Virus record (IMG/VR): IMGVR_UViG_2523533545_000002
Coordinates: 2,718 to 66,717 of that record
Origin: a virus
Lineage: Duplodnaviria; Caudoviricetes
Direction: 5' to 3' (one strand)
Length of the DNA: 64,000 nt
Shown: in pieces, positions 1-64,000 of the stretch
Layout of the letters: each line of letters starts with the position of its first letter
How positions within the stretch are numbered: position 1 is the stretch's first letter
The notes under the pieces: generated by a model
What the model saw: the letters and a program-made list of their open reading frames with translations, nothing else
Told to the model about the DNA's origin: nothing
The model's database searches: none
Made by a program: the position numbers and the translations under genes

Positions 1-236
1 AAGGCTATGTCCAAGCCCTCGCCATTCGACTCTTCCCAGCAGCAGGAGCCATGAGATCGGACCATGAAAACCGGCTCGCTCTGGTGCTGGGCGGCTGGCT
101 TGGCAAGAATGGCGCGAAGCTCAGGGAGCGCGGCCAGTGCTGTCGCCGTATTCCTTCCAAAGTCGCAGCGCTCGAGCAGCTCACGCGGCACGCTGACCAT
201 CTGTTCGGTGTTGCTGGATCGGTTTTCTGTGGGCAT
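1..236 (-). CDS. Phage hypothetical protein (3' truncated by window edge), MPTENRSSNTEQMVSVPRELL...
   Basis: Translated by hand on the minus strand from ATG at 236; open to base 1; N-terminus typical of Pseudomonas prophage early genes. Confidence 0.6.
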   Translation of the reverse strand, partial: MPTENRSSNTEQMVSVPRELLERCDFGRNTATALAALPELRAILAKPAAQHQSEPVFMVRSHGSCCWEESNGEGLDIA

Positions 237-301
237 GGGGATACCTATCTGCGCCTGAGCAAGACGCGGCTACAGTTAAGGGGTGGGGCTGGAGGAGCGC
301 G

Positions 302-487
302 ATGAATCAAAAGCTGACTTGTAAGAAATGCGGCAAGGAAACCGAAGTTCAGTTACGCCACGACGGCAAAACCGATTGGCAGGTTTTTAACTGCCAACTT
401 TGTGGTGCCTTGCATGTCGAGGAGTCCTATTTCAAAGCTCCAGGATCTCCAGCGGAGTTCCGCTTCCGACTCGCTGATGAGTCTTAA
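302..487 (+). CDS. Small Zn-ribbon protein (CxxC...CxxC), antisense moron
   Basis: 61 aa with CKKC and CQLC; GGAG RBS upstream; convergent with the methyltransferase gene. Confidence 0.55.
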   Translation: MNQKLTCKKCGKETEVQLRHDGKTDWQVFNCQLCGALHVEESYFKAPGSPAEFRFRLADES

Positions 488-2475
488 GCTGCTACCGATA
501 GACGCTCTGCTATTCGCCACGGATCATTAGCTCTGGCCAAGGCAGCCATTGGTGGCGGACTGACGCTGTTGCCACACATGTGTACCTGTTCGGTCTTGGT
601 GAACTCCCTGCCGTCGGCGCCCTTGTCGATGATGTAGTCGGCTGGGAAGCCCTGGGCCAGGTACAGCTCATGCGGTTGCAGCATGCGCAGGCAGATGTCG
701 ACGATCACATACGGCGTGCCTTTCACATGCACGGTGACCAGTGCCAGGCGGTCCCGGGTCGTGACTGTGGGTGAGGGGTGGTCAGCACCGCTGGTGTTCT
801 CCGTCCCGTAGTAGCTGATCAGGAACGCAGCCACCCGCAGCGCGCCTTCTTCATGCTCTGGAGAAAGCTTGTACTCGACCAGGGCGTGATGCTCGGCGCC
901 GGCGGTCATGGTTGGCACTGGCTCATCCATGCTTCGCCCGGTGCAGTTGTTGCGCAGGGTAGCCAGGCTGGCACTGACCAGTTGCTGCTGGCTGCCGGTG
1001 TTGGTCACCGTGGTCATGGGGTCGTCCATACCCTTGGCGTGGGTGGTGTTGAAGCCGCCATTCATCTGGGCCATGAACACCGTTGTAAGGCCCATGGCGT
1101 GTGCGGCGCCGGCCGGGCGCTGGTAGTTACCACCGCTGGTGATGGTCGGTACCGGCTCGTCCACGGCCTTGCCTGCGTCATCGAAGCGGAACTTCACCAG
1201 GTGAGCGGAGGCCAATGCGTGCTTCACGCCGCCGGCGACCACTGTGCCCACTGGTTGATCGAGCCCGGGCACTCGCGGCTTCTGGCCGGTGCGCTCGCCA
1301 TATCCCGACTGAATTAGGGTAGGGCTGATCAGCGTCAGCTCCCCGCGATTGGCGCAGGTCACTGTCGGCAATGGTTCCAAGGGATCGTTCACCCGGTCGC
1401 TGCCCTGGTGTGTTGCTGGTGCAATGATCGGGCTGGCCATGGCGAACGACCCGCCGCGGGGCCAAGAGGTGACTGTGCGCAATGGTTCATGTGCGGACTG
1501 GGCCAGTTCGCCGGACCAGTTGGCGATCGGCACAATGAAGGGCTGCGGGTTATTGAGCACGAACTTCTGCAGGCCTTTGGCGACTCGACGCAGGGTGGCC
1601 TGGGCCAGGTCTTTCTTCCTGCCGAAGATGCTTTTGCTCGGCACAGTCCAGTCGATGCACTCCGCCGCGGTGCGCCACTTCTGCTGACCCTTGGCGGGCT
1701 TCTTCGCGTGGGTTGGCGTCGGCCACACGATCGGCTGGTCGTCGCAGCGGGCGATCATGAACAGGCGCTCCCGGCTGGTAGGGGCGCCGAAGTCGCAGGC
1801 CTTGATAACGCGCCACTCGACCTGATAACCCATGCCCTCCAGCAAAGCCACAAAGCGCTTCCAGGTGGTGCCGCGGCGCTTTGGGTCTGGCACCAGGAAC
1901 TGATTGGAAACCGGAACCTGCTCGCCGGACGCGGCCACCCGGTTGACCTTTGCCTTTGGCTTGGTTGGGTGCTGCACCAGGTCCAGAGTGACGACCCGGC
2001 CAGTAGCCTTGTCGCGCTTGGCGATCAGTGGGCCCCATTGCAGGATCTGCTTCACGTTTTCCAGGCTGATCACCCGGGGCTTCTTCTTTCCGGCCCACTT
2101 CAGGCCGATCCACGACAAGTTGCGAATCTCGCGCTTGCGCGGCTGGCCGCCGGCAGCCTGGCTGTGGTGGGTGCAGTCCGGGCTCATGTGGAACCAGCCC
2201 ACTGGGCGGCCGCCGCACTCCTCGTCCGGGTCACCCTCGAACACGTCGGTGGTGTAGTGCCGAGCGTGCGGGTGGTTGGCCGTGTGCATGCTGATTGCTG
2301 CCGGGTTGTGGTTCTTGGCCACGGTCACCGGACGACCCAGGCCCATCTCCAGCCCGGTACCGGCGCCGCCACCGCCGCAGAAGAAGTCGACCACGATCTC
2401 GTCATCTTGCGGATCGAGGCCCAGGCCGTACTGGGTTTTGAAGTCGAAGGCGGGCTTTTTCTGAAATGCAGACAT
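484..2475 (-). CDS. Phage C5-cytosine DNA methyltransferase (orphan)
   Basis: Motif I DFFCGGGG, catalytic SPDC, ENV motif, C-terminal GNSV; long repetitive target-recognition region. Confidence 0.93.
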   Translation of the reverse strand: MSAFQKKPAFDFKTQYGLGLDPQDDEIVVDFFCGGGGAGTGLEMGLGRPVTVAKNHNPAAISMHTANHPHARHYTTDVFEGDPDEECGGRPVGWFHMSPDCTHHSQAAGGQPRKREIRNLSWIGLKWAGKKKPRVISLENVKQILQWGPLIAKRDKATGRVVTLDLVQHPTKPKAKVNRVAASGEQVPVSNQFLVPDPKRRGTTWKRFVALLEGMGYQVEWRVIKACDFGAPTSRERLFMIARCDDQPIVWPTPTHAKKPAKGQQKWRTAAECIDWTVPSKSIFGRKKDLAQATLRRVAKGLQKFVLNNPQPFIVPIANWSGELAQSAHEPLRTVTSWPRGGSFAMASPIIAPATHQGSDRVNDPLEPLPTVTCANRGELTLISPTLIQSGYGERTGQKPRVPGLDQPVGTVVAGGVKHALASAHLVKFRFDDAGKAVDEPVPTITSGGNYQRPAGAAHAMGLTTVFMAQMNGGFNTTHAKGMDDPMTTVTNTGSQQQLVSASLATLRNNCTGRSMDEPVPTMTAGAEHHALVEYKLSPEHEEGALRVAAFLISYYGTENTSGADHPSPTVTTRDRLALVTVHVKGTPYVIVDICLRMLQPHELYLAQGFPADYIIDKGADGREFTKTEQVHMCGNSVSPPPMAALARANDPWRIAERLSVAA

Positions 2476-2556
2476 GGGCGGTCCTCGCCGGGGTGGCGTA
2501 AGTTGGTGAAGTCGGGTATTAGTGCCCGGCGCAGTGCTGAGCTAAAGGGGATATGA

Positions 2557-3105
2557 GTGAGCTGGGAAGGCGTTTTGTTGTGGATTGAACATCATCCGGG
2601 TCTTGCGTCTTGGGTCCAGGCAGTAGGCTCAATCGGTGCGATTGTTGGTGCTTTTGCAATCAGCAGTGGGCAAGAAAGGCGTCAAAGTAGGCTTGCAAAA
2701 CGAAACTCTATAGATCGTTTCGACGCCTACTGCGCCGTCATTAAAAATGCGGTCGAAAGCGCACAGTCGGTTTCCAGCTTTGCAAATGATGAGGCTGCTT
2801 ATTTCGAGTTTCGCTCGGTTTGGGAAAAGTATTTAAGTGAATCTTTGAGGTCCTCTTTGGAGGCAGCCAAGGCGATTTTGGTGCACGAGCTCTCAGACTA
2901 TAAGCTTGTTGTGTACTACAGCGGCTTGATGGGCTCGATTTATAAAATTCACTATGAAGTTGAGAAATACATGGCCACGACGCCGACTACGGAGGCGACA
3001 CTCAGGCTTTACGATGATCTGAAGCTGCTGTCATCGATGATCCAGTTCGACTGGACTCAATTTCAAGATCGCGCTGAGCTGAAGCGTATCCGGATGAAAA
3101 GGTAG
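2557..3105 (+). CDS. Hypothetical protein with N-terminal transmembrane helix (AT-rich moron)
   Basis: 182-aa ORF opposite to the operon; N-terminal WVQAVGSIGAIVGAFAIS hydrophobic segment. Confidence 0.7.
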   Translation: MSWEGVLLWIEHHPGLASWVQAVGSIGAIVGAFAISSGQERRQSRLAKRNSIDRFDAYCAVIKNAVESAQSVSSFANDEAAYFEFRSVWEKYLSESLRSSLEAAKAILVHELSDYKLVVYYSGLMGSIYKIHYEVEKYMATTPTTEATLRLYDDLKLLSSMIQFDWTQFQDRAELKRIRMKR

Positions 3106-3138
3106 TCTGCAGGTTAGCTGGCAGGCAGCGCCGGAGTG

Positions 3139-3552
3139 TCAGGCGGCGCGGACTTTGAAGGTGAGCATGGCCGTAGCGTCGTCGTTGAAGCACTCGGCCA
3201 GCTCTTGATAGGCCCTGTACTTGGCCTGACTGCGAGTGGCGGCCCAAATGCGCCGCACGTAGTGGCGGGCATCGCCCAGCATGTAACGCACGTCATCCCA
3301 GTCGTACATGCAGTTGGTGAGGACTTCCCACTGCTTGATCGGCAGCTCGTCGGCCATCTCGCCGTACTGCATCTCCCAAGTCGGGTGATAGTTGCGGATG
3401 CGCTTCTTCGGGTCGCTGTCGAGGATGACGCCGATGTAGTGGCCACGGTCAGCCATGATGATGCCGGGCTCGCCGTTGGCGATAACCCGGCGACCGACCT
3501 CGGCCGGCACGTCGTAATGGCGGCGAACGTAGTCGCAGCTGTAATTGCTCAT
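3139..3552 (-). CDS. Phage hypothetical protein
   Basis: 137-aa ORF in the early-left operon with phage-like codon usage. Confidence 0.7.
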   Translation of the reverse strand: MSNYSCDYVRRHYDVPAEVGRRVIANGEPGIIMADRGHYIGVILDSDPKKRIRNYHPTWEMQYGEMADELPIKQWEVLTNCMYDWDDVRYMLGDARHYVRRIWAATRSQAKYRAYQELAECFNDDATAMLTFKVRAA

Positions 3553-3566
3553 TGGTCGGTCCTTGA

Positions 3567-4118
3567 TCAGGCTGCTTTGCGCTGATTGAGCACGCGCTGG
3601 CGGGCGGCTTCGTACTCGCTGCTGACTATCTCAACCAGGCCGTCGACATCGCCGTCAGCCGCCTTGCTGCCCAGGTTCAGGTACACGGTATCGCCATAGG
3701 TGAAGCACACCCCGCCACTGAGCCAGATGCCGCCGCGCTCGACGCCGATGGCTTCCCACATTTCGTCCCGGTCGATATCGTCCGGGCAATGTGCTTTCCA
3801 GAGATCTTCCAGGCGCTGGTGCTCAGCCTTCTCTGCCGCGCGCACCTCTTTGTCCGTGCCCTTGGCATGCTTGGGCGCCCGGCGCAGAGAGCGGTAGCCG
3901 TATTCGTCGGGGCGGCACCAATGCACATCAAGGTCGCGGCTGGCGCTGAGCTTGATGCCGCCGACGTAGTTGCGGGAGCCGCTGTACATCGGCGAGGCGT
4001 CGGCGCCAAAGGCTTCGCCCAGATTTTTGCGCTGAGCGTCCCAGGCTGCTTTCTTCCCGTCCCAGGCGCGCACGGCGGCCAGGACCTTTGGCGATTCGGT
4101 CTTGTAGAAGTAGCTCAT
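3567..4118 (-). CDS. Phage hypothetical protein
   Basis: Start moved to MSYFYKT (GGAG RBS); collinear with neighbours. Confidence 0.7.
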   Translation of the reverse strand: MSYFYKTESPKVLAAVRAWDGKKAAWDAQRKNLGEAFGADASPMYSGSRNYVGGIKLSASRDLDVHWCRPDEYGYRSLRRAPKHAKGTDKEVRAAEKAEHQRLEDLWKAHCPDDIDRDEMWEAIGVERGGIWLSGGVCFTYGDTVYLNLGSKAADGDVDGLVEIVSSEYEAARQRVLNQRKAA

Positions 4119-4231
4119 GGCTTTCTCCATGCATGCGCCGCCCTCCGTGGCCGGATGCGGCATGGTGGCAATTTGGTTTTGGATGGGGTATTACGGGTGA
4201 CCGGCATGGGGCCGGGTCAAAGGAGTGAGCT

Positions 4232-4549
4232 GTGAAAAAGCCTGTTGTCGACCATATTTGGGCAAAGATCTACGACCAAGACAGCCTTGGTAAATCTGCA
4301 GCACAGACCAAGCTGGATGAAGTGAAGGCTCTTCGCTTGCGGATACATGAGTCATACGGCAGTGAGGTTGCAAATAACGTGCTGAGTCATGGCCTGATTG
4401 AGCACGCGCTTGCGCGCTGTATTGAAATACAAGACGGAAAATCCGGGCTTGATTACGACGACCTCCAGATTTATGCGACCTTCGCGACATCTGCAATGAA
4501 TCACTCCCAGACACTCATTGACAAAGAGCTAGACGAGCTAGGCCTGTAA
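4232..4549 (+). CDS. Hypothetical protein (antisense moron)
   Basis: 105 aa, AAGGAG RBS before GTG, convergent with 4538..5059. Confidence 0.6.
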   Translation: MKKPVVDHIWAKIYDQDSLGKSAAQTKLDEVKALRLRIHESYGSEVANNVLSHGLIEHALARCIEIQDGKSGLDYDDLQIYATFATSAMNHSQTLIDKELDELGL

Positions 4550-5059
4550 GCGAGGGGAGAGCACCTCGTCGCCCGGATCCTGCTGAATCATCAGCATGCT
4601 CTTCCGGTCGAAGGCCAGTGCCAGGCGGGGCGATATGCTGATCTCGTGCCGCGGCGGGGTTAGAAACTTCGCAGCGTGCTGCATGCCCAGTGCATGGATG
4701 CCGTGGATCAAAGCCTCGATCATCTGGCTGTATGTGGCATCTGCCCATCCGCATATCGCCCGAAGGTGCTGGCCGGTTCGCTTCCTGGCTGACAGGCGCA
4801 GCGGATCGGCCCGCGCCGCAGATCGGTGAGCTTCGATTTCGTGGCGCGCGATCCTGAACAAGGCGTGGTGTCCGAGCGCTTCGATGTGATGAATCATCAG
4901 CGTCATCGCCTCGCCCTGTTCCTCGATTCCGGCCCACTCCATCAGCTCCAGCAGGGCCTGCTTAGTCCCTGGTCGAACCTTCAAGCGCAGGTCTTCTTCC
5001 TGTAGCCTGGCCGCCTTCTCTCGGCGGCGCTCGTCGCGCTGTGTCTGCGTCATTGCCAT
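4538..5059 (-). CDS. Phage hypothetical protein with an internally duplicated domain
   Basis: Two similar units ending HHIEALG and HGIHALG. Confidence 0.7.
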   Translation of the reverse strand: MAMTQTQRDERRREKAARLQEEDLRLKVRPGTKQALLELMEWAGIEEQGEAMTLMIHHIEALGHHALFRIARHEIEAHRSAARADPLRLSARKRTGQHLRAICGWADATYSQMIEALIHGIHALGMQHAAKFLTPPRHEISISPRLALAFDRKSMLMIQQDPGDEVLSPRLQA

Positions 5060-5309
5060 TTGGCACCCCCTTCAATCCGCTAGGCGGCAAGTGAACCTGT
5101 GCCCGGCGCTGGTGGCGCTGCAGGGCCATTCGTTTGAGTTTCATGGGTGAGTTCCATATCGGCGTCGTGCCAGCCCGCCAACCACCAGCCTCCGTCGACG
5201 GTCATGTTTCCGTAGGGCTGGGAGAGGCGGCATTTGCCGTCTTGGCGGCTGGTCCGGCCCTGGTAGTAGGCGACGGGGTAGGTGAGGCGTAGCCGTGTGG
5301 TCTTCATGG

Positions 5310-5801
5310 CTATGCCCCGGACAGGTAGGGCAGCGGCGCAAAGGGAATATCATCGTCGAAGCTTTCGTAGTCCGGGCCATGGGCGCCTTGCTGACTCTGC
5401 TGAGGTGCCTGCTGGCGGTTCTGTGGGCGCTGCTGCTGTGGCCTGGACTGTTGCTGCTGGCTGCTCTGCTGCGCCTGCTGTGGCGGGCTGCCGGCAAACT
5501 TGATGATGATCACCCGGCCCGTGAGCTTCACGCCCTGCGTTTGGTCCGATTTGGTGAACACCTCAACGTGGGCGTCATCGATGGTGAAGTGGACCTGCTG
5601 GCCTTTGACCAGGTACTGGGCCATGGCTTCGGCCTGCTTACCCCAGAGCGTGGCATCTACCCATTGTGTCGGGCGCTTGCCGTCCTGGCCCTTGCGACCG
5701 TAGTCACAGGCAATTGCCAGGTTGCACACGGCGTCGCCGCCTGGGGTGTAGCGCAGTTCAGCGTCGCGGCCAATGCGGCCGATATCAGTAAGAGTAGGCA
5801 T
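5310..5801 (-). CDS. ssb: Single-stranded DNA-binding protein
   Basis: MPTLTDIGRIGRDAELRYTPGG OB-fold start, Q-rich linker, acidic FDDDIPF tail. Confidence 0.92.
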   Translation of the reverse strand: MPTLTDIGRIGRDAELRYTPGGDAVCNLAIACDYGRKGQDGKRPTQWVDATLWGKQAEAMAQYLVKGQQVHFTIDDAHVEVFTKSDQTQGVKLTGRVIIIKFAGSPPQQAQQSSQQQQSRPQQQRPQNRQQAPQQSQQGAHGPDYESFDDDIPFAPLPYLSGA

Positions 5802-5815
5802 CGTGATTCCTTGGA

Positions 5816-6433
5816 TTATGCGGCCGCGCCGAGAACCTTGTTCATGCGCTCGTCGAGGATTTCGTAGAAGGTCTTCACCCGCTCGGTGAGCTTGCGGATC
5901 ATCACTTCGTCGCGGTACACGCGCTTGACGAAGAGGGGCATGCCCGGCCAGTAGCTGATGAAGTCCAGCCACTCGCGCTCGGAGACCCACAGGCCGCCCT
6001 GGCATTGGGCGACATGCTCTTTCGGAACTTCACCAGCCAGGATCACGCCGACCTGAAACTTGGGCAGCTTGGTTTTGATCTCGGTGAGGCCGTTGTCGCC
6101 GACCAGGGCGTCAGGCGAGTAGCCGATGCCGTGGTTCAAGATGATTCCCACGGACCGAGTCTTGAGGCTTTCGCGGTCCTCATACAGGCTTCGCGCGACC
6201 CCCTCCAGTTCATGACCTCGGATGGTTGCCTTGGTCTGAAAAGGAATTTCGGCGGCCTCTTCGGTGATGCGCTCCCCAATCAGCTGGTCCATGTAGGTGA
6301 AGGCTGCCACGCCGAAGCCTGCTTCCCCCTTGCCACTGACCAGCAGGCAATCCAGTTCCGAGCAGGTGATGATGCCCAGGCGCAGTGCCAGCCACTCCGG
6401 CGTGCCTTGCTCGATATCAGTGATGATCTGCAT
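5816..6433 (-). CDS. YqaJ/lambda-exonuclease family protein
   Basis: EQGTPEWLALRLGIITCS, SPDALV...EIK (PD-(D/E)xK), QCQGGLWV. Confidence 0.9.
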   Translation of the reverse strand: MQIITDIEQGTPEWLALRLGIITCSELDCLLVSGKGEAGFGVAAFTYMDQLIGERITEEAAEIPFQTKATIRGHELEGVARSLYEDRESLKTRSVGIILNHGIGYSPDALVGDNGLTEIKTKLPKFQVGVILAGEVPKEHVAQCQGGLWVSEREWLDFISYWPGMPLFVKRVYRDEVMIRKLTERVKTFYEILDERMNKVLGAAA

Positions 6434-7193
6434 TAGTGCTCTCCTCGCTCGCGGCTTCGTGCTGCTTCACAGACTTGCTCAGCATCCCCAACACCTGGTC
6501 GAACGCTGCTTTCTCAACTGCGGATGGGGTTCCGTGGATGCTGGCGAATGCGGTCTTGGCTTTATCGCTGCAGCGCTCCAGCAGCATGGCCAGCTGTGTG
6601 GCCTGCACCGAGGTCACCCGCGGCGTCACAACTGCGCCGTTGCCATCGTCATCCTCACCAGTGGTAGTGAAGTTGAGCAGGGCGCCGGCGGTGTAGCGCT
6701 TTCCGTAGCTAACGCTGGAGGCCACGGCCTGTACGCCGTTCTTGCTGCCGGTAGTATCGGCCGGCAGGACCAGGGAGGTGGTTTCGCGGTGACCGGCGCG
6801 GTGGCTCAGGACTCCTTCGACCTCGATGCCGCGTTCGTTGCGTGGGGTGCGGAAGGACAGGGCGAATCCATGCCTTGCGAGAACCGGCTTGATCATCTCG
6901 TTGATGTCTTCCCAGAGCGCGTAGGTGCTCTGGATGCGGCCATTCTTGTCCTTGATACCTCCACGTTCGCCGATCACCGGCAGCTCTTCCTGCATGGCGG
7001 CCAAGGCTTCGTCGAACTGCTGCTTGGCCTGCAGGGCCTGGATGTTCTGGTGCATGACCATCAGGCGCTCCATCTTGTCGATGTCAGCGTTCGGAGACAT
7101 GGCGACCTGCTGAATGATCTGCAGGACGGTTACCGACTCGGCGGCTACAGCCGGCGGCTGGGAATGGGTTTCGACCCTGGCTACTTGGCTCAT
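6417..7193 (-). CDS. erf: ERF-family single-strand annealing protein
   Basis: YALWEDINEMIKPVLARHG, QAVASSVSYGKRY, GEDDDGN; adjacent to exonuclease and SSB. Confidence 0.88.
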   Translation of the reverse strand: MSQVARVETHSQPPAVAAESVTVLQIIQQVAMSPNADIDKMERLMVMHQNIQALQAKQQFDEALAAMQEELPVIGERGGIKDKNGRIQSTYALWEDINEMIKPVLARHGFALSFRTPRNERGIEVEGVLSHRAGHRETTSLVLPADTTGSKNGVQAVASSVSYGKRYTAGALLNFTTTGEDDDGNGAVVTPRVTSVQATQLAMLLERCSDKAKTAFASIHGTPSAVEKAAFDQVLGMLSKSVKQHEAASEESTNADHH

Positions 7194-7200
7194 GGCAACC

Positions 7201-8304
7201 TCAGAAGTTGATGGTGATATTCGGGACTTCGCGGCGGGCGATCTTCAGGACGATGGCCTTGGCCAGTTCTTCGGTGATGTTCATCGACATCAGCGCTTCC
7301 TTGGCTTCGCCCATGATCTTGATCTTGTGCGCCTGGTCGCGCTCTCGCGCCTGTTGCTGGCGGAGGATTTCGGCTGCGGCTTCGTCAGCCCGGCGGCGCT
7401 CGTCTTGGCGGGCCTGTTCGGCAGCCTCTTCCTCGCGTCGTGCTGCGGCCTGGCGCTCTTGTTCAGCCTTCTGCTCGGCTTCAATCTGCTCGCGCTTTGC
7501 TTGCTCGGCGCGACGTTCAGCTTCGGCGGCCTGAAGCCTCAGGTCGTTCTCGCGCTTCTCGGCGGCGGCCTGCTCGTCACGGATTCGTTGAGCTCCTGCG
7601 TCACGCTCGCGCTGGGCCTTGGCTTCAGCTTCTCGGGTGGCCTGTTCTGCGGCTTCCCGGGCAATGCGTTCTTCGCGGTCCCGTTTCTCGCGGGCCTCTG
7701 CCTCGGCGCGCAGGCGGGTCAGTTCGGCCTGCTCGGATTCGTACTGCTGGCGGGCAGCCAGAGCGGCGCGCAGCACTTTCAGCGAATCGTCCTTGGCCCG
7801 GGCAGCTTCAGCCTCGAACTCTTCCCACGTTTTGCCCAGGGCAACGGCTTCCACCCTGGCGATGCGGTCGGCCAGGTCCTCAGCGGTGATACCGTCCAAG
7901 TCCTGGGCGTTGAGTTTCAGGTGGGTGATGGCGCTGTTGTGCCGATCCACCCGGGCATCTTCGGCAGCCTGCCAGTCGTTCAGCGGCTGGCGAACCCGAT
8001 CGCGCAGGGCGTCCATTTCCGTCACGAACTCGCGCAGCTCGGTCTCGACGACCTTCGGCATTTCCTTCAGGCGCCGTAGATAATCACGGCCCGGCTTTTC
8101 GACGGCGGACTTCGACTTGCTGACCTTGGCGGCCAGGCTGGCGATGCGCTCGCGGCCTTTGCGGGTGGTCAAGTCAGGCACTTCGCCTTCGACTTCTGAT
8201 TTTGCAATCTCGATGAACTGCTTCAAGCCGCCGGCGACGTAGATGGCCGGGGCGTTGTCTTCGCTGATGTCGTCGACGGTGATCAGCTGCTGTTGTGCGG
8301 ACAT
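7201..8304 (-). CDS. Coiled-coil phage protein associated with the recombination module
   Basis: 367 aa with long E/R/A/Q-rich helical region. Confidence 0.8.
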   Translation of the reverse strand: MSAQQQLITVDDISEDNAPAIYVAGGLKQFIEIAKSEVEGEVPDLTTRKGRERIASLAAKVSKSKSAVEKPGRDYLRRLKEMPKVVETELREFVTEMDALRDRVRQPLNDWQAAEDARVDRHNSAITHLKLNAQDLDGITAEDLADRIARVEAVALGKTWEEFEAEAARAKDDSLKVLRAALAARQQYESEQAELTRLRAEAEAREKRDREERIAREAAEQATREAEAKAQRERDAGAQRIRDEQAAAEKRENDLRLQAAEAERRAEQAKREQIEAEQKAEQERQAAARREEEAAEQARQDERRRADEAAAEILRQQQARERDQAHKIKIMGEAKEALMSMNITEELAKAIVLKIARREVPNITINF

Positions 8305-8354
8305 TAGGACACCTCGCGCTCCATGCGAGCGCCGTCAGTTGGAATAGGGAATGC

Positions 8355-8480
8355 CAGATCACCCAAGCACGGAGGGTTGACCCAGGCTCTGGCTGCCGGT
8401 GATGGTTGCGCGCTCTTTCCGGCCTACGCTCCACTCAGGGTACGGTTATCCCCGTAGGGGCCCGCCGTGCTCGGGAGTGT
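8355..8480 (-). ncRNA. Candidate structured RNA (c4-antisense-like)
   Basis: Outer stem CCCGAGCACGG/CCGUGCUUGGG (with a G-U pair on the minus strand), cUACGg tetraloop hairpin, GCCGG/CCGG stem, UCAACCC before the closing strand. Confidence 0.4.
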
Positions 8481-8483
8481 GAA

Positions 8484-8600
8484 TCAGGAAGTGATCCGGT
8501 CAGCGAGAGCGCTGAGCAGCATCAGGAAGGTGAAGAGGGTGAGGGTGGTGACTGAGCCGCGCAGGATGTAGAGGCGGCGGGCGCGCTGGTAGGAGGTCAT
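8484..8600 (-). CDS. Small membrane protein
   Basis: 38 aa MTSYQRARR... followed by a hydrophobic helix; overlaps the upstream stop. Confidence 0.55.
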   Translation of the reverse strand: MTSYQRARRLYILRGSVTTLTLFTFLMLLSALADRITS

Positions 8601-9052
8601 GGCTTTGACCCCAGAGCCTTGATAGCCGACTTGCCCAGTGCGCGCAGAGAGCGGCGGAAGTTGCCAAGGTCGCGACGCGCTTTCTTGCGATCCCTGACGA
8701 AATACCAGGCTCTGGTGCAGTGGACGCATCCCTGCTTGAGAAGGTAATCCGCCACTTCCACGTCATTCAGTCCTCGGTCTTCGTCGTCCGAATACTGTCG
8801 GAATGCGTCCCACATATGCGTCCTGCGTCGATCTTTCTCGTCATACAGGATTCGCCAATGCTCTTCGCTTCCATTCGGCCAAGGCATATCGCCAAGTTCC
8901 GGGCATGGGTTGACAGGCTTTGGGCCAATCAACTCGAAGCGGTTCTCACATCTACCAAGGTGAAGCCCGATCTCGGCCGTCAACGACTTGATCTGCTGCA
9001 AGGTTGATTCGTGAGCGGCCAAGGTGATGAGTATCGAGCGCTCAAGCTTCAT
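8597..9052 (-). CDS. Phage hypothetical protein
   Basis: 151 aa, overlap-coupled to neighbours. Confidence 0.7.
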   Translation of the reverse strand: MKLERSILITLAAHESTLQQIKSLTAEIGLHLGRCENRFELIGPKPVNPCPELGDMPWPNGSEEHWRILYDEKDRRRTHMWDAFRQYSDDEDRGLNDVEVADYLLKQGCVHCTRAWYFVRDRKKARRDLGNFRRSLRALGKSAIKALGSKP

Positions 9053-9264
9053 GCCCGCACCTCATAGGCCAGCGTGCACATTCCGCACAGGTAGGCGCGA
9101 CCCGACCAGGCTGCCGGGTTCTCGATGTGAGCCATGCGCGCCTGGTTCATGGCGTCCGCCATGGTCAGGCCCTTGAAAACCATCAGGATGCGGTCATCCG
9201 GGATTGCCTGCGCAGCCTCAGCGACCTGCTCGTCGATGATCGACGGGAAAACTGGAGTTGTCAT
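9049..9264 (-). CDS. Phage hypothetical protein
   Basis: 71 aa, ATGA overlaps on both sides. Confidence 0.65.
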   Translation of the reverse strand: MTTPVFPSIIDEQVAEAAQAIPDDRILMVFKGLTMADAMNQARMAHIENPAAWSGRAYLCGMCTLAYEVRA

Positions 9265-9833
9265 GATGCCTCCTGCTTGCGGTAGCCAGCGTCGATCATG
9301 GCCTCCACCGCTGCGGCGAGAATGTTCCCGCGCACTAGGTCATTTGGGAAATGCACTTTGGAGTTGATCGTCGTCAGCGCATTGCGAATCTCATGCAGGC
9401 GCTCATCGGCGGCGATCTGCTCGGGCGTGCGGCGTGGTCTAACCCGTTTGGCTTCGTCCCTGTACATGGCAATCTTCTTGCCGCACTGAACAACGCAGAA
9501 GTCTTCGCGACCTTCTGGATCTTCGCCTACCGCAACACAAACGCCGTCGTGCCACTTGTCGAAGTTTTCACAGGCAAACGATGCTTCTACCGGGGTGCCA
9601 ACCGGTGGCAGGCCTTCGCCGTTCCAGCCCGGCTCAGCAGGCCTCGGCACGAGCCTTGCCTTTCTCCATTCAGGGAAAGCCGGGATGTGCTCGAGCCCTT
9701 TGTCGGCATAGCAGCTGTAAAACTCGCCCTTGGTGCTGCCAGGGTTGTAGATCCAGCCGGCCTCAATCTTTGCGTTGCCCGGGCACCAATGCGTTGCGTG
9801 CGGTGGCGCCTTGCTCCAATCAATCTGGCTCAT
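9261..9833 (-). CDS. Phage hypothetical protein (IDWSKAP family)
   Basis: 190 aa with the common phage N-terminus MSQIDWSKAPPHATHW. Confidence 0.7.
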   Translation of the reverse strand: MSQIDWSKAPPHATHWCPGNAKIEAGWIYNPGSTKGEFYSCYADKGLEHIPAFPEWRKARLVPRPAEPGWNGEGLPPVGTPVEASFACENFDKWHDGVCVAVGEDPEGREDFCVVQCGKKIAMYRDEAKRVRPRRTPEQIAADERLHEIRNALTTINSKVHFPNDLVRGNILAAAVEAMIDAGYRKQEAS

Positions 9834-10066
9834 GCTGATTCCCTCAATTGCTCAACGCGTTGAGTGGTGGTGACGAAGACCTTGTCGCGGATGTTGTTCA
9901 GGGTGTGGAGGTCGAAGACTCCGATCTTCTCGAAACCTTCCAGCATCCCGAGGACGAAGGTCTGGTCCGGAACAGGGGTAGGCGACTTAGCGAGCTGGCG
10001 AAGCTGAGACATCACCTCACCAATCGCCAGGGCGTGCATCTGCTCGGGAGTTTTCAAAATCCACAC
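9830..10066 (-). CDS. Phage hypothetical protein
   Basis: 78 aa, coupled in the operon. Confidence 0.6.
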   Translation of the reverse strand: MWILKTPEQMHALAIGEVMSQLRQLAKSPTPVPDQTFVLGMLEGFEKIGVFDLHTLNNIRDKVFVTTTQRVEQLRESA

Positions 10067-10485
10067 TCCCGCTCCAGGCGATCCTGCTCCCGCTCAAGGG
10101 CCACGGCCTTGGCTGCATGTGGGCGCAGCAGGTCGGCGGCGATGTCCTTGAGCGCGTTGCGGCCGCCCAGCAGGTACGTGCACAGGCCAAGGATGAAGCC
10201 AGCGCTGCCGGTGCCCATCCCAGCCATTACCAGTTGGCCGAAGGCGTCCTGCGTATCTAGTCCATCAATCTGTCGCTGATTCAGCCGATCCTGGACCGCC
10301 CGGGCCATGTCGGCTTGGGTGACCTCGCCTTTCTCCCCTTGCCGGTAGCCCCAGCTCACGCGGTAGCCCAGCACCAGCTCGGCGGCGTGTTTGTCGATCC
10401 ACTCGCCCTGGGCGGCATCATCGTCGCGCACCGCAGGCGGGAGCCGGTTGTCGTACTCAAACTGTGCTTTGCGAAGTGCGCCCAT
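10054..10485 (-). CDS. Phage hypothetical protein
   Basis: Start MGALRKAQ with GGAGG RBS. Confidence 0.7.
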   Translation of the reverse strand: MGALRKAQFEYDNRLPPAVRDDDAAQGEWIDKHAAELVLGYRVSWGYRQGEKGEVTQADMARAVQDRLNQRQIDGLDTQDAFGQLVMAGMGTGSAGFILGLCTYLLGGRNALKDIAADLLRPHAAKAVALEREQDRLERECGF

Positions 10486-10505
10486 GGTCGCCTCCAGGTG
10501 GTGGG

Positions 10506-10727
10506 TTACTCGGTGGGTGGGGAGAGGTGTGGTTGCCAATGCGTAACGCGGTGCTCGAAACGCGAGCCATCTCCGTAGCGCCAGTCAATGCCGTTCCAGT
10601 AGAGGAAGCGGGCGCCGTTGAAGGCGCTCTGTGCTTTGCGTGCGGGTGTGTAGGCGATTACCCAGGCCTTGCCGCCACCCTTGGGTAGCTCAGGCATGTG
10701 CTCAGAGCACTTGATCCAGCCGCTCAT
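10506..10727 (-). CDS. DUF551-like phage protein
   Basis: MSGWIKCSEHMPE...VTHWQPHLSPP. Confidence 0.8.
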   Translation of the reverse strand: MSGWIKCSEHMPELPKGGGKAWVIAYTPARKAQSAFNGARFLYWNGIDWRYGDGSRFEHRVTHWQPHLSPPTE

Positions 10728-11032
10728 GGCTTCGCCCGGGCGGCGAGCATGGCGTCGGCGAGGCGGTAGGCGTGATCGGCTATCTCTTGCTCTGTCAGCC
10801 CCCAAGTGTCGTGGTGGGCGCAGATGCCGTTCATTGCCTTGGCTGAGAAGTAGTCGCGAAGGCTCATGCCTGACAGTAGGCGCTTCGCCTCATCAACGGT
10901 TTCTGGCATGAAGGTTTGGTGGTCGTAATCCGCAATCGGGAAGGCTGGCTGCTCGCCCTCCTTGAGAGCATCGTCGTATCGGTGCTGGGCGCCTTCAATT
11001 TGGCGATCCATTTGGGCTGCCATGTATTCCAT
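10724..11032 (-). CDS. Phage hypothetical protein (GMSLRDYF motif)
   Basis: GMSLRDYFSAKAM...AYRLADAMLAAR motif common in phage early genes. Confidence 0.7.
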   Translation of the reverse strand: MEYMAAQMDRQIEGAQHRYDDALKEGEQPAFPIADYDHQTFMPETVDEAKRLLSGMSLRDYFSAKAMNGICAHHDTWGLTEQEIADHAYRLADAMLAARAKP

Positions 11033-11416
11033 TTTGTGATCCTCAGTAGGACCGCATCGGTCAGATGCCAGCACAGGTGACCAACCCGAGCCATGAAGCT
11101 CGCTGGCACATGCCGATACGGTCGATGTGAAGGGAAGGGGATGCGGGATGCATCGGGGTGTGATCTGGCCGGAACTGATCTCCGGCTTGCGAACCATGCC
11201 GAGGTGAACGGCTTGCGCCTACCTCAATGCCAGTTATTACGACCCGGTACCGCGCGGGCATATGAAACTACTTAGCCGGTATCGATCGTTCGCGGGAACT
11301 GTTTGCTTTCAAACCTGCGCATCAGCCTGCGCATTCAGATCACACTCCGATGCAGCCTGGTGATGGGGAACCAGGTGATCGGGCAGTTAACGTCAGACTG
11401 ACGTGGCGCTGGTTGT

Positions 11417-11647
11417 TCAGCCGAATGGGTCGGCAGGCTTCGCGATCGAGCGGACGAACCACATGAAGCCCTGCTGCAGGTTGGTCTTGGCCAAGGCCAG
11501 TAGGCGAGGGTCGACGCCCTCGATCTGGCCGATTTGCTTGAACAGCTCGCCGGCATCAGCCTCCAGGGCCTTGATCGAGTTCATGCCGTCGATTTCGCTC
11601 TGAGTGAGGTCGCGGTAACCGGTGATCTTTTTGTGCTGGTTGTCCAT
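11417..11647 (-). CDS. acb2: Acb2-like anti-CBASS cyclic-oligonucleotide sponge (76 aa)
   Basis: MDNQHKKITGYRDLTQSEIDGMNSIK...RLLALAKTNLQQGFMWFVRSIAKP closely matches the Pseudomonas phage Acb2 N- and C-termini as recalled; GAGGG RBS upstream. Confidence 0.85.
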   Translation of the reverse strand: MDNQHKKITGYRDLTQSEIDGMNSIKALEADAGELFKQIGQIEGVDPRLLALAKTNLQQGFMWFVRSIAKPADPFG

Positions 11648-11705
11648 GGGGTAGCCCTCTGGTTGATTTCCCGTCTGGCCCTGTCGCCAAGGCCAGCCAG
11701 TGAAA

Positions 11706-11927
11706 TCAGGCCTCAATGAAGCCCAGTTGGCACTGAACTTCGGTGACCGCTTCGGCAGGCTCACAGCCGTCGCAGTAGAGATCATGCAGCCATTCTTCAG
11801 CTTCGCCCTGGTCGTCAACGATATAGCGACCGAGGATCTTGCGGGCTTGTGCTATCCAGCGATTCCAGGCGCGGTCTTCTGCGTCTTCGCGGCATTCATC
11901 AGCCGCCATGGTTGCCATGTTGAACAT
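11706..11927 (-). CDS. Phage hypothetical protein
   Basis: MFNMATMAADEC..., GGAGGG RBS; first clear gene of the PL operon. Confidence 0.65.
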   Translation of the reverse strand: MFNMATMAADECREDAEDRAWNRWIAQARKILGRYIVDDQGEAEEWLHDLYCDGCEPAEAVTEVQCQLGFIEA

Positions 11928-12300
11928 CGTGAATCCCTCCGGTTGATTTTCCGGATGCCCCTCGCAAGAAGGGCACCGAGAAAATCTGGTTTTGCAGTCA
12001 CTCCAAGCGCCTATAGATGCCCTTTTAGCTGGACCTTTCAGGGAGACGGTTTGAAGCGCAACCCTCGGTCCGTCTTGCGCGGCCAACCCTGTGTTCCTGG
12101 CTGACTGGCGTTCGTCGTGACGTTGAGCAGGCGAAGGTTCACTTCGCAGTAGCCAGTTCCAGAGCTGGCATGGGGATCGAATTTATTGCTCGCGCTGTGC
12201 CGTTTCCGGGATCGATCCGCGAGGTTCCCATCGATGTGAAAGAGCGGTGAGGCTTGAGGGCCTCCCGAGGGGCTGTGTAGCGCCTCGATGGATGTAAATA

Positions 12301-12339
12301 TGTACCAGAGGTTCATAATCGTCAAGTACCAAAAGTACA
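12301..12339. promoter_or_regulatory. OL operators / PL region
   Basis: TGTACCAGAGGTTCA (12301-15) and AGTACCAAAAGTACA (12325-39) match the 15-bp TGWAC-N5-GTWCA palindromes at OR. Confidence 0.7.
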
Positions 12340-12357
12340 GAATTTTCTTGCGCCCAC

Positions 12358-12381
12358 AAAAAAGCCCGCTCAATGGCGGGC
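12358..12381 (-). terminator. Intrinsic terminator ending the cI-downstream cargo transcript
   Basis: GCCCGC/GCGGGC stem plus U-tract on the minus strand. Confidence 0.65.
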
Positions 12382-12404
12382 CGTAGAGGGGGGGGTGACT
12401 ACTA

Positions 12405-12830
12405 CTACAGAAGGTCAGCGTGGGCTTTCACGCGGTTGGCGGAGGCTTCATAGGCCTGTTCATGTGAGTCTCGATCATCATTGGTTAAATGATCCAAGTA
12501 GTTGAGCCATGAAGCGTACATGTCTGCCAGCTCTGACTCCAAAGAAGGGGCACGCTCAACCTCTGCTTTGTAGAGGGCCTTTCCCTTCTTCTTGGCGTCA
12601 TCAACGCACGCCCTAACAGAGTCCAGGCGGCGATGGTAGGCGTCTGACCAGCGCTTACTACCCTCCCCATATTTCCTGGAGGCTGCGTCAACCTCGGTCT
12701 GTTGGTACATTGCATCAATAGTGCATACAGCCGGCAGCCCTGTCATTTTCTCGAGGTAGGTTGGATCGGCTGCAGCAAAGGCTGACCAGATTGCTGAACA
12801 GATTATCGCTGATCGTAACGTGGTTCGCAT
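12405..12830 (-). CDS. Secreted/periplasmic hypothetical protein
   Basis: Signal-peptide-like N-terminus ending AFAAA-D. Confidence 0.75.
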   Translation of the reverse strand: MRTTLRSAIICSAIWSAFAAADPTYLEKMTGLPAVCTIDAMYQQTEVDAASRKYGEGSKRWSDAYHRRLDSVRACVDDAKKKGKALYKAEVERAPSLESELADMYASWLNYLDHLTNDDRDSHEQAYEASANRVKAHADLL

Positions 12831-12922
12831 GTGAGGTGCTCTTCCTGGGAGGTTCTGATATGACTACCGGAAAGAAATCGGCATTCGGCCGCGAACAATC
12901 CTAAAAGACGGCTTTGGTTTAC

Positions 12923-13333
12923 TCATGAAGCTTGCGAAAGCTCTGATCCACAGTATCTGCATTTAATGGCAGCAGCTTTGATGGTCTCAGCACATTTAGG
13001 GCAGGCTTTCATGCTTGCAACTTCAGCATCTGGCACAACTGTCGGCACAGATTCTGGGGTGGCGATCGTTATCTCGACAGGATCTGGCTTGTTAAGCGAC
13101 CAGACGAAAGCTATAAGCCAGCCGATAAAGGTCCAGCCAGCCAGAAGGTTAAGGCCGAAAATCGCCGTCACCTTTGGATGGTCAATCGCGCAGATCGTTG
13201 GGTAAAAGTACAGTGCAATGGCGGCAGGGAAGAAGACGAACGCGAAAATCTTCGCGATTGCGTTATTACCACTACCAATTGCAATAGAAACCAGGGTTAA
13301 CAATACGAGCCCTAGCAGGCCAGCAATTTTCAT
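12923..13333 (-). CDS. Superinfection-immunity (T4 Imm-like) membrane protein with C-terminal Zn ribbon
   Basis: LYFYPTICA...AIFGLNLLAGWTFIGWLIAFVWSL motif; KACPKCAETIKAAAIKCRYCGSEL. Confidence 0.8.
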   Translation of the reverse strand: MKIAGLLGLVLLTLVSIAIGSGNNAIAKIFAFVFFPAAIALYFYPTICAIDHPKVTAIFGLNLLAGWTFIGWLIAFVWSLNKPDPVEITIATPESVPTVVPDAEVASMKACPKCAETIKAAAIKCRYCGSELSQAS

Positions 13334-13396
13334 TAGAGCGCTCCTTGATGGGGGCTCCATCCTACCACTCTGGCTATCAGCCATCACGTAGGCATG

Positions 13397-13417
13397 AAAA
13401 AGCCCGCCGAGGCGGGC
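13397..13417 (-). terminator. Intrinsic terminator
   Basis: GCCCGCC/GGCGGGC stem plus U-tract on the minus strand. Confidence 0.65.
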
Positions 13418-13435
13418 CCTGCTTATCGCCAGATG

Positions 13436-13954
13436 CTATTGGCCAGAAGACTTGGCCTGCTGTGCCTTGATTTGCTCAAGCAACGCCTTGGCCTCTGCTG
13501 ACTGCTGCTTAACCTCTTGGATTGCAGCAGCTGTATCGCGGCCAGAGTCGAAGTTGGAAACACCGTATGCCATCACAGCAATCACGATGCCTACAATGGC
13601 TATCACGGAGACAATCGAGTTCGTGATGATCGTCCCACGCAACCCCTTGACTCCTGAAAGGTCTTTGTCGAGCAGCTGCAAGCTATGGTTTATCTGGGTA
13701 AACCCGTCTGCAATCCTTCCCTCAAAATCCTTCAGGCGAGCATCTGCCTTGAGTTGCTGGTTCTCAAGGCGCGCATTCAGTTCTTCGCGGGTGATATCGT
13801 TCATAGGCTCAGTATTGCGTAAGGATTGCTCAATGTCACTGACCATCTCTTCGGATGGCCTGCCACCAGCATTAAAGCCAAAACGTCCTGCTGTGCATGC
13901 ATCGAAGCGTTGCTTGACGTCTTCTGCCGATTGTCCTTTGAAAATTTTACTCAT
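13436..13954 (-). CDS. Coiled-coil membrane protein (hypothetical)
   Basis: Coiled coil, one TM helix, coiled coil; coupled to the upstream ORF. Confidence 0.65.
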   Translation of the reverse strand: MSKIFKGQSAEDVKQRFDACTAGRFGFNAGGRPSEEMVSDIEQSLRNTEPMNDITREELNARLENQQLKADARLKDFEGRIADGFTQINHSLQLLDKDLSGVKGLRGTIITNSIVSVIAIVGIVIAVMAYGVSNFDSGRDTAAAIQEVKQQSAEAKALLEQIKAQQAKSSGQ

Positions 13955-14309
13955 TTGGGGCTTGCCCCTCATGCGCGCCAGTCCCGGCCAGGTCTGCATC
14001 AAAGGCGGGATTGTCCGATACCCATTTATGCACGAGGAAAGCGTTATGAAACCTCATGAACCCACAATTCTTGCAGGCATAGGCGAACGTAGAAGCGTAA
14101 TACTGAGGATCTGCGTTTCGGACTAGCAGGCCCATCCTAAGGGTAGGAGAATTCGGGCCGCCGGGGCAAAAGATATCCCAGTCTTCACCATTGCATAGTG
14201 GGCAGCAGTCCTCGGTTCCAATTTTGGCCTCGAGAAACCTTGCGAAGTCCCCTGCATCTACTCTCAGAAAGTCGGATCGGTCTTGAGCAGCATCTTGATG
14301 ATCGGTCAT
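13947..14309 (-). CDS. Hypothetical Zn-binding protein
   Basis: CPLC...CKNCG pairs. Confidence 0.65.
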   Translation of the reverse strand: MTDHQDAAQDRSDFLRVDAGDFARFLEAKIGTEDCCPLCNGEDWDIFCPGGPNSPTLRMGLLVRNADPQYYASTFAYACKNCGFMRFHNAFLVHKWVSDNPAFDADLAGTGAHEGQAPNE

Positions 14310-14534
14310 GTGACCCTTCCCTGTGTTTACTACTTAGTGACTCGCTTGATGTGAAGTGGCGCTCAACAACTATTTACTCATGGGGCATTATCCTTCCCAT
14401 GCACCTTCTCATTGCTACGCCTCTTCACCAGTTTGGTGATGGCTATTTCGCTTTGTCCCGCAAAAGCTGCCCCGCCTCCACCTCATCCCCATACCCCACC
14501 AACCGATACTCCCCAGCCTGCATCACCGTGCAGA

Positions 14535-14858
14535 TCAGACCTCTTTGTCTCTTTTCGAGAGACGCCTCTGGGCTGCATCGATCTCATCAGCCAGCCTGGC
14601 ACTGAATGACCTGACAGGCACACCGCTAATATTCTGGAACGCTAGCGCTATGGATTTGGTGAGTGGTCGGCTTCCATTCAGAAAGCTGTTCACCGTAGTG
14701 GGGCTCACGCCCATTGCGTTTGCCAGCTTACGCCGAGTAATCCGATCGGCCCGAGGCGCCGCATCGTTGAAGTCCTTGAGCGCTTTGCGCAACGCTTCGT
14801 ACTCAATCTCTTCCCATACCCACAAATTTTCACTGTTCATGGAATTCAAGGCCTCCAC
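14535..14858 (-). CDS. XRE-family HTH protein without a peptidase domain
   Basis: ITRRKLANAMGVSPTTVNSFLNGSRPL HTH; lambda-CI-like N-domain ending VRSFSARLADEI. Confidence 0.8.
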   Translation of the reverse strand: MEALNSMNSENLWVWEEIEYEALRKALKDFNDAAPRADRITRRKLANAMGVSPTTVNSFLNGSRPLTKSIALAFQNISGVPVRSFSARLADEIDAAQRRLSKRDKEV

Positions 14859-14897
14859 TCCAGCACTCCGATTGCCTTGAATCTCCGCGTCCTTACG

Positions 14898-15137
14898 TCA
14901 CGGTTTCAGTTCTTGGTTGATGGCCTGGTCCCGGAGGCTGGCCGCATGTTCCTGCAGACGATCTTCACCAGCATGCATCACTTGGCAGATCCTTAGGACC
15001 GCTTGAGCATCTGCCTCATGTCCGGCGAGGCTCAAACGCTCAGCGATTCTCGTCAACTCGACAGCCGACCACTTCAGGTCGGAGGCCAGACCTTGAAGGT
15101 CTCGGCGCAGCTCTTGGTTGGGCTTGGTTAGGGGCAT
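14898..15137 (-). CDS. Conserved small hypothetical protein downstream of cI
   Basis: 79-aa helical protein directly after the cI stop. Confidence 0.65.
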   Translation of the reverse strand: MPLTKPNQELRRDLQGLASDLKWSAVELTRIAERLSLAGHEADAQAVLRICQVMHAGEDRLQEHAASLRDQAINQELKP

Positions 15138-15139
15138 GG

Positions 15140-15892
15140 CTAGAGAACCCCGCCGCGCCAGATCACGCGGCCAAGAATTCGGTGCTCATGGATTTCTCCG
15201 TCAGGAATCTTGAGGTCTGCGTACAGGGTCTTGTCTGGGTTATCACTTCGGACTATCCAGCCTTCCAGGTCGGAGAAGATCAAACGCTTGACGATAGCGC
15301 CTTTGTTTTCGCTGAACAGTGCGAAGACCTGGCCATCTACCGGGTCCACTCGCGACTCATCGATCAAGAGCACGTCCCGATCATTGATCGTCGGCTCCAT
15401 GCTTGAGCCCTGGGCGTAGATCACTTTCAGGTTTTTGGGGTTGAGCCCCATGTACCTGATCCACTCACGCTTGAAGGCCAGCGTTCCGCGAACCTCAACG
15501 TGTTCATTGGTGTGCCCGGGGCCTGCAGATAGAAGGGCGGAGTACTGCTTGATGTGAACATAAGCGTCCTCGGCGTCATCTTCAGTCGGAAAGGCAGGGA
15601 TCTCAGCAGGCTGTACGGACAACGGCCGAGTTTCCAGCGCGGCCCCTTCCTGCATATCGCCACGACCATACTCCAGCCACTCAACGCGAACCTTTAGAGC
15701 TGATGCCAGAGCAAGCATCTTGGCGCCACCCGGCATAGATTCTCCGTTCAGCCACTTGCTGCTGGCCTTGGGCGTAACCCCGGCAAGTTTCGCCAGGCGC
15801 GCACCGGCACCCCACGACGGCATGTCGTTGGCGGCCAGGGCAACCTTCAAGCGCGCCGCGAAGGCCGCTCGTATTTCTTCTATATGAACCAT
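15140..15892 (-). CDS. cI: CI-like repressor (XRE HTH + S24 autopeptidase)
   Basis: HTH (LAKLAGVTPKASSKWLNG), A-G cleavage site (LSAGPG), GSSMEP serine motif, IVKRL lysine; divergent from cro. Confidence 0.92.
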   Translation of the reverse strand: MVHIEEIRAAFAARLKVALAANDMPSWGAGARLAKLAGVTPKASSKWLNGESMPGGAKMLALASALKVRVEWLEYGRGDMQEGAALETRPLSVQPAEIPAFPTEDDAEDAYVHIKQYSALLSAGPGHTNEHVEVRGTLAFKREWIRYMGLNPKNLKVIYAQGSSMEPTINDRDVLLIDESRVDPVDGQVFALFSENKGAIVKRLIFSDLEGWIVRSDNPDKTLYADLKIPDGEIHEHRILGRVIWRGGVL

Positions 15893-15956
15893 AGGTTCAA
15901 TATCGCATGCGCTTGCATGTACTTTCAGTTCCGACATAATATGTACTGACAGTTCA
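15885..15956. promoter_or_regulatory. OR operators (three 15-bp sites) between cI and cro
   Basis: TGAACCATAGGTTCA 15885-99, TGTACTTTCAGTTCC 15918-32, TGTACTGACAGTTCA 15942-56. Confidence 0.75.
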
Positions 15957-15975
15957 TATTTCCATTGGAGGCCCT

Positions 15976-16215
15976 ATGCAGGAGCTCAAGAAGGCAATCG
16001 ATGATGCAGGCGGGGTCACCGCCGTAGCTCTCGCTTGCGGGAAAACGCCGCGCGCCGTCTACAAGTGGCTCACTGCCGGCTGCCTCCCGCGCACCGAATA
16101 CACCGGCGAAACCAAGTACGCAGAGAAGATCGCCGCCCTGGCGAAAGCCAATGGCAAGCCGTTCAAGGCTCAACACCTTTTGGCTTCAACCGCGCCGACC
16201 AAATACGCCGCCTAA
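15976..16215 (+). CDS. cro: Cro-like repressor
   Basis: 79 aa, [28 protein letters not shown], divergent from cI. Confidence 0.88.
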
Positions 16216-16243
16216 CCCTTTCAACCGCAAGGAGCAATACCGC

Positions 16244-16438
16244 ATGGCATATCACGACCAAAGTCACCTGAAAGACCGGGAGATTAAGTCGCGTTACGAC
16301 GAGGAAACCTACGAGGCGCTGAAGGCTGTGGCGCGACTCCACAAGCTGCAGCTGGCTGTGTTCGTTCGCATGTGCGTCGAGGAAAAGCTGGAAAGCATCA
16401 TCGAGAGCGATGTTACCGACAAAAGCCAGATGGCCTGA
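16244..16438 (+). CDS. Small ribbon-helix-helix-like regulator (cII position)
   Basis: IKSRYDEETYEALKAVARLHKLQLAVFVRMCV; AAGGAG RBS. Confidence 0.65.
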   Translation: MAYHDQSHLKDREIKSRYDEETYEALKAVARLHKLQLAVFVRMCVEEKLESIIESDVTDKSQMA

Positions 16439-16458
16439 AGGCCCGGAAGGAGGCCTAC

Positions 16459-16695
16459 GTGCCCGAAACCACGATCTGCCATGGGATCGATGGACGCCTC
16501 TACGAGAAGCTTGAGCGGTTGGCAAAGAAGGCGGGTATGTCGCCCGAACAGTACGCCGCACAACTTGGAGCAGAGCGCTTCTTCGAGAAGACCAGGCCCA
16601 GGGGGGCCGGAAAAATCCGAAACCTACCGGTGCCACAAAGGAATCAGGACTCAATAGGGCCTGAAAAAGGAGGGACTGATGAAGGCCCAGATTAG
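16459..16695 (+). CDS. Small DNA-binding-like protein
   Basis: GTG start with GGAGG RBS; LYEKLERLAKKAGMSPEQYA. Confidence 0.55.
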   Translation: MPETTICHGIDGRLYEKLERLAKKAGMSPEQYAAQLGAERFFEKTRPRGAGKIRNLPVPQRNQDSIGPEKGGTDEGPD

Positions 16696-16782
16696 CGAAT
16701 CCGCCGAATCGCGGACACAAAAAAGCCGCCTGGCGGGGCGGCTTCTTCTAAGTACAGCGGTAACTCATCTGTGGGGTGAATC

Positions 16783-17592
16783 ATGACGGAATCGAAACTC
16801 TCAGGCAAGGGGCTAATCAGCCCCGCGCCACAAAATGAAGATAATGAAAACGTGGCGCGGCAAACCATGAGTTCGCGAGAGATTTCCGAGCTCACCGGAA
16901 AACGCCACCCCGACGTGAAGCGCGACATTCAGGCAATGGCTTCCGAGCTGAAAGTCGATGCGAGCAGTTTTGCTCACATTTATCTGGATGGTCGCAATCG
17001 CAGGCAAACCGAATACCTCCTCGATCGCGAGCACACTGAGTGCCTGCTGACTGGCTACAGCGCCATGCTGCGTATGCGCGTAATTCGCCGTTGGCGGGAG
17101 CTGGAGAACATAGTTCTTGATCCGGCCAAGAAGGTGAACGGCGCTAAGGTCAACGGCGAGATCGCGATCTTTGAATGCTACACGCGCCTGCTCAAGCCTT
17201 CGCCTTCCAGCCAAATGGCCATGTTGAACAGAATCGCCGCCAACAACGGCCTGGAATCCAGCTTCTTGCCTAGCTACGCCATCGATGCCGCTCCAGATGC
17301 TACTGGCGGCTCATCTATGCAAACCCTACCTCTAACCGATCTGCTGAAGGATCGGGGCATTCGCAGCACTGCCAGGGTGTTCAATCGGTACCTAGCCGAA
17401 AAGGGGATCATCAAGAAATGCCAGCGCAACAGCACCAAGCGCGGCGTCGTGGAATTCTGGGCGATCACTGAAAAGGGCCTTCATTTCGGCAAGAACCTGA
17501 CCAGCCCTAACAGTCCACGCGAAACCCAGCCTCATTGGTATGTCGAGCGGTTCGATGAACTGGCGGAGCTTGTAGGGAAGGGGCGCACATGA
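16783..17592 (+). CDS. Rha-family / antirepressor with KilAC-like C-terminus
   Basis: MSSREISELTGKRHPDVKRDI...LTGYSAMLRMRVIRRWRELE; C-terminal ITEKGLHFGKN. Confidence 0.85.
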   Translation: MTESKLSGKGLISPAPQNEDNENVARQTMSSREISELTGKRHPDVKRDIQAMASELKVDASSFAHIYLDGRNRRQTEYLLDREHTECLLTGYSAMLRMRVIRRWRELENIVLDPAKKVNGAKVNGEIAIFECYTRLLKPSPSSQMAMLNRIAANNGLESSFLPSYAIDAAPDATGGSSMQTLPLTDLLKDRGIRSTARVFNRYLAEKGIIKKCQRNSTKRGVVEFWAITEKGLHFGKNLTSPNSPRETQPHWYVERFDELAELVGKGRT

Positions 17593-17873
17593 AGCTCGTG
17601 ACAATCGTTGTAGAAAACCCTGTCGACCAGATTCGCCTGGGCATGCGAGTCTCTGGTGGTCGAGTCACTGCCGCTGGAATTGGCGACTACTGCGCCTACA
17701 CAGAGCTCATGGAGGCCGCCAAGGATCTCGTGTTTCTTATCGAGGAAGGAGCACTCCCGCATGACGCGGCTCTCGAAGCTGCGGCTCAGAAAGCACGCGA
17801 CCTTATCACTGCGCTCGAGGATGCCGGGGACGGCCTGCACACCCACGACAAGGCCGTGCGGGGTGCAGCATGA
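17589..17873 (+). CDS. Phage hypothetical protein
   Basis: Overlap-coupled 94-aa ORF. Confidence 0.65.
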   Translation: MKLVTIVVENPVDQIRLGMRVSGGRVTAAGIGDYCAYTELMEAAKDLVFLIEEGALPHDAALEAAAQKARDLITALEDAGDGLHTHDKAVRGAA

Positions 17874-18229
17874 GCGATTTCGTCACCCAGAAGAGCGTCA
17901 AGGCCAGAAAGCAGCACGACTGTAGCGAGTGCAAGGGATTCATCCCTGCTGGGGAGCGCTACATGCTCATTTCCGGCGCCTTTGAAGGCCAGGGCTTCAG
18001 CTTCAAGCGCTGCGGAGCATGCCATCACGCTTTCGTCTGGCTCGACATGACCTTGAGGCTTGGGCCTTTCGGCATGCCGCCAGACGAGGGGATCGAGTTC
18101 GGAGCCCTGCGCGCTGAGCTTGCCGAGTATGCCTGCGAGTCTCGATTCACTGACCCCGAGCCACTCAAGCACCTTCACGGCATGGCCGAGCGCTACACCG
18201 CCGCACAGAACACCAAGGAGGCCCAATGA
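17870..18229 (+). CDS. Phage Zn-binding hypothetical protein
   Basis: ARKQHDCSECKGFIPAGERY...CGAC. Confidence 0.7.
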   Translation: MSDFVTQKSVKARKQHDCSECKGFIPAGERYMLISGAFEGQGFSFKRCGACHHAFVWLDMTLRLGPFGMPPDEGIEFGALRAELAEYACESRFTDPEPLKHLHGMAERYTAAQNTKEAQ

Positions 18230-19035
18230 TGGCCCGTTCAAGAAATATCAAACCAGGGTTCTTCTCGAACGAACACCTGGCAGAACTGGACTTCGCCACT
18301 CGCTTGCTGTTCATCGGTCTGTGGACCGAGGCAGACCGTGAAGGGCGCCTTGAGGATCGCCCGCGCCGCCTGAAAATGGCCCTGTTCCCTGCCGACAACG
18401 TCGACATCAACCGGATGCTCGATGACCTGGATCATTTGGGGTTCATCAAGCGCTACACCGTCGGTGATGTGAAAGCGATTCAGGTGATCAACTGGTCGAA
18501 GCACCAGAACCCGCACGTCAAAGAGGCGAAGAGCACCATCCCTGAAATACCCGGAGTAGAGCGCTCGCAGGGTGAGCACGGTACAAGCATGGTGCAAGCA
18601 CCAGACTCGCATGGTTCTTTCCCTGCTGATTCCCTCTCTCTTGATTCCGGATTCCTGATTCCTGATTCCCTCAACCCGTCGCCAGCTCCGGTTGATTCGG
18701 CCGAGTTGTTTTCGCGGTTCTGGAAGCTGTACCCGCGCAAGGTAGGGAAGGACAAAGCCGAGAAGGCCTGGGCAAAGCTCAAGCTGACCGCTGATTTGTT
18801 CGACACCATCGTCACGGCTCTTGCCAAGCATTGCCTGTTGCCTGGCTGGACTAAGGACAAGGGCCAGTTCATCCCTCACGCGGCCACCTGGCTCAACGGC
18901 AAGCGCTGGGAGGACGAGGTCGAGGTTCCTGCTGACAACGTCCATCACCTGCCAGCCAGCCGCCACCACGGCTTCGCTGAGCGCGACTACACCTCAGGCT
19001 TGAAGCGTCGGGAGGACGGCAGCTATGCGCTCTGA
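18226..19035 (+). CDS. Replication initiator (O-like)
   Basis: MARSRNIKPGFFSNE N-domain; FWKLYPRKVGK...HAATWLNGKRWEDE C-domain. Confidence 0.88.
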   Translation: MMARSRNIKPGFFSNEHLAELDFATRLLFIGLWTEADREGRLEDRPRRLKMALFPADNVDINRMLDDLDHLGFIKRYTVGDVKAIQVINWSKHQNPHVKEAKSTIPEIPGVERSQGEHGTSMVQAPDSHGSFPADSLSLDSGFLIPDSLNPSPAPVDSAELFSRFWKLYPRKVGKDKAEKAWAKLKLTADLFDTIVTALAKHCLLPGWTKDKGQFIPHAATWLNGKRWEDEVEVPADNVHHLPASRHHGFAERDYTSGLKRREDGSYAL

Positions 19036-19831
19036 AAAAGTCGTCCAGATCGACCAAGGGGCGGTCGTTGCCCGTATTCAGCCAGCCGAGTGCGAGAAGC
19101 ACGGCCCCTTCGAGCAGAAGGTCACCATGCTGCTGGGCAAGGCACTGCGCAGTCATTGCCCTGAGTGCGCTCGCATTGCCAAGGAGGAGCGAGAGGCCCG
19201 GGCCGAGGCCGAGCAGGCCCTGAACGTGCGCCTGGCGATCTCCCGCAAGCTGGGCGACTCACTGATTCCGAAACGCTTCGCTGATCGCTCTCTGGCGAAC
19301 TACAAGGCCGAGCACAAGGGCCAGGCCGAGGCTCTGCGCTTCTGCCGCCACTACGTGAAGACCTTCGACCAGATCGCGGAGAGCGGCCGCTGCATGGTGC
19401 TGCTGGGCAAGCCTGGTACCGGTAAGACCCACCTTGGCGCCGGCATGGCCAACGACCTGATGCGCAACACCTCGCATTCGGCCGTTTACCGCACTGTCGG
19501 CTCGATCCTGCAGGCCATCCGCGCCACCTACGACAGGTCCAGCGAGGCGACCGAGGCGAGCATTCTGGCCAGCCTTATCGAACCCTCCCTGCTGGTGCTG
19601 GACGAAGTCGGCGTGAGCAAGGAGCAGCCGAGCGACTTCGAGCTGACGACCTTGTTCGCGATCATCAACGGCCGGTACGAGCAGGTGAAGCCAACGGTGG
19701 TGATCTCCAACCTGGACGGCAGTCAGCTGCCAATGGCCATGGGCGAGCGCTGCGTCGACCGCCTGCGCGAGGGCGGAATGATCGTGGTCCCGTTCGAGTG
19801 GGAATCGCATCGCGGCAAGGAGGCCATCTGA
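19025..19831 (+). CDS. DnaC/IstB-like helicase-loader ATPase
   Basis: Walker A GKPGTGKTHL, Walker B LLVLDE, ISNL, VDRLRE. Confidence 0.92.
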   Translation: MRSEKVVQIDQGAVVARIQPAECEKHGPFEQKVTMLLGKALRSHCPECARIAKEEREARAEAEQALNVRLAISRKLGDSLIPKRFADRSLANYKAEHKGQAEALRFCRHYVKTFDQIAESGRCMVLLGKPGTGKTHLGAGMANDLMRNTSHSAVYRTVGSILQAIRATYDRSSEATEASILASLIEPSLLVLDEVGVSKEQPSDFELTTLFAIINGRYEQVKPTVVISNLDGSQLPMAMGERCVDRLREGGMIVVPFEWESHRGKEAI

Positions 19832-20022
19832 TGACCCCAGCCCAAGAAATCACTGTCGCCCAGCTCAAGAGCCAGGGCTTCGCGCAAATCGTGGAAGGCC
19901 GGGAAATCGTCCGAATGACCAAGGGCGCCGACCGCCGTGTCGTGATGGCTGATGGCAGCCAGAAGCGCGGATATCACGTTGAGTTCAAGCGCGCCGGGCA
20001 GCCGGTTGGGGAGGGCCTGTGA
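19831..20022 (+). CDS. Small phage protein
   Basis: TGATG overlap with the DnaC-like gene. Confidence 0.6.
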   Translation: MTPAQEITVAQLKSQGFAQIVEGREIVRMTKGADRRVVMADGSQKRGYHVEFKRAGQPVGEGL

Positions 20023-20177
20023 TGAATTCCATTTGGCTGGCATTTGTTTTCGCGCTCTGCGCCGTGGGTGGCTGGGTTGGTGCGCACGAGAGCATCAAGA
20101 ACGACTGCGACCGCATTGGTGGCTTCTACATCGGCAACACCACTTACAACTGCACCATCGGGAGGGCCAGGCCATGA
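20022..20177 (+). CDS. Small exported/membrane peptide
   Basis: MNSIWLAFVFALCAVGGWVG...; coupled on both sides. Confidence 0.5.
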   Translation: MNSIWLAFVFALCAVGGWVGAHESIKNDCDRIGGFYIGNTTYNCTIGRARP

Positions 20178-20740
20178 TCATCGAAAAATCGAAGCTCCAG
20201 CCCCTGCTTTGGGCAGTGGTAGGAGCCTGGAAGGCTGGTGACCAGGATATGCATTTGCGCACCGACGCGCTGGATGAGTTCCTTGGCGAAAGCACGGTGG
20301 AGGAGGTCGCCCTTGGCTTGCTGGCGGAGAACGAGCGGCTCGCTGCCAGTTTGAAGCTCAACTTGTGTGACTACCCGGCAATTCATAACGGCGACCTAGA
20401 CCTGCTGATCGCGTCTATCGAGGGCGCGTCACAAATCGAATTGGCAAAGGCGAATGGCTGCACGCCACCAAACATCAGCCGCAAGGTGCGTCGCGTAAAG
20501 CAGCGACTTGGCTGGCAAGGGGGTATGGGGGCGGTAGAGATCCGCGCTCGTGCCGAACAGCTACGGGCGCTTGCATCGCGAGGTGCGGTTGTAACTGCGG
20601 ACTTGATTGTCGAGCGCGACCAGCTCAAGGCCGAGAACGAAAAGATGCGCAGCTTTCTCGCAGAAGTGAGCAGAACATCTGGCGACAATTGGGCTGTCAT
20701 GGCCGCGCGCAACCTGCTTGAGGATGTCGACCATGGCTGA
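20174..20740 (+). CDS. Phage hypothetical protein with internal HTH-like segment
   Basis: SQIELAKANGCTPPNISRKVRRVK within an Ead-like helical protein. Confidence 0.65.
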   Translation: MIIEKSKLQPLLWAVVGAWKAGDQDMHLRTDALDEFLGESTVEEVALGLLAENERLAASLKLNLCDYPAIHNGDLDLLIASIEGASQIELAKANGCTPPNISRKVRRVKQRLGWQGGMGAVEIRARAEQLRALASRGAVVTADLIVERDQLKAENEKMRSFLAEVSRTSGDNWAVMAARNLLEDVDHG

Positions 20741-21179
20741 CCTGATGCTTCGCACAGAGCAAGATCGCGCCCGCCTGATCGGCTACCTCACTGGCCTAGA
20801 CCTGGCCAAGCCGCGCCGCCTGACCATCGTCGAGGTCCGGAACAAGCGCAGCGACGCCCAGAACCGTTTGCTGTGGATGTGGAATGGACTGATCCAGGAG
20901 CATCTGCGCGATTCCTACGGCCAGGTGGCGAGCGGTGAGGAATGGCACGAGATCCTGGTCGCCAAACTGTGGCCGGCCGAGGTTCATCCGGTAGAGCTGC
21001 CCGACGGCACTCGGTACCGCGTTGGCCGGGCCAAGACCCGCAAATTCAACACCCAGCAGATGACTCAGTACCTGGAGCTTCTGGACGCTTACTGCGCCGA
21101 GAGCCTGCAGCTGCTCCTACCGCATCCAGAGGACCTGATGATGGCGATCTACGGCGAGCGCCGGGGGAGGGCTGCATGA
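20733..21179 (+). CDS. ninB: NinB/Orf-like recombination mediator
   Basis: KRSDAQNRLLWMW...TRKFNTQQMTQYLE. Confidence 0.8.
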   Translation: MADLMLRTEQDRARLIGYLTGLDLAKPRRLTIVEVRNKRSDAQNRLLWMWNGLIQEHLRDSYGQVASGEEWHEILVAKLWPAEVHPVELPDGTRYRVGRAKTRKFNTQQMTQYLELLDAYCAESLQLLLPHPEDLMMAIYGERRGRAA

Positions 21180-21778
21180 GTCTTCCAGCTAAGCCGCCTC
21201 GCCCGAAGAAGTGCAAAAACTCCGAATGTGGCATCAGCTTCACGCCGCGCCGTCTGGGCCAGACCGTTTGCAGTCCAGCTTGTGGCTTGGCGATCAAGGA
21301 CGTGAACCAGGACAAGGCCAAGAAGGCGATTGCCCAGCGCGTGCGCCGTGAGGTCCAGGTGCGCAAGGAGAAGCTCAAGACCCGGGCAGACCATATGCGT
21401 GAAGCCCAGACCCTGTTCAACGAATTCATCCGCCTGCGCGACGCCGGTCAGCCGTGCATCAGCTGCGACTCACTGCCCAGTGATCACGACCTGATCACCG
21501 GCAGCCGCTGGGACGCCGGCCACTACCGGTCTGTAGGCGCCTGCCCGGAGCTGCGGTTCGAGCCTCTCAACGTCCACCGCCAGTGTGTGAAGTGCAACCG
21601 CAACCTGTCGGGCAACGCGGTCGAGTACCGAATCCGGCTGGTGCATCGCATCGGCGCCGACCGGGTGGCATTCCTCGAAGGGCCTCATCAGCCCCGCAAG
21701 TACACCATCGACGACCTCAAGGCCATCAAGGCCGAGTACCGGGCAAAGATCAAACAGCTGAAGGAGCAAGCAGCATGA
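21176..21778 (+). CDS. ninG: NinG/Rap-like endonuclease
   Basis: FNEFIRLRDAGQPCISC, WDAGHYRSVGACPELRF, NVHRQCVKCN. Confidence 0.9.
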   Translation: MSLPAKPPRPKKCKNSECGISFTPRRLGQTVCSPACGLAIKDVNQDKAKKAIAQRVRREVQVRKEKLKTRADHMREAQTLFNEFIRLRDAGQPCISCDSLPSDHDLITGSRWDAGHYRSVGACPELRFEPLNVHRQCVKCNRNLSGNAVEYRIRLVHRIGADRVAFLEGPHQPRKYTIDDLKAIKAEYRAKIKQLKEQAA

Positions 21779-21893
21779 ACTGGACACCACTCGACACCGC
21801 CCAGCTGCTTCTCCTGGGCATGGCAATTCTGGGTGCCTATTGCATCGTGCGGGGCATGGTTATTTCGAATCGCCGGAAAAAGGAGCAGGGCCT

Positions 21894-22439
21894 GTGAATT
21901 ATCAGAACGTGGTATCCGCAGTAGTCCGGGCCCTGGCCGCCGAGACGATCAACAGCGCAGGTGGGTGCGACTTCGAGCCGAAGGTTCAGGCAGCCAAGCA
22001 GAAGGGCGCTATCGTGGGCAAGGAGGCGGCTTTCCTCTTCGACTGCATGGTGTTCAGCCGCTTGCACAAAAACCTCAGCGCCGAGCACTGGCGGCACCTG
22101 GTGGCGAAGTATTCGACACACGTCGACCGCAAGCACGCAGCGATCGAGGAAATCACGCGCACGCATCGCTCTCCTGCGCCGCAGCGATTCCGCCACTGCG
22201 CCATCCTGACCTGGGCCATGCCCAAGCTGCCAGGCGTGGACGGGAAGCGCAGCACAAGCGTGCTCCCGGCGGCCTGGTACGAGATGGACAACTGGAGCAA
22301 CGAGCCTCACCCGATCAAGACTCAGGAGCGCTGGAGGCGTGACATTCGCAAGGCTCTGGAGGGCGCAGTCAATGAGGCTTTGACCGAGGCGCAGCACATT
22401 CTCGACCATGAAGGCCTTTTGGTGGCAAATGTCGCTTGA
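21894..22439 (+). CDS. Putative Q-like late antiterminator/regulator
   Basis: Position after the nin genes and directly before a promoter plus terminator (PR'/tR' layout). Confidence 0.6.
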   Translation: MNYQNVVSAVVRALAAETINSAGGCDFEPKVQAAKQKGAIVGKEAAFLFDCMVFSRLHKNLSAEHWRHLVAKYSTHVDRKHAAIEEITRTHRSPAPQRFRHCAILTWAMPKLPGVDGKRSTSVLPAAWYEMDNWSNEPHPIKTQERWRRDIRKALEGAVNEALTEAQHILDHEGLLVANVA

Positions 22440-22465
22440 CGTTGAGTGAGCCAATGAGCCAATAT
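22436..22465 (+). promoter_or_regulatory. PR'-like late promoter with tandem TGAGCCAA repeat in the spacer
   Basis: TTGACG -35 at 22436, weak -10 CAATAT at 22460, direct repeats at 22447-54 and 22455-62. Confidence 0.5.
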
Positions 22466-22509
22466 GCACCCATCCTGTCATTCCTGCGCGTTTAGGAGTG
22501 ACCCAAAAG

Positions 22510-22534
22510 AACCCGGCCAAGTGTCGGGTTTTTT
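22510..22534 (+). terminator. tR'-like intrinsic terminator
   Basis: AACCCGG/TCGGGTT stem plus T-tract; a second hairpin follows near 22558-22582. Confidence 0.7.
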
Positions 22535-22918
22535 ATTGCCCGAAGAGGGCCTCAAGAGTCCCGGCCACTGCGCCGGGTTTTTGTGCCTGCAATAAAATTC
22601 ACTGCAGCCAGGGCAGTCTTCGGGAAGGCCTGGACACTGATAAGCCGGTAGTACAGTGCTACGGAAAAACACCGGCAGCCCGCGCACCCATGCCGTGTAC
22701 GCTTCATGGGTGGCGCGAGACTGGATCGGTGAGACTGGTGCAGTTGGGTGCCAGCGTCGTGATGGTCTTTGGCAGACGGCGGGAAAGACCGCGCACCTAT
22801 TCAGGGCCTCGACATTGATCGGGGCCTTTCTGTTTTCGGCTCCGCCACACCCATTGCTCCGAGCTGGGAGTGCTGCTGGAGTCGAATCTAATTCGCTCCC
22901 CGAAAGGGAGGAACCCGG

Positions 22919-23254
22919 ATGAACCATATGCCAGACAAACCAGACACCTGGCTCATTGTGCTTGCCTGGCTCAGTCAGCATGCACCCGCTTTCTACGCGG
23001 CCGGCCTGGCGGTGTCGATCTCTGCGCTGCGGATTATTTATGGCGGCGGCACCAAGAAGGCGGCCTTCCTCGAAAGCCTGCTTTGTGGCTGCATCACCCT
23101 GGCCATGCTCTCGGGGCTCGAGCTACTGGGAATTCCCCAGTCGGCTGCCGGAATCGTCGGTGGGATGATTGGCCTGCTAGGAGTGGACAAGATTCGCGCC
23201 TATGCCGATCGATTCACTGGATTCAAGTTGCCCGGGCGCAACCCTGAGCCGTAA
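22919..23254 (+). CDS. Holin (lambda-family, three TMs)
   Basis: Three hydrophobic segments, GGMIGLLGVDKIR motif; first late gene. Confidence 0.85.
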   Translation: MNHMPDKPDTWLIVLAWLSQHAPAFYAAGLAVSISALRIIYGGGTKKAAFLESLLCGCITLAMLSGLELLGIPQSAAGIVGGMIGLLGVDKIRAYADRFTGFKLPGRNPEP

Positions 23255-23293
23255 TCCGCGCCACGTTTTCGAGGTTCATGGGTTTGCGGTGCG

Positions 23294-23530
23294 TCAACAA
23301 GTTCGCGGGCGGGGAAAGAGTTCGTCGGGGTTGAGGCACTCCAGGTTCATCTTCACACATGCTGTTTCTGCCAATGCCCTGGTTGAGTAGCTTGGCTTGA
23401 GTCGCAGCTTTTCCTGATTGTCGTAGATGTCAAAGCCACCGGATATGGTGGTTGAGCAATGACGGATACCCTGTCGGAAGGCTTCTTGCTCTATTGGTAA
23501 CGCCGGAACGATAACGAATCTTAGCTGCAT
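23294..23530 (-). CDS. Small hypothetical protein inserted antisense in the late operon
   Basis: 78 aa, GGAG RBS; bracketed by CGCGCCAC repeat elements. Confidence 0.6.
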   Translation of the reverse strand: MQLRFVIVPALPIEQEAFRQGIRHCSTTISGGFDIYDNQEKLRLKPSYSTRALAETACVKMNLECLNPDELFPRPRTC

Positions 23531-23727
23531 TTTCGTGACTCCCCAGGCAGATCAAGACTTTAGTATTGGTCGTATGCGCGGACTTGGGACGAGAGTTTCG
23601 GCATTTGGCGACCGGTGGCGAAGTGCCACTTCACTGGCGTCATGATTCTGTTTTTACCGCCTCGACGTGATTGTGGCGCCACAAATTCAAGGTGCGCCGA
23701 TTTGTGGCGCGAGCAGAGGGCATACAG

Positions 23728-23853
23728 ATGGGCCAGCTTCCAGATATGACCGGCGCATTCATCATGCTCGGGCTGATGTGCGCCGTAGCAGGGTGGGCAT
23801 TCATCGAGGGCATGATCTGGGTCTTCTCCCACTTTCGTGTGGTGCTGGCATGA
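23728..23853 (+). CDS. Small membrane peptide
   Basis: GAGGG RBS, single TM, coupled to the next gene. Confidence 0.5.
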   Translation: MGQLPDMTGAFIMLGLMCAVAGWAFIEGMIWVFSHFRVVLA

Positions 23854-24041
23854 GCAACATCTCCCGGATCCGCCACGAGCTGCCGGTGGGCATGGATATC
23901 GTCCATGCGGTCTCAGAGCTCGATGCCGCACTGGTGAAAGCTATTGATGCCGCCAAGGAGGCCGGACTTCCTCAGGGGTTGCTGGTGGGACTGCTGCATG
24001 GTCACGCGCACGCCGAGACGCACAAGATGGTGTGCAAGTGA
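23850..24041 (+). CDS. Small phage hypothetical protein
   Basis: ATGA/GTGA overlaps on both sides. Confidence 0.6.
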   Translation: MSNISRIRHELPVGMDIVHAVSELDAALVKAIDAAKEAGLPQGLLVGLLHGHAHAETHKMVCK

Positions 24042-24673
24042 GTGGAGCGACGGCCAGGCCCATGCCGCCTCCTGCTTTGCTTGAGCTGACCGAGCTCTCG
24101 ATGCTCGGCACCAGGCTTCAGCCAGCACCAGAGGTGGGGGATTGGGTTCAGGCTGCGATCCTCAGTACCGATGGCGAGCTGCACAACCCTGACCATGCTC
24201 ACCTGATCGATGCGCCGCTTCGCTTCCTATGGGCTTCTGCCTGCTTCGAGAAGCAAGGTCGAACCGTAGTAGGCCAGGCCGAGGCGGTGATGTTCCGCGC
24301 TGGTGGCTGGCAGAAGGCTCGGCAAGAGCAACAGATGATCGACTGGTTCGGCGAGGTGCCGGGCTTCGTCATCACCTTGGCTGCGGATTACTGCTCCCAG
24401 TGCTCCGACATCGAGTTCTGCGCCCTCATTGAGCATGAGCTTTACCACATTGCCCAAAAGCTCGATCAGTACGGCGCGCCCAAGTTCACCCAGGACGGCC
24501 TGCCTAGCCTGACGCTTCGTGGTCATGATGTGGAGGAGTTCGTTGGTGTGGTCCGCCGCTACGGTGCGAGCCACGACGTACAGCAGCTGATCGACGCTGC
24601 AAGCCGGCCGCCTGAGGTGGCCAAGATCAACATTTCGAGGGCCTGCGGAACCTGTCTGCTCAAGTCGGCCTGA
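24038..24673 (+). CDS. Phage putative metallopeptidase
   Basis: ALIEHELYHI (HExxH-like) and HDVEEF motifs; typical position upstream of terS. Confidence 0.8.
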   Translation: MSGATARPMPPPALLELTELSMLGTRLQPAPEVGDWVQAAILSTDGELHNPDHAHLIDAPLRFLWASACFEKQGRTVVGQAEAVMFRAGGWQKARQEQQMIDWFGEVPGFVITLAADYCSQCSDIEFCALIEHELYHIAQKLDQYGAPKFTQDGLPSLTLRGHDVEEFVGVVRRYGASHDVQQLIDAASRPPEVAKINISRACGTCLLKSA

Positions 24674-24705
24674 CGCTAGACAGGCATTAGACGGAATCCC
24701 AACCT

Positions 24706-25167
24706 ATGGCAGCCCTGAGCAACGAGGTGAAGGCCTTTATCGTTCAGGCGTTGGCCTGCTTCGATACCCCCACCCAGGTGGCTGAGGCCGTCAAGCGTGA
24801 ATTCAACATCGATGTGACCCGCCAGCAGGTGGAGACGCACGATCCAACAAAGCGCTGCAGCAAGACCCTAGCCAAGCGCTGGGTAACCCTGTTCGCAGAC
24901 ACTCGAGCGCGATTCCGCGAAGAGGCAGCCGAGATACCAATCGCTAACCGGGCCTACCGGCTCCGCACGCTGGGTAGGCTGGCAGAAAAGGTCGAGGGGA
25001 TGCGCAACTACGGGCTGACCCTTCAAATCCTTGAGCAGGCCGCCAAGGAAGTCGGCGACGTGTACGTGAATCGCCAGACCAAGAACGAGAACCCCCACGA
25101 CAACGTGCCGCCCACCAGGGTGCAAGTCGACGTGGTGGATGCGAGGAAGCCTGATGCCGACGCTTAA
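24706..25167 (+). CDS. terS: Terminase small subunit (DUF2280-like)
   Basis: MAALSNEVKAFIVQALACFDTP...; directly upstream of terL. Confidence 0.8.
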   Translation: MAALSNEVKAFIVQALACFDTPTQVAEAVKREFNIDVTRQQVETHDPTKRCSKTLAKRWVTLFADTRARFREEAAEIPIANRAYRLRTLGRLAEKVEGMRNYGLTLQILEQAAKEVGDVYVNRQTKNENPHDNVPPTRVQVDVVDARKPDADA

Positions 25168-26455
25168 CGTGCCTCAGGCCAAGTTCCTCCAGATGGAGAA
25201 CAAGTTCCGCGGTTTCGTAGCGGGCTTCGGCTCTGGCAAGACCTGGGTAGGCTGCGCGGGCATCTGCAAGCACGTTTGGGAGTGGCCCCGGATCAACTCC
25301 GGCTACTTCGCCCCGACTTACCCGCAGATCCGCGACATCTTCTTCCCGACGATCGAGGAGGTTGCCTTCGACTGGGGCCTGAGGGTCAAGACGAAGGAGA
25401 GCGACAAAGAGGTCGAGTTCTATAGCGGCGGCCAGTACCGCAGCACGACCATCTGCCGCTCGATGGAGAAGCCCCAGACCATCGTTGGCTTCAAGATCGG
25501 GCACGCCTTGGTCGACGAGCTCGATGTTATGCCCGCGATGAAGGCTGAGCATGCCTGGCGCAAGATCATTGCCCGGATGCGCTACAACATGCCGGGCCTG
25601 AAGAACGGCGTTGACGTGACCACCACCCCCGAGGGGTTCAAGTTCGTCTATCAGCAGTTCGTGAAGCAGCTGCGCGAGAAGCCGGCGCTGAAAGACATGT
25701 ATGGCCTGGTCCAGGCGAGCACGTTCGACAACGAGCTGAACCTGCCGACCGACTACATCCCGTCCCTGATGGAGTCATACCCGGCACAGCTGATCCTGGC
25801 TTACCTGAATGGCCAGTTCGTAAACCTCAACGCGGGTTCGATCTACCACGCCTATGACCGCAAGCTGAATACCTGCTTCGACTCAGTCGAGGCGGGAGAG
25901 CCGCTGTTCATCGGCATGGACTTTAACGTCGGTAAGATGGCGGCAATCACGCACGTCAAGCGCAGTGACGGCAAGCCCAGGGCGGTGGATGAGCTGATCG
26001 ACGGCTTCGATACCCCGGACATGATCCGGCGCATCAAAGAGCGCTACTGGCGGCACAACGGCAAGGACTACGAGAAGACCTGCGAGATCAGGATCTACCC
26101 GGATGCCTCTGGTGGTTCGCGCAAGTCTGTCAATGCCAGTGAGACGGACATCGCCATCCTGCGCCAGGCCGGCTTCGCTGTGATCGCGCCAGACGCCAAC
26201 CCGCCAGTGAAAGACCGCATCAACGCCATGAACGCGATGTTCTGCAACGCGAATGGAGAGCGTCGCTATCTGATCAACCCGCTGCGCTGCCCGACCTACG
26301 CGGATGGACTAGAGCAGCAGGTGTGGGCAGCCAACGGCGAGCCTGACAAGAAGTCGGGTGTCGACCACGCGAACGATGCGGGCGGCTACTTCATCCACCA
26401 CGACTACCCGATCAGCAGGCCGGTCACTCACGTTCCAATCTCGTTCACTTTCTGA
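25154..26455 (+). CDS. terL: Terminase large subunit
   Basis: AGFGSGKT Walker A, LVDE Walker B, GMDFN nuclease motif, DHANDA. Confidence 0.93.
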   Translation: MPTLNVPQAKFLQMENKFRGFVAGFGSGKTWVGCAGICKHVWEWPRINSGYFAPTYPQIRDIFFPTIEEVAFDWGLRVKTKESDKEVEFYSGGQYRSTTICRSMEKPQTIVGFKIGHALVDELDVMPAMKAEHAWRKIIARMRYNMPGLKNGVDVTTTPEGFKFVYQQFVKQLREKPALKDMYGLVQASTFDNELNLPTDYIPSLMESYPAQLILAYLNGQFVNLNAGSIYHAYDRKLNTCFDSVEAGEPLFIGMDFNVGKMAAITHVKRSDGKPRAVDELIDGFDTPDMIRRIKERYWRHNGKDYEKTCEIRIYPDASGGSRKSVNASETDIAILRQAGFAVIAPDANPPVKDRINAMNAMFCNANGERRYLINPLRCPTYADGLEQQVWAANGEPDKKSGVDHANDAGGYFIHHDYPISRPVTHVPISFTF

Positions 26456-26463
26456 GGCCACCC

Positions 26464-27864
26464 ATGCCGAATTTCAGTCCCCGGGCAGAGTACTCGGAAG
26501 CCTTGCCCGGCTGGCAGCTGGTCAAGCGCTGCGTGGCCGGCGCCCGCGAGGTACGCAAGCACGATATCTACCTGCCGATGCCGGACCCGGAGAACAAATC
26601 CCCGGAGAACCTAGCGCGCTACAAGCAGTACAAGAAGCGGGCGATGTTCCTGAACATCACCGGGCGCACGCGCACCGGCCTGCTGGGCGCGGTCTTCCGC
26701 AAGACTGCGGAGCTGGAGCTTCCCGCTGGGGTCGAGTACCTCAAAGAGAACGCGAGCGGCGACGGCGCGAGCCTGGAGCAGCTCTCCAAGGATGCCGTGG
26801 GCGAATGCCTGGACGCCGGCCGGGGTGGGTTCCTTGTGGACTTCCCTGCGGTTGAGGGCGTGTCCTCTATGGCTGACATGCAGGGGCGCAGCGCGTTGAT
26901 TCACCACTATGGCGCCGAGTCGATCATCGACTGGGATGAGCAGGTGGTCGATGGCGTAAAGCGACTGGTCTATGTCTGCCTGCTGGAGTGCGTGTCCGTG
27001 TTCAGCGCAGAAAGCCTGGAGCGGACCACGGGCACCCAGTTCCGAGTGCTGCTGCTGGTTGATGGCCGCTATGTGCAGCGTGTTTACGCCGAAGACGGCA
27101 ACACCTACACCGAGGTCGCGCCGCTCGACAAGAACGGCCGCCCCTTCGACCACATCCTATTCAGCTTCTACGGCGCCCAGAACAACGACGCCAGCGTCGA
27201 CAAGTCGCCCTTGGAAGACCTGGCCGACGTGAACATCCTGCACTACGGCAACAGCGCTACGGTGGAGGAGAGCGGGTTCATCAGCAGTCAGCCGACGCTG
27301 TTCATCACCACTGATATCACCGCTGATGACTTCGCCAAGCTGAACCCGAACGGCATGCACATCGGATCGACTCGCGGCTATAACCTCGGCAAGAGCGGTA
27401 CCGCAACCCTGGTCCAGGCAACCGAGAGCCAGCTGGCTCGCACGCTGCTCAAGGACAAGGAGGAGCAGATGCTGATGATCGGTGCTCGCATCGTCCAGCA
27501 GGCTGGTGGCGCCGAGACTGCCGAAGCGGTGCGCATCCGGTACAGCTCCGATAACAGCGTACTGGGCACCATCGCCGGCAACGTGTCGGAGGCCCTGAAG
27601 CGGGCCATCCTCGACGCTGAGCGGTTCATGATGGGCGAGCCGGACGAGGCTGGTACTGTCTTCTGGCTCAACCAATCGTTCTTCGACGAGACCATGACTG
27701 CCCAGGACATCCTGGCCCAGGTCCAGCTCTGGCAGCAGGGCTTCATTGCGAAGTCTGATGTTCGGACCAACCTGCGCCAGGGTGGCGTACTTGAGGCTGA
27801 TCGGACTGACGAGCTGATCGACGAAGAACTGGCACGCGAACCACCGGTGGGCGGCGATGAGTAA
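26464..27864 (+). CDS. Portal protein (DUF4055-like)
   Basis: 466 aa after terL; YKQYKKRAMFLNITGRT. Confidence 0.88.
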   Translation: MPNFSPRAEYSEALPGWQLVKRCVAGAREVRKHDIYLPMPDPENKSPENLARYKQYKKRAMFLNITGRTRTGLLGAVFRKTAELELPAGVEYLKENASGDGASLEQLSKDAVGECLDAGRGGFLVDFPAVEGVSSMADMQGRSALIHHYGAESIIDWDEQVVDGVKRLVYVCLLECVSVFSAESLERTTGTQFRVLLLVDGRYVQRVYAEDGNTYTEVAPLDKNGRPFDHILFSFYGAQNNDASVDKSPLEDLADVNILHYGNSATVEESGFISSQPTLFITTDITADDFAKLNPNGMHIGSTRGYNLGKSGTATLVQATESQLARTLLKDKEEQMLMIGARIVQQAGGAETAEAVRIRYSSDNSVLGTIAGNVSEALKRAILDAERFMMGEPDEAGTVFWLNQSFFDETMTAQDILAQVQLWQQGFIAKSDVRTNLRQGGVLEADRTDELIDEELAREPPVGGDE

Positions 27865-28903
27865 CGAAGGCTATCTGACCGATGCGGCCACGCGGCACCA
27901 GGTGCATGTCCAGCGCTACGCCGGAGGCACTCTGAAGAAGCTGGCCAAGTTCATCAGCAAGGCCATCAGCACAGCCAAGGCGCGCGTTGCCGACGGGTTG
28001 AGCCTGTACGGCAGCAAGCGCTACGAGCGGCAGATACAGGCATTGCAGGGCGATCTGGCGACCATCTACGGCGACATGAAGAGGCAGGCCATTCTGGATC
28101 TGACAGAATTCGGCGGCTACGAGGCCGAGTTCAACATGACGCTGCTGGGCAAGGTCGTGAAGACGGTCGTCCAGCTGAACACGCCAGTACCAGCCCAGAT
28201 CGCAGCGGCGGCCCTGGCCGATCCGATGGACCTTGAAGTCGGGAAGGGCAGGCAGCGCATCAGCATTGCTGGCGCTCTGGATGAGTTCGGCACCAAGAAG
28301 TCGGCCGAAATCATCAGCCAGATTCGGGTTGGTTCAGCCTTGGGCGAAACCAGCGACCAGATCGCCAGGCGCCTGGCCCCGCTTGGTGTGAAGCAAAAGG
28401 AGCAGGCTGCAGCACTGGTCAACACCATGACCAACCACATCGCCAGTACGGCGCGCGTGGAAGTGCTCAAGGACAACGACGACATCCTCAAAGGTATGCG
28501 CCGCATTGCCACCTTGGACAGCCGCACGACGCTTCTGTGCATGAGCTTGGATCAAACCATCATCCCGCTGGACGGGCCCCGGCCTCCGTATCACTGGCGC
28601 TGCCGTACCACGCTGGTGCCGGTGCTCAAGGACGAATACGCCCGCGAGATTCCAGGCTCTACGCGTCCCTCTGTCGGGCCGGATGGTGTCGAGCAGGTCA
28701 GCAGCAAGACCAGCTACGGCGAATGGCTTGCCCGGCAGCCTGTGGCGTTCCAGAAGGACGTGCTCGGTCCGGCTCGCTATGAGCTGTTCAGCAAAGGCGA
28801 GCTGCCCATCGACCGGTTCGTCGACGACAACGGCAAGACACTGACCCTTCAGCAGCTGCGCGAGCGTGAGCCTATGGCTTTCGAGCGGGCAGGCATGAAC
28901 TGA
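27857..28903 (+). CDS. Head morphogenesis (Mu F / SPP1 gp7-like) protein
   Basis: ATLDSRTTLLC, PPYHWRCRTT. Confidence 0.88.
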   Translation: MSNEGYLTDAATRHQVHVQRYAGGTLKKLAKFISKAISTAKARVADGLSLYGSKRYERQIQALQGDLATIYGDMKRQAILDLTEFGGYEAEFNMTLLGKVVKTVVQLNTPVPAQIAAAALADPMDLEVGKGRQRISIAGALDEFGTKKSAEIISQIRVGSALGETSDQIARRLAPLGVKQKEQAAALVNTMTNHIASTARVEVLKDNDDILKGMRRIATLDSRTTLLCMSLDQTIIPLDGPRPPYHWRCRTTLVPVLKDEYAREIPGSTRPSVGPDGVEQVSSKTSYGEWLARQPVAFQKDVLGPARYELFSKGELPIDRFVDDNGKTLTLQQLREREPMAFERAGMN

Positions 28904-29020
28904 TCCGCGCCACAAAACACCACATCGCGCTTTCGTGGCGCGCACTTTCCAAGCCCTGGCTGAGCCGGGGCTTTTTTGTATCCGCAGGCAGGGCCTGCAC
29001 TACGTCTCTGGGAGACAGCA

Positions 29021-29731
29021 ATGACCTTGAAATTCCAACTGGACAGCCTCGAAGGCGTCGACGAATCCATTCAGGCTCTGTACGTCGAGAAGGACGGCAA
29101 ATTCGTTCTCGGCATCGAAGGGCTGCCACAGCCTGAGGATGTTTCTGGCCTGAAGTCGAAGGTCCAGGAGCTGCTGGATGAGAAGAAGGCTGCCGACAAG
29201 GCCCGCAAGGATGCCGAAGAGCAGGCCCGCTTGGAGCGCGAAGAGGCATTGCGCAAGTCGGGCAACGTCGAAGAGCTCGAGAAGTCCTGGTCCGAGAAGT
29301 ACGCGCGCCGCGAAGCAGAGCTGACCGGCACACTCGAAAGCGAGCGCACCACTCTGCAAGGCCAGATTCGGGATCTGACTGTGGGCCGCACCGCTACCGA
29401 GATCGCGACCACTCTGGCCATCCCAGGCAGCGCCAAGGCATTGCTCCCCCATATCGAACGCCGGCTGAGCGTCGAGCAGCGCGACGGTAAACCCACCGTT
29501 GTCGTGCTGGACGCGGCCGGCAAGCTCTCGGCGGCAACGCTGGATGAGCTGAAAGCTGAATTCACCAACGATCCGGCCTTCGGTCCGCTGATCGCTGGTA
29601 GCAAAGCATCTGGCGGCGGGGCCGGAGGTGCTGGAAAGGGCGGCGGGGCCGCAAAAGGAAAAATCGGCGGCACCAAAGAGGAACGCACGGCAGCAATCGC
29701 TGACCGGTTCCCAGACCTCCCACTGAAATAA
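29021..29731 (+). CDS. Capsid scaffolding protein
   Basis: Coiled coil with Gly-rich C-terminus, directly before the major capsid gene. Confidence 0.82.
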   Translation: MTLKFQLDSLEGVDESIQALYVEKDGKFVLGIEGLPQPEDVSGLKSKVQELLDEKKAADKARKDAEEQARLEREEALRKSGNVEELEKSWSEKYARREAELTGTLESERTTLQGQIRDLTVGRTATEIATTLAIPGSAKALLPHIERRLSVEQRDGKPTVVVLDAAGKLSAATLDELKAEFTNDPAFGPLIAGSKASGGGAGGAGKGGGAAKGKIGGTKEERTAAIADRFPDLPLK

Positions 29732-29743
29732 GGAAAAACACCC

Positions 29744-30721
29744 ATGTCCCTGTCGCAAATGCAGGTTTTCAACGAATACATCATGCCGGCGACCATCGAA
29801 ACGCTGGACCAGATGCTCGTTGCGTTCAACGCCGCCAGCCGCGGCGCAATCGTGCTGTCCCCGGACGGCTTCACCGGCGACTTCCTGCAGGAGTCTTTCT
29901 TCCAGACCCTGGCCGCCGCCCAGCGCCGCGTAGATCGCTACGCTGCCAACGGCGCCGCGCCGATCACCGACCTGACCGAGCTGAAGAACAGCTCGGTTAA
30001 AGTCGCCGGCGGCTTCGGCCCGGTGCGCTACGAGCCATCCCAGATGACCTGGCTGGAGCGTCCCACCGCCCAGGGCATCGAAGTTGCTTCGCGCGCCTTC
30101 GCTGAGATCCTGCTGAAGGATCAGCTGAACACTGCTATCGCCGCTCTGGTGGCTGCGATCACCGCCCAGGCCGCAGCAGTAAACGACGTGTCCGCCACTG
30201 CCGGTATTACCTATGCCGGCCTGAACAACGCCCACGCGAAGTTCGGTGATGCCAGCCAGAACCTGATCACCCAGGTAATGCAGGGCACCACCTACCACAA
30301 GCTGATCGGTCAGAACCTGGCTAACCAGCAGCAGCTGTTCCAGGCGGGCAACGTCCGAGTGATCGACATTCTCGGCAAGGTGTCGGTGGTCACCGATGCT
30401 CCTGCTCTGATGCAGGCGGGTGTCGATCCGGCGCCGGACAAGGAAATCATCCTTTCCCTGGTCCAGGGTGCAGCTCTGGTGCATGACGGTCGCGACATGA
30501 TCAGCAACGTCGACACCACCAACGGCAAAGAGCGCATCGAAACCACGCTGCAGGTTGATTACACCTTCGGCCTGGGCCTGAAGGGCTACACCTGGGACAC
30601 CGTCGCTGGCGGCAAGTCCCCGACCGATGCCGAGCTGGCGACCGGCACCAACTGGGACAAGACCGCCACCAGCATCAAGCACACCGCTGGTACGGCCCTG
30701 ATCGGCGACGCCTCCAAGTAA
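29744..30721 (+). CDS. Major capsid protein
   Basis: 325 aa, strongly biased codon usage, position after the scaffold gene. Confidence 0.88.
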   Translation: MSLSQMQVFNEYIMPATIETLDQMLVAFNAASRGAIVLSPDGFTGDFLQESFFQTLAAAQRRVDRYAANGAAPITDLTELKNSSVKVAGGFGPVRYEPSQMTWLERPTAQGIEVASRAFAEILLKDQLNTAIAALVAAITAQAAAVNDVSATAGITYAGLNNAHAKFGDASQNLITQVMQGTTYHKLIGQNLANQQQLFQAGNVRVIDILGKVSVVTDAPALMQAGVDPAPDKEIILSLVQGAALVHDGRDMISNVDTTNGKERIETTLQVDYTFGLGLKGYTWDTVAGGKSPTDAELATGTNWDKTATSIKHTAGTALIGDASK

Positions 30722-30771
30722 TCCAGTGATAGCGGGCCGGGCACGTCGCCTGGCTCGCTGAGGAAAAAGTC

Positions 30772-31491
30772 ATGATCAAGAACAACATCTGGTACCTGGC
30801 AGGCCCGTTCCACCAGTACCGGGAAAACGTGAAGGCCTTGGCCCAAGAGCACGGCCTGCGCATTGTCGACGCCAACGCTGCCCAGAGCCGCGAGGGGGAG
30901 GCCGAGGACGTGCCTGAGGTGACCATCCGGCCTGAGCTGAAGGCCGTTGTTGTGGCGCCAGGCATCGGCCATCAGGACATGGAGTATCTGCGCTCTCAGC
31001 TCGGTGCCATCGAAGAGCTGGCTGTATCGCTGGAGTCTGGGGTCCTGGATGTTCCGCGCGGCGATGGTGTGGCGCTGCGAATCCATGAATCTGTAGTTGC
31101 ACTACACAAGGACTTGGAGGCGCAGTCCGATCAACTTGTGTTGGTTCGGAAAATCGTTGAATCGTTCGCCGCGCAGAGCTTGGAGCGGCCAGAAGGTGAG
31201 CTTGGCGAAACCACTGACCACCTGCTCAAGGTGCTTGAAGCGGTCAACGCCGGAATTGCCAGCCTCCAGCGCGAGCGCGATGGGGAAGTCGAGAAGGCTC
31301 AGGATCTGCAGCGCAAACTGGATGAGTTCGTGGCGCAAACCGCTCAGGGCCGACAGGTGCCTGACGAAGAGCGAGAGGCGAAAGAAGTCGCGGAGCTCAA
31401 GGCTCGACTCGACGCCGCCAGCGTCAGCTACCGAGCCAATGCCTCGAAAGAGTCGCTTCAGAAATTGATCGACGATCTGTCGAAGGCGTAA
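30772..31491 (+). CDS. Head-associated protein with coiled-coil middle and C-terminal HeH/LEM-like motif
   Basis: LKARLDAASVSYRANASKESLQKLIDDL C-terminus. Confidence 0.65.
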   Translation: MIKNNIWYLAGPFHQYRENVKALAQEHGLRIVDANAAQSREGEAEDVPEVTIRPELKAVVVAPGIGHQDMEYLRSQLGAIEELAVSLESGVLDVPRGDGVALRIHESVVALHKDLEAQSDQLVLVRKIVESFAAQSLERPEGELGETTDHLLKVLEAVNAGIASLQRERDGEVEKAQDLQRKLDEFVAQTAQGRQVPDEEREAKEVAELKARLDAASVSYRANASKESLQKLIDDLSKA

Positions 31492-31530
31492 CACCGGGGC
31501 TACGGCCCCATTCATTCAAGCGGAGGCCTG

Positions 31531-31923
31531 ATGGCTACCTACATCACTGTGGCCGACGTCGACGAGATCCTCGGCCCAGACTGGACCACCGAGGACAAGA
31601 AGGCCGGCGCAGTCATGCAGGCCAACGCTTACCTGACCTCACTGAACCTGGTCGGCGTCGACATGGACAATGTGCCTGACGATGTAAAGCAAGCTGGCGC
31701 CCAACTGGCCAAGTGCGCAGCCGAGGGCAAGCTGTACCAGCAGCAGACTGAAGGCTCGCTTGAGTCCAAGACGGTCAAAGCCGGTTCGGTATCGACCAGC
31801 AAGTCTTTCGGTGCGCTCGACCGGTCGAGCAAGGCCGCTCAGCCTGCGTGCGTGCAGTTGGCCCTGGCCCTGCTAACACCTTGGCGCAGCAATCCTTTCG
31901 CTTTTGCTGTAAAGAGGGGGTAG
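31531..31923 (+). CDS. Head-tail adaptor
   Basis: MATYITVADVD...VPDDVKQAGAQLA; position. Confidence 0.75.
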   Translation: MATYITVADVDEILGPDWTTEDKKAGAVMQANAYLTSLNLVGVDMDNVPDDVKQAGAQLAKCAAEGKLYQQQTEGSLESKTVKAGSVSTSKSFGALDRSSKAAQPACVQLALALLTPWRSNPFAFAVKRG

Positions 31924-31925
31924 CC

Positions 31926-32306
31926 ATGGGGCTGCGCGACGATGTGCAGGCCGATCTGGCCGAGGCCTTCGATGAAGACCTAGCCGATGCGGTATCGACT
32001 TTTACCGGCACCTACATGGGCCCTGGTGTCTGGGACCCAGTCAACGAGACGACCACGGCCCAGCCAGTGACCTACACGGGGCGCGGCATCCTCGACGCCT
32101 ACGATAGCCGACGCATCGACGGGGTGAACATCCTCGTTGGTGATGTGCTGCTGATCTGCCTGGCCAACGAGGTCACCGACAAGCCTGCCGTAGGGCACAA
32201 GATCACTGCCGAAGACCTGCTCACCGGCGAGCAGGCGACCTACACCATCGTCAGTCCCGGTATTGACCCGGCCAAGGCCCACTATGAGATCCAGCTGAGG
32301 AGGTGA
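31926..32306 (+). CDS. Head-closure / head-tail joining protein
   Basis: Beta-rich, ends DPAKAHYEIQLRR; position. Confidence 0.7.
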   Translation: MGLRDDVQADLAEAFDEDLADAVSTFTGTYMGPGVWDPVNETTTAQPVTYTGRGILDAYDSRRIDGVNILVGDVLLICLANEVTDKPAVGHKITAEDLLTGEQATYTIVSPGIDPAKAHYEIQLRR

Positions 32307-32308
32307 CC

Positions 32309-32863
32309 ATGGCCAAGGGAAGAGGGTGGAGCGTTCCACCATCAGCATTCCGGGAGGAGGTGGACGAGGCGGTGGCCACCAGGTCTCGGGTCATCGCTAT
32401 GGCCATGCTTCGGGAGATCGTTTTCAAGTCCCCTGTAGGTAACCCTGATCTCTGGAAGGTCAACACTGAACAAAGGGCCCGAAATGTCTCGCAGGCAGAC
32501 GCCTATGACGCGGTGGCCCTGTCTCTCGGCAACAAGAAGCTGACGAAGAAAGAGCGGGACCAGAACTTCTATGTGAACGACTTGGCCGCAGGCAAAGGCT
32601 ACGTCGGCGGGAGGTTCCGTGCGAACAACATCGTGACGATAGGCGACCCTAGCTATTCCCAGTTGGATGCTACGGACGCCAATGGCTCAGCCACGATAGC
32701 GAAAGGCGCGGCCGTGTTGAACGGTGTTTCCGCCTACTCCGTCGTGTACATCCAGAACAACCTGCCATACGCGGAGCGCCTGGAGGACGGCCATTCCACC
32801 CAGGCGCCAGGAGGCGTCTATGCCGTCTCCTTCCATGGTGTCTCACAGGCCTACAGCTCATGA
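32309..32863 (+). CDS. HK97 gp10-like tail completion protein
   Basis: SPVGNP...GGRFRAN...NNLPYAERLEDGHSTQAPGG. Confidence 0.85.
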   Translation: MAKGRGWSVPPSAFREEVDEAVATRSRVIAMAMLREIVFKSPVGNPDLWKVNTEQRARNVSQADAYDAVALSLGNKKLTKKERDQNFYVNDLAAGKGYVGGRFRANNIVTIGDPSYSQLDATDANGSATIAKGAAVLNGVSAYSVVYIQNNLPYAERLEDGHSTQAPGGVYAVSFHGVSQAYSS

Positions 32864-33264
32864 CCTTTGAACAGATCCGCAACATCGTCATCGGGCGCAT
32901 GCAGCAGTGGACCGGTATCCCAGCGGAGAATGTGGACTACCCGAACAACGCCAAGCCATTCGATCCGGCTGGCAAGACCATCTGGGCGCGCCTGGCCGAT
33001 ATTCCTGGCCTGAGCAGTACTCCAGAGGTCGGAGTAGGGCCATGCGTTCGCCGCACTGGGATCATCGTTATTCAGCTGTTCGTTCCGACCTACGAGGGCA
33101 CTTTGGCGATCACGCGAGCTGCTGACACGCTGGTAGAACAGTTCGAGTTCTACAGCGATCCCACCGGCCCATTTGAGTGTCATGCGGCGTCCGCCCAGGT
33201 CGTCGGGGACGACGGCAACAACTGGTACCAGGTAAACGTGCGGATTCCATACCGGGCCTACTGA
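32860..33264 (+). CDS. Tail terminator protein
   Basis: RTGIIVIQLFVP...WYQVNVRIPY; position before the major tail gene. Confidence 0.8.
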   Translation: MTFEQIRNIVIGRMQQWTGIPAENVDYPNNAKPFDPAGKTIWARLADIPGLSSTPEVGVGPCVRRTGIIVIQLFVPTYEGTLAITRAADTLVEQFEFYSDPTGPFECHAASAQVVGDDGNNWYQVNVRIPYRAY

Positions 33265-33368
33265 GCCCCAATTCAGTTTCTGGTCACAGCTAGGGGGCAC
33301 CTGAAAGCGCCTTCCCTGGGGCGTTGCTGTGGCCGATCTATTTCCAGGGCTATTGCAGGGGATACACC

Positions 33369-33893
33369 ATGGACAAACTGATTATCGGCGATACCGAACT
33401 GAGCGTGATTGATCATGGCGGGCAGCCCTGTCTAACGCTGTCGGAAGTCGCTATTGCGCTTTACGGAAAAGGGGGCGACCAAACTGACGCACCCTTTGAT
33501 TCTGCTGTGCGCCAGGTGCAGAAGCTATACACGCGGCATGCCGATGAGTTCACCAAGACCATGACTGGCATGGTCAAGATGCAGACACGCGGCGGCGAAC
33601 AGTATGTGCGCGTATTCAGCCTTCGTGGCGCCCACCTGCTCGGCATGTTTGCTCGAACCGAGCGCGCCAAGCAGTTCCGTCGCGCCGTACTTGATGTGCT
33701 GGACGAGCAGGTTCGCCAGGGCGAGACGCTCAGCGCCGAGTTTCAGCGAACTCTTCTCGAGTACAGCGGCAAGCAGGCCTTGGCCAGCCTCTGCGGGAAA
33801 GGCCTGCGTCAGTGGCAAAGGCAGAAGCCTCCGCTTGAAGCGAAGCTTGACGATCTTGCCTCGCAGATGCAGCCATCCCTGCCTCTTCATTGA
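33369..33893 (+). CDS. Bro-N / P22 antirepressor-like protein inserted in the tail operon
   Basis: YTRHADEF, VRVFSLRGAHLLGMFARTERAKQFRRAVLDVLD, ASLCGKGL. Confidence 0.8.
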   Translation: MDKLIIGDTELSVIDHGGQPCLTLSEVAIALYGKGGDQTDAPFDSAVRQVQKLYTRHADEFTKTMTGMVKMQTRGGEQYVRVFSLRGAHLLGMFARTERAKQFRRAVLDVLDEQVRQGETLSAEFQRTLLEYSGKQALASLCGKGLRQWQRQKPPLEAKLDDLASQMQPSLPLH

Positions 33894-33946
33894 TCTCGTA
33901 AATGTGATCTCGGCTCACAATTAGCCGACCAAAACCTCGCAAATGC

Positions 33947-33968
33947 ACCGCCACATGGCGGTTTTTTT
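33947..33968 (+). terminator. Intrinsic terminator
   Basis: ACCGCC/GGCGGT stem plus T7. Confidence 0.65.
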
Positions 33969-33994
33969 ACGCCTATTGATAGGAGAAACACCCC

Positions 33995-35164
33995 ATGAGT
34001 AGCGGTGCAAAACGCTCAACCGCGTGGATTCGCGAAGTGACGCCAGGGATTACCCCGCCGGGCCCATGGAACGTGCTGACCCGCGTCAGCTTCGGCCTGG
34101 TGCCCACCTACAACACCGAAGAGAACAACGAGATCGGCGAAACCCGGATGTCGCAGGGCACCGCCCAGACCACCGTGGACGTTGGCGGTGATATCGAAAC
34201 CAAGTTCCGCTACGGCGCCCTGGACGAGTTCCTGGCCTCCTGCTTCGGTGCGAACTGGGTCGGCAATACCCTGACCATGGGCAACGAGCGAATCTCGTTC
34301 TCCATCGCCGCATACGACGCTGACGTGGGAATCGCGGGCATTGCCCGGGGCGCTCAGGTTGACACGATCAACATCGAGGTCCCGAACGACAACGAGATCA
34401 GCGTCACCACGACGTTCATGGCCACCTCGTGGCAGGACAAGGCCGACAACTCGTCGTTCATCGTCAGCCCTGCACCCGAGGCCAGCCAGCGGCGCTACGA
34501 TTTCAAGGATGTGACCGGCCTGAAGATCAATGGCGTGCAACTGGGTGACGACAACGCGTGCGTTGACACCTTCAACCTGCAGTTCGCCAATAACTCCCAG
34601 ACCCAGCGATGCATCGGAAACGGCAACCCGTTCGCTGGCAACATCATTCAGACCACCTTCGTGCCAGGCGGCTCGATCACCATGAGCTGGTCCAAGACCG
34701 CCTACGAGTACTGGAAGGCGCAGCAGACCGGTGATTCGCTCAGCTTTGAATTCACCCTGAGCAATGCAGACGGTGGCTACACCTTCCTCATCCCTGAGAT
34801 GGAAGTCAGCGGCGACTGGCCGGACGGCGGCGCCACCGACATCATCCAGGTGGAGTTGACCTATACCGCTCGCCGCGTGCCACCGACCATCACCCGCCTG
34901 CCAGCGCCTATCGCCATCGCAGCGGTGACCGTCACCCCGGACACCATGAGCCTGGCTGTAGACGAAACCGCCGATCTCGAGGCAGCGGTAACCCCAGTGG
35001 GCGCAAGCCAGCTGGTCACCTGGATCTCCTCGGCCCCAGCCATCGCCAGCGTGAGCGCGACCGGCCTGGTCACTGCCCTTGCAGTGGGCACCGCCAACAT
35101 CACCGCGACCAGTGCAGCAGACGGCACCAAGACCGACACCTGTGCTGTTACCGTCACCGCTTAA
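33995..35164 (+). CDS. Major tail (tube) protein with C-terminal Ig-like domain
   Basis: MSSGAK N-terminus; C-terminal VTVTP...VTWISSAPAIASVSATGLVTAL (Big_2-like). Confidence 0.9.
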   Translation: MSSGAKRSTAWIREVTPGITPPGPWNVLTRVSFGLVPTYNTEENNEIGETRMSQGTAQTTVDVGGDIETKFRYGALDEFLASCFGANWVGNTLTMGNERISFSIAAYDADVGIAGIARGAQVDTINIEVPNDNEISVTTTFMATSWQDKADNSSFIVSPAPEASQRRYDFKDVTGLKINGVQLGDDNACVDTFNLQFANNSQTQRCIGNGNPFAGNIIQTTFVPGGSITMSWSKTAYEYWKAQQTGDSLSFEFTLSNADGGYTFLIPEMEVSGDWPDGGATDIIQVELTYTARRVPPTITRLPAPIAIAAVTVTPDTMSLAVDETADLEAAVTPVGASQLVTWISSAPAIASVSATGLVTALAVGTANITATSAADGTKTDTCAVTVTA

Positions 35165-35221
35165 CCCTTCGCCCGGCGCGCCCTGCGGTGTGCGCTGGGC
35201 CTTTTACCGCAGAGGATTACC

Positions 35222-35737
35222 ATGGGCATCACTATTGCCAAGAAGCCAGAGCTCGACATTGATGGCACCCGTTGGGTCGAAATCGCCAAGGGTGCGAAAA
35301 TCCTGGTCGGCTCTACCGCCAGCCCGCTGTACAAGTCGCACTACGCGCTGATCCAGCGCCACCTCGCATCCATCGACATGCAGACCCGTGTTGGCACCAA
35401 GGACTTCAGCATTGCCGATGCGGAGCCGGTTGTTTTCGAGCAGGAAAGCGAGATGCTCTTCGATTTGGTCTCCAAGCATCTGATCCAAGACTGGGAGGGC
35501 GTCGATGAAGCCGACAGTCCCGGCATCCCCGCGCCTTACTCGCCAGGGCTCTGTAAGGCGCTTCTTAGGCAGATGCCCGAGGTCTACTTCCTGGCAATCA
35601 AGACAGGTAGCGACATTGCCCGCCGGATCGAAGAGAAGGCTCAGGCAACCGCAAAAAAGCCATCGACGCCTACATCTGGGGGCGGGAGTGGGCGGGCGAA
35701 AGCAATGAAAAAGCCCGCTGGAAGCGCGAAAGGCTGA
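35222..35737 (+). CDS. Tail assembly chaperone (G-like)
   Basis: Between the tail tube and tape measure genes; contains slippery A-AAA-AAG at 35653-59. Confidence 0.85.
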   Translation: MGITIAKKPELDIDGTRWVEIAKGAKILVGSTASPLYKSHYALIQRHLASIDMQTRVGTKDFSIADAEPVVFEQESEMLFDLVSKHLIQDWEGVDEADSPGIPAPYSPGLCKALLRQMPEVYFLAIKTGSDIARRIEEKAQATAKKPSTPTSGGGSGRAKAMKKPAGSAKG

Positions 35738-36015
35738 AAGGCGTAGCGCCGGTACCGCCTCAGCCCGAAATTGATGGCGTCACTGCCGAGGTCCTTGAGG
35801 CCTACGGCTCTATCAGCCGCACCCGGCAATACGTCGGAATGATCGGCGCTCCCGCACCAATCTCCCCGGCAGCCATCACTGACTATATGGCCCGCTATCC
35901 CACAGCGATTTGTCGCGATGAGTTCGACGCTGCGATTTTCGCGCTGGATGACGAGTACCGCAGGCACTGGGACGAGCAGCAGGAGAAGGACAGGTCGACG
36001 CCGCCAAAACGATAG
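35653..36015 (+). CDS. Tail chaperone -1 frameshift extension (GT-like)
   Basis: The -1 frame from 35659 is open for 118 codons (AIDAYIWGREW...RSTPPKR) to TAG at 36013-15. Confidence 0.85.
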   Translation, partial: KKAIDAYIWGREWAGESNEKARWKRERLKGVAPVPPQPEIDGVTAEVLEAYGSISRTRQYVGMIGAPAPISPAAITDYMARYPTAICRDEFDAAIFALDDEYRRHWDEQQEKDRSTPPKR

Positions 36016-36051
36016 CCCGCCAAGCGGGTTTTTTTACGCCTGGAGAATGCT

Positions 36052-38985
36052 ATGGCGCAGGAATCCCGCCTCGCGGTAACGATCGACTCGCGCGGCGCCA
36101 AGCGCAATGCGGATGACCTGACCGACTCGCTCGGACGGATGGAGAAGGCTGGGGATGCGGCAGCAGCATCGGCCGAAGGGGTTTCGGAAAGCCTGGACGA
36201 CCAGCGCAAAGCCCTTACCCAGCTGCTTGGGCAGATCAATCCGACCACCGCTGCCCTTGGCCGTCTGGACGACATGCAGGAGAAGCTGGCAAAGTTCAAA
36301 AAGGCAGGCATTGTCGAAAGCGACACGTTCGTCGAATACACCCAGCGCATTAACACCATGCGCGATGCTCTGGGTGAAACCAGCACCGGCATGAACAAGG
36401 CCGGAATGTCGGCCAAGGCCTACCAGGCATCCTTGCGTGGCCTTCCTGCCCAGTTCACCGATATTGCCGTCAGCCTTCAGGCCGGGCAGGCCCCATTGAC
36501 CGTATTCCTGCAGCAGGGCGGTCAGCTCAAGGATATGTTCGGTGGTGTAGGGCCGGCCGCGCGCGCCATGGGTGGCTACATCCTTGGATTGGTGAACCCG
36601 TTTTCCGTTGCCGCGGCAGCCGCCGCTACTCTGGCGCTGGCCTACTACCAGGGCTCAGAGGAATCGGAGCGCTTCGCCAATGCGTTGATCGAGAACGGCA
36701 ACGCCGCCGGCACCAGTGCAGGCCAGTTGGCAGACCTTGCCAATGAAGTGGCCAGCACCAGCGGCACGGTTGGCGCTGCAGCGGCTGTGCTCACCAAGCT
36801 GGCAGCCGCAGGCAACCCGCTGACCTCAATGTACGCGGAGATCACCCAGGCCTCGCTGGCCTGGTCGAAGCAAACCGGTCGAGACATCGATGGGGTCGTG
36901 AAGTCGTTCAACGACATCGCGAAAAGCCCGGTCGAGGCAATCAAGAAGCTCGACGCTGAGCTGAACATTCTGACCACCTCGCAGTACGCCAACATCGTTT
37001 CCCTGCAGGAGCAGGGCGACACCATGGGGGCGGCGCAGGTGGCCGCAGGGCTGTACGCCGAGGAGATCAGCAGTCGAGCCATAGAGATCGAGGGAAACCT
37101 CGGCACCCTAGAGTCTGCCTGGCAGTCAGTAGCCGGGTTCGCCAAGAAAGCCTGGGATGCGATGCTCGACGTTGGTCGCGACAAATCCCTCGAACAACAG
37201 CTTGCGGACGTAGAGCGCAAGATTGCGGATGCCGAGAAAGGCATTCAGCAGGGCGGCCGTGCAGCCTTTGGTCTCGGGATCACCTCAAAGAGCATCGTTC
37301 AACTGCGTCAACAGGCTGCCGATCTGCAATCAGCCATTGCCGAGGCCGGTCGAAAAGCTTCTGAGGATGCTGCCAGCAAGGCGATTCAAGATGCTGGAAA
37401 AAAAGGCGTCGACACGATCAACGCCACCTTCAAGGCGGCTCAGACCCAAACCGAGAAGCTTCAGAAGCAGCTGAAGGACATCGACAAGGCCCGCGCAGAT
37501 GCGCAGAAGGCCGGCGGGTTCACTGCTGAGGAAGAAGCCAAGTACGCGGTAGCCAGAAAGAACGTCGAGCAACAAATCGCCGACATCAAAGAGCGTGAGG
37601 CGAAGAAGAACAAGCCCAAGGCGGCCACCGGCCAGAATCGCGGCGTGTCCGAGGCTGAAAACACCTTCGCCAAGCTCTACAACCAGTACGATCCGGCAGC
37701 CCAGGCAGCGCGTGCGCTGGTCAAGGAGCAGGGTCAGCTCCAGCTGGTGCTGGACAAGGGCAAAATCAGCCAGGAGGAGTACAACAAGGCCCTGGCCCAG
37801 GCTTCGATCAACTACGGCGCTGCCATCAAAGGCGCTCAAGGCCTGACGCAAGCTGAGCAGTACCGCGCTCAGTTGGAGAAGCAGCTCAGCACCCAGCGGA
37901 CGCAGTACAGCCTGGAGGCTCAAGGCGTGGGCATGGGTGACTTGCAGTCAACCCGTCTGCAGCAGCGTGTGCAGTTGGAGCAGCAGACCAACGACCGCAT
38001 CCTCCAGCTGCGTACTGAGCTCGCCAATGCCACCACGGAGAAGCAGCGGCAGGACCTGCAAACGCAGATCGACCTGACCAACGAGTTTCTACCGAGACAG
38101 CTGGAAGCATTGCAGGCTGGCTGGGCGCAGATGGACCAGGCCATGCTCAACCCTATCAACGGGTGGACGGCGGCAGTCCAAAACTTCGGCAACGAAGCGC
38201 GCGACATCGCCGGACAGACGCAGTCGATCTTCTCCAGTTCGTTCAACACCATAGCGAATGACATCACCAGCGCGATCAAGAGCGGCAGCTTGTCGTTCAA
38301 GACGCTTGGGGATATCGGCGCTGACGTGCTCGACCAGGTGATCACCGGATTTATCCGGATGGGCGTGCAGATGGCGATGAACGCCGCGCTGAGCGCGACA
38401 CTCGGAGCTTCGGCAGCAGCGACCAACATTGCCCTGGCTGGGACAACCGCTTCCGCCTGGGCGCCTGCGGCCGCGATGGCCTCCCTTGCCACGCTTGGCA
38501 CCAACGCCGTCCCCGCTGCTACTGCTTTGACTTCCACCACAGCGCTGGCTGCCGGTCTCGCAGTGGTCCCTGGTTTCGCCACTGGGGGTTACGTGTCCGG
38601 GGCTGGTACTGGCACCTCTGACAGCATCACGGCCAGGCTGAGCGACGGTGAGTTCGTGGTTAACGCCCAGGCCACCAAGCGTAACCGTTCGCTGCTAGAG
38701 GCTATCAATTCGAACGAGCGGGTATCGGTGGCCAGTCAAGGGGCATCCGTGGCGGTTGCGCAGCGGGGAAGTCAGGGCGGCACCCAGGCCACTCAGGTTA
38801 TCCACCAGGTAACCATCGAGAACTACAGCCAAAGCCAAATCGAAACCCGGACTGACTCTGACGGCCGATTGCGGGTGATCGTCCAGGCTGCGGTTGACGA
38901 GATTTCTGGCCAGCTTGCTTCTGGGTACGGCCAGGTCGTGGATGCCGGCGAAGGCGCATATGGCTGGAAAAGACAGGGCTCCTAA
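36052..38985 (+). CDS. Tape measure protein
   Basis: 977 aa, A/Q/K-rich; lambda-H-like PAQFTDIAVSLQAGQAPLTVFLQQGGQLKDMFGG. Confidence 0.93.
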   Translation: MAQESRLAVTIDSRGAKRNADDLTDSLGRMEKAGDAAAASAEGVSESLDDQRKALTQLLGQINPTTAALGRLDDMQEKLAKFKKAGIVESDTFVEYTQRINTMRDALGETSTGMNKAGMSAKAYQASLRGLPAQFTDIAVSLQAGQAPLTVFLQQGGQLKDMFGGVGPAARAMGGYILGLVNPFSVAAAAAATLALAYYQGSEESERFANALIENGNAAGTSAGQLADLANEVASTSGTVGAAAAVLTKLAAAGNPLTSMYAEITQASLAWSKQTGRDIDGVVKSFNDIAKSPVEAIKKLDAELNILTTSQYANIVSLQEQGDTMGAAQVAAGLYAEEISSRAIEIEGNLGTLESAWQSVAGFAKKAWDAMLDVGRDKSLEQQLADVERKIADAEKGIQQGGRAAFGLGITSKSIVQLRQQAADLQSAIAEAGRKASEDAASKAIQDAGKKGVDTINATFKAAQTQTEKLQKQLKDIDKARADAQKAGGFTAEEEAKYAVARKNVEQQIADIKEREAKKNKPKAATGQNRGVSEAENTFAKLYNQYDPAAQAARALVKEQGQLQLVLDKGKISQEEYNKALAQASINYGAAIKGAQGLTQAEQYRAQLEKQLSTQRTQYSLEAQGVGMGDLQSTRLQQRVQLEQQTNDRILQLRTELANATTEKQRQDLQTQIDLTNEFLPRQLEALQAGWAQMDQAMLNPINGWTAAVQNFGNEARDIAGQTQSIFSSSFNTIANDITSAIKSGSLSFKTLGDIGADVLDQVITGFIRMGVQMAMNAALSATLGASAAATNIALAGTTASAWAPAAAMASLATLGTNAVPAATALTSTTALAAGLAVVPGFATGGYVSGAGTGTSDSITARLSDGEFVVNAQATKRNRSLLEAINSNERVSVASQGASVAVAQRGSQGGTQATQVIHQVTIENYSQSQIETRTDSDGRLRVIVQAAVDEISGQLASGYGQVVDAGEGAYGWKRQGS

Positions 38986-38991
38986 CGAGGA

Positions 38992-39450
38992 ATGGCAATG
39001 ATTCAGTACCCGGCAGGATTGTCACTTCCTCTGCAGGAAGGGTACGGCATGAGCACGGTCGATCCGATGCGGGCTACCCCAATGGTAACCGGGCGTACGC
39101 GGTACCGGGTTCGGCACAGCTACGTCCCGACTGAGGTGAAGTTCAGTTTCAACTTCAGCCAGGACGAAGCGGGGATATTTGAGGCCTGGTATGCGCGCAC
39201 CCTGAATAACGGTCTGGAGTGGTTCGAGATCAGCCTGCAGACCCCGGCAGGATTCACGGCTTATGAGGCCCACTTCAAGGGCATATACCAGGGGCCAGAT
39301 CTTACCCAGGTCAAGCGTTGGCGGTATTCGGCAGTAGTTCAGCTTAAGGCGCGGCCACTGATCCCCGCGCCCTGGGAGCAGTTTCCAGAATACTGGCTCA
39401 ACAAGAACGTGATTGACCTTGCCATGAACAAGGAGTGGCCTGAAGCATGA
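38992..39450 (+). CDS. Distal tail protein
   Basis: Follows TMP; LPLQEGYG, FEAWY...NGLEWF. Confidence 0.75.
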   Translation: MAMIQYPAGLSLPLQEGYGMSTVDPMRATPMVTGRTRYRVRHSYVPTEVKFSFNFSQDEAGIFEAWYARTLNNGLEWFEISLQTPAGFTAYEAHFKGIYQGPDLTQVKRWRYSAVVQLKARPLIPAPWEQFPEYWLNKNVIDLAMNKEWPEA

Positions 39451-39926
39451 GCCTGATTGAGGAATGTTACGCCTCAGGCAAAGGGGAGCTGGTGGTGACT
39501 GTGGAGGGGCGAGAGGAGGGTAGCAGCATCTCGCACCTCTACTGCTCAGGTTACGAGGACCGGATCTGCACCACCGAGGACGGCCGAACGCTGCTCTTCA
39601 TCGCTATGGCCATGGATTTGGCCATGCCAAAGAACGACAACAGCGCGTTCCAGAACCTGGTGCTCGGCCTGGACAATGTGACCGGTGAGGTGCAAGAGGT
39701 GGTCGAGGCCGCCAAGGCCGCCGATAACCGCTTCATTATCACCGTGCGCATTTACTTGGCCGAAGACCTCTCGTTCCCTCAGGAGCGGTATCGCATGACG
39801 CTGCTCAGTCGGGAGTATGAGGACGATATCGCCAAGCTCACTGCCGGCTTCTTCGATCTGCTGAACACCAATGGTCTGCGCACCGTGCTGACCACATCCC
39901 TGGCACCTGGCCTGAAGTACATCTGA
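39447..39926 (+). CDS. Minor tail protein (DUF1833 / lambda L-like)
   Basis: Position; LDNVTGEV motif. Confidence 0.72.
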   Translation: MSLIEECYASGKGELVVTVEGREEGSSISHLYCSGYEDRICTTEDGRTLLFIAMAMDLAMPKNDNSAFQNLVLGLDNVTGEVQEVVEAAKAADNRFIITVRIYLAEDLSFPQERYRMTLLSREYEDDIAKLTAGFFDLLNTNGLRTVLTTSLAPGLKYI

Positions 39927-39928
39927 CC

Positions 39929-40333
39929 ATGATCGAGAAATTCATGCGCGCCCCGTATCGCGAGGGTGCAAGGGGTCCTATTGCCTTCGATTGCTGGGGG
40001 CTGTGCCGGGCGGTCCGGCATGACCTTTTCGGGCTGGACTGGCTGCCTTCGCTGGGCGCGGTGGGAAAGGACAAGATCCGCGAGAACACCAAGGCTTACC
40101 GCGACCTCAGAAAGTCGATGGAGGAGTGCGCGCCAGAGCCTGGCGCGATCGCTGCGGTACTGCGCGGAAAGGCGCTGCTGCATGTTGGCACAGTGCTGTT
40201 GAGCGAAGGTCGCCTGAAGGTGATCGACACAAATCCCGGTGGCGCCTGCCTCCGGACAACCGGCGAGTTCGAAGCCGCTAACCCAAGGGTGGTTTACTAC
40301 CGTGATCGAGTTCTATCCGAACAAGCTGAGTGA
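39929..40333 (+). CDS. NlpC/P60 tail-tip assembly protein (lambda K-like)
   Basis: FDCWGLCRAV...LHVGTV. Confidence 0.82.
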   Translation: MIEKFMRAPYREGARGPIAFDCWGLCRAVRHDLFGLDWLPSLGAVGKDKIRENTKAYRDLRKSMEECAPEPGAIAAVLRGKALLHVGTVLLSEGRLKVIDTNPGGACLRTTGEFEAANPRVVYYRDRVLSEQAE

Positions 40334-43300
40334 CACCGCGCCCCTGGGCACCTGGAAGACCGATCGCCGGATGACCATCGAGGAATGGCTGAAGTCCCAA
40401 GCCACGTCCTACGAACGTCGCGAGAGCCCGCCCATCAGCGCCGTGCTGAACGACGAAGTGATAGAGCAAACCAACTGGCACAAGGTCGCCTTCAAGCCTT
40501 CCGACCTGCTTCAGATCTACCGAGAGCCGAAGGGTACCGACCCGTTCTCCATTACCTTCGCCCTGTTCAAAGGCGCCAAGGCGGTGCTCAAGGCGATCAT
40601 GCCCAAGATGCCGGGCATGCCGTCCAGTGCCGGCACCCAGCAGGGTGACCCGCTGATGGATGCCAGCGCTAAGGGTAACAAGGTCAAACTGGGTGATCCG
40701 GTGCGGCAGATCGCCGGCCACCAGAGAACCTATCCGTCTTACCTGGCTCAGCCGCGCCGCGCTTTTTTGGCTCCGCGCGACCAGCGCGTTGAAATGCTTC
40801 TCTATGTCGGTGAGGGTGAGTACGACATCCCTCTGTCCAAGGTAAAGGTCGGTGAAACGCCTTTGATTTCCCTGGGTGCGGACGCAACCTTCACCATCTA
40901 CCCACCAGGTGCTGACCTGTCAGCTGATCCGGCGCACATCAACTGGTTCAACGCGCCAGAGGTTGGGGCCAGCTCCAGTGGTTCTGCAGGCCTTGAGCTG
41001 ACCATGGCCACCGAGCTGACCCGGGCCGCCACAGCCTCGGCGTACCAGTTTGTCGGTGACACGATCAGCATTCCGGTTGGATCGGGCCAGTTCCCGGCCG
41101 ACTGGTCGAATGGCATCATCATCCGTGTGCTTTCGCCTTACAGCTATGAGGTTGTTGACGGCGGCGCCGGGCGCGACATCATCCGCGGCCCGCTTGAAAT
41201 GCTGAGCCCGTCTCCGGGCATGCTCATTGAGGTGGCCGGGTCGAACGCTGGGATGTACGTGGTGCACAGCTTCACTCCGGCGGTACCGGCTGTGCCAGCA
41301 GATCCTGGCTCAGCATCCACACTGACCGGCTCTGCTGCACCGACGCGATACGATTTCAACGTCACGCCTCTCGGGTTCACTCTTTCGCATGCGGGATCGA
41401 CCTACCCGCTGACGCTGAGCACCGCCACAACTGACCTGGCCGGCCTGGTTTCGGCACTGAACGTGCAGCTCACTGGCGTACCGATCCAGGCCCAGCAATC
41501 ATCGGGTGTGGTCCGATTTGTAGAGCTCACCCCTTTCTTCGGCATGCCTATATCGGCATCTGGCGCTTCGACGGTGCTGGGGTCGGCTCCGGTTGGTGTG
41601 ACTGGGACGGCTACGACCGGAGGCACGCCAGCGCAACCGGCGGAGATGACGCTTGATTACGACGGTGGATCACCCGTGGTAGGCCTGGCTATTGGCCAAG
41701 GTCTGGCCACTATCGGTCCGCGCGGCTTGCGCTACCGGATCACGGCCTACAGCGCGAGCCTGTTAGCTGTTGAGCGTCTGAGCTCGTCAGGTTCAACCGA
41801 CGCGGGCTGGCCTGGCTTCAACAGCATGCAGACCGTAAATGGCTTGATCACACTGGACGCATCCAATCTGCAGGGTGGTTACCGAGGTCCAATTGCCTGT
41901 TGCCCAGAAGGCGAGAAGATCACGGAGATTGAGTGGTCTGTCACTTATGCCAATGGCCTGGCTGGCATCGGTCGAGAGGGCCAGATTTACGAGATCCCGA
42001 CCTACTACGTCTTCGAGTACCGCGACATGGATGTAGCTGGGGCCTGGATCGTAATCGAAAAGATGAACGTGGGCGGTTCACTGGATGCCCAGGGCTTCAC
42101 GGAAAGGGTGGTGCTGCCTTACCCGATGCGTGCCGAGGCCAGGATTCGCAAGCAGTACGTCGACCGGCCGGGCCGAATCAACGACGAAGCTCGAGACGAC
42201 GCGACATGGACCGACCTGCGCGGCCGGATGCAGAGCTCGCCAACCAGCTATACCGGCTTGACGGTTATGACCTGCAACATTCGTGGCGGTGATCGGCTGT
42301 CAGCGCAGTCGGAGAGCCAGGTCAGCGCCGAGGCCACACGAATCCTGCCGCTCATGGAAGGGGGCAAAGGTCCCACCAGAGACATCGTGCCCTGGTGTAT
42401 CTACCAACTGAAGCAGCGCGGTTACACCGATGACGATTTGGACTTGCCCGAATGGCAGGCCTTTCACAACGTCTGCGTTTCCCGCGGCGACACCTACGAC
42501 GAGACGCTGGACGCGACGATCACGGTCAAGGACATGATCAACAACGCCCTGGCTTGCGGGTTCGGTGAGTTGGTGGTGTTCCGGGGCCTGTTGCGTCCGG
42601 TGCGTGATGCCGCTCGGGCCGCGTTCGACGTGAGTTACGGCCCGAAGACGCAGACGTACTCGCCGCAGAACATGACCAAGATGCTGAAGATCAGCGGCGC
42701 GATGCCGTCGATCAACGACTTCGACGGCGTGGACATGGAGTACTTCTCCCGCGAGACATGGGCCTGGGAAACGGTCGAGTGCCGCTGGCCGGGCGACCTG
42801 GGCACCAAGGTCGAGAAGATCAAGATGCCAGGGTTCAGCGACAAGACCAGGGCCTGGCGGTTCGGCATGCGCCGGCGCGGGCATCAGAAGTTCCGCACCG
42901 ACGTTTACACCTGGGAAACCGAGATGGACGGCAGCAACAGCGGATACCTGAGTTTTGCAGCCGTTGCCGATGACGCCCCCAAGCGTTGCCAGAGCGCGAT
43001 CCTTCTGGACTTTGCAGTCACCGGCTCGGGGGCGCTTTTGAGCTCTTCAGAGCCGCTGGACTTCAGCGCCGGGGGCGAGCACTTGATCGGCGTGCGCAAG
43101 CTGGATGGCACGCTGTCGGGCCCATTCACCGCTACGCAAGTCGATCAGTACACCGTCAGAGTTGACGCGCTCGACTTCACGCCGGAAGTCGACGGCCCGC
43201 TGGAGCCGCCGCACATCCTGTTCGGCCCGAGCACCCGCTGGGCCTATCCGACGCTGATCACTAGCTCTGACCCAGCCAACGGCAACGTCGCCATGAAGGG

Positions 43301-43355
43301 CATGCCCTACGACGCCCGCGTTTACACCTACGACGACCAATTCCCGCCGGCCTGA
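40302..43355 (+). CDS. Tail tip / central tail protein (lambda I+J-like)
   Basis: About 1017 aa from GTG at 40302; GDPVRQIAG, LRPVRD, DGVDMEY; last phage gene before the satellite. Confidence 0.85.
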   Translation: MIEFYPNKLSDTAPLGTWKTDRRMTIEEWLKSQATSYERRESPPISAVLNDEVIEQTNWHKVAFKPSDLLQIYREPKGTDPFSITFALFKGAKAVLKAIMPKMPGMPSSAGTQQGDPLMDASAKGNKVKLGDPVRQIAGHQRTYPSYLAQPRRAFLAPRDQRVEMLLYVGEGEYDIPLSKVKVGETPLISLGADATFTIYPPGADLSADPAHINWFNAPEVGASSSGSAGLELTMATELTRAATASAYQFVGDTISIPVGSGQFPADWSNGIIIRVLSPYSYEVVDGGAGRDIIRGPLEMLSPSPGMLIEVAGSNAGMYVVHSFTPAVPAVPADPGSASTLTGSAAPTRYDFNVTPLGFTLSHAGSTYPLTLSTATTDLAGLVSALNVQLTGVPIQAQQSSGVVRFVELTPFFGMPISASGASTVLGSAPVGVTGTATTGGTPAQPAEMTLDYDGGSPVVGLAIGQGLATIGPRGLRYRITAYSASLLAVERLSSSGSTDAGWPGFNSMQTVNGLITLDASNLQGGYRGPIACCPEGEKITEIEWSVTYANGLAGIGREGQIYEIPTYYVFEYRDMDVAGAWIVIEKMNVGGSLDAQGFTERVVLPYPMRAEARIRKQYVDRPGRINDEARDDATWTDLRGRMQSSPTSYTGLTVMTCNIRGGDRLSAQSESQVSAEATRILPLMEGGKGPTRDIVPWCIYQLKQRGYTDDDLDLPEWQAFHNVCVSRGDTYDETLDATITVKDMINNALACGFGELVVFRGLLRPVRDAARAAFDVSYGPKTQTYSPQNMTKMLKISGAMPSINDFDGVDMEYFSRETWAWETVECRWPGDLGTKVEKIKMPGFSDKTRAWRFGMRRRGHQKFRTDVYTWETEMDGSNSGYLSFAAVADDAPKRCQSAILLDFAVTGSGALLSSSEPLDFSAGGEHLIGVRKLDGTLSGPFTATQVDQYTVRVDALDFTPEVDGPLEPPHILFGPSTRWAYPTLITSSDPANGNVAMKGMPYDARVYTYDDQFPPA

Positions 43356-43374
43356 CCGGACCTTATCGAGCATG

Positions 43375-43389
43375 CCCGCCTTGTGCGGG
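43375..43389 (+). repeat. Satellite att core (left copy) CCCGCCTTGTGCGGG
   Basis: Identical to 55919-55933; 20 bp after the tail-tip stop codon. Confidence 0.9.
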
Positions 43390-43445
43390 TTTTTGTTTAA
43401 CGTAACTATATGTTTTATATGAATTAAAATTATGCATATGGCGTT

Positions 43446-43467
43446 AGCCCCACACTGAGCCCCACAC
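43446..43467 (+). repeat. Arm-type integrase binding sites AGCCCCACAC x2
   Basis: 43446-55 and 43458-67; the same tandem occurs at 55783-55803. Confidence 0.8.
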
Positions 43468-43989
43468 GGATTGCTTGCGTGAAGGGCTGATGGTTTGCAA
43501 GCAGGTGGCAGTGCCCACCTAACTGCACGCCAGCCACCAAGCTGTACCGTGTAACTGCCCCGCAGGCATGCTGTAGCGGCCCTGTTGGCCGCGCAGGTGG
43601 CTACCCCCAACCTTTTTGCGGCGCTTAGGGCCCTAGCCCCACGCGGCCATCCATAGCCCCAAGTGCCCCCCCCCCCCGTAAAGTAAAATACGGTGGGGTG
43701 CTGTGCAGGTCTGTAAGCATCCACGAAAAATTTGTGTTTCTAAGGTGCATGGTGCTACGCCGCTTCCTTCCTGCGAAATTGCAATCCACTTGCTCATCCA
43801 TTTGCATTCAACCTGATCAGTCATTTTCATCTGACCACTGGTCACGTCGGGAATTGTTCCCTGACGCGCCACGTATAACAGCCATGCTATAAAATGGCTT
43901 TCGCCGACTGGCAGTAAATTAAGCTTTGTGCATAGATGAACGTCGGCAGCTACAGGGAATGACAAGTTATTTTGGCGTTGGGGTAGTTA

Positions 43990-45213
43990 ATGAGATTGAA
44001 AAAAACCACAGAGGAGTTCATCCGAGACGGAGTAGCGGTTCACGGAAATCGTTATGATTACTCAAAAGTAAAGTATGTGAGCAACAGAAAGAAAGTAGTG
44101 ATTATCTGCAAAAAGCATGGGGGGTTTGAGCAAACCCCAGCAAATCATTTGTATTTTGGGTGCAAGCTCTGTGGCTTTGAAAATGCAGGGAAGTACCATA
44201 AAAAAGACACCGAAAAATTCATAGCGGCTGCGAAAGTGGTCCACGGCAGTAAATATGACTACTCTGTTACCAAATACATTGGCGCCAGAAATTCGCTAAC
44301 TATAATTTGCTCTATACATGGAGAGTTTGAACAGACTGCCGGTGTGCATTTAAGCGGTGCCGGTTGTGAGCCTTGTTCCTACTCGATGCGTGGTAAGCAG
44401 GCACGTATGACATTTGAAGACTTCGTTGACCGAGCAGTTAAGCTTCACGACGGTCGCTATGAATACACGCTTTCGAAGGATTACTTCCAAGGTACTGCTA
44501 CCAAAATTCAAATAGTCTGCCCTGAGCATGGGATATTTGAACAATTGCCTAGCGGACATCTTCAAGGTGGCGGATGCCCCCTGTGCGCTGTAATCAGGAC
44601 AGGCAATTCCATGCGGAAAACGACTGAGTCCTTCATCGAAGATGCGCGTGCAGTCCACGGAATTGCCTACGACTACTCGGAGACTGACTATAAGGGAGCA
44701 TTTGACCGGGTAACGATCATCTGCCCGATAGATGGGGCTTTCAACCAAAGCCCAACTGGCCACCTTGGCGGCACAGGGTGCCCAAAATGCAGTCGGCGCG
44801 CTCAGGGAGCACCTAGAAATCTTGTTCGCGCATTTCGCGGCGAGTTCGATCAACCAAGGAAGGCATTTGTATATATGATCCGCTTCCGCCTTCTATGCAG
44901 TAATACTCCAATTTTCAAAGTTGGGAGCGGCTCTGGTTCGCGTATGAAAACGGTATTGGGCAGCATAAATCGTATCGGTGGCACTGAAGTAGAAATCACG
45001 AGCATCAGTTTCAACACAAGTGGAGAGGCTATTGTGTTCGAGCACATTGCCCACGACCAGATCAGGGCGCACCAGTTCGCCGTCCCGATCGAGTTCAAAT
45101 TTCCTGGCTACTCTGAGGTGTTTTCTAAAGCCCCAGATTTTTCAGCAGTCGAAAAACACTTTGACCTTGAAAGGTTTCGATCTGGAGAACGCTGGGATCC
45201 AAGGAAAAGATAG
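43990..45213 (+). CDS. Four Zn-finger (CapR-homology-like) repeats + GIY-YIG/T5orf172-like C-terminal domain
   Basis: Four ~68-aa repeats HG..YDYS..Y....I.C..HG.F.Q....H..G.GC..C; C-terminal FVYMIRF...FKVG...R...EA..FE...H...GYSEVF. Confidence 0.75.
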   Translation: MRLKKTTEEFIRDGVAVHGNRYDYSKVKYVSNRKKVVIICKKHGGFEQTPANHLYFGCKLCGFENAGKYHKKDTEKFIAAAKVVHGSKYDYSVTKYIGARNSLTIICSIHGEFEQTAGVHLSGAGCEPCSYSMRGKQARMTFEDFVDRAVKLHDGRYEYTLSKDYFQGTATKIQIVCPEHGIFEQLPSGHLQGGGCPLCAVIRTGNSMRKTTESFIEDARAVHGIAYDYSETDYKGAFDRVTIICPIDGAFNQSPTGHLGGTGCPKCSRRAQGAPRNLVRAFRGEFDQPRKAFVYMIRFRLLCSNTPIFKVGSGSGSRMKTVLGSINRIGGTEVEITSISFNTSGEAIVFEHIAHDQIRAHQFAVPIEFKFPGYSEVFSKAPDFSAVEKHFDLERFRSGERWDPRKR

Positions 45214-45454
45214 CGAACCACGCTACTTAGAAACAGCGAAAATTGGACAGAAAAATTCTCTGAAAGACTCGTTTGAGTCGAATTAGGACTTCCGTCGAGC
45301 CTAACGCAAGTATAAAGCAAGAGCCCCCACCTCACCACTGGGCCGGTTTTTTGACACAATTGATCGTACGGGCGAAGCAGCGCGGCGATCCGGGCTGGCT
45401 GTCGAATACGACATTGAAATTAACTATTAATAGTTTTCGTAGGTTTTGATTCAC

Positions 45455-45477
45455 TAGCTCGCTTTTAAAGCGAGCTA
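45455..45477. terminator. Perfect 11-bp inverted repeat between convergent cargo genes
   Basis: TAGCTCGCTTT-T-AAAGCGAGCTA. Confidence 0.45.
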
Positions 45478-45529
45478 AGTATTGGTGCGCGATGCGAATG
45501 GAGTGAGTTATCTAGAACGCTACCGCGCC

Positions 45530-46249
45530 TCAGTTTATAATATCCAGATTCGAAAAGTCACGTTCTAAACTTCTGATCGCTAAGCGCTCGCCTCCAGAGT
45601 CATTAGCGCAATAGTTATAGTAATCCAGAAGCCAGCGCATCTTTTCTAAAACTGTCTCGTGCGAAGATGCATTGTTCTGAATATAGTCCCGGACAAATGG
45701 TTTTAGATCATCTAATTCCTCGCCCATAAAATAGTGAACAAACGCCGAGTTATCCCGATCACGAAAAACTAACGCTCGAACTCCATCTCTGATTCCCTCG
45801 TCGGCGTCAATATGATGCCAGGCAAAATTAAGTACATCATCATTGATGACTATTCTAGGAAACTTTGCGACTTTACTTTCCAAGTGGTAGGCGTTTATCA
45901 GGGCTTGAGAGAACGTCACTCGCTCGTTTGAAAAGTGCTTGCCAAATGCAATGCCACCCCTTACTAAAATATTTCGTTTAAGAAATAACTTCTGCATTGA
46001 TGCCGCGATACCAAGCAGTCCCACCACATTGGATGGGGTAAGTCCAGCTTCCACTATTATCGAGTCAGAGAACATTTTTACATCGCAGCCACTGCCTGCG
46101 GCGCTCCCCGCTACTTCTTCAAAAACCTCTAAGAAAATTGGAAGAAATTTTGGGATTTTACCTTTTGAATCTTCCTCCACCATAGAAGAAAATCCAAGAA
46201 TATCGATAAAAGCGACTAGCCCATAGTCTAAGCTTGCGATTGTCGTCAT
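45530..46249 (-). CDS. Class III nucleotidyl (adenylate/guanylate) cyclase-like protein
   Basis: AFIDILGFS (first metal Asp), FSDS (second Asp), VRGGIAFG, ALINAYHLES...FPRIVI. Confidence 0.72.
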   Translation of the reverse strand: MTTIASLDYGLVAFIDILGFSSMVEEDSKGKIPKFLPIFLEVFEEVAGSAAGSGCDVKMFSDSIIVEAGLTPSNVVGLLGIAASMQKLFLKRNILVRGGIAFGKHFSNERVTFSQALINAYHLESKVAKFPRIVINDDVLNFAWHHIDADEGIRDGVRALVFRDRDNSAFVHYFMGEELDDLKPFVRDYIQNNASSHETVLEKMRWLLDYYNYCANDSGGERLAIRSLERDFSNLDIIN

Positions 46250-47289
46250 TTGGCTACCTCAGCCAATTCAAAAAATAGATCTTTGAAAGTTTGCATCGCT
46301 TCACTACGTTGATCCCAAACACTTCCGCCCCAACCCGTTTGTTCACGAGTTAATTTCCAGACGGGAGTTCCCCACGTCAACATCATCGGCGCCAAACTAG
46401 CAAATTCCGCGATTTCAGCGACTGTGGGGTTCTTCCAACAGGCTTCGGAAACAGTAGCTTTATCGCCTGATGCTGCCACCAAAGATGGCATTAAATCAGA
46501 CATTACACGCTGAGGAATTAACTTCATCCAATGATCAAAAGCTGGCTTAGGAGACCCGCCATACTTTTGAAATCTTTGAACTATTACTCCGCGAAATTCC
46601 GGCTTACCATGCGCCACATTTAGCGATAATTTTTTGAAATCCTCGACTATAGCTGCGTGTTCAGAAATCCATTTTCCGATAATTTGAGATAGTGAACCTA
46701 TAGCTTGGTAATTAAATCTGTCTGGGAAAACAGGAACCATGAAAACATCAGCGGCTAGGAAGCATGCCCGAGTTAAAGCGCCAGCACTTGGCCCCACATC
46801 GACAAGAATGTGACTAAACCCATATTTTTCACCTAGGCGCCGGAGCATGTCATTAATTGCTACATAGTTGCGCTTCTGATGCAAATCATTTGTCGTTCGC
46901 ATGCTGTGCGCTTGCGACAATGTATCTTCGGAGTCACTTAAAGCGATATCTCCTCGAAACAAAAATACATTTTCAGTGGCGCCATTAACTGGAAGTAATT
47001 CTATCCCATCCACATCAACCGTTGAGCGATCACCAATGAATCGAGGGCTTAGTGCCTCTAATATAGTGGTGCCAGGGAGTGGATATTCTCGACCTTCCTT
47101 TTCCGACTTTATATCTAGTTTCTCAATCAGTTGAGACAAGGCGAGTTCGGTTAAATTGCACTGCGGATCAGCGTCAACCATTAAAACTTTGGTATTAAAT
47201 TTCTCGGCTATAGCATGCGCCAAATTGAAAGTCGTTGTGGTCTTAGAAACGCCGCCTTTATGATTGTAAAGCGTTACAATCTTTGTCAT
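46246..47289 (-). CDS. Orphan long ParA/Soj-family ATPase
   Basis: NHKGGVSKTTT deviant Walker A, VDADPQCNLT, ILVDVGPS; no parB; ATGA overlap with the cyclase gene. Confidence 0.9.
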   Translation of the reverse strand: MTKIVTLYNHKGGVSKTTTTFNLAHAIAEKFNTKVLMVDADPQCNLTELALSQLIEKLDIKSEKEGREYPLPGTTILEALSPRFIGDRSTVDVDGIELLPVNGATENVFLFRGDIALSDSEDTLSQAHSMRTTNDLHQKRNYVAINDMLRRLGEKYGFSHILVDVGPSAGALTRACFLAADVFMVPVFPDRFNYQAIGSLSQIIGKWISEHAAIVEDFKKLSLNVAHGKPEFRGVIVQRFQKYGGSPKPAFDHWMKLIPQRVMSDLMPSLVAASGDKATVSEACWKNPTVAEIAEFASLAPMMLTWGTPVWKLTREQTGWGGSVWDQRSEAMQTFKDLFFELAEVAK

Positions 47290-47631
47290 TTTAAATGTCC
47301 ATCCCTGATGCCTGTGGATTTATAAACCATTTTTGTTGCGGTAAATCGAGCCATCGGCTGTGCCTTTCGCAACGCCCCTCACGATAGCGCAGCGCCACTA
47401 CGCCCGTCCATTACCACTTTTGGACGCCCGCAGATGCATTTGAAGCCCAAGGCAGCTATGGCGAGTAAGACAAGGACTCTCTTGATGATCTCCTGCTATA
47501 TTGTCCCAGGTCAATGCGACATCAGCTCAATGAATATAGGCTGATCTCAGCCGGTTCTGATCTGATGTGACTATCCCATTCCGCTTTGGCGAGGCTAAGC
47601 ATCCGATCTTTCGACAGGAGGTGGGGTCGTC

Positions 47632-48861
47632 ATGAAGCTTAAAGTCGCGCTGCTGGTGTTTGTACTGGCTCTGTTTCAGCCACTGGCGCTTGCTGCTGTG
47701 AATGTTGAAGTGCTTATTGAGAAAGCCAAGCAGGGAGACCTATCAGCAATGAAGATGCTTTCTGAATACTGCTCGGAATTTGGTGGCGGCGATAGCAATG
47801 AATGCCAATTTAAAGCGAAAGATATTCCTCAGTTAAAGGATTTTGCTGAAAAGGGAAACTCCGATGCACAACTCTTAATGAGCACGATATATTTAACTGG
47901 CAAAAATGGCGTTCTAGCTGATCAAAATCAAGGAATATCATGGCTTCAGAAATCAGCAGAACAAGGTAATGCAATAGGGCAGTCTTTTCTTGGAATGGTA
48001 TATGGTTCTGGGCAGTTTGGTTTTCCTGTGGACTCCGAGCTCGGAAGAGTCTTGCTTAATAAATCGATCGATCAAGGTAGCAGTTCAGGGATGTTTTTTC
48101 TTGGGTTACTGGAGTTAATGGAACAAAAAGACCAGGAAAAAGGCTTAGAAAAAAGCTTCGCATTGATTCAACAAGCTGCCGAGAAAGGTCTTCCTATTGC
48201 TCAGGTAATGGTGGGGACTATTTATTTAGACGGTGCTTCAGATTTCCCGAAGAATACTGAGAGGGGAATTTACTGGTTAACTAAAGCGGCTGATCAACAG
48301 GACAGCACTGCCTTTATTAAGCTGGGTTCATTGTACCTTGATGGCAGAGAAGGCGTGCCAGTTGAACGATTAAAAGGTGAAGCTTTGATACGTAAAGCTG
48401 CCGAAAGAGGTAATGCTTCAGCACAGATCGAGCTTGGAGATAGGCTTCTCGTAGGCAGAGGGTTAAATACCGACCCTACTCAGGCATTCTCCTGGTACCT
48501 GAAGGCCGCTAAAAATGGAAACGCAAAGGGACAATTCAGTCTTGCCGAGCTCTACTTTGACGGAGTAGGCACTACCCAAGATTATAAGGCGGCTGCGAGT
48601 TGGTACCGAAAATCTGCTGAGCAAGCTAATGAGAGAGCTATCTATAAACTTGCTAATTGCTACGCTTCTGGTTCTGGTGTGCAGCAAGACTACAAGCTAG
48701 CCTACGCTTGGGCACCTTTCGGCGCTGCTATAGATACATATGGATATGGCGGCTTCGCGAGTAAGCGTGACGAGTTTGCTAAAAAATTGTCACCTGCAAA
48801 ACTGGCGAAAGCTCAAGAGTTAGCAGGCGATTACCTTGAGAAATACAAGCCAGCCAAATAG
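47632..48861 (+). CDS. Exported Sel1-repeat protein
   Basis: Signal peptide followed by many AQ..LG..Y..G.G...D...A..W..KAAEQG repeats. Confidence 0.9.
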   Translation: MKLKVALLVFVLALFQPLALAAVNVEVLIEKAKQGDLSAMKMLSEYCSEFGGGDSNECQFKAKDIPQLKDFAEKGNSDAQLLMSTIYLTGKNGVLADQNQGISWLQKSAEQGNAIGQSFLGMVYGSGQFGFPVDSELGRVLLNKSIDQGSSSGMFFLGLLELMEQKDQEKGLEKSFALIQQAAEKGLPIAQVMVGTIYLDGASDFPKNTERGIYWLTKAADQQDSTAFIKLGSLYLDGREGVPVERLKGEALIRKAAERGNASAQIELGDRLLVGRGLNTDPTQAFSWYLKAAKNGNAKGQFSLAELYFDGVGTTQDYKAAASWYRKSAEQANERAIYKLANCYASGSGVQQDYKLAYAWAPFGAAIDTYGYGGFASKRDEFAKKLSPAKLAKAQELAGDYLEKYKPAK

Positions 48862-48983
48862 CAGTGCGCGGTTGCGTCATCAATGGATAACTTGGTCTTT
48901 GTTCGCAAGGAATGCGAATTGCGGGAAATGTATATTCACGTTAGAGACGGGGGCGGCCGTTTATTTAATCACAGGAATCAGCT

Positions 48984-49286
48984 ATGAATGAAGATGAGGA
49001 GAGGGGTTTCCGGAAAGGTGTAGCATACGGGGCCACAATTGCTAGTGGAGTTGCCATAGCGATCGCGCTCTACATTGCGCCTAAGCCGACATTCATCGTT
49101 ATCGCGTGTTGTCTTGTTCTAGCTGGCATCGGCTGGGTGGTCTTGTGGTTGGGAGAGAAATACGAATTCGCTGATGATCAACGCCGTGCGCGTTATGACC
49201 GGATTTGGAAAGTGGTTGGCTACATTACTACCTACGGGCTGATGGCATTTTTGCTTTGGTCTTTCCTGAAAACAGGGCATCTTTAG
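48984..49286 (+). CDS. Small multi-TM membrane protein
   Basis: 100 aa, three hydrophobic segments, AGGA RBS. Confidence 0.7.
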   Translation: MNEDEERGFRKGVAYGATIASGVAIAIALYIAPKPTFIVIACCLVLAGIGWVVLWLGEKYEFADDQRRARYDRIWKVVGYITTYGLMAFLLWSFLKTGHL

Positions 49287-49432
49287 TAAAAATCCTGAGT
49301 GCCGCGGCTTCTTTTCGGGAGTGGGCTTGCATGATGAGTCTTTCGGTGAAAGCACGGAGCGACTCGAAAGCACCCCAATACCTCAATATTGCTAGGCGGT
49401 GATGTCAATAGATGGACGCCGAGGAAGTCTCA

Positions 49433-49828
49433 ATGAAAAAATTATGCATGTTTATCGCTCTCTTCTTATTACTGTGCGCCAAAGCAAGTGCGGAATGGCA
49501 GTCAGTACCTGTAGACTCTATTGAGCGGGCTTTTTTTGTCGAAAATAGTACGATAAAGAAATCACAAAATTTACTTAAACTCTGGATTTTGACTAATTAT
49601 TCATCTCCCCAGCAAGTTGGCAACGATCCAGCGTATCTATCCGAAAAGTATTTCTACGAGATTGACTGTCGTGAAAATAAACTGAGAATGGTGCAGGGTG
49701 CCTTGTACAAAAATATAAACGGAGGGGGTAGTATTATTCATACGGAAAACAGAGCGGGAGAGTGGAGTTTCGTCGTGCCGGGATCAACATACGAAGTGGT
49801 AATCAGTTACATATGCAAAAACATGTAA
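49433..49828 (+). CDS. Exported protein (surface-adhesin E-like)
   Basis: Signal peptide ending ASA-EW; EIDCRENK, WSFVVPGSTYEVVISYIC. Confidence 0.7.
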   Translation: MKKLCMFIALFLLLCAKASAEWQSVPVDSIERAFFVENSTIKKSQNLLKLWILTNYSSPQQVGNDPAYLSEKYFYEIDCRENKLRMVQGALYKNINGGGSIIHTENRAGEWSFVVPGSTYEVVISYICKNM

Positions 49829-49978
49829 TGGTTCGACGTTATCTGCACAGACCAAGCAGGTAAACTCACTATCCAGCGTAAAAAACTCCGTTTCAGCTCC
49901 TGCGGGTTAACTTTGTGGGTAACTAAGTATATACAGGCTGCTGGCGCCGCAGCCTGTATATGCCGTGGTAAAATGTGC

Positions 49979-50566
49979 ATGCCGCGCCACCACCAAGGGG
50001 CCGCCATCTTGCATCGCGCAGACCTACCTACACTGGACATCAGAACCTTGCTGCATCAAGGGTTACTGAGGGACTCCACACCCGGAACTTTGAGTTTAAG
50101 TGAGCTTAGATTTAATTGCGTGGCGCCTGACCGCTCAGCACTGTTAGTTAGTTGGGACGGACACCAGCAATCGTTGCCCCTCCGCTGGACCGGCGTACGT
50201 GGCCGTCCTTGCGCGCACCGAGTTAGCTGGTGCTGCCCTCAATGCGGAAAACCTACCTCGCTGCTCTACCTGCTCGAAACTTTCGCCTGCGCCAAGTGCC
50301 ACGGACTGCGCTCTGGGCTCGGTACTGCTGAGCGGTTGCGCAGGGCTAAGGACGCCGTAGCTGTGTTAGAGGCCGCAGCACAAGGCCCCATTGCATTGCT
50401 GGCACTACTAGCGAGTAGGTCTGTCGTGCAATCCTGCGGCCCGATAGCCCCCGTAGTCGAGGCGGCCGGGCGACGTGATGACGAAAGCAGGATCGTGCTC
50501 CAGCAAGCTCAGCGTGAGCAACATCTGGCGGCGATTCGCCGCGCCAAGCGGGAGCAACTGCCATGA
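49979..50566 (+). CDS. Hypothetical Zn-finger protein (satellite core), paralog 1
   Basis: WCCPQCGKPTSLLY...FACAKCHGL; start position uncertain. Confidence 0.6.
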   Translation: MPRHHQGAAILHRADLPTLDIRTLLHQGLLRDSTPGTLSLSELRFNCVAPDRSALLVSWDGHQQSLPLRWTGVRGRPCAHRVSWCCPQCGKPTSLLYLLETFACAKCHGLRSGLGTAERLRRAKDAVAVLEAAAQGPIALLALLASRSVVQSCGPIAPVVEAAGRRDDESRIVLQQAQREQHLAAIRRAKREQLP

Positions 50567-51195
50567 AGATGGGCGAGGTCCCAGCACTGGAGTTGGGTCT
50601 ATTGCGGCGGTTAGGCGGCCTGGAGCTGGGCACCAAGCTGGAACTGGAGGCCGATGGGGTAACTATCGAGACGCTAGCAGTTACTTTCGCGATACTACAG
50701 GTGACGGCTGATGGCGTGGTGCAACAAATTGAAGTCGTGCCAAACAGATGGGGCGGCTACCTGCGCTGCCCTGATTGTTCAGCGCTCCGCACTAAGTTGT
50801 ACATGGTGAATCGGCTGGCGTGCCGATATTGTCATAGGCTAGTGCGTGGCACATCGCACGACGATGTACTAACAGCGCGAATGGAACACCTGCGCCGATT
50901 GCTGCGATGCGGAGATGAGCCGCTGGAACGCATAGCCAGGCCGCCGAAGATGGCGCGAGAGCGGTTCGACGATTTGCTTGGACAACTGCGTAAGACTGAG
51001 TGCGTGGCCGAGGCCGAAGTACGCCGCTGGATGCAACGCCGCAACATACCCCCGTGGATTATAAATACGCTGGCGCCATCAACACGGCGCGGCGTGGCAA
51101 CGGTAGCGTTGCGGATGGACGCGCCAATACGGTGGGATCGTGTAATGCTGGCGCTGGCTGACCTTAATGCAGCAGAGGCGCAGGCAAATAGATAG
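50563..51195 (+). CDS. Hypothetical Zn-finger protein (satellite core), paralog 2
   Basis: GGYLRCPDCSALRTKLY...ACRYCHRL, RPPKMARERFDDL; ATGA-coupled to paralog 1. Confidence 0.7.
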   Translation: MKMGEVPALELGLLRRLGGLELGTKLELEADGVTIETLAVTFAILQVTADGVVQQIEVVPNRWGGYLRCPDCSALRTKLYMVNRLACRYCHRLVRGTSHDDVLTARMEHLRRLLRCGDEPLERIARPPKMARERFDDLLGQLRKTECVAEAEVRRWMQRRNIPPWIINTLAPSTRRGVATVALRMDAPIRWDRVMLALADLNAAEAQANR

Positions 51196-51230
51196 CTCCA
51201 ATGGGTTATTTTTTACCAAAAAGTTTGGGT

Positions 51231-51390
51231 GCGTTACATACCCCCTTATAGGGGGGTATGTGTAACGTAACGCACCAGCGTTACAGGTTGCGTTACAGCT
51301 GTAACGCCCGTGCTAGGGCGGCTGGTGCGGGATTGCGTTACATGCTGCGTTACGGTAACGCAAAAAGGGTTTGTAACGCAGTTTGTAACG
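51231..51390. repeat. Iteron cluster / putative satellite replication origin
   Basis: Eleven GTAACG/CGTTAC hexamers in both orientations plus the CATACCCCC/GGGGGTATG palindrome, at the 3' end of the primase-helicase gene. Confidence 0.8.
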
Positions 51391-51402
51391 CTGCCTATGA
51401 CC

Positions 51403-53445
51403 CTAAAACTTAGGTTTATTACTCGGCCGAGGGCGGTACTCATCCCCTTGGAGCTGGTCCACCTGCCCCCCATCAATCAAGCGTTTAGCTACACTCCTGT
51501 AGCTCTTGATGTCTGCGGCTTTCATGGCGTCATACCACGTAGACTGCTTGATTCGAGCTCGGTCACCACCAGCCTCATCATAGAGCTTTATCAGTATGGC
51601 CAGCGCCTTGTCCCCCTCTCTGTACGAGGCCTTCTCCCCAGCAGCCTGAATGTCCTCTGGGGCGCAAAACTCAATTACCAACGATGTGTTTTCAGCACCA
51701 TCTTCGTTGTATATGCCTAACGGTACCTGCACGGCCTTGAAGTGGAAGCTAAACGGCTCACCGTCCTTCATCTTGCCAGTAGGGCCGTACGTGGTCGCGT
51801 CAACAACCTTCTCTAGTCCTACGCCTATACTGCTTAGTGCCCAAACAAAGTCTGTGTCGTTGTAGAAGTTACTCGCGCCACGCGCGCCCTTGCTGGTTTC
51901 CTTCCCGCTGTGGTGAACAATAAGCGTTGACGCCCCACAGGCTTGACCGCAAAGACGAACGCCCCGCAAACACCTCCCAACGTCGGAGGGGTTGTTTTCA
52001 TCAACACCGCCATTCAGCGCAGCAAAGGTATCGAACATCACCAGTACCGGCTGTAGAGGGGCTAACTGCGCCCCGAGTGCTTTCATGCAACCGTCATCCG
52101 CCAAGTCCACACCAGTGAAGACAATTTCCAAATTGTCGCCAAACGCACCGAGTTTTTTCACCTGCGCCTTCAGGCGGCGAGATATTCCTCCTTGCCCTTC
52201 GCCACATACGTAAACCACTGGCCCGATGCGCCGTACCTTCATAGTGCCAAACGCCTGCCCCGTGCAAATGCTGTGGGCTACACGCAGTGCTAAGAACGAC
52301 TTATAGCTACCAGATGGACCAAACATCAGCCCGTGAGAGTCTGCCTCTAATACGCCATCGATCAGGTAGGTTGCTGGCTTGCAGCTTGCTGCTAGCTCAT
52401 CCCCTTTGAGGAGGGTAAATCTGGTCATGCACTTAGCTGCTGACACACACCTTCTAACAGCATCTGCCCCTTCATGCTGGTGCAAGTCGTTAAAGTCGTC
52501 GCCCGGTTTATTGCAGAACACCGGCACAGCCAGAAGTGCGCGAGCCTCCCTAGCGGCCTTAACTGCGTCTGGGTGCGGCCCGCTACCGTCCTTGAGTAAA
52601 TCAGCCCCAACAACAATCTCAACATTTGGCCAGTGCTTCCGCAGAGCCTTGGCGACATTAAGGAGGTTAGTGCAACTCAACGCGCAGAATACGGGCAAAC
52701 CGGTAGCTTCTAGCACGCTGAGCCCTGTAGCCACCCCTTCTACAATTACCAGCCGCTCATTGACATCTCCCGCCCCCAGCTTTACGAACCCGCCAGTGCG
52801 GGTGCCATGTCCCGGCAATGACGCTTTTCGTCCCTCCCGGTCAATCAGCTCCACGCTGCTCAGCACCAACTTGCCCCCCACCAACTTGTGGATGGGCGCC
52901 AGTAGTAACTCACCTGTTAGCGGCTCGCCACCTGAGTTGGGGGTGTACCCCAACATCCCCTCAGCCGTTGTGGCGCTAACTCCGTGCAGGCCGGCAGCAG
53001 CCACCTGTTTACGCTCCAAGTATGGAATGGCCATTGGTGCTCCAGCGGCCACCAGTCGAGCAGCCAGCTGCGCCGCCTTGGCTTGCTCGTAGTCGATAGC
53101 TTCCTGCTGAGTCTTGCGCTCGGCCCGACGCAGTAGATCCGCCTTGCTGACGCTGTCCCAACCTCCAATATCGATCCACCCGCTCTTACGGGCAATGTGG
53201 AACAGCGTTGCAATGCCAACACCCCCAGACCCAATGCTGCGCCAAGTGCTGGCGAAATCCTTTTCGTTGTAGCTCGCACCCTTTGCGCTCCATTCCTCGC
53301 AGATGTCCCGACCGTCCTCGCCTAACTCGGACTTAACAGCCGCACAGACCTTGAACCACTCACTACGGTCGCAGTCGGGATCAATGCTAGCTAGCGCTGC
53401 CTTGATTTTTTCCATTGGTACTGCGGTGTGCTCGAAAGAGGTCAT
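51403..53445 (-). CDS. Primase-helicase (PriCT-2 + TOPRIM + AAA_25/RepA-like)
   Basis: IDPDCDRSEWFKV...WS, IVEGVATGLS...GAD...DFNDLH, GPSGSYKS Walker A, FDT, IVHHSGK. Confidence 0.9.
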   Translation of the reverse strand: MTSFEHTAVPMEKIKAALASIDPDCDRSEWFKVCAAVKSELGEDGRDICEEWSAKGASYNEKDFASTWRSIGSGGVGIATLFHIARKSGWIDIGGWDSVSKADLLRRAERKTQQEAIDYEQAKAAQLAARLVAAGAPMAIPYLERKQVAAAGLHGVSATTAEGMLGYTPNSGGEPLTGELLLAPIHKLVGGKLVLSSVELIDREGRKASLPGHGTRTGGFVKLGAGDVNERLVIVEGVATGLSVLEATGLPVFCALSCTNLLNVAKALRKHWPNVEIVVGADLLKDGSGPHPDAVKAAREARALLAVPVFCNKPGDDFNDLHQHEGADAVRRCVSAAKCMTRFTLLKGDELAASCKPATYLIDGVLEADSHGLMFGPSGSYKSFLALRVAHSICTGQAFGTMKVRRIGPVVYVCGEGQGGISRRLKAQVKKLGAFGDNLEIVFTGVDLADDGCMKALGAQLAPLQPVLVMFDTFAALNGGVDENNPSDVGRCLRGVRLCGQACGASTLIVHHSGKETSKGARGASNFYNDTDFVWALSSIGVGLEKVVDATTYGPTGKMKDGEPFSFHFKAVQVPLGIYNEDGAENTSLVIEFCAPEDIQAAGEKASYREGDKALAILIKLYDEAGGDRARIKQSTWYDAMKAADIKSYRSVAKRLIDGGQVDQLQGDEYRPRPSNKPKF

Positions 53446-53561
53446 ACACCACCCCACCTGGGCACGGGGGCACGCCGCATAGCCACTCGCTGATCAAGAT
53501 AATGGTCAAGCGAGCCAGCCATGGCAGCCGGTTCTGCCTTGTTTATCGAAAGCTTTTCCAT
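53442..53561 (-). CDS. Small hypothetical protein between alpA and the primase gene
   Basis: 39 aa, overlaps the primase start; GGAG upstream. Confidence 0.35.
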   Translation of the reverse strand: MEKLSINKAEPAAMAGSLDHYLDQRVAMRRAPVPRWGGV

Positions 53562-53681
53562 TGGGTTCTCTCCCGAGAAGCCCAGCCAGCAAAGGGGGGC
53601 GGTGCGTGCAAAGGGGGTGTGAAATTGCAATTGTGTTGTTACGCCCCAAAGCCGCCGACGCCTTAACTGGTCGGCGGTCTT

Positions 53682-53885
53682 TTATTGGGGTTGATCAAGC
53701 TGAGTATTTACCCAGGACTCCACCATCTGGCTGTCCCAGCCGACGGCGCGCAGACCTGCAATTGGCTTCCCCTTGGGGAACTTGCCCTCGGCCATCAATT
53801 CGTAAATTTTAGTGCGACTAAGACCCATAACTTTTTGTAGGTCATGGATGCGTAAAATTGTGCGAGGGAGTGGAGTGGTGTTCAT
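53682..53885 (-). CDS. alpA: AlpA-family regulator / excisionase
   Basis: ILRIHDLQKVMGLSRTKIYELMAEGKFPK...VGWDSQMVESWV. Confidence 0.9.
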   Translation of the reverse strand: MNTTPLPRTILRIHDLQKVMGLSRTKIYELMAEGKFPKGKPIAGLRAVGWDSQMVESWVNTQLDQPQ

Positions 53886-53986
53886 GTTTGGTTGCCCCAA
53901 GTATGGCCACGGGCTGCGGCGTACAGGGCATATGCTGTGCGGTACGGCGGGTTTCAAAAATTACCCAGCCGTGCCGGTAAAGGGGT

Positions 53987-54535
53987 TTACCGTAACGCTT
54001 TGGGGGTTTTAGGAGAGCGGCCTGGATTACTGGCATAGGCTGGCGCAACGGGTTTTATCCACTTTTTGATCCGTTCAAGTGAAGGTAAATCTTCGCGGCC
54101 TTCGCGTTTCAGCACGTCCTTAACTAATCCCGCCATATCCTTAAGTCGAAACTCCTGATCGGTGTCGGCTTGCCATACTTCGGAAGCAAGTGTTCTGGCG
54201 CGATCCTGTACTGTCGCCTTGGCGGCGTTTACTGGTCCCAAAGAGCGCTGGAAGACTTGTTCTGCCTTCTTTTTGTCTACGATATGCGGCACCACCAGCG
54301 TGGCGCCAAGCTTAAAGAAGCAAACTATTACATTGGTCAGCTGCTCTCGCTGTTCATCCGTCAGCGTCTTCGCCAGTGGCGCTATGGAGTCTAATAGCGC
54401 CATCAACTCTTCTCTTCTACTCGGCTCAGTCGCAGGGTTCTCTTCCAAATAAGCCAAGCCCACAAGCAAGCCATATGGCCCCACGAGACCCTTGGTGTCA
54501 GGGAAGTATGCTTTCAATGCTTCAAGCGCATTCAC
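53987..54535 (-). CDS. Hypothetical protein coupled to the integrase, with C-terminal HTH-like segment
   Basis: ATGA overlap with int; LPSLERIKKWIKPVAP. Confidence 0.7.
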   Translation of the reverse strand: MNALEALKAYFPDTKGLVGPYGLLVGLAYLEENPATEPSRREELMALLDSIAPLAKTLTDEQREQLTNVIVCFFKLGATLVVPHIVDKKKAEQVFQRSLGPVNAAKATVQDRARTLASEVWQADTDQEFRLKDMAGLVKDVLKREGREDLPSLERIKKWIKPVAPAYASNPGRSPKTPKALR

Positions 54536-55776
54536 GCTCCACCCCTCCCGAATGTGCCATGCACTACGTTCACCGCTGGCGCGGTAGTGGCGTAGTCAGC
54601 CCATGCTTGCATCAGCTCGCGGCGCTTTTCCAGCAGGTTGCTACGACTGTAGGCGGCCTCTGTCTGGTCGCGTTCATCGTGCGCCAGCGCCAGCTCACAA
54701 ACTTCACGCGGATAGTGGGTGTATTCACTCGCCCATGTGCGGAAGGTGGCGCGGAAGCCGTGGGTAGTTACGTCCGGTAGCCCCATTGTGCGCAGCAGGT
54801 TGAAGGTCGCGCCAATGTGCATGACGCCAGACTTGCTGCCGGTGCCTGGAAACAGATAAGTACTGCCAGCGATGCGCGGGATGGTTCGTAGTAAAGCAAC
54901 TGCTTGTCTTGAAAGTGGAATTGAAAACGGCTGCCGGGTTTTCATGCGTTCGGCAGGTAAGCTCCACGTGGCGGCGTCAAGGTCAAACTCGTCCCAAGTG
55001 GCAAAGCGAACCATTCCAGCGCGAGCGGCAGTCAAAATTAACAATTGCAGCGCATTAGCATCACGCCCCTCCATGGATGCCAGTCTTCCCATGAAAGTCG
55101 GTAGGTCGCGCCAAGCCATCGCTGGATGTTTGGTTTTTTGCCTAGCGCGCTTTTTGTCAGCACGACTTAAAAGGTTGTCCAGGTGGCCACGCCAGCGTGC
55201 AGGATTCTCCCCGGTCCTTAATTTGAGCGTTTTGGCTGCATCCAGCACCCGCTCAATGTGGCCGCGCAACTCATCGGCTGTCGCTGGTTTCGCACTCCAG
55301 ATCGGCTGCAGAGCACGTAGTACATGCTCCGTCTGTACCTGATCAGGTCGCAGCGTGCCCATAGTTGGGAGTGCGTAGCGCTCCATAATTGACAACCAGC
55401 CTTTGCGGCGGCGTTCAGTCAGGTGTTGGCAGTGTGCCGAATGGTAATCCAGCACCAGCGATTTGAAGGTAACGACATTTGCCTTCTCTGCTAGGTGCTG
55501 TTCTTGCTGGCGCTGCTGTTCGGCTCGGCGCTCATCCAAAGGGTCGCAGCCCTTCAGGATCAGGGCCCGTGCTTCAGCGGCGGCCTGTCTTGCTGTTTTG
55601 AGTTTTACCGCTGGATACGGTCCCAAGCCCATATCTCGGCGCTTGCCGTTGAGTTGGTAGCGCAGCAGCCATGACTTGTTGCCCCCGGCCTTGATTACCA
55701 GATAAAGCCCATCACCGTCCGAGTATCTACCCGGCTCGGTTAGGTGCTCGACTTGCTTTGGATTTAGCTCGCTCAT
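54532..55776 (-). CDS. int: P4-like tyrosine integrase (arm-binding domain)
   Basis: YSDGDGLYLVI...W..RY arm domain; TAAR, HGFRATF, LAH, AAYSR catalytic residues. Confidence 0.95.
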   Translation of the reverse strand: MSELNPKQVEHLTEPGRYSDGDGLYLVIKAGGNKSWLLRYQLNGKRRDMGLGPYPAVKLKTARQAAAEARALILKGCDPLDERRAEQQRQQEQHLAEKANVVTFKSLVLDYHSAHCQHLTERRRKGWLSIMERYALPTMGTLRPDQVQTEHVLRALQPIWSAKPATADELRGHIERVLDAAKTLKLRTGENPARWRGHLDNLLSRADKKRARQKTKHPAMAWRDLPTFMGRLASMEGRDANALQLLILTAARAGMVRFATWDEFDLDAATWSLPAERMKTRQPFSIPLSRQAVALLRTIPRIAGSTYLFPGTGSKSGVMHIGATFNLLRTMGLPDVTTHGFRATFRTWASEYTHYPREVCELALAHDERDQTEAAYSRSNLLEKRRELMQAWADYATTAPAVNVVHGTFGRGGA

Positions 55777-55782
55777 TGCAAC

Positions 55783-55803
55783 AGCCCCACACTCAGCCCC
55801 ACA
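55783..55803 (+). repeat. Arm-type integrase binding sites AGCCCCACA(C) x2
   Basis: Same tandem as 43446-43467. Confidence 0.8.
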
Positions 55804-55846
55804 TTTTTACGCGCTTTTAGGCGTACAGCTACATACCGCTACGTAC

Positions 55847-55855
55847 ATTATACCA
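55847..55855 (-). promoter_or_regulatory. Extended -10 promoter for the satellite integrase
   Basis: Minus strand TGG-TATAAT, about 70 bp upstream of int. Confidence 0.55.
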
Positions 55856-55918
55856 CCGTGTAGCCCAGTGTTTGCTGGGGTTGCGCATAATTACGCATTG
55901 CGGCGTACAAATAAAAAA

Positions 55919-55933
55919 CCCGCCTTGTGCGGG
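55919..55933 (+). repeat. Satellite att core (right copy) CCCGCCTTGTGCGGG
   Basis: Identical to 43375-43389; 22 bp before the tail-spike ATG. Confidence 0.9.
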
Positions 55934-55955
55934 CTTTTTCATGCCCGGAGAAAAT

Positions 55956-57776
55956 ATGCGATACAACACCGGAAACCCAGTTGAACCCGATGGCTCTAGT
56001 AGTCCGTTCGACTTGTTCGACAACGCCGGAAATATCGACTTGGCTGCTAACGGTGATGATCCCAACTGGATTGACCGGAAAGGGCGAGCGCGCAAGTCTC
56101 TGAAGGGCATGGAGATTGATTTCCAGAATTTCCTTCTGGCTTCTGGTTACGAATACATCGGCGACTATGACACTGATTCGCCTCTGACCATCCGGCGAGC
56201 GAACCAGGTCTTTTCGAAAGACGGTGAGTACTGGAGGTCAGGCCCATCGCTTAGCCTGCCATTCACTACGACGGGCTCATGGGCTGCTGACGGACCATTG
56301 TTTGTAACAGTCGGCGATGCAGTCCTTCGGCAAACCCTTGCATCCGGTGTCGGCGGTTCAATGATCGGCATTACTGCCGGCTATGAAGGGGCTGAGCCTA
56401 GAGACCTGCAGGCCAAGCTGAACGAAATGCTCAGCGTTGAGGATTTAGGCGCGAAGCCCGCCCCGTTCGATTCAACCCTGGCCTTCGCCAAGGCACTAGC
56501 AACCGGGCGCAGCTTCCAATGCGAAGGCAGCCATTACTACGTAGGCATCACGATTGCTCCCACAGCCGACGGCCAGATGATTTCTGGTAACGGCAAGATG
56601 GGGCAAACGGTAATCGAGAACCCGTACAATTCTAATCCGCTTTACCAGTCCTCAGTTGGCCCAGGCGCTGCGTACAAGCGCCGAATTGGAGTTCGGGATA
56701 TCGAGTTTGTCGGAAACCCAACGACTTTGGGTGGCATGTTGCTGCGCGGGATCATCAGTGATGGCCTGACTGGCGATGCCGACAAGTCGTGCGAGTTCAG
56801 GAACATTAAAGTGCGCGATGTCGGGGCGGGCCCTGCGCTGACCGTTAATGCCTGGTGCAACAACCTGTACAGCATCGAGCTTTGGGACAACTATCAGGGT
56901 CTGAAGCTCGGAGCAGAGGCCAATGCGTTTGGCGCCTATGGTCTGTACATCACCGGTTGCCAGAAAGAGGCAATCGTTCTGCCGCAGGGATCTGGGCAGC
57001 CTTCGGTCATCAACTTCTACAACACCACCTGCCAGTATTCGGGTGGGGATGAGTACATGATCGATATCCGCGATGGATACGCGATCAAGTTCTATGGCCT
57101 TTACCTGGAGGGCAGCCGCGCCCCGCTTGGTCCGATCAACGTCGGCGGCCAGGCAGCTATGGTTGGTTTCGACAACGTCATGCACAACTTGGTTGACGGG
57201 GTTCCAAGCGTCCCGATCATCACCACCAACGTGAAGCACTGCCACGTCAAGGGCATCGTCAACCTAGGTGGCGCAATGGCTTCCTTCGTGAAGATCACCG
57301 GCACCCTGCCTTTCACCCACGTCGAGGGCTATCACGTTGCCGTTGGCTCGGTTGCTACACCCGTGGATGACCAGTCAACCCGCCGTTCGACCATCGTCCA
57401 GAACTGGGATGGTAGCGAGTTCGGCATGACCACCTTCAAGAACCTGGCGGCCCAGCACCTAACAGAATGGAGAACCACCGAGGCCAACACACTCATCATG
57501 TACGTAGACGGAGGTGGCCGGCTGGTGTTCGGCCCGGACGCAACTGCACCAACGCTTTCTAGAGCGGGCGGAACGATGTCGCTCACTTACAGCGCGGGCA
57601 TCGGCACGTTCAGGGCGCCACGATTCGGCATTGGGGCGGACAAGTTGATACTTGATGTTCCCTCGTCACCGGAAGGGGCCTTCGCAGCTCCGCCGGGCTC
57701 CCTTGCCATGTCCAGCAATGGCAAGCAGTACACAAAAGATAACGGCGTCGGCAACATAGGGTGGCTGCAGATATGA
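55956..57776 (+). CDS. Tail spike / putative polysaccharide depolymerase
   Basis: Conserved MRYNTGNPV...GDAVLRQTL virion-anchor N-terminus, then SVEDLGAK..DST.AF and a beta-helix-like G/N/I-rich body. Confidence 0.82.
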   Translation: MRYNTGNPVEPDGSSSPFDLFDNAGNIDLAANGDDPNWIDRKGRARKSLKGMEIDFQNFLLASGYEYIGDYDTDSPLTIRRANQVFSKDGEYWRSGPSLSLPFTTTGSWAADGPLFVTVGDAVLRQTLASGVGGSMIGITAGYEGAEPRDLQAKLNEMLSVEDLGAKPAPFDSTLAFAKALATGRSFQCEGSHYYVGITIAPTADGQMISGNGKMGQTVIENPYNSNPLYQSSVGPGAAYKRRIGVRDIEFVGNPTTLGGMLLRGIISDGLTGDADKSCEFRNIKVRDVGAGPALTVNAWCNNLYSIELWDNYQGLKLGAEANAFGAYGLYITGCQKEAIVLPQGSGQPSVINFYNTTCQYSGGDEYMIDIRDGYAIKFYGLYLEGSRAPLGPINVGGQAAMVGFDNVMHNLVDGVPSVPIITTNVKHCHVKGIVNLGGAMASFVKITGTLPFTHVEGYHVAVGSVATPVDDQSTRRSTIVQNWDGSEFGMTTFKNLAAQHLTEWRTTEANTLIMYVDGGGRLVFGPDATAPTLSRAGGTMSLTYSAGIGTFRAPRFGIGADKLILDVPSSPEGAFAAPPGSLAMSSNGKQYTKDNGVGNIGWLQI

Positions 57777-58084
57777 AAGTGATCCTGGATAAAGAAGGAA
57801 AGCTAATTAACATCGGGGCCTGGGACTTCATGGTCTCCCACGGCGAGAATGGCGAAATGGCGATCACCAATCCGATTCCAGAAGGTGCTTATGAGGCAGA
57901 GGTGGATATTGCGTTCTGCAAGAACGGCAGAGCCTTCCTGGCTGACGACTATTACAACCTGCGAAAGGCGGAATACCCAGATATCGGCGATCAGCTCGAC
58001 GCCCTGTTCAGGGCGGGTGCATTCCCCGTTGAAATGGCGGCAAAACTTCAGGCGGTTAAGGATAGATATCCCAAGCCAGACTGA
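57773..58084 (+). CDS. Small tail-spike-associated protein
   Basis: RKAEYPDIGDQLD...AVKDRYPKP; ATGA overlap. Confidence 0.6.
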   Translation: MKVILDKEGKLINIGAWDFMVSHGENGEMAITNPIPEGAYEAEVDIAFCKNGRAFLADDYYNLRKAEYPDIGDQLDALFRAGAFPVEMAAKLQAVKDRYPKPD

Positions 58085-58163
58085 CGGCTAGTAGCCAAGT
58101 TATTGAAGGTCTCTGTGCCCCTGTGCCCGCCCCGCGCGGGCTTCTTTTTGTCTGGAGAACCCC

Positions 58164-58379
58164 ATGCCTTACATCGTCATCAACACCAGCAACCACTACG
58201 ATCCCGCCAACCAGATCCATCACGCGACCGAGGAAGCCGCCGACCAGGCAGCGCGGGATCTGCTGGCTGCTCAACCAGCGGTAATCGTACATACGGCCAA
58301 AGTGCTCAAGCGCTACACCGCCGAGGTGACGGTGACTGTCGATGAGCCTGAGTCGGTCGAACCGATGGAGGAAGCCTGA
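58164..58379 (+). CDS. Small phage hypothetical protein
   Basis: GGAG RBS; coupled to the endolysin gene. Confidence 0.55.
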   Translation: MPYIVINTSNHYDPANQIHHATEEAADQAARDLLAAQPAVIVHTAKVLKRYTAEVTVTVDEPESVEPMEEA

Positions 58380-58999
58380 TGCCCATTACCGAGCAGCAGT
58401 TGCTGCAGATCCTTCCTAATGCCCGCCCAGTCGCGGGTATTTTTTTGCCTGCGATAAACCGGGCGATGGCCCGCTTCAAGATCGACAGCCGGGTGCGCCA
58501 GGCGGCGTTCCTGGCCCAGATCGGTCATGAGTCGGGCCACCTGCGCAACCTGGTGGAGAACCTGAACTACAGCGCCGAGGCTCTCATGCGTACCTGGACG
58601 ACCCGGTTCAATGCTGCCCTGGCCAAGGAATATGCCCGCCAGCCGGAGCGCATCGCCAATGTCGTGTACAACGCACGCATGGGCAACATCCACCCGGGCG
58701 ATGGCTGGCGCTTCCGCGGGCGTGGCCTGATTCAGCTCACCGGGCGGGCGAACTATGCAGCCGCCGGTGCCGGGCTAGGCCTGCCGCTGGAGGATCAACC
58801 ACAATTGCTCGAGCAGCCGGAGCATGCCGCCATGTCTGCCGCCTGGTGGTGGGCGAAGCATGGGCTGAACGAACTGGCCGATGCCGGCCGGTTCCAGGAT
58901 ATCGGCAGCGTGATCAACACTGGCAAGCCCGGCCGGGTGCCGCATGGTGCTGCTGAGCGCAAGGCGCTGTATGACCGAGCGTTGCAGGTGCTGGTATGA
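58379..58999 (+). CDS. Endolysin, glycoside hydrolase family 19
   Basis: AFLAQIGHESG, ENLNYSA, FRGRGLIQLTGRANY. Confidence 0.92.
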   Translation: MPITEQQLLQILPNARPVAGIFLPAINRAMARFKIDSRVRQAAFLAQIGHESGHLRNLVENLNYSAEALMRTWTTRFNAALAKEYARQPERIANVVYNARMGNIHPGDGWRFRGRGLIQLTGRANYAAAGAGLGLPLEDQPQLLEQPEHAAMSAAWWWAKHGLNELADAGRFQDIGSVINTGKPGRVPHGAAERKALYDRALQVLV

Positions 59000-59370
59000 C
59001 CGCGACAGTAGGGCGGTTGGCTGCCTACTTATTGGGTGCGCTGCTGCTCCTCGGCCTGGGCGCCGCCGGCGGCGTGTGGCTGGCGGTCGACCACTTCCGG
59101 CCACTGCTCGACACCGCGAATGACAGCCTGGGCAAGTGCCAGACTGCCTGGGGCAACCTTGAGATCTTGACCACTGAGCAGGGGCTGAAGCTGGGCGAAC
59201 TGGTCCTGGCCGGGAACGAGCGCCAGGCTAGGGCAGGACTGGCTATGAAGGAGGCCACGGATCGGGCCAAGGATGATTTCGCCGCGGCAAACCGCCTGCA
59301 GCAAGAACGCACCGGCGGGGACCAATGTGCGGCGGCCGCCTCAATCATCGATCAGGAGCTTGGCCTATGA
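58996..59370 (+). CDS. Inner-membrane spanin (Rz-like)
   Basis: N-terminal TM followed by coiled coil; after the endolysin. Confidence 0.7.
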   Translation: MTATVGRLAAYLLGALLLLGLGAAGGVWLAVDHFRPLLDTANDSLGKCQTAWGNLEILTTEQGLKLGELVLAGNERQARAGLAMKEATDRAKDDFAAANRLQQERTGGDQCAAAASIIDQELGL

Positions 59371-59627
59371 GGTTTGCACTTTTAATAGTTGCTGCGGGGC
59401 TGGCCGGATGTGCTGGCCAGGTTGAGTCTGAGATCCGCACTGTGCGCGTTGAGGTGCCAGTTCTGGTGCCGTGCCGGGCTCCGGATGTCGCAGTGCCATC
59501 ATGGGCCGTTGCCGGTCTGAAGAAGGGAGATGGCCTGGAAGTGAAGGTGAGGGCGTTGCTGGCAGAGCGGCGACAGCGGATTGGGTACGAGAGACAGCTG
59601 ATTTCCGCCGTTGCCGCTTGTCGGTAG
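59367..59627 (+). CDS. Outer-membrane lipoprotein spanin (Rz1-like)
   Basis: Lipobox LAGC; Pro/Val-rich; ends in C. Confidence 0.7.
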   Translation: MRFALLIVAAGLAGCAGQVESEIRTVRVEVPVLVPCRAPDVAVPSWAVAGLKKGDGLEVKVRALLAERRQRIGYERQLISAVAACR

Positions 59628-59747
59628 CGCACTCGAGGTAGCGTTCTTCTTGCTTCGGTTGTGGTTTAGTGATGGCCACATTCTGCTGGCGGAGCCATTA
59701 GGAATTCTCGATAATGGCGGTTTGCTTTAGCGCATCAGAGAAGATTT

Positions 59748-60893
59748 ATGTCCGGTAATAATATAAAAAAATATGATTACATAGATGCCCTTCGTGGGGT
59801 CGCGATAGCCCTAGTAGTCCTTGTTCACGCCTCTCAGTACGTCAAACCATTATCTGATGTATTGATGCGAATAATGACCGAGGGAGCAAGAGGTGTTCAG
59901 CTTTTTTACATCGCTAGCGCTATCACACTTTGTATGTCATGGAGCGCACGACGGAAAGATGATCTGAATCCGATCCGTGATTTCTATTTGCGAAGAGTTT
60001 TCAGAATTGCGCCAATGTTCTACTTGGCTATCGCGTTGTTTCTCTTTTTGAATGGTGCGGCGGCGTCATACTTTGCCCCGAATGGTATTAGCTGGTGGTT
60101 CGTGCCTGTGACCGCGTTGTTTTTGCATGGTTTCCACCCTGAAACCATAAACTCGGTCGTTCCAGGAGGTTGGTCAGTAGCAGTTGAGATGACCTTCTAT
60201 CTCGTATTTCCTCTACTAGTTCGTATTGAAAGTTTTAAATATCTTGTTTTACTTCTGTTGCTTTCGCTGTTTCTTCAGAAGGCGAACGCGCCGATTGCAG
60301 GGGTGATTTTTCAGTATGAACCTACTCAGAAATATCTGATCGAAGGTTTTGCCTTCTATAATTTCATTGGTCAATTGCCGGTGTTTGTAATTGGATTGAT
60401 CACATACCGATTTCTTGCCACGACGCGACAAGTTGATGCGAGGCTTGTGGCGTTCGCCTCCGCCGTGTTTTTAGTGCTTGCCTTCGAGTTCTGGAACCCC
60501 CATCAGACTTTTGTTCCAAGTCATGTAGTTGCAGGGGCGATTTTTGCCATTTTTTCGGTGTTTTTAGCCAGGAAACCAATTGCCTTGCTGGTAAATCCAC
60601 TGACGGTGCTGCTTGGGAAGTTGAGCTTTAGCATGTACCTCGTGCATATCGCGATTCTTAAACTGTTGAGCGGGACAAAAATTCCGGCTGCAATGGGTGA
60701 GGGTGATGTGAACAGTGTTTTGTTTTTTTTGTTTGTTCTCGCCGTCACCGCGGTTGTGTCATGGGTAACCTATAACACTATCGAAAAGCCAGGGGTTGCG
60801 ATGGGGCGGAGATTGATTGAAAGGCTGGAAGCTGGGCGTGCAGCCGAACTGTTGGCTACGAGTCCAACGAAGTTGAAAAATAGTAGTCAATAG
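59748..60893 (+). CDS. Acyltransferase-3 (OafA-like) membrane protein
   Basis: IDALRGVAIALVVLVH, GVQLFYIAS, RRVFRIAP, WSVAVEMTFY, SFSMYLVH. Confidence 0.9.
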   Translation: MSGNNIKKYDYIDALRGVAIALVVLVHASQYVKPLSDVLMRIMTEGARGVQLFYIASAITLCMSWSARRKDDLNPIRDFYLRRVFRIAPMFYLAIALFLFLNGAAASYFAPNGISWWFVPVTALFLHGFHPETINSVVPGGWSVAVEMTFYLVFPLLVRIESFKYLVLLLLLSLFLQKANAPIAGVIFQYEPTQKYLIEGFAFYNFIGQLPVFVIGLITYRFLATTRQVDARLVAFASAVFLVLAFEFWNPHQTFVPSHVVAGAIFAIFSVFLARKPIALLVNPLTVLLGKLSFSMYLVHIAILKLLSGTKIPAAMGEGDVNSVLFFLFVLAVTAVVSWVTYNTIEKPGVAMGRRLIERLEAGRAAELLATSPTKLKNSSQ

Positions 60894-60950
60894 ACGCGGT
60901 AGCGCGTTTCTATATTGGAATGTCGATTGAGTTGAATGCATAGGTGTGGA

Positions 60951-62063
60951 ATGTCGCGGATGACGCTGGATCAATCACAACAACTTGACTCTATTCGAGC
61001 GCTGGCGGCTTTTTCAGTGTTGCTGGGACACACCTATCAAACCTTGTTGCTACCAACGCTGAATGTTTGGTTTACTGCGATAGTATTGCTGTCTCAGTTC
61101 GCTGTTATGGCATTTTTTGTGTTGAGTGGGTTTCTCATTGGTAAGTCCGTATGCAATAACATATTAAAGAATTCGTATTTCGACGTTGGTCGTTACTTTT
61201 TCGATAGGTCGCTTCGCCTCTATCCGCCGCTAATGGCTGCGTTAGTTTTGATGGTAGGGCTTGGCTGGCTGGCTCCTTTCGTGTTTCCCTCCGGCTCTAA
61301 TTATTTTCTGCCGCTTGAAGGAGCAATGTTTATTCGGTCAGAGTTTGTGGTTTCTGTCCGTGATATCTGGGGGGCGCTAACGTTTCTCAATGGTTTTAAG
61401 GTCGAGAATCCACCAGCTAACAGCCCTTTGTGGAGCTTATCGATTGAGGCATGGTACTACGTAGTTGCTGCCGCGATTGTCCTATGGGGTCGGCGAAAAG
61501 TGTTGTCGACTTTCCTAATTGCGGTTGTGGCTTTTGTAAGTTATGGGAATGCATTGTTCTACATGCTAGCCCCGGTATGGTTCGCGGGGTTCGGCCTGGC
61601 ATTTATTCATCAGCGCAATTCGATGATGAAGGGCAAGGTGTTTTGGGTGACGTTCCTTGTTATGAGCTTTATTGCTGCTGCCTCAATTGCATACGCCCTA
61701 TATCCAAATCCTTCGGGTAACGAGATTGTCTATAGTAAGGTGAATTTATTCCGCTTGGCTTCTGGGCTTTGGTTTGCCTGCTTCCTGGCATTGCTTTTGG
61801 GTGGGGTTTTACGTTTTCCAAAGAGTTTGCACCGGCACGCTAGTTATTCTTACACGCTCTACGTTGTTCACTTTCCAATAATGCTTTTTGCTCTGGGGGT
61901 ATCACAGCACTACATCTATGGTCACAGTGCCAGGTCGTGGCTCGTGAGCTGTGCGGTAGTGTTCGTCTCGATTGGAGTGTCTCGGGTGTTGAGCAGGTGG
62001 CTTGAAAACAAAGCCTGGCTGTCTGCAGTCCTCAGCGTTGCCGCTAATAAAAAATCGGCATAG
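60951..62063 (+). CDS. Second, divergent acyltransferase-3 membrane protein
   Basis: LDSIRALAAFSVLLGH, FFVLSGFLI, RSLRLYP, WSLSIEAWYY, SYTLYVVH. Confidence 0.9.
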   Translation: MSRMTLDQSQQLDSIRALAAFSVLLGHTYQTLLLPTLNVWFTAIVLLSQFAVMAFFVLSGFLIGKSVCNNILKNSYFDVGRYFFDRSLRLYPPLMAALVLMVGLGWLAPFVFPSGSNYFLPLEGAMFIRSEFVVSVRDIWGALTFLNGFKVENPPANSPLWSLSIEAWYYVVAAAIVLWGRRKVLSTFLIAVVAFVSYGNALFYMLAPVWFAGFGLAFIHQRNSMMKGKVFWVTFLVMSFIAAASIAYALYPNPSGNEIVYSKVNLFRLASGLWFACFLALLLGGVLRFPKSLHRHASYSYTLYVVHFPIMLFALGVSQHYIYGHSARSWLVSCAVVFVSIGVSRVLSRWLENKAWLSAVLSVAANKKSA

Positions 62064-62155
62064 TTTCGCCGGTTGATCGACCAAGCTCGAGGGGCTGGGC
62101 TGCTCTGTGGGAGATTTTGGGGCGGCAGAGCGCCGAAGGAAGGGCGGTGGGGGCG

Positions 62156-62185
62156 TGGGACAAATCTGGGACATCGAATGTCCCA
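62156..62185. repeat. Prophage arm-type att sites TGGGACA x2 + TGTCCCA
   Basis: 62156-62, 62167-73 and inverted copy at 62179-85, about 100 bp from the att core. Confidence 0.6.
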
Positions 62186-62278
62186 AATGGTGATGAATAC
62201 AGATGCATGAACATTAGGGGGCGCCCTTTATTTACGGGGGCTTCAGCGATTGGGCTCAATAAAATATCAGGTCGATAA

Positions 62279-62326
62279 CGGATTGCAAATCCGTCTACGC
62301 CGGTTCGATTCCGACCTCGGCCTCCA
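62279..62326 (+). pseudogene. 3' fragment of tRNA-Cys(GCA) forming the prophage att core
   Basis: CGGATTGCAAATCCG anticodon arm, T-arm GCCGGTTCGATTCCGAC and CCA are present; the 5' acceptor strand and D-arm are absent. Confidence 0.88.
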
Positions 62327-62338
62327 TTATTGAAAGCA

Positions 62339-62365
62339 CCGCAGATTAACGTCTGCGGGGTTTTT
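62339..62365 (+). terminator. Terminator following the tRNA 3' end
   Basis: CCGCAGA/TCTGCGG stem plus T-tract. Confidence 0.65.
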
Positions 62366-62426
62366 CTTTGTGCGCTGGAAAGTTCGGAAGTCCCAAAACA
62401 ATTAGACGACAGCCCCAAAACGGTCC

Positions 62427-62765
62427 TCACTTGGAGGGCTTGGCAATGGCGCCGACGCGATGGTAAACGCGCATCCGTGATGCCCTGTTTCGAGTGGCCG
62501 AGCAGCACGCTCGCATCGCTCAGATCGTTGATCTCTGAAGCCGCTTTCGGTCGGATATTCCTGAATTGGAACTGGGCGATTCGGTTGGTCAGGTCAGCGC
62601 TTTTCTCTACTTCCGCTTTCACCCAGTCAGCCTCACGCGCATCTGCTCACCTGTTGCGCAGCATCGACCAGCTATCCGTTTGCCATGCTCGTTGACGATG
62701 AAAAACGGTGACAGGTGTTGCCCTGCTCGACGCATGATGCAGTCGAGCAGGGCACCTAGGCTGTG
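62427..62765 (-). pseudogene. C-terminal relic of a tyrosine integrase from an older element
   Basis: FRNIRPKAASE...LLGHS; deleting the one base at 62473 restores ITERVYHRVGAIAKPSK*. Confidence 0.8.
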
Positions 62766-62991
62766 CTGCTTGAAGGGGCCACTGCCGCAGGCTGCCATTC
62801 TGTATGAATGGTTTGTCGCGCCGGTGGAGCGGGTCAACGGCCAGCTCCAGATCACCTTGCAGTTGCCCTGCGCAGACGATGCCCCGCACGCCGCGCTGTT
62901 CCCCGCGGACATTATCAGCCCACCGAGTGGCCGGGTGCCGTTGCTGACTGATGTCGTTGCAGAACCCGCCGCCCAGGAGTCGGGAGTATGA
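62766..62991 (+). pseudogene. 3' relic of a phage tail-fibre-associated gene
   Basis: WFVAPVERVNGQLQITLQLP...FPADII...; no start; abuts the integrase relic (junction approximate). Confidence 0.5.
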
Positions 62992-63323
62992 ACGGCAATA
63001 TCGACTGGACTCGTATGGTCACCAAGGAAATGAAAGAGCAGGCCGCAGCTCGGCAGTACTTGGCCGCCGTGGTCGCCGAGACCGCCGCTTACCGTGCCTC
63101 TGCCGTTGCTGCCATCGCCCCGCTGCAGGATACGGTCGATATCGACGAAGCCACCGAGGCAGAGGTGGTCGCGCTCAAGGCCTGGGAAAAATACCGGGTG
63201 GCCCTGAACCGGCTACCGGAGCAGGCCGGATACCCCGACACAATTGACTGGCCGGCACCACCAGCCTGGGCGATGCAGGAACCGTTATCAGGGATGTCTG
63301 CCAGCGACCCTGGGAGGTTATGA
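62988..63323 (+). CDS. Tail fibre assembly chaperone (relic prophage)
   Basis: IAPLQDTVD...LKAWEKYRVALNR...GYPDTIDWPAPP. Confidence 0.75.
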   Translation: MNGNIDWTRMVTKEMKEQAAARQYLAAVVAETAAYRASAVAAIAPLQDTVDIDEATEAEVVALKAWEKYRVALNRLPEQAGYPDTIDWPAPPAWAMQEPLSGMSASDPGRL

Positions 63324-63691
63324 TTTCGCTTTGTCTTTTTGCGGCCAACTCTTTTTGACGGTTCTTCTTGTCCAATCGGTAGCCCCACCAGAGTGTGGCG
63401 ATACCGAAAACAACCAGCCGTGCTATTTGATATATGGGCACTATTTTCTCCTTGAAAATTAGACACGCAGAACGATTTGGCTGCGTCGTGCAAAATTTTT
63501 CCGAAGTGCTCAAGTGCGTGACGAGTGAGCGGCGATTTGATCGAGGCTATTGATCAGGGCCTAAGGAAAAGAAAGACCTGCGAGCAGGCCTAGGGTGGCC
63601 TGCTGCAATAACGTTCAGGAGCAGTGAGAGCAAGAGTGGTTTTTCTGGTTGTTTTTATGGGCCTTTAGCTTGTTACTCTCTTTGGATCGAT

Positions 63692-64000
63692 TTATTGGTT
63701 TTCAGCTGCGCTTCGGCAGCTCTCGCAGCGCCATCCTTTATAGCGCTCGGATTTTTCAAGGGCTGTAACCAATTCACGACCGCCTATAATATTCTGGCAG
63801 TTGTTATGTTTTTCATTTGGTTTTTTCATGCCCTCGCATTTTTTTTGCAGGAAAGGGCTTACCACTGCCTGTTGCTTTGACGAAAGCGCTCTAAATCCCT
63901 TGTCGACGGCTAGCTGGGCGTAGCTTTGTACGCTCGGCTTTTCATCTTGAAATGCGTTCTGCGCGATAAGGGCCGAGAAAATCTCTCGCTCGATAGTCAT
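63692..64000 (-). CDS. Hypothetical protein
   Basis: 102-aa AT-rich ORF with C-terminal Cys pairs. Confidence 0.55.
   Translation of the reverse strand: MTIEREIFSALIAQNAFQDEKPSVQSYAQLAVDKGFRALSSKQQAVVSPFLQKKCEGMKKPNEKHNNCQNIIGGRELVTALEKSERYKGWRCESCRSAAENQ

Follow-up and report, generated by a model that had tools for sequence, protein, structure and literature searches.

Terminators are harmless, recurrent landing sites for several kinds of mobile element. Tn7 homes to the terminator of glmS, and group IIC introns home to terminators or hairpins. Phage lambda reportedly has secondary attachment sites, which are said to go back to the work of Shimada, Weisberg and Gottesman in 1972 and share only the core with the primary site, in whose absence they are used. 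Terminator-like sequences have also been found upstream of insertion sequences (PMC13548323). In Tn916, the terminator T1 at one end of the element acts as an insulator that blocks read-through from outside promoters into the element genes (PMC11658703). Integrases, for their part, favour symmetric stem-loops as sublocations within tRNA genes (bioRxiv 10.1101/2020.11.02.365908).

In this work, we analyzed a DNA stretch of 64,000 nucleotides (the window) that is occupied by a lambdoid siphovirus prophage of a Pseudomonas host and in which an island is inserted at a hairpin within the tail gene cluster. Like the tRNA-targeting integrases of the P4/lambda type, the integrase of this island has an arm-binding N-terminal domain and a catalytic domain, and its core is dyad-symmetric with a short asymmetric centre; likewise, the element lies between short direct repeats and the function of the target appears to be preserved after insertion. 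In contrast to those systems, the stem-loop used here is a terminator behind a protein gene (cysS, ppa or the phage tail gene). The terminator as landing site is shared with Tn7, group IIC introns and insertion sequences, but these depend on other enzymes and mechanisms, whereas the present enzyme is an arm-type tyrosine integrase that apparently needs the exact stem and loop. As with the secondary sites of lambda, integration at a site sharing only the core appears to have taken place where the primary site is missing, although our case is drawn from comparative genomics and its secondary site lies in a prophage. Finally, a terminator at the element end is also found in Tn916; T1 lies wholly inside that element, whereas here, by analogy, a terminator would be rebuilt at each junction from the shared hairpin and the T-runs of the element, with insulation as the predicted outcome.

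Taken together, the results described below point towards secondary-site capture by a terminator-hairpin-specific tyrosine integrase of the lambda/P4 type, an explanation to which, as a whole, we assign a probability of about 0.7. The mechanism is ordinary tyrosine-integrase recombination; it is the target class that is unusual for this type of integrase. In the literature consulted, of which the coverage was partial, we found no description of a tyrosine integrase with a terminator-hairpin core, of a cysS-linked Pseudomonas island or of a satellite integrated in a prophage. Islands are usually sought at tRNA genes, and a sizeable clade of terminator-using integrases behind housekeeping genes would escape such searches. 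The locus is a clean example, with an island in a tail gene cluster, no gene broken and a known empty site, which makes questions of excision, polarity and helper-satellite relations directly testable.

The insert, its borders and its genes

The features of the prophage and of the insert are the following, in window coordinates:

15140-15937, CI-like repressor gene of the prophage
25139-26455, large terminase gene of the prophage
29744-30721, major head protein gene of the prophage
36052-38985, tape measure gene of the prophage
40239..43355, plus strand, central tail (J-like) protein gene (phrog_469, E 1.7e-254)
43374..43398, plus strand, attL, left half phage-derived and right half element-derived
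43375..43389, plus strand, left copy of the 15-bp identity block (crossover region)
43390..43758, no strand assigned, element arm adjoining attL (blastn)
43446..43466, plus strand, candidate arm-type site pair, AGCCCCACA twice (43446/43458) with 12-bp spacing, repeat family D13
51403..53457, minus strand, primase-helicase gene (PriCT_2, Toprim and AAA_25 domains)
53682..53957, minus strand, gene of an AlpA-like excisionase/regulator (phrog_2790, E 5.5e-8)
54532..55776, minus strand, tyrosine integrase gene, transcribed away from attR
55783..55803, plus strand, candidate arm-type site pair, AGCCCCACA twice (55783/55795) with 12-bp spacing
55909..55939, minus strand, attR, an inward-facing terminator-like site before int, with a stem of 6-11 bp and a U-rich run behind it
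55919..55933, plus strand, right copy of the 15-bp identity block
55956..57776, plus strand, tail fibre gene (phrog_34100, phrog_17635; alignment to L027)

The prophage also encodes NinG, and its J-like tail protein has 80 relatives in IMG/VR with 78-89% identity. Between the J-like tail gene and the tail fibre gene lies the 12.5-kb insert, of lower and patchy G+C content. No prophage gene is broken by it: the stop codon of the tail gene is 19 nt ahead of the hairpin core, and the fibre gene keeps its start codon and ribosome-binding site intact, 23 nt past the core. No tRNA genes were found in the 64-kb window, and neither the flanks nor the element matched any INPHARED phage record in a megablast comparison. 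The effect on the phage, if any, would come from the 12.5 kb that now separate the tail gene from the fibre gene. Downstream of the latter are an endolysin-like gene (58379-58999) and an O-antigen acetyltransferase-like moron (59748-60893); as both lie beyond the insert, their expression from upstream phage promoters might change.

The insert is bounded by the 15-mer CCCGCCTTGTGCGGG, present on the plus strand at 43375-43389 and 55919-55933, and these are exactly the two copies that the 5.7-Mb host genome contains. The empty site is provided by the IMG/VR prophage L027, whose J-like protein is 87% identical and in which GCATG-CCCGCCTTGTGCGGG-CTTTTTCATGCCCGGAG separates the same pair of tail genes; in attL, the similarity of the window to L027 ends exactly where the core has its right edge, and in attR it starts again exactly where the core has its left edge. 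The initial annotation had joined the outer flanks in silico into the phage site GCCCGC-CTTGT-GCGGGC-TTTTT, a sequence that we recomputed and that has an exact match in L027. Its join of the inner flanks, AAAAACCCGC-CTTGT-GCGGGTTTTT with a 10-bp stem, was also reproduced, and the inner flanks of two related elements give the same palindrome of A-run, core and T-run. The two 15-mers might alternatively be taken for ordinary identical terminators rather than recombination junctions, given how common this hairpin class is, but the match of the L027 empty site to the base refutes that reading. With an integrase gene and paired arm motifs just inside the repeats, and with related elements bounded by the same core, its probability is close to nil.

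The integrase matches the Pfam families Arm-DNA-bind_3 (PF13356, 5.7e-24), Phage_int_M (PF22022, 1.2e-19) and Phage_integrase (PF00589, 6.5e-9). It thus joins the arm-binding N-terminal domain to the core-binding and catalytic domains of the lambda/P4 type, next to direct repeats with a matching empty site. As candidates for the catalytic set (Arg, Lys, His-x-x-Arg, His and Tyr), TAAR, HGFR, LAH and AAY motifs were assigned in its translation by eye and not from an alignment to a solved enzyme. Together with the AlpA-like regulator and the primase module, the integrase gene forms the layout of a satellite in an island of roughly 10-15 kb. Cargo genes are also present in the insert, and several element ORFs have no match in Pfam or PHROGs; in the scan of the larger element ORFs against both databases, no capsid, packaging or redirection/hijacking genes were detected. 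Since capsid and packaging matches are missing, the name of satellite is plausible for this element and no firmer than that.

As for the arms, AGCCCCACA occurs four times in the window against 0.58 copies expected, twice in each arm, and these copies are candidate arm-type sites. The arm at 43390..43758 is conserved at about 85% in the elements of P. putida PSE7 and of the metagenome contig L223, and in Pseudomonas sp. PH1b for the first ~170 bp only (82%). A third, diverged hairpin, CCCCC-TTATA-GGGGG, was observed at 51241-51271 and is followed by TGTGTAACGTAAC, which resembles TGTTTAACGTAAC to the right of attL. It sits at a G+C step within the element, with the cargo on one side and the primase gene on the other, and could represent either a relic junction or a repeat linked to an origin.

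The core as a terminator-type hairpin

The reconstructed phage site (attB) consists of a 6-bp GC stem, a 5-nt loop and five U residues just downstream of the tail gene, that is, the composition of an intrinsic terminator. The 3' flank could be read in 68 related prophages, and 48 of them have CCCGC...GCGGG with a T-run at the same position behind the tail gene. The stems of these 48 hairpins are invariant and their loops amount to 18 different sequences; because the stems never vary, no stem covariation is seen. An invariant stem with a drifting loop fits a terminator or some other constraint at the level of structure, termination itself being a prediction from the sequence. The recombination core had been described from the outset as a terminator-type hairpin, and its stem, loop and U-run after the tail gene, with the structure kept in 48/68 prophages, bear this out. 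The hairpins of the form CCCGC...GCGGG listed elsewhere in the phage are also real (12365, 13403, 36016 and 58126), and we add another at 58422; all five are accompanied by an A- or T-run where a terminator would have it, and the motif has 8 matches compared with 1.3 expected.

Columns 2, 3 and 5 of the loop are the most variable of the region among 17 unique sequences of the same context, several of which differ solely in the loop. The terminator loop was also the most variable intergenic spot in the IMG/VR set L225-L304, where sequences with the same flanks differ only there (CAAGT, CCAGT, CTTGT, CTAGC); the loops of the tail-gene terminator follow C-N-N-G-Y. This variability could be due to neutral drift, to template-switch mutation at a quasi-palindrome or to escape from integrating elements.

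We calculated the hairpin energy and the U-tract score of each of the four sites, strand by strand. For the empty phage site and the two junctions the values are as follows:

attB(+), -10.9 kcal/mol, 6 GC pairs, tail UUUUU, tail score 3.88
attB(-), -8.1 to -11.5 kcal/mol, 5-6 bp, without U-run, tail score 0.45-0.75
attL(+), -9.5 kcal/mol, 5 GC pairs and a G·U pair, tail UUUUGUUU, tail score 4.09
attL(-), -8.1 kcal/mol, 5 bp, without U-run, tail score 0.45
attR(+), -7.5 kcal/mol, 5 bp, tail CUUUUU, tail score 2.33
attR(-), -10.1 to -14.3 kcal/mol, 6-11 bp, U-rich tail, tail score 4.69 (6-bp stem)

According to the initial annotation, nothing but the 5-bp core stem survives at each junction, a statement that is true only for Watson-Crick DNA palindromes, which leave G·U pairs out of account. 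At the RNA level, the stem of attL(+) comprises 6 bp, with a closing G·U pair and UUUUGUUU behind it, and that of attR(-) comprises 6-11 bp and leads into U-rich sequence; on the plus strand of attR just the 5-bp stem and CUUUUU are left. Having retained a stem and UUUUGUUU, attL still looks like the terminator of the tail gene, a consensus scan also calls attL(+) terminator-like, and its predicted efficiency as a terminator is close to that of the empty phage site. Furthermore, since T-runs are present on both sides of the element core, both junctions keep inward-facing terminator-like hairpins, which probably insulate the element.

These predicted structures argue against the proposal that recombination acts as a termination switch, in which integration would weaken the terminators of both junctions and excision would restore both, toggling read-through into the tail fibre gene. 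Such a switch would agree with the strict DNA palindromes, which measure 5 bp at the junctions compared with 6 bp in attB and 10 bp in attP, and with the weaker structure predicted for attR(+) (-7.5 kcal/mol, tail CUUUUU). Nevertheless, the site that the tail-gene transcript meets first is attL(+), with -9.5 vs -10.9 kcal/mol for attB(+) and a better U-tract (4.09 vs 3.88), and because integration leaves this site nearly unchanged a switch is not predicted. Besides, the two neighbours of the core in the excised circle, int (minus strand) and the gene at 43990 (plus strand), both point outward, so that a terminator would have no evident role between them. We consider the switch very improbable.

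Integrase relatives and their targets

The context was read for three close elements, which are called here the three closest; P0001, with a 98% identical integrase, and P0002-P0020 are not among them. P. putida PSE7 carries a 12.57-kb element with a 94% identical integrase directly after cysS, with CCCGCCTTGTGCGGG at both ends and a repeat that extends to 24 bp. The 7.3-kb element of Pseudomonas sp. PH1b (integrase 74% identical) is located between cysS and a convergent gene and has a 26-bp repeat with the same stem and a loop that differs by one base (CTGGT). In the metagenome contig L223, the same element is placed after cysS. Conservation of the element ends amounts to about 85% in PSE7 and L223 and is confined to a short core-adjacent stretch in PH1b; the interior is for the most part not alignable. 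Within each element both junctions have the same loop, which is CTGGT for PH1b and CTTGT for the other three elements. Tyrosine recombinases require identity across the overlap region, as is established for the family. A loop located in the overlap would therefore be expected to match at both junctions, provided that the present enzyme shares this requirement, as we infer.

Integrases with 53-59% identity are encoded in 49 of 400 Pseudomonas species (~12%). For the 29 of these 49 relatives whose flanks were read, int is preceded without exception (29/29), at a distance of 150-210 bp, by a GC hairpin and its A- or T-run, mostly GCCGGC-CACAA-GCCGGC, and a tRNA upstream of int was found in none (0/29). 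They occupy at least five chromosomal contexts, and one group lies directly after ppa. Among distant relatives from other genera (28-42% identity), tRNA-Tyr, tRNA-Phe or tRNA-Met is upstream of int in 8 of 24. The survey of integrase homologues for terminator targeting that had been suggested at the start is thus favorable to the idea, with a hairpin and T-run in 3/3 close relatives and in 29/29 Pseudomonas relatives at 53-59%, and a terminator-hairpin target is shared by the integrase relatives sampled. In five integrase relatives from Pseudomonas species (L191, L192, L203, L205 and L210), the hairpin loop upstream of int is reversed (TTGTG instead of CACAA) and the A-run is on the outer side; either the core is inverted relative to int in this subfamily or the elements are tandem or rearranged.

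Searches with other parts of the element gave few matches. No close relative of the integrase was found in IMG/VR. The pattern of the left end of the element gave nothing in IMG/VR and one true element among the metagenome contigs, and the int-proximal arm pattern was found in the 400 Pseudomonas species only in PH1b, apart from two coincidental coding matches.

We propose that CCCGCCTTGTGCGGG is the crossover core and that intrinsic-terminator hairpins are the natural target class of the integrase. The GC stem arms, lengthened in the element's own site by A/T runs, would be inverted core-type binding sites, and the loop with its closing pair would form an overlap of roughly 7 bp for strand exchange, at a position within the 15-mer that is likewise putative. 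The paired copies of AGCCCCACA on both arms are likely arm-type sites. A wider hypothesis, which we put forward only tentatively and regard as somewhat doubtful, is that a Pseudomonas clade of arm-type integrases (~12% of the sampled species) moved from tRNA stem-loops to terminator hairpins, using the stem as binding site and the loop as overlap, with convergent terminators as a portable target and T-runs that rebuild inward-facing insulators. The target would be portable because terminators of this hairpin class recur convergently at unrelated loci (cysS, ppa and the prophage tail operon). With such a short, convergently recurring structure as attachment site, an island could hop between chromosomal sites and prophages. 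That the hypervariable loops of phage terminators reflect escape from integration would be a bolder extension of the same hypothesis.

Availability of the hairpin and the choice of the prophage

The 22-mer GCCCGCCTTGTGCGGGCTTTTT was counted in more than 112 contigs of IMG/VR, whose flanks are unrelated, and the same stem and T-run with the loop CAAGT in at least 120, also with unrelated flanks, compared with 2 and 0 viral contigs when the stem carries the arbitrary loops GATAC and TGTTC, respectively. Phage terminators of IMG/VR (L003-L114 and L307-L386) strongly favour the loop class C-N-N-G-Y. A special status of the CTTGT loop in itself was ruled out, CAAGT being equally common in viral contigs.

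Beyond phages, CCCGCCTTGTGCGGG was found in 279 of 400 Pseudomonas species, with about 537 matches against about 23 for the reversed control; this tally and that of the 49 species with a related integrase include the genomes G100, G152 and G372, flagged as unpublished, from which no locus reading comes. The 30 sites sampled were always within a longer hairpin, nearly always next to a T-rich run, and none was at cysS (0/30). Conserved phage terminators had been considered a near-neutral, widely available landing pad. The 22-mer and the 15-mer are indeed widespread and no gene is broken by the insertion, but the pad is not specific to phages, as bacterial terminators carry CCCGCCTTGTGCGGG too.

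In the host genome, cysS is followed by a REP-like palindrome and not by this hairpin. Of its 33 CCCGC-N5-GCGGG hairpins, just the two junctions have the CTTGT loop, which leaves the terminator of the prophage as the sole exact target. The usual site of the family would be the terminator behind the chromosomal cysS, which shares 24-26 bp with the element's site, whereas the phage site shares only 15 bp with it. With no such hairpin at cysS and a single exact match in the prophage, the element would have landed there as a secondary site, a designation that rests on three or four related elements because a single phage-embedded instance was found.

The earlier idea of a preference for phage terminators fares poorly, as the closest elements sit behind the chromosomal cysS and an insert at this spot was found in 0 of the 68 related prophages. 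In its adaptive form, the idea is that the satellite chooses the terminators of helper prophages so as to be induced, excised and packaged with the helper. The int-AlpA-primase layout, which is that of P4/PICI-like satellites, the position within a tail gene cluster without a broken gene and the frequency of the 22-mer in viral contigs (>112) would all suit such a strategy. This is outweighed by the chromosomal location of the three closest elements behind cysS, by the 0/68 occupancy with a matching loop in just one of the 48 hairpin-bearing prophages (the L027 contig), by the failure to find a close integrase relative in IMG/VR, by the lack of a capsid, packaging or known hijacking gene among the larger element ORFs scanned and by the presence of CCCGCCTTGTGCGGG in chromosomal terminators of 279/400 Pseudomonas species. 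We consider phage targeting unlikely, even though a position in the late operon of a phage that might act as helper may yet be adaptive. Judging from these sequence comparisons, secondary-site capture, and not a phage-directed strategy, is most likely what placed the element in the prophage.

PSE7 has two further copies of CCCGCCTTGTGCGGG, both unoccupied and one of them with the 22-mer of the phage site, which would fit a preference for the A/T-extended cysS site without proving it. The unoccupied 22-mer of PSE7 (L176, G001:C1 near 4819000) follows the apparent 3' end of a tRNA-like gene, which ends in GCGCCA.

Follow-up and report, generated by a model that had tools for sequence, protein, structure and literature searches.

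Structure and gene content of the island

Within the window (that is, the whole 64,000-nt stretch of DNA analysed here), a Pseudomonas prophage hosts an island at 43375-55933 with an element length of 12,544 bp. The island is bounded by an exact 15-bp direct repeat, CCCGCCTTGTGCGGG, whose two copies (attL core, 43375-43389; attR core, 55919-55933) are the only exact ones both in the window and in the 5.7-Mb genome (G000). The repeat is a terminator hairpin (CCCGC-CTTGT-GCGGG, with a T-run after it at attL), and a terminator-like hairpin is retained at both junctions. Each end of the island also has a doubled arm motif, AGCCCCACAC[T/C]GAGCCCCACA: one (43446-43466) lies ~74 bp from the core centre in a non-coding region on the attL side (43390-43758), and the other (55783-55803), which has a 12-nt period, lies 132-133 bp from the core centre and ends 7 nt ahead of the integrase start codon. 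Direct repeats and matching arm sites had both been described in an earlier, sequence-only reading of this DNA and are confirmed here, as is the gene order that it gave (int-hyp-alpA-primase/helicase-ori-cargo).

The backbone starts with a P4-type tyrosine integrase of 414 aa (54532-55776, minus strand; Pfam Arm-DNA-bind_3, Phage_int_M and Phage_integrase), in which the catalytic residues R252, K279, H339, R342, H366 and Y376 are all conserved. It is followed on the same strand by orf182 (53987-54535), which is conserved in the sibling element of P. putida PSE7 described below and had no match in PHROGs, NCBIfam or PADLOC; by a 91-aa AlpA-like excisionase/regulator (53682-53957; phrog_2790 and phrog_66, ‘excisionase and transcriptional regulator’); and by a 684-aa primase-helicase (51403-53457; Pfam PriCT_2, Toprim_3 and AAA_25). 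The putative origin (51231-51391) consists of seven GCGTTACA iterons in both orientations; these are seven of the nine copies in the window, for which the chance expectation as a whole is 1.2. Reading towards the origin on the plus strand are two backbone zinc-ribbon proteins, orf217 and orf210 (49913-51195), also conserved in PSE7, which are weak paralogues (pairwise E = 2e-5) with a common CPxC...C..CH motif; their homologues fall into only 6 close and 11 remote clusters. For orf210, NCBIfam, ESM Atlas, homologue and full HMMER searches returned no function, the AlphaFold2 model (pLDDT 73.6) gave no fold match (best Foldseek E = 0.14) and VIA-align recovered a helical hairpin only (Z <= 7.1). 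An Rfam search of the island detected no known RNA families, and a promoter scan gave counts at chance level.

The cargo bay of ~6 kb (43990-49828; GC 0.456) is unrelated in content to that of the PSE7 element. It encodes a 407-aa homing-endonuclease-like protein (43990-45213, plus strand) that has no sequence relative among solved structures, a phrog_23933 protein (45530-46249, minus strand) beside a ParA-like ATPase (46246-47289, minus strand), a Sel1-repeat protein (47632-48861, plus strand), a small ORF with weak, sub-threshold Pfam matches (48984-49286, plus strand) and an Adhesin_E lipoprotein (49412-49828, plus strand). Identification of the 407-aa protein as CapR was considered and dropped, given that its Pfam CapR score falls under the curated cut-off. 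PADLOC found no known defence systems in the cargo, only weak P-loop matches. Judged from its ends and its genes, the element is a discrete and apparently functional integrative and replicative island.

The host prophage and empty sites in its relatives

The island lies between the prophage tail-tip gene (40239-43355, plus strand; phrog_469, E = 1.7e-254), whose stop codon is 19 nt upstream of the insertion site, and a tail spike/fibre gene (55956-57776, plus strand), whose ATG is 22 nt downstream. Both reading frames are intact and the island breaks no coding sequence, in agreement with the sequence-only reading that the target is an intergenic terminator. Downstream of the spike are an endolysin (58379-58999) and two more conserved phage ORFs (58996-59627; phrog_3774 and phrog_3580), and the two genes that flank the island belong to a complete siphovirus-type late operon, as expected from the earlier claim that the tail genes continue across the element. 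The prophage ends at its own attR (62279-62329), a 51-bp repeat of the tRNA-Cys 3′ end whose partner lies ~3 kb left of the window, and it has its own integrase (L157:9275-10288). Between the two tRNA-Cys repeats the composite measures 65,312 bp; subtraction of the element leaves a phage of 52,768 bp, and the composite is therefore ~24% longer than the phage alone, which bears out and refines an earlier estimate of >62 kb against ~50 kb.

Empty sites, which had been proposed as a check on the nesting, are present in three related prophages (L004, L005 and L008). The restored junction aligns colinearly with all three, which show a single hairpin each and share the GCCCGGAGA-ATG spike start, and the spikes there match that of this prophage at the N-terminus. 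In each of the five related prophages examined, the loop of the hairpin departs from that of the island repeat (the closest by one mismatch), which shows that the phage lineage does not conserve the target. In a megablast search with the tail region, none of 50,697 phage records was a close match. As the island lies inside the prophage ends, it would travel with any excision and replication of the prophage, which supports the co-excision and co-replication suggested previously.

This nesting, which is real and precise, is the starting point for reading the island as a truly helper-embedded satellite, that is, an element that evolved to inhabit this prophage as its helper, gating late expression, undergoing induction and replication in cis, and leaving by excision to be packaged in the capsids of the phage. 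Helper-embedded PICIs (HE-PICIs), which were discovered with an enterobacterial integrase as the query (Tommasini, Mageeney and Williams 2023, PMC10111431), resemble the island in being int/alpA/primase elements of ~11-13 kb nested in the late region of a prophage, in forming an oversized composite from which excision restores the phage, and in an attP with a doubled arm motif of 12-nt period whose int-proximal copy is ~132 bp from the core, although the motif differs in sequence (TGTATTGC at ~81 and 132 bp in HE-PICIs; GCCCCACA/TGTGGGGC at 74 and 132-133 bp here). The int/AlpA/primase backbone is, moreover, the core common to gram-negative PICIs and P4, one of the cargo products is a homing-endonuclease-like protein of phage type whose CapR match is below threshold, and minimalist satellites that lack packaging genes are known (PICMIs). 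However, HE-PICIs interrupt the coding sequences of late genes, at 14 sites (regulated gene integrity), and run in the same direction as those genes, whereas the island is intergenic and its int, alpA and primase genes are on the minus strand, opposite to the plus-strand late operon. In addition, HE-PICI 11capE and its helper have a 258-bp cos region in common (PMC10111431), whereas the island and this phage have no DNA or protein in common and no common cos/pac sequence. No late or packaging genes are present within the island, as the sequence-only reading had stated; its arm motif had no match in IMG/VR viral contigs, and its host, unlike those of HE-PICIs, is a Pseudomonas.

Sibling elements at the cysS terminator and the integrase clade

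Among the matches listed, the closest sibling is the 12,574-bp element of P. putida PSE7, which shares both the 15-bp repeats and the arm motifs of the island; its integrase is 94% identical to that of the island (protein), its backbone is 78-86% identical (DNA), and its far end has 85% identity to the attL-side arm region. This element is inserted in the terminator of cysS in the core chromosome, between cysS/glnS and a sigma-54 activator. Pseudomonas sp. PH1b contains a decayed copy that retains the same arm region and is likewise beside cysS/glnS; placement of this remnant at a third site (after an XRE-like gene) was rejected, the far-side annotation being that of the cysS locus. With the tail-tip protein of this prophage as the query, no homologue was found in the PSE7 or PH1b genome. 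These two copies may not be fully independent, and the members of the close subclade placed in genomic context number three, with ~30 other close integrases outside that count, among which prophage-embedded copies may be hidden. Integrases at least 90% identical are also known in P. corrugata, GM33, P. fluorescens and P. umsongensis, among others, and in metagenome contigs, and a species-genome scan found at least two close loci; integrase scans of IMG/VR and JGI metagenomes returned relatives of at most 45% identity.

The attachment sites point in the same direction. In 9 of 30 sampled genomes the exact 15-mer stands at the cysS terminator, reading ...AAAA-core-TTTTTGTTT, with flanks that match the island attP (~28 bp of identity in all), whereas the prophage site matches attP over the 15 bp of the hairpin only. 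In G000, what follows cysS is not this hairpin but a REP-like palindrome. The 15-mer itself is generic: of the 401 genus genomes, 280 contain it, at unrelated terminators (including that of groEL), and in many genomes it is present at cysS and elsewhere but unoccupied. The 15-mer therefore does not define the sequence rules of site choice, and the fact that the prophage had the one exact copy in this cell may explain only in part why the island is there.

These observations weigh against the earlier proposal of a dedicated helper-embedded satellite related to HE-PICIs: the siblings are chromosomal, attP is closer to cysS than to the phage site and the hairpin loop varies among related prophages. 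The generic 15-mer, the anti-oriented backbone and the lack of a common cos/pac sequence likewise fail to support such a dedicated arrangement. We regard a true helper-embedded satellite as improbable, and that this particular prophage serves as helper seems unlikely.

The integrases of HE-PICIs form a clade with consistent prophage tropism, and their authors found no off-target relatives among 2701 fis/hpt PICIs (PMC10111431), whereas the siblings of the island are at the chromosomal cysS. Judged by the insertion sites of its relatives, the island integrase falls outside this prophage-tropic clade: the closest are at cysS and the wider clade is commonly at the ppa terminator. Among relatives with 54-58% integrase identity, all 29 of 29 adjoin terminator hairpins, many using ppa, and wherever the arm motif was located it was 130-142 bp from the hairpin. 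Judging from these insertion sites, the integrase clade as a whole targets terminators, and the notion that such targeting is peculiar to this element was rejected for that reason.

Relation to known mobile islands and a proposed origin

Gram-negative chromosomal, or Type C, PICIs (SatelliteFinder, PMC10085698) likewise combine an integrase, AlpA, a primase/replicase module and a variable region, and likewise integrate beside conserved housekeeping genes, with fis PICIs ending in or near a rho-independent terminator. The island differs in that its helicase is of the AAA_25 type, its crossover core is the terminator hairpin itself and it is known from sequence alone. Of the five components in the SatelliteFinder model, the island has the integrase, the regulator (alpA, merR or stl) and the primase-replicase; no capsid-morphogenesis gene or small terminase was matched in Pfam, PHROGs or NCBIfam among the ORFs tested. 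As Type A or B needs at least four of the five, the island would be Type C. With P4 it has in common an Arm-DNA-bind_3 integrase, AlpA, a primase-helicase and autonomous replication, but no psu, delta, sid or epsilon homologue was found among its ORFs in PHROGs or Pfam, it lacks a helper cos site and it is not at a tRNA gene.

Three of five core functions is also what might be expected if the island were not a satellite but a replicative island moved by other means (that is, generalised or jumbo-phage transduction, or conjugative mobilisation) for which the prophage site was accidental and inactivating; the SatelliteFinder authors allow that Type C elements may be ‘other mobile genetic elements’, and no terS, capsid or cos-like feature was found here. 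Jumbo-phage transduction has been demonstrated for Pseudomonas int/alpA islands that lack transfer genes (PMC12595487), and int/alpA/rep elements can be mobilised conjugatively (PIMEs; bioRxiv 10.64898/2026.01.12.698999). The tmRNA islands I23, I44 and I55 and the PIMEs indeed resemble the island in having int and alpA, a large swappable cargo and no autonomous transfer genes, and in being widespread in Pseudomonas. However, I23, I44 and I55 are at tmRNA, whereas the family of the island is at the cysS terminator, and PIMEs are equipped with trbJ, trbL or tra genes; in the island, the searches revealed neither a relaxase nor any gene resembling traJ, trbJ or trbL, and it is therefore not a PIME as defined. 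Its siting away from tmRNA, unlike the I55 class, also counts against this non-satellite explanation. Autonomous replication together with AlpA is typical of phage-induced elements and is a further point against it, and we give the explanation little weight.

We consider it probable that the whole arrangement arose by secondary-site insertion of a housekeeping-terminator island for which cysS is canonical and the prophage site off-target; as the normal target is the cysS terminator, the island is probably in the phage by chance. The island would be an integrative, self-replicating genomic island of a Pseudomonas family whose backbone comprises the P4-type integrase, the AlpA-like excisionase/regulator, the primase-helicase and its iteron origin, together with the two zinc-ribbon proteins, which are private to the family; the 6-kb cargo bay would be the part that is swapped. 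Recombination by the integrase would take place within a rho-independent terminator hairpin, the canonical attB of the subclade presumably being the terminator of the housekeeping gene cysS. In G000, where cysS has no hairpin and the terminator between tail tip and spike would have held the sole perfect 15-bp core, integration would have proceeded at this secondary site. A 12.5-kb stretch, much of it genes on the opposite strand, would then stand between the late transcript and the spike and endolysin genes, and we infer polarity on the spike and lysis genes from this gene order. Given this separation and the 24% longer composite, the prophage is probably crippled unless Int and AlpA first excise the island, an event that would restore the terminator exactly. 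The evidence is that of one locus, and the functional readings are drawn from its DNA.

A phage-satellite lifestyle for the island is plausible, although we place it somewhat below an even chance; that it is a working satellite of a new minimalist Pseudomonas family that this prophage is able to help is unlikely. If this were true, the locus would extend helper-embedded satellites for the first time beyond the enterobacterial HE-PICI integrase clade, to an antisense element in an intergenic terminator that gates spike and endolysin expression until excision, and it would also be an intermediate caught in the act of passing from a chromosomal-site satellite to a helper-embedded one.

The locus documents an integrase clade that uses the terminator hairpins of housekeeping genes (cysS and ppa) as crossover sites and that has the arm-site geometry formerly reported as special to HE-PICIs. 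Nested elements such as this alter the capacity of a prophage, and phage production here probably depends on prior exit of the island. If the off-target explanation is correct, it would show that chromosomal islands have a simple way of becoming helper-embedded.

Anatomy of the island and of the interrupted prophage

The window contains exactly two copies of the 15-mer CCCGCCTTGTGCGGG (43375-43389 and 55919-55933), and no further exact copies are present in the 5.7-Mb genome that carries it (G000). Just inside each end lies the doubled arm motif AGCCCCACAC[T/C]GAGCCCCACA with a 12-nt period, and the island thus bounded is 12,544 bp long, the same figure that the sequence-only reading had given. 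Leftwards from attR, the minus strand encodes a P4-type integrase (414 aa; Arm-DNA-bind_3, Phage_int_M and Phage_integrase) that retains all of the catalytic residues R252, K279, H339, R342, H366 and Y376, then a 182-aa ORF (orf182), an AlpA-like protein (91 aa) and a primase-helicase (684 aa; PriCT_2/Toprim_3/AAA_25). Beyond the primase-helicase are seven GCGTTACA iterons (51231-51391; 1.2 copies expected by chance in the entire window), followed by two zinc-ribbon ORFs that are weak paralogues, both read towards the iterons, and then by the cargo bay. The GC content of the cargo bay is 0.456, compared with 0.563 in the island backbone and 0.612 in the phage late region. One cargo operon of two genes (45530-47289, minus strand) encodes a ParA-like AAA_31 ATPase and phrog_23933, its partner of 239 aa; no accompanying ParB was seen, and the sole PADLOC match is weak (PDC-M28B, E = 2e-4). 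A run of about ten C at 43667-43678, in the conserved non-coding arm region, is a homopolymer of which the length could vary.

Phage tail genes stand on both sides. Upstream are the large terminase, portal, head morphogenesis, major head, tail, tape measure, minor tail and tail-tip genes (the last encoding 1038 aa and ending at 43355), and downstream are the spike/fibre gene (from 55956), the endolysin gene, two conserved phage ORFs (phrog_3774 and phrog_3580) and two O-acetyltransferase genes; early genes (C5 methylase, SSB, ERF recombinase and a cI-like repressor) lie in the left 15 kb of the window. Two copies of a 51-bp repeat of the tRNA-Cys 3' end delimit the prophage: the left one, approximately 3 kb outside the window, adjoins the phage's own integrase, and the right one is at 62279-62329. 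The composite measures 65,312 bp (124% of the phage genome length) and the phage without the island 52,768 bp. The two O-acetyltransferase genes, acyltransferase-3-like morons in tandem at the prophage right end (59748-62063; low GC, ~0.47), may act in O-antigen modification and superinfection exclusion. A tail-fibre-assembly-like ORF just beyond the prophage attR (62988-63323) suggests that the remains of a further phage-like element adjoin the tRNA-Cys site.

Related prophages have a single hairpin at the corresponding position: a survey of 200 genomes of the genus yielded five such prophages, each with one hairpin terminator immediately 3' of the stop codon of the tail-tip gene. An identical GCCCGGAGA-ATG spike start comes next in three of the five (N-terminus MRYNTGNPV or a relative), and the junction restored in silico is colinear with these three empty sites. 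Their hairpin loops differ and none of the five carries the exact 15-mer, to which the nearest has one mismatch. Every part of the earlier observation (repeats, arm sites, the order int-hyp-alpA-primase/helicase-iterons-cargo and flanking tail genes) is thus confirmed.

A terminator-like hairpin is kept at both junctions and the island breaks no ORFs. As only ~20 nt separate the hairpin from the spike start at empty sites, leaving little promoter room, late-operon read-through is probably required for expression of spike and endolysin. In our model of the consequences for the prophage, this read-through would now have to traverse 12.5 kb in which many genes run the opposite way, and the site would be exactly restored once Int and AlpA had excised the island.

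Terminator targets of the integrase clade

The nearest integrases among 400 genomes of the genus, taken to be Pseudomonas from the species names of matching sequences, have only 54-58% identity to that of the island. Closer relatives form a 90% cluster in which several Pseudomonas species contribute 32 sequences. At 29 loci with relatives of 54-58% identity (L023-L051), a rho-independent terminator hairpin lies ~190 bp from every integrase, and none of the integrases is beside a tRNA gene; where the doubled arm motif with its 12-nt period was located by our script just upstream of int, it was 130-142 bp from the hairpin centre. Many target the terminator of ppa (inorganic pyrophosphatase), and the commonest clade target is GCCGGC-CACAA-GCCGGC immediately 3' of that gene (for example, L027:721-1284). 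Targeting of terminators is therefore a property of the clade rather than a peculiarity of this locus.

A scan of species genomes yielded at least two close loci. Pseudomonas putida PSE7 carries a complete sibling element (12,574 bp) with the same 15-bp repeats and arm motifs, an integrase with 94% protein identity and three backbone modules at 78-86% DNA identity, located in the core chromosome with cysS/glnS on one side and a sigma-54 activator on the other. Pseudomonas sp. PH1b has a decayed copy, its int internally deleted, that directly adjoins cysS/glnS. With the query used, neither genome gave a tail-tip homologue. The 6-kb cargo of the PSE7 sibling is unrelated to that of the island, in which the same slot holds wholly different genes; it comprises a 412-aa PNP_UDP_1 (phosphorylase-superfamily) protein, a 152-aa ORF and a ~1000-aa ORF without a Pfam match (L052:16514-21211), a set that looks like a candidate defence system.

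Relation to the prophage and to known satellites

That the prophage is the helper of an embedded satellite, as had been proposed, is not upheld, given the lack of common DNA or protein, the antisense genes and the siblings at chromosomal cysS. Comparison of DNA, protein, gene content and orientation provided no positive evidence for a satellite of the present phage: island and phage have no DNA in common beyond chance 15-17-mers and no protein similarity, and searches of the island ORFs revealed no psu/delta/sid, terS, capsid, relaxase or trb genes. In the helper-embedded PICI (HE-PICI) 11capE, element and helper have a 258-bp cos region in common (PMC10111431). Of the five PICI core functions, three are present in the island; elements of this category (Type C) were set aside by the authors of SatelliteFinder as possibly other kinds of element (PMC10085698).

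Despite a resemblance, the island departs from the HE-PICIs in three defining features. HE-PICIs target coding sequences, whereas the island occupies an intergenic terminator; their genes are co-oriented with the late operon (PMC10111431), whereas int, alpA and primase are antisense to it; and the island integrase lacks their prophage tropism. The arm-site architecture is common to both, although the motif sequence differs. This doubled-motif architecture was termed unique to HE-PICIs (PMC10111431); as the island has it with another motif sequence, it is not confined to them.

A 407-aa cargo protein (43990-45213, plus strand) is ~35% identical to GIY-YIG/T5orf172-type homing-endonuclease-like proteins, of which lytic phages of Escherichia, Salmonella, Klebsiella and Vibrio carry several copies (a Pfam CapR-homology match, at 22.9 bits, is just under the 24.2-bit cut-off); as a hint of a satellite, this likeness is no more than suggestive. 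A hijack function could also reside in the two private zinc-ribbon backbone proteins, which gave no family or fold match. We consider a true helper-embedded satellite of a minimalist kind in Pseudomonas unlikely; the island is best placed within the broad class of gram-negative int/AlpA/primase islands, here at a secondary site in a prophage.

A probable home site at the cysS terminator

The cysS terminator reads ...ACAAACAAAA-CCCGCCTTGTGCGGG-TTTTTGTTT... in nine of 30 sampled genomes and is unoccupied in all nine. The reconstructed island attP (...AAAA-core-TTTTTGTTT...) is identical to this site over ~28 bp, because its flanks match those of the cysS terminator, whereas the phage site (GAGCATG-core-CTTTTTCATG) has only the hairpin in common with attP. 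Across the genus, the 15-mer occurs in 280 of 401 genomes (>500 copies; reversed control near-empty) with heterogeneous flanks and at sites that include groEL terminators, and all 30 sampled copies are unoccupied; the 15-mer itself is a generic terminator. This tally and that of the nearest integrases include the unpublished genomes G099 and G151 (the 15-mer tally also G371), the removal of which shifts the counts by at most 3; no locus studied in detail comes from these three.

The simplest reading is that an island with its home at cysS used the only perfect core available, which by chance lay in a prophage. The island would have entered a cell without a cysS-type site, and the sole perfect core there would then have been used for integration. 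In G000, a REP-like palindrome and no hairpin is found 3' of cysS (G000:C1:69352-69480; L161:2880-2940), the position occupied by a hairpin terminator in about one-third of sampled congeners. Insertion of, or replacement by, REP elements may remove attachment sites for this island family.

What the first reader, a model, noticed from the sequence alone, without database searches (positions are those of the whole stretch)
45530..47289. Candidate undescribed two-gene system: orphan ParA ATPase coupled to a nucleotidyl-cyclase-like protein
Seen: an AT-rich operon with ATGA translational coupling. The 347-aa ParA has a KGGVSKT Walker A and no ParB or parS. The 239-aa partner keeps both class III cyclase metal-binding Asp motifs (FIDILGF, FSD) but has altered transition-state residues (INAYHLES versus canonical NxAxRLES). 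No separate effector gene is present. Satellite cargo slots are established defence hotspots. Inference: an ATPase sensor gates a cyclase-fold enzyme that makes a non-canonical nucleotide signal or depletes NTPs. The pair does not match Pycsar, CBASS or Thoeris layouts as I know them.
Basis: partly seen in the sequence, partly recalled or inferred. Interest (0 to 1): 0.8.

Follow-up and report, generated by a model that had tools for sequence, protein, structure and literature searches.

The report
ParA-type ATPase paired with cyclase-fold toxin
Two overlapping genes in the cargo of a small mobile element form a conserved pair found across many phyla: a ParA-like ATPase and a cyclase-shaped protein related to a proven bacterial toxin, so this is most likely an untested toxin–regulator (possibly anti-phage) module rather than a DNA-partition system.

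Summary
Window 46246-47289(-) encodes a 347-aa ParA/Soj-type ATPase with an intact deviant Walker A. Window 45530-46249(-) encodes a 239-aa protein that overlaps it by ATGA. Both lie in a 45% GC cargo stretch of a 12.3-kb P4-like element inserted in a prophage.

The 239-aa protein has no Pfam, NCBIfam or PADLOC hit. It folds confidently as a class III nucleotidyl cyclase and keeps both metal-binding Asp, but the family does not conserve the canonical Asn/Arg. It is a homologue of PanT of Burkholderia prophage phi52237 (family profile, 101 bits). PanT is an experimentally validated "putative nucleotide cyclase" toxin that blocks transcription without depleting ATP.

The pair is strictly conserved: 44 further intact adjacent pairs from Proteobacteria, Myxococcota, Firmicutes, Planctomycetota and an archaeon, with no third conserved gene. 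A sister clade of the same ParA subfamily is followed instead by an active-motif HEPN RNase. That matches a ParA/Soj–HEPN toxin–antitoxin dyad predicted in 2013.

Best reading: a toxin–antitoxin or abortive-infection module in which the ParA-type ATPase restrains or gates a cyclase-fold toxin. It is a new variant of a known kind. The Pycsar-like signalling and NTP-depletion ideas are not supported. No function was tested here.

The parts
46246..47289 (-). ParA/Soj-type deviant Walker A ATPase, 347 aa (P0001), with family-specific insertions and a C-terminal helical extension. Proposed regulator or antitoxin.
   Evidence: Pfam AAA_31 1.5e-24 and CbiA 3.3e-14. Invariant N9 H10 K11 G12 G13 V14 K16 T17, D39, D41 and D164 across 24 orthologues. 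AF2 pLDDT 91.6. Best PDB matches are 3PG5 (DIP2308, uncharacterised), then Soj, ParA and McdA.
45530..46249 (-). Class III cyclase-fold protein, 239 aa (P0002), homologue of the PanT toxin of prophage phi52237. Proposed toxin or effector.
   Evidence: No Pfam, NCBIfam or PADLOC hit; phrog_23933 4.8e-41. AF2 pLDDT 92. Foldseek top hits are all adenylyl/guanylyl cyclases, E about 2e-6. Invariant D16, D62, R97, E124, R132, K203, W206. Family profile against phi52237 gp8 gives 101 bits.
46246..46249 (-). ATGA overlap of the ATPase stop codon and the partner start codon (translational coupling).
   Evidence: Read directly from the sequence. In 44 other pairs the ORF-call gaps run from -71 to +16 nt, most of them 1-4 nt overlaps.
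47290..47631 (-). Upstream intergenic region shared with the divergent Sel1-repeat gene. Presumed promoter region of the pair; not demonstrated.
   Evidence: One sigma-70-like match at 47514..47485(-), but the number of matches is no higher than in shuffled sequence.
43446..55803 (.). Context: 12.3-kb P4-like integrative element whose low-GC cargo (about 44000-50000) carries the pair.
   Evidence: 21-nt direct repeat at 43446-43466 and 55783-55803. Integrase and primase/helicase. GC profile.

Best explanation
This is a two-gene toxin-regulator module of the type II toxin-antitoxin / abortive-infection kind.

The downstream 239-aa protein is the effector. It is a palm/class III cyclase-fold enzyme of the PanT(phi52237) toxin family. 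It would use two metal-binding Asp (D16, D62) to convert nucleotides into a non-canonical product or adduct that arrests growth. In the validated homologue the arrest falls mainly on transcription.

The upstream ParA/Soj-type ATPase is made in fixed ratio with it through the ATGA overlap. It binds the enzyme and keeps it inactive. One possible way is to prevent the dimerisation that class III cyclases need to build their active sites.

A trigger then frees the toxin. Candidates are phage infection, loss of the element, or a change in the ATPase's nucleotide- or DNA-bound state.

Shown here: gene structure, fold, conserved catalytic residues, homology to a validated toxin, strict co-occurrence across phyla, and swapping of the partner for an HEPN RNase in the sister ParA clade. 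Inferred: toxicity of this protein, its chemistry, direct binding, the trigger, and any anti-phage benefit.
For: 1. Fold and residues. AF2 pLDDT is 92 and every top Foldseek PDB hit is an adenylyl or guanylyl cyclase. The family profile aligns DILGF and FSD onto the FVDISGF and FAGD motifs of human soluble adenylyl cyclase. D16, D62, R97, E124 and R132 are invariant in 38 sequences.

2. Homology to a proven toxin. tblastn finds gp8 of phage phiE52237. That gene (YP_293707.1) sits directly after a DUF4065 gene. The family profile scores 101 bits against it, with all core motifs kept. Kurata et al. 2022 show this protein is toxic in E. coli, is neutralised by and binds PanA, inhibits transcription more than translation, and leaves ATP unchanged.

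3. Strict pairing. All 24 closest genomic homologues have this ParA subtype directly upstream. Conversely, every ParA at 41% identity or more, with enough contig downstream to tell, is followed by the cyclase-like gene. That gives 44 intact pairs, with distance matrices correlated at r=0.89 (Mantel 0 of 2000 permutations).

4. No third conserved gene. Flanks are heterogeneous. The 89%-identical copy lies in a different island.

5. Partner swap. The sister ParA clade (28-36% identity, aligned over its full length) is followed by HEPN_RiboL-PSP proteins, all carrying RRNxIxH. A ParA/Soj-HEPN dyad was predicted to be a toxin-antitoxin system with ParA as the antitoxin (PMC3710099).

6. Conflict-type context. 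The window copy lies in mobile-element cargo. More distant family members lie inside type I restriction-modification operons and next to Dsr1. The module is rare and patchy: 3 of 400 other genomes sampled from the phylum.
Against: Nothing was tested experimentally for this pair.

Identity to PanT is only about 30%, and the C-terminal helix carrying K203 and W206 is not aligned to it.

The ATPase is large and more conserved than the proposed toxin (mean pairwise distance 0.48 against 0.64). Classical labile antitoxins show the opposite pattern, so a sensor or scaffold role fits better than a simple antitoxin.

Most flanks of the pair are housekeeping genes, with only scattered defence genes, so defence-island enrichment is not demonstrated.

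Pattern scans of IMG/VR found no copy.
Confidence: 0.6

Rival explanations
1. A ParA/MinD-type positioning system. The ATPase distributes the cyclase-fold enzyme, or a complex built on it, over the nucleoid, as McdA does for McdB and carboxysomes. The partner would be cargo or an adaptor, not a toxin.
For: The ATPase keeps every catalytic ParA residue, and its nearest characterised structures are Soj, ParA and McdA. In known ParA/MinD systems the partner gene lies immediately downstream (own knowledge).
Against: The partner is homologous to a validated toxin. The sister ParA clade pairs with an active-motif HEPN RNase. Distribution is rare, patchy and on mobile elements. The partner's N-terminus (MTTIASLDYG) is not basic and is not conserved, unlike the ATPase-stimulating peptides of ParB, MinE and McdB (own knowledge).
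Confidence: 0.12
2. A signalling defence system in the manner of Pycsar. The ATPase senses infection, the cyclase makes a diffusible nucleotide signal (or drains NTPs), and an effector encoded elsewhere responds.
For: Cyclase fold with both metal-binding Asp kept; location in mobile-element cargo.
Against: No third gene is conserved beside the pair in 24 genomic loci. No PADLOC Pycsar, CBASS or Thoeris model matches. The validated homologue is toxic on its own in a heterologous host and does not lower ATP. The canonical Asn/Arg pair is not conserved in the family.
Confidence: 0.08
3. A plasmid-type partition or maintenance function for the P4-like element, with the cyclase-fold protein taking the place of ParB.
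For: It is a ParA-family ATPase on an element that could replicate episomally.
Against: No ParB, and no parS consensus in the window. The same pair occurs in chromosomal sites unrelated to the element and in an archaeon. The partner has an enzyme fold with conserved catalytic residues, not a DNA-binding fold.
Confidence: 0.03

Closest known systems
PanT(Bur. phage)-PanA toxin-antitoxin pair of Burkholderia prophage phi52237 (Kurata et al. 2022, PMC8832971)
   Same: The toxin is the same protein family: profile match of 101 bits, with the DILGF, FSD, RGGIA.G and AYxxES...PR motifs kept. Both are two-gene operons with the partner gene upstream, carried in the accessory region of a temperate mobile element.
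   Different: The neutralising partner there is a 157-aa DUF4065/Panacea protein; here it is a 347-aa ParA-type ATPase. Identity between the toxins is only about 30%, and the C-terminal regions differ (314 aa against 239 aa).
ParA/Soj-HEPN (MAE_18760 family) dyads predicted to be toxin-antitoxin systems (Anantharaman et al. 2013, PMC3710099)
   Same: An upstream ParA/Soj-like ATPase is tightly coupled to a downstream toxin-class gene. The sister clade of this very ParA subfamily carries an HEPN partner with an intact RRNxIxH motif.
   Different: In the window the HEPN RNase is replaced by an unrelated cyclase-fold protein (hhalign probability 0.1%). The HEPN partners found here score best on the RiboL-PSP model, and the MAE_28990/18760 model stays below its cutoff. 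The 2013 prediction was not found to be tested experimentally in the papers read here.
Class III adenylyl/guanylyl cyclases (Pfam PF00211) and Pycsar PycC
   Same: Same fold (Foldseek E about 2e-6, TM about 0.5). Both metal-binding Asp align, and the Arg of the RxGxxxG strand is kept.
   Different: No hit to the Pfam model or to the PADLOC PycC models. The transition-state Asn/Arg pair is not conserved. There is an extra C-terminal helical region with invariant K203 and W206. There is no cyclic-nucleotide receptor effector.
PARIS (AriA ATPase holding the AriB toxin until a phage trigger is sensed)
   Same: By analogy only: an ATPase partner that restrains a toxin encoded just downstream, carried in satellite or prophage hotspots (own knowledge; NetFlax paper PMC10440598).
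   Different: AriA is an ABC/AAA_15-type ATPase and AriB is a TOPRIM nuclease. There is no sequence relationship to this pair.

Membership tests
Class III nucleotidyl cyclase (PF00211) | beta-alpha-beta-beta-alpha-beta cyclase/palm fold | tested here: met
   AF2 pLDDT 92. At least 165 PDB matches at E<=1e-3, and every hit in the listed top ranks (1-48) is an adenylyl or guanylyl cyclase.
Class III nucleotidyl cyclase (PF00211) | Two metal-binding Asp (strand 1 and the beta2-beta3 hairpin) | tested here: met
   D16 and D62 are invariant. They align to FVDISGF and FAGD of human soluble adenylyl cyclase, although that profile match is only marginal (E about 1.2).
Class III nucleotidyl cyclase (PF00211) | Transition-state Asn and Arg in the NxxxR helix | tested here: not met
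   This protein has N119 but H122 where the Arg would be. Neither position is conserved in the family, whose consensus is ALIxAYxLES.
Class III nucleotidyl cyclase (PF00211) | Match to the family's sequence model | tested here: not met
   No Pfam or NCBIfam hit at E<=0.1 and E<=1 respectively.
PanT(phi52237) cyclase-like toxin family | Sequence homology to YP_293707.1 | tested here: met
   tblastn 29.6% identity, E 8e-5. Family profile 101 bits over profile positions 3-192.
PanT(phi52237) cyclase-like toxin family | Growth-arresting toxicity | not testable with these tools
   Shown only for the phi52237 protein (PMC8832971).
PanAT system | Adjacent DUF4065/Panacea antitoxin | tested here: not met
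   The upstream gene is a ParA-type ATPase. An iterative search with phi52237 PanA found nothing in the 80 genome loci L001-L080 (the 24 ParA-paired ones included).
ParA/Soj-toxin dyad (predicted TA, Anantharaman 2013) | ParA/Soj-like ATPase directly upstream of, and co-inherited with, a toxin-class gene | tested here: met
   44 intact adjacent pairs plus the window copy; r=0.89 between the two distance matrices.
ParA/Soj-toxin dyad (predicted TA, Anantharaman 2013) | The toxin is an HEPN RNase | tested here: not met
   The window's partner has a cyclase fold. HEPN partners occur only in the sister ParA clade.
ParABS partition system | ParB/centromere-binding protein and parS site | tested here: not met
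   No ParB-like neighbour. No parS consensus in the window with up to 3 mismatches.
ParA/MinD ATPase superfamily | Deviant Walker A KGGxxK[ST], Walker A' and Walker B Asp | tested here: met
   K11, K16, T17, D39, D41 and D164 are invariant. Pfam AAA_31 and CbiA match. The fold matches Soj, ParA and McdA.
Pycsar | PycC cyclase plus an effector with a cyclic-nucleotide-binding domain | tested here: not met
   No PADLOC hit for the partner. No conserved third gene.

The most novel reading that the evidence does not exclude
A family of ParA/Soj-type ATPases forms the common sensor or scaffold of a previously unnamed class of abortive-infection modules with interchangeable effectors (an HEPN RNase or a cyclase-fold enzyme). 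In the window's version, infection frees a non-canonical cyclase-fold enzyme whose nucleotide product or adduct shuts down transcription. That chemistry has not been described for the class III cyclase fold.
Probability: 0.3. Interest if true: 0.8.

Novelty: new variant of a known kind. Interest (0 to 1): 0.55.

Why it matters
ParA/Soj ATPases are known as positioning machines. A dedicated subfamily that instead restrains toxins was predicted in 2013 but I found no test of it in the papers read. This pair gives a clean, compact and widely conserved case to test: two genes and 1.76 kb, found from Proteobacteria to an archaeon.

It also ties an orphan validated toxin, PanT of phi52237, whose reaction product is still unknown, to a large unannotated family (5406 cluster representatives). 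That family has invariant catalytic residues and lies in restriction-modification operons and mobile-element cargo. Working out the product and the ATPase's trigger would add a new effector chemistry and a new regulator type to the catalogue of toxin-antitoxin and defence systems.

Tried and rejected
- Pattern scan of IMG/VR with the partner alignment: no relative found.
- blastn of the operon against phage records: no match.
- The first genome scan with the wide alignment failed because no conserved stretch was usable. It was repeated with a narrower alignment.
- Longer relatives of about 600 aa are not ATPase-cyclase fusions and have no Pfam domains. One 358-aa relative carries DUF433.
- Single-sequence search of PDB sequences gave only chance hits.
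- ESM Atlas gave only unnamed clusters, plus a sub-threshold cyclase lead.
- Promoter and terminator scans gave nothing above shuffled background.
- No RNA holder was listed among sequencing runs, so expression could not be examined and read laying was not used.
- The scan's earlier findings hold nothing on the words ParA, cyclase, toxin, PanT, HEPN, dyad.
- The NetFlax paper does not mention a ParA-cyclase pair.
- Literature searches for a ParA-like ATPase with a cyclase in phage defence found nothing relevant.
- The weak PADLOC PDC-M28B hit covers only the P-loop (residues 3-42) and was rejected as membership.

Full report
**Observation**

Window 46246-47289(-) is 347 aa and 45530-46249(-) is 239 aa. 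The stop codon of the first and the start codon of the second share the four bases ATGA at 46246-46249.

GC falls to 0.44-0.48 between 44001 and 50000, against about 0.60 on either side.

All quoted motifs are present:
- NHKGGVSKTT in the ATPase;
- FIDILGF, FSD and INAYHLES in the partner.

**Context**

The window holds a siphovirus-type prophage: CI-like repressor at 15140, large terminase at 25139, portal, major head protein, tape measure protein at 36052, and tail protein J at 40239-43355.

Directly after J comes a 12.3-kb insert bounded by a 21-nt direct repeat at 43446-43466 and 55783-55803. The insert carries:
- a P4-type integrase at 54532-55776(-);
- a primase/helicase at 51403-53457(-);
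- a low-GC cargo.

A GH19 endolysin gene follows at 58379.

The cargo holds an HNH/CapR-like gene (43990-45213), the pair, a Sel1-repeat gene (47632-48861) and an adhesin-E-like gene (49412-49828).

**The ATPase**

It matches Pfam AAA_31 and CbiA. It matches NCBIfam ParA models only over parts, and far below their cutoffs.

In an alignment of 24 orthologues the residues N9 H10 K11 G12 G13 V14 K16 T17, D39, D41 and D164 are invariant. The protein therefore looks like a competent ParA/MinD-type ATPase.

The AF2 model is confident (pLDDT 91.6). Its best structural and profile match is the uncharacterised protein DIP2308 (PDB 3PG5): Foldseek 3.9e-13 and profile 3.2e-41 over nearly the full length. 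Soj, ParA and McdA follow.

There is no ParB neighbour and no parS consensus in the window.

**The partner**

It has no Pfam, NCBIfam or PADLOC hit. Its only library match is the PHROG family phrog_23933, of unknown function.

The family is large: 5406 cluster representatives at E<=1e-3.

With a 38-sequence alignment the AF2 model reaches pLDDT 92. All top Foldseek PDB hits are class III adenylyl or guanylyl cyclases, with E about 2e-6 and TM about 0.5.

Invariant residues are D16, L18, G19, F60, S61, D62, R97, G98, A120, E124, A128, R132, K203 and W206.

A profile search of PDB sequences gives only marginal hits (E about 1.2). All six are adenylate cyclases. The alignment places DILGF on FVDISGF and FSD on FAGD of human soluble adenylyl cyclase, which are the two metal-binding Asp motifs (the identity of those Asp residues is my own knowledge).

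The canonical transition-state Asn/Arg pair is not conserved in the family. The fold and metal site are those of a cyclase, but the chemistry need not be.

**Homology to a validated toxin**

tblastn against phage records finds one gene in six P2-like Burkholderia phages. In phiE52237 it is gp8 (YP_293707.1). It lies directly downstream of a DUF4065 gene (YP_863932.1), between the integrase and the portal gene.

The family profile scores 101 bits against gp8, with every core motif conserved.

Kurata et al. 2022 (PMC8832971) studied exactly this pair as PanT/PanA. They report that:
- PanT is toxic in E. coli;
- it is neutralised by PanA and co-purifies with it;
- it inhibits transcription first, then translation;
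- it does not change ATP levels;
- it induces RelA-dependent ppGpp.

They called it a putative nucleotide cyclase. Its product is unknown.

**Conservation of the pair**

In 80 loci from species-representative genomes, the 24 closest partner homologues all have the same ParA subtype directly upstream on the same strand, with E between 1e-87 and 1e-173 where the gene is complete. These loci come from Gamma-, Beta- and Alphaproteobacteria, Myxococcota, Gemmatimonadota, Desulfobacterota, Bacillota, Planctomycetota and a Methanothrix archaeon.

The reverse test used 80 metagenome loci fetched with the ParA alignment. Every ParA at 41% identity or more, with enough contig downstream to tell, is followed by the cyclase-like gene.

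In all there are 44 intact adjacent pairs. The ORF-call gaps run from -71 to +16 nt. The two pairwise-distance matrices correlate at r=0.89, and 0 of 2000 Mantel permutations reach that value.

No third gene is conserved. Flanks range from ribonucleotide reductase and aminotransferases to occasional BREX, Shango, IetA or PDC genes.

The 89%-identical copy in Pseudomonas fluorescens lies in another island, beside queA-tgt-yajC-secDF. The pair therefore moves as a unit.

The module is rare. It was found in 3 of 400 other genomes sampled from the phylum and as a single copy in the window's own genome.

**Partner swap**

A sister clade of the same ParA subfamily shows 28-36% identity, aligned end to end. 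It is followed instead by a 200-250-aa protein, and 28 of the 29 such proteins fall into one cluster. That protein is unrelated to the cyclase family (hhalign probability 0.1%).

It matches Pfam HEPN_RiboL-PSP above the curated cutoff. All 26 full-length members carry RRNxIxH, the HEPN RNase motif.

Anantharaman et al. 2013 (PMC3710099) described a ParA/Soj-HEPN gene dyad. They proposed that the ATPase is the antitoxin and the HEPN protein the toxin.

One ATPase lineage coupled to two unrelated toxin-class proteins is the pattern expected of a regulator with exchangeable effectors.

**The wider family**

More distant relatives of the partner lack the ParA, lack PanA, and share no common upstream gene. 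Their neighbours are rich in type I restriction-modification subunits, Mrr, methylases and integrases. One plasmid copy sits beside Dsr1.

**Mechanism**

The best-supported reading is a toxin-regulator module. The cyclase-fold protein is the effector, and the ParA-type ATPase restrains or gates it.

A Pycsar-like signal acting on a separate effector conflicts with the absence of any conserved third gene and with PanT being toxic on its own in a heterologous host.

The ATPase is more conserved than the toxin (mean pairwise distance 0.48 against 0.64). For that reason I favour a sensor or scaffold role, comparable to AriA in PARIS, over a labile classical antitoxin.

An anti-phage function is plausible from the cargo location and the family's neighbourhoods, but it is not shown.

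The main rival is a positioning system with an enzyme cargo. It is disfavoured by the toxin homology, the HEPN swap, and the partner's non-basic, unconserved N-terminus.

**Novelty**

The pair itself is not in PADLOC 2.0 and was not found in the literature searched. Both halves have precedents, so I rate it a new variant of a known kind.

A structure-based binding test was not available, and no RNA data were found.

Noticed in passing
window 43446-55803: A 12.3-kb P4-like integrative element (integrase, primase/helicase, low-GC cargo) lies between the prophage tail gene J and the remaining late genes. It is flanked by the 21-nt direct repeat AGCCCCACACT[G/C]AGCCCCACA.
   Followed up: partly
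window 43990-45213 (+): A 407-aa cargo gene matches PHROG HNH endonuclease families (3.2e-67). It also has sub-threshold CapR-homology and zinc-ribbon Pfam hits. It converges on the pair.
   Followed up: no
window 47632-48861 (+) and 49412-49828 (+): A Sel1-repeat protein (Pfam 1.5e-51) is transcribed divergently from the pair. An adhesin-E-like lipoprotein gene lies in the same low-GC cargo.
   Followed up: no
window 45455-45477: A perfect 8-bp inverted repeat (TAGCTCGC ... GCGAGCTA) with a 7-nt loop lies between the convergent HNH-like gene and the pair. No T-run follows it on either strand.
   Followed up: no
window 59748-62063 (+): Two adjacent Acyl_transf_3 acyltransferase genes sit in a second low-GC stretch (0.47) after the prophage endolysin. 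This may be a surface-modification moron.
   Followed up: no
L124:3001-4810, L127:3001-4684, L088:1501-3133 and about 25 further metagenome loci: A sister clade of the ParA subfamily is coupled to HEPN_RiboL-PSP proteins carrying RRNxIxH. This is a ParA-HEPN dyad of the kind predicted in 2013 and is common in metagenomes.
   Followed up: partly
L140:699-2665: One ParA of the sister clade is followed by a 312-aa protein with no Pfam or PADLOC hit. It clusters with neither the HEPN nor the cyclase partners and may be a third effector type.
   Followed up: no
PDB 3PG5 (DIP2308, Corynebacterium diphtheriae): This structural-genomics entry, labelled as uncharacterised, belongs to the extended ParA subfamily (profile E 3.2e-41 over nearly the full length). 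Its gene neighbourhood was not checked.
   Followed up: no
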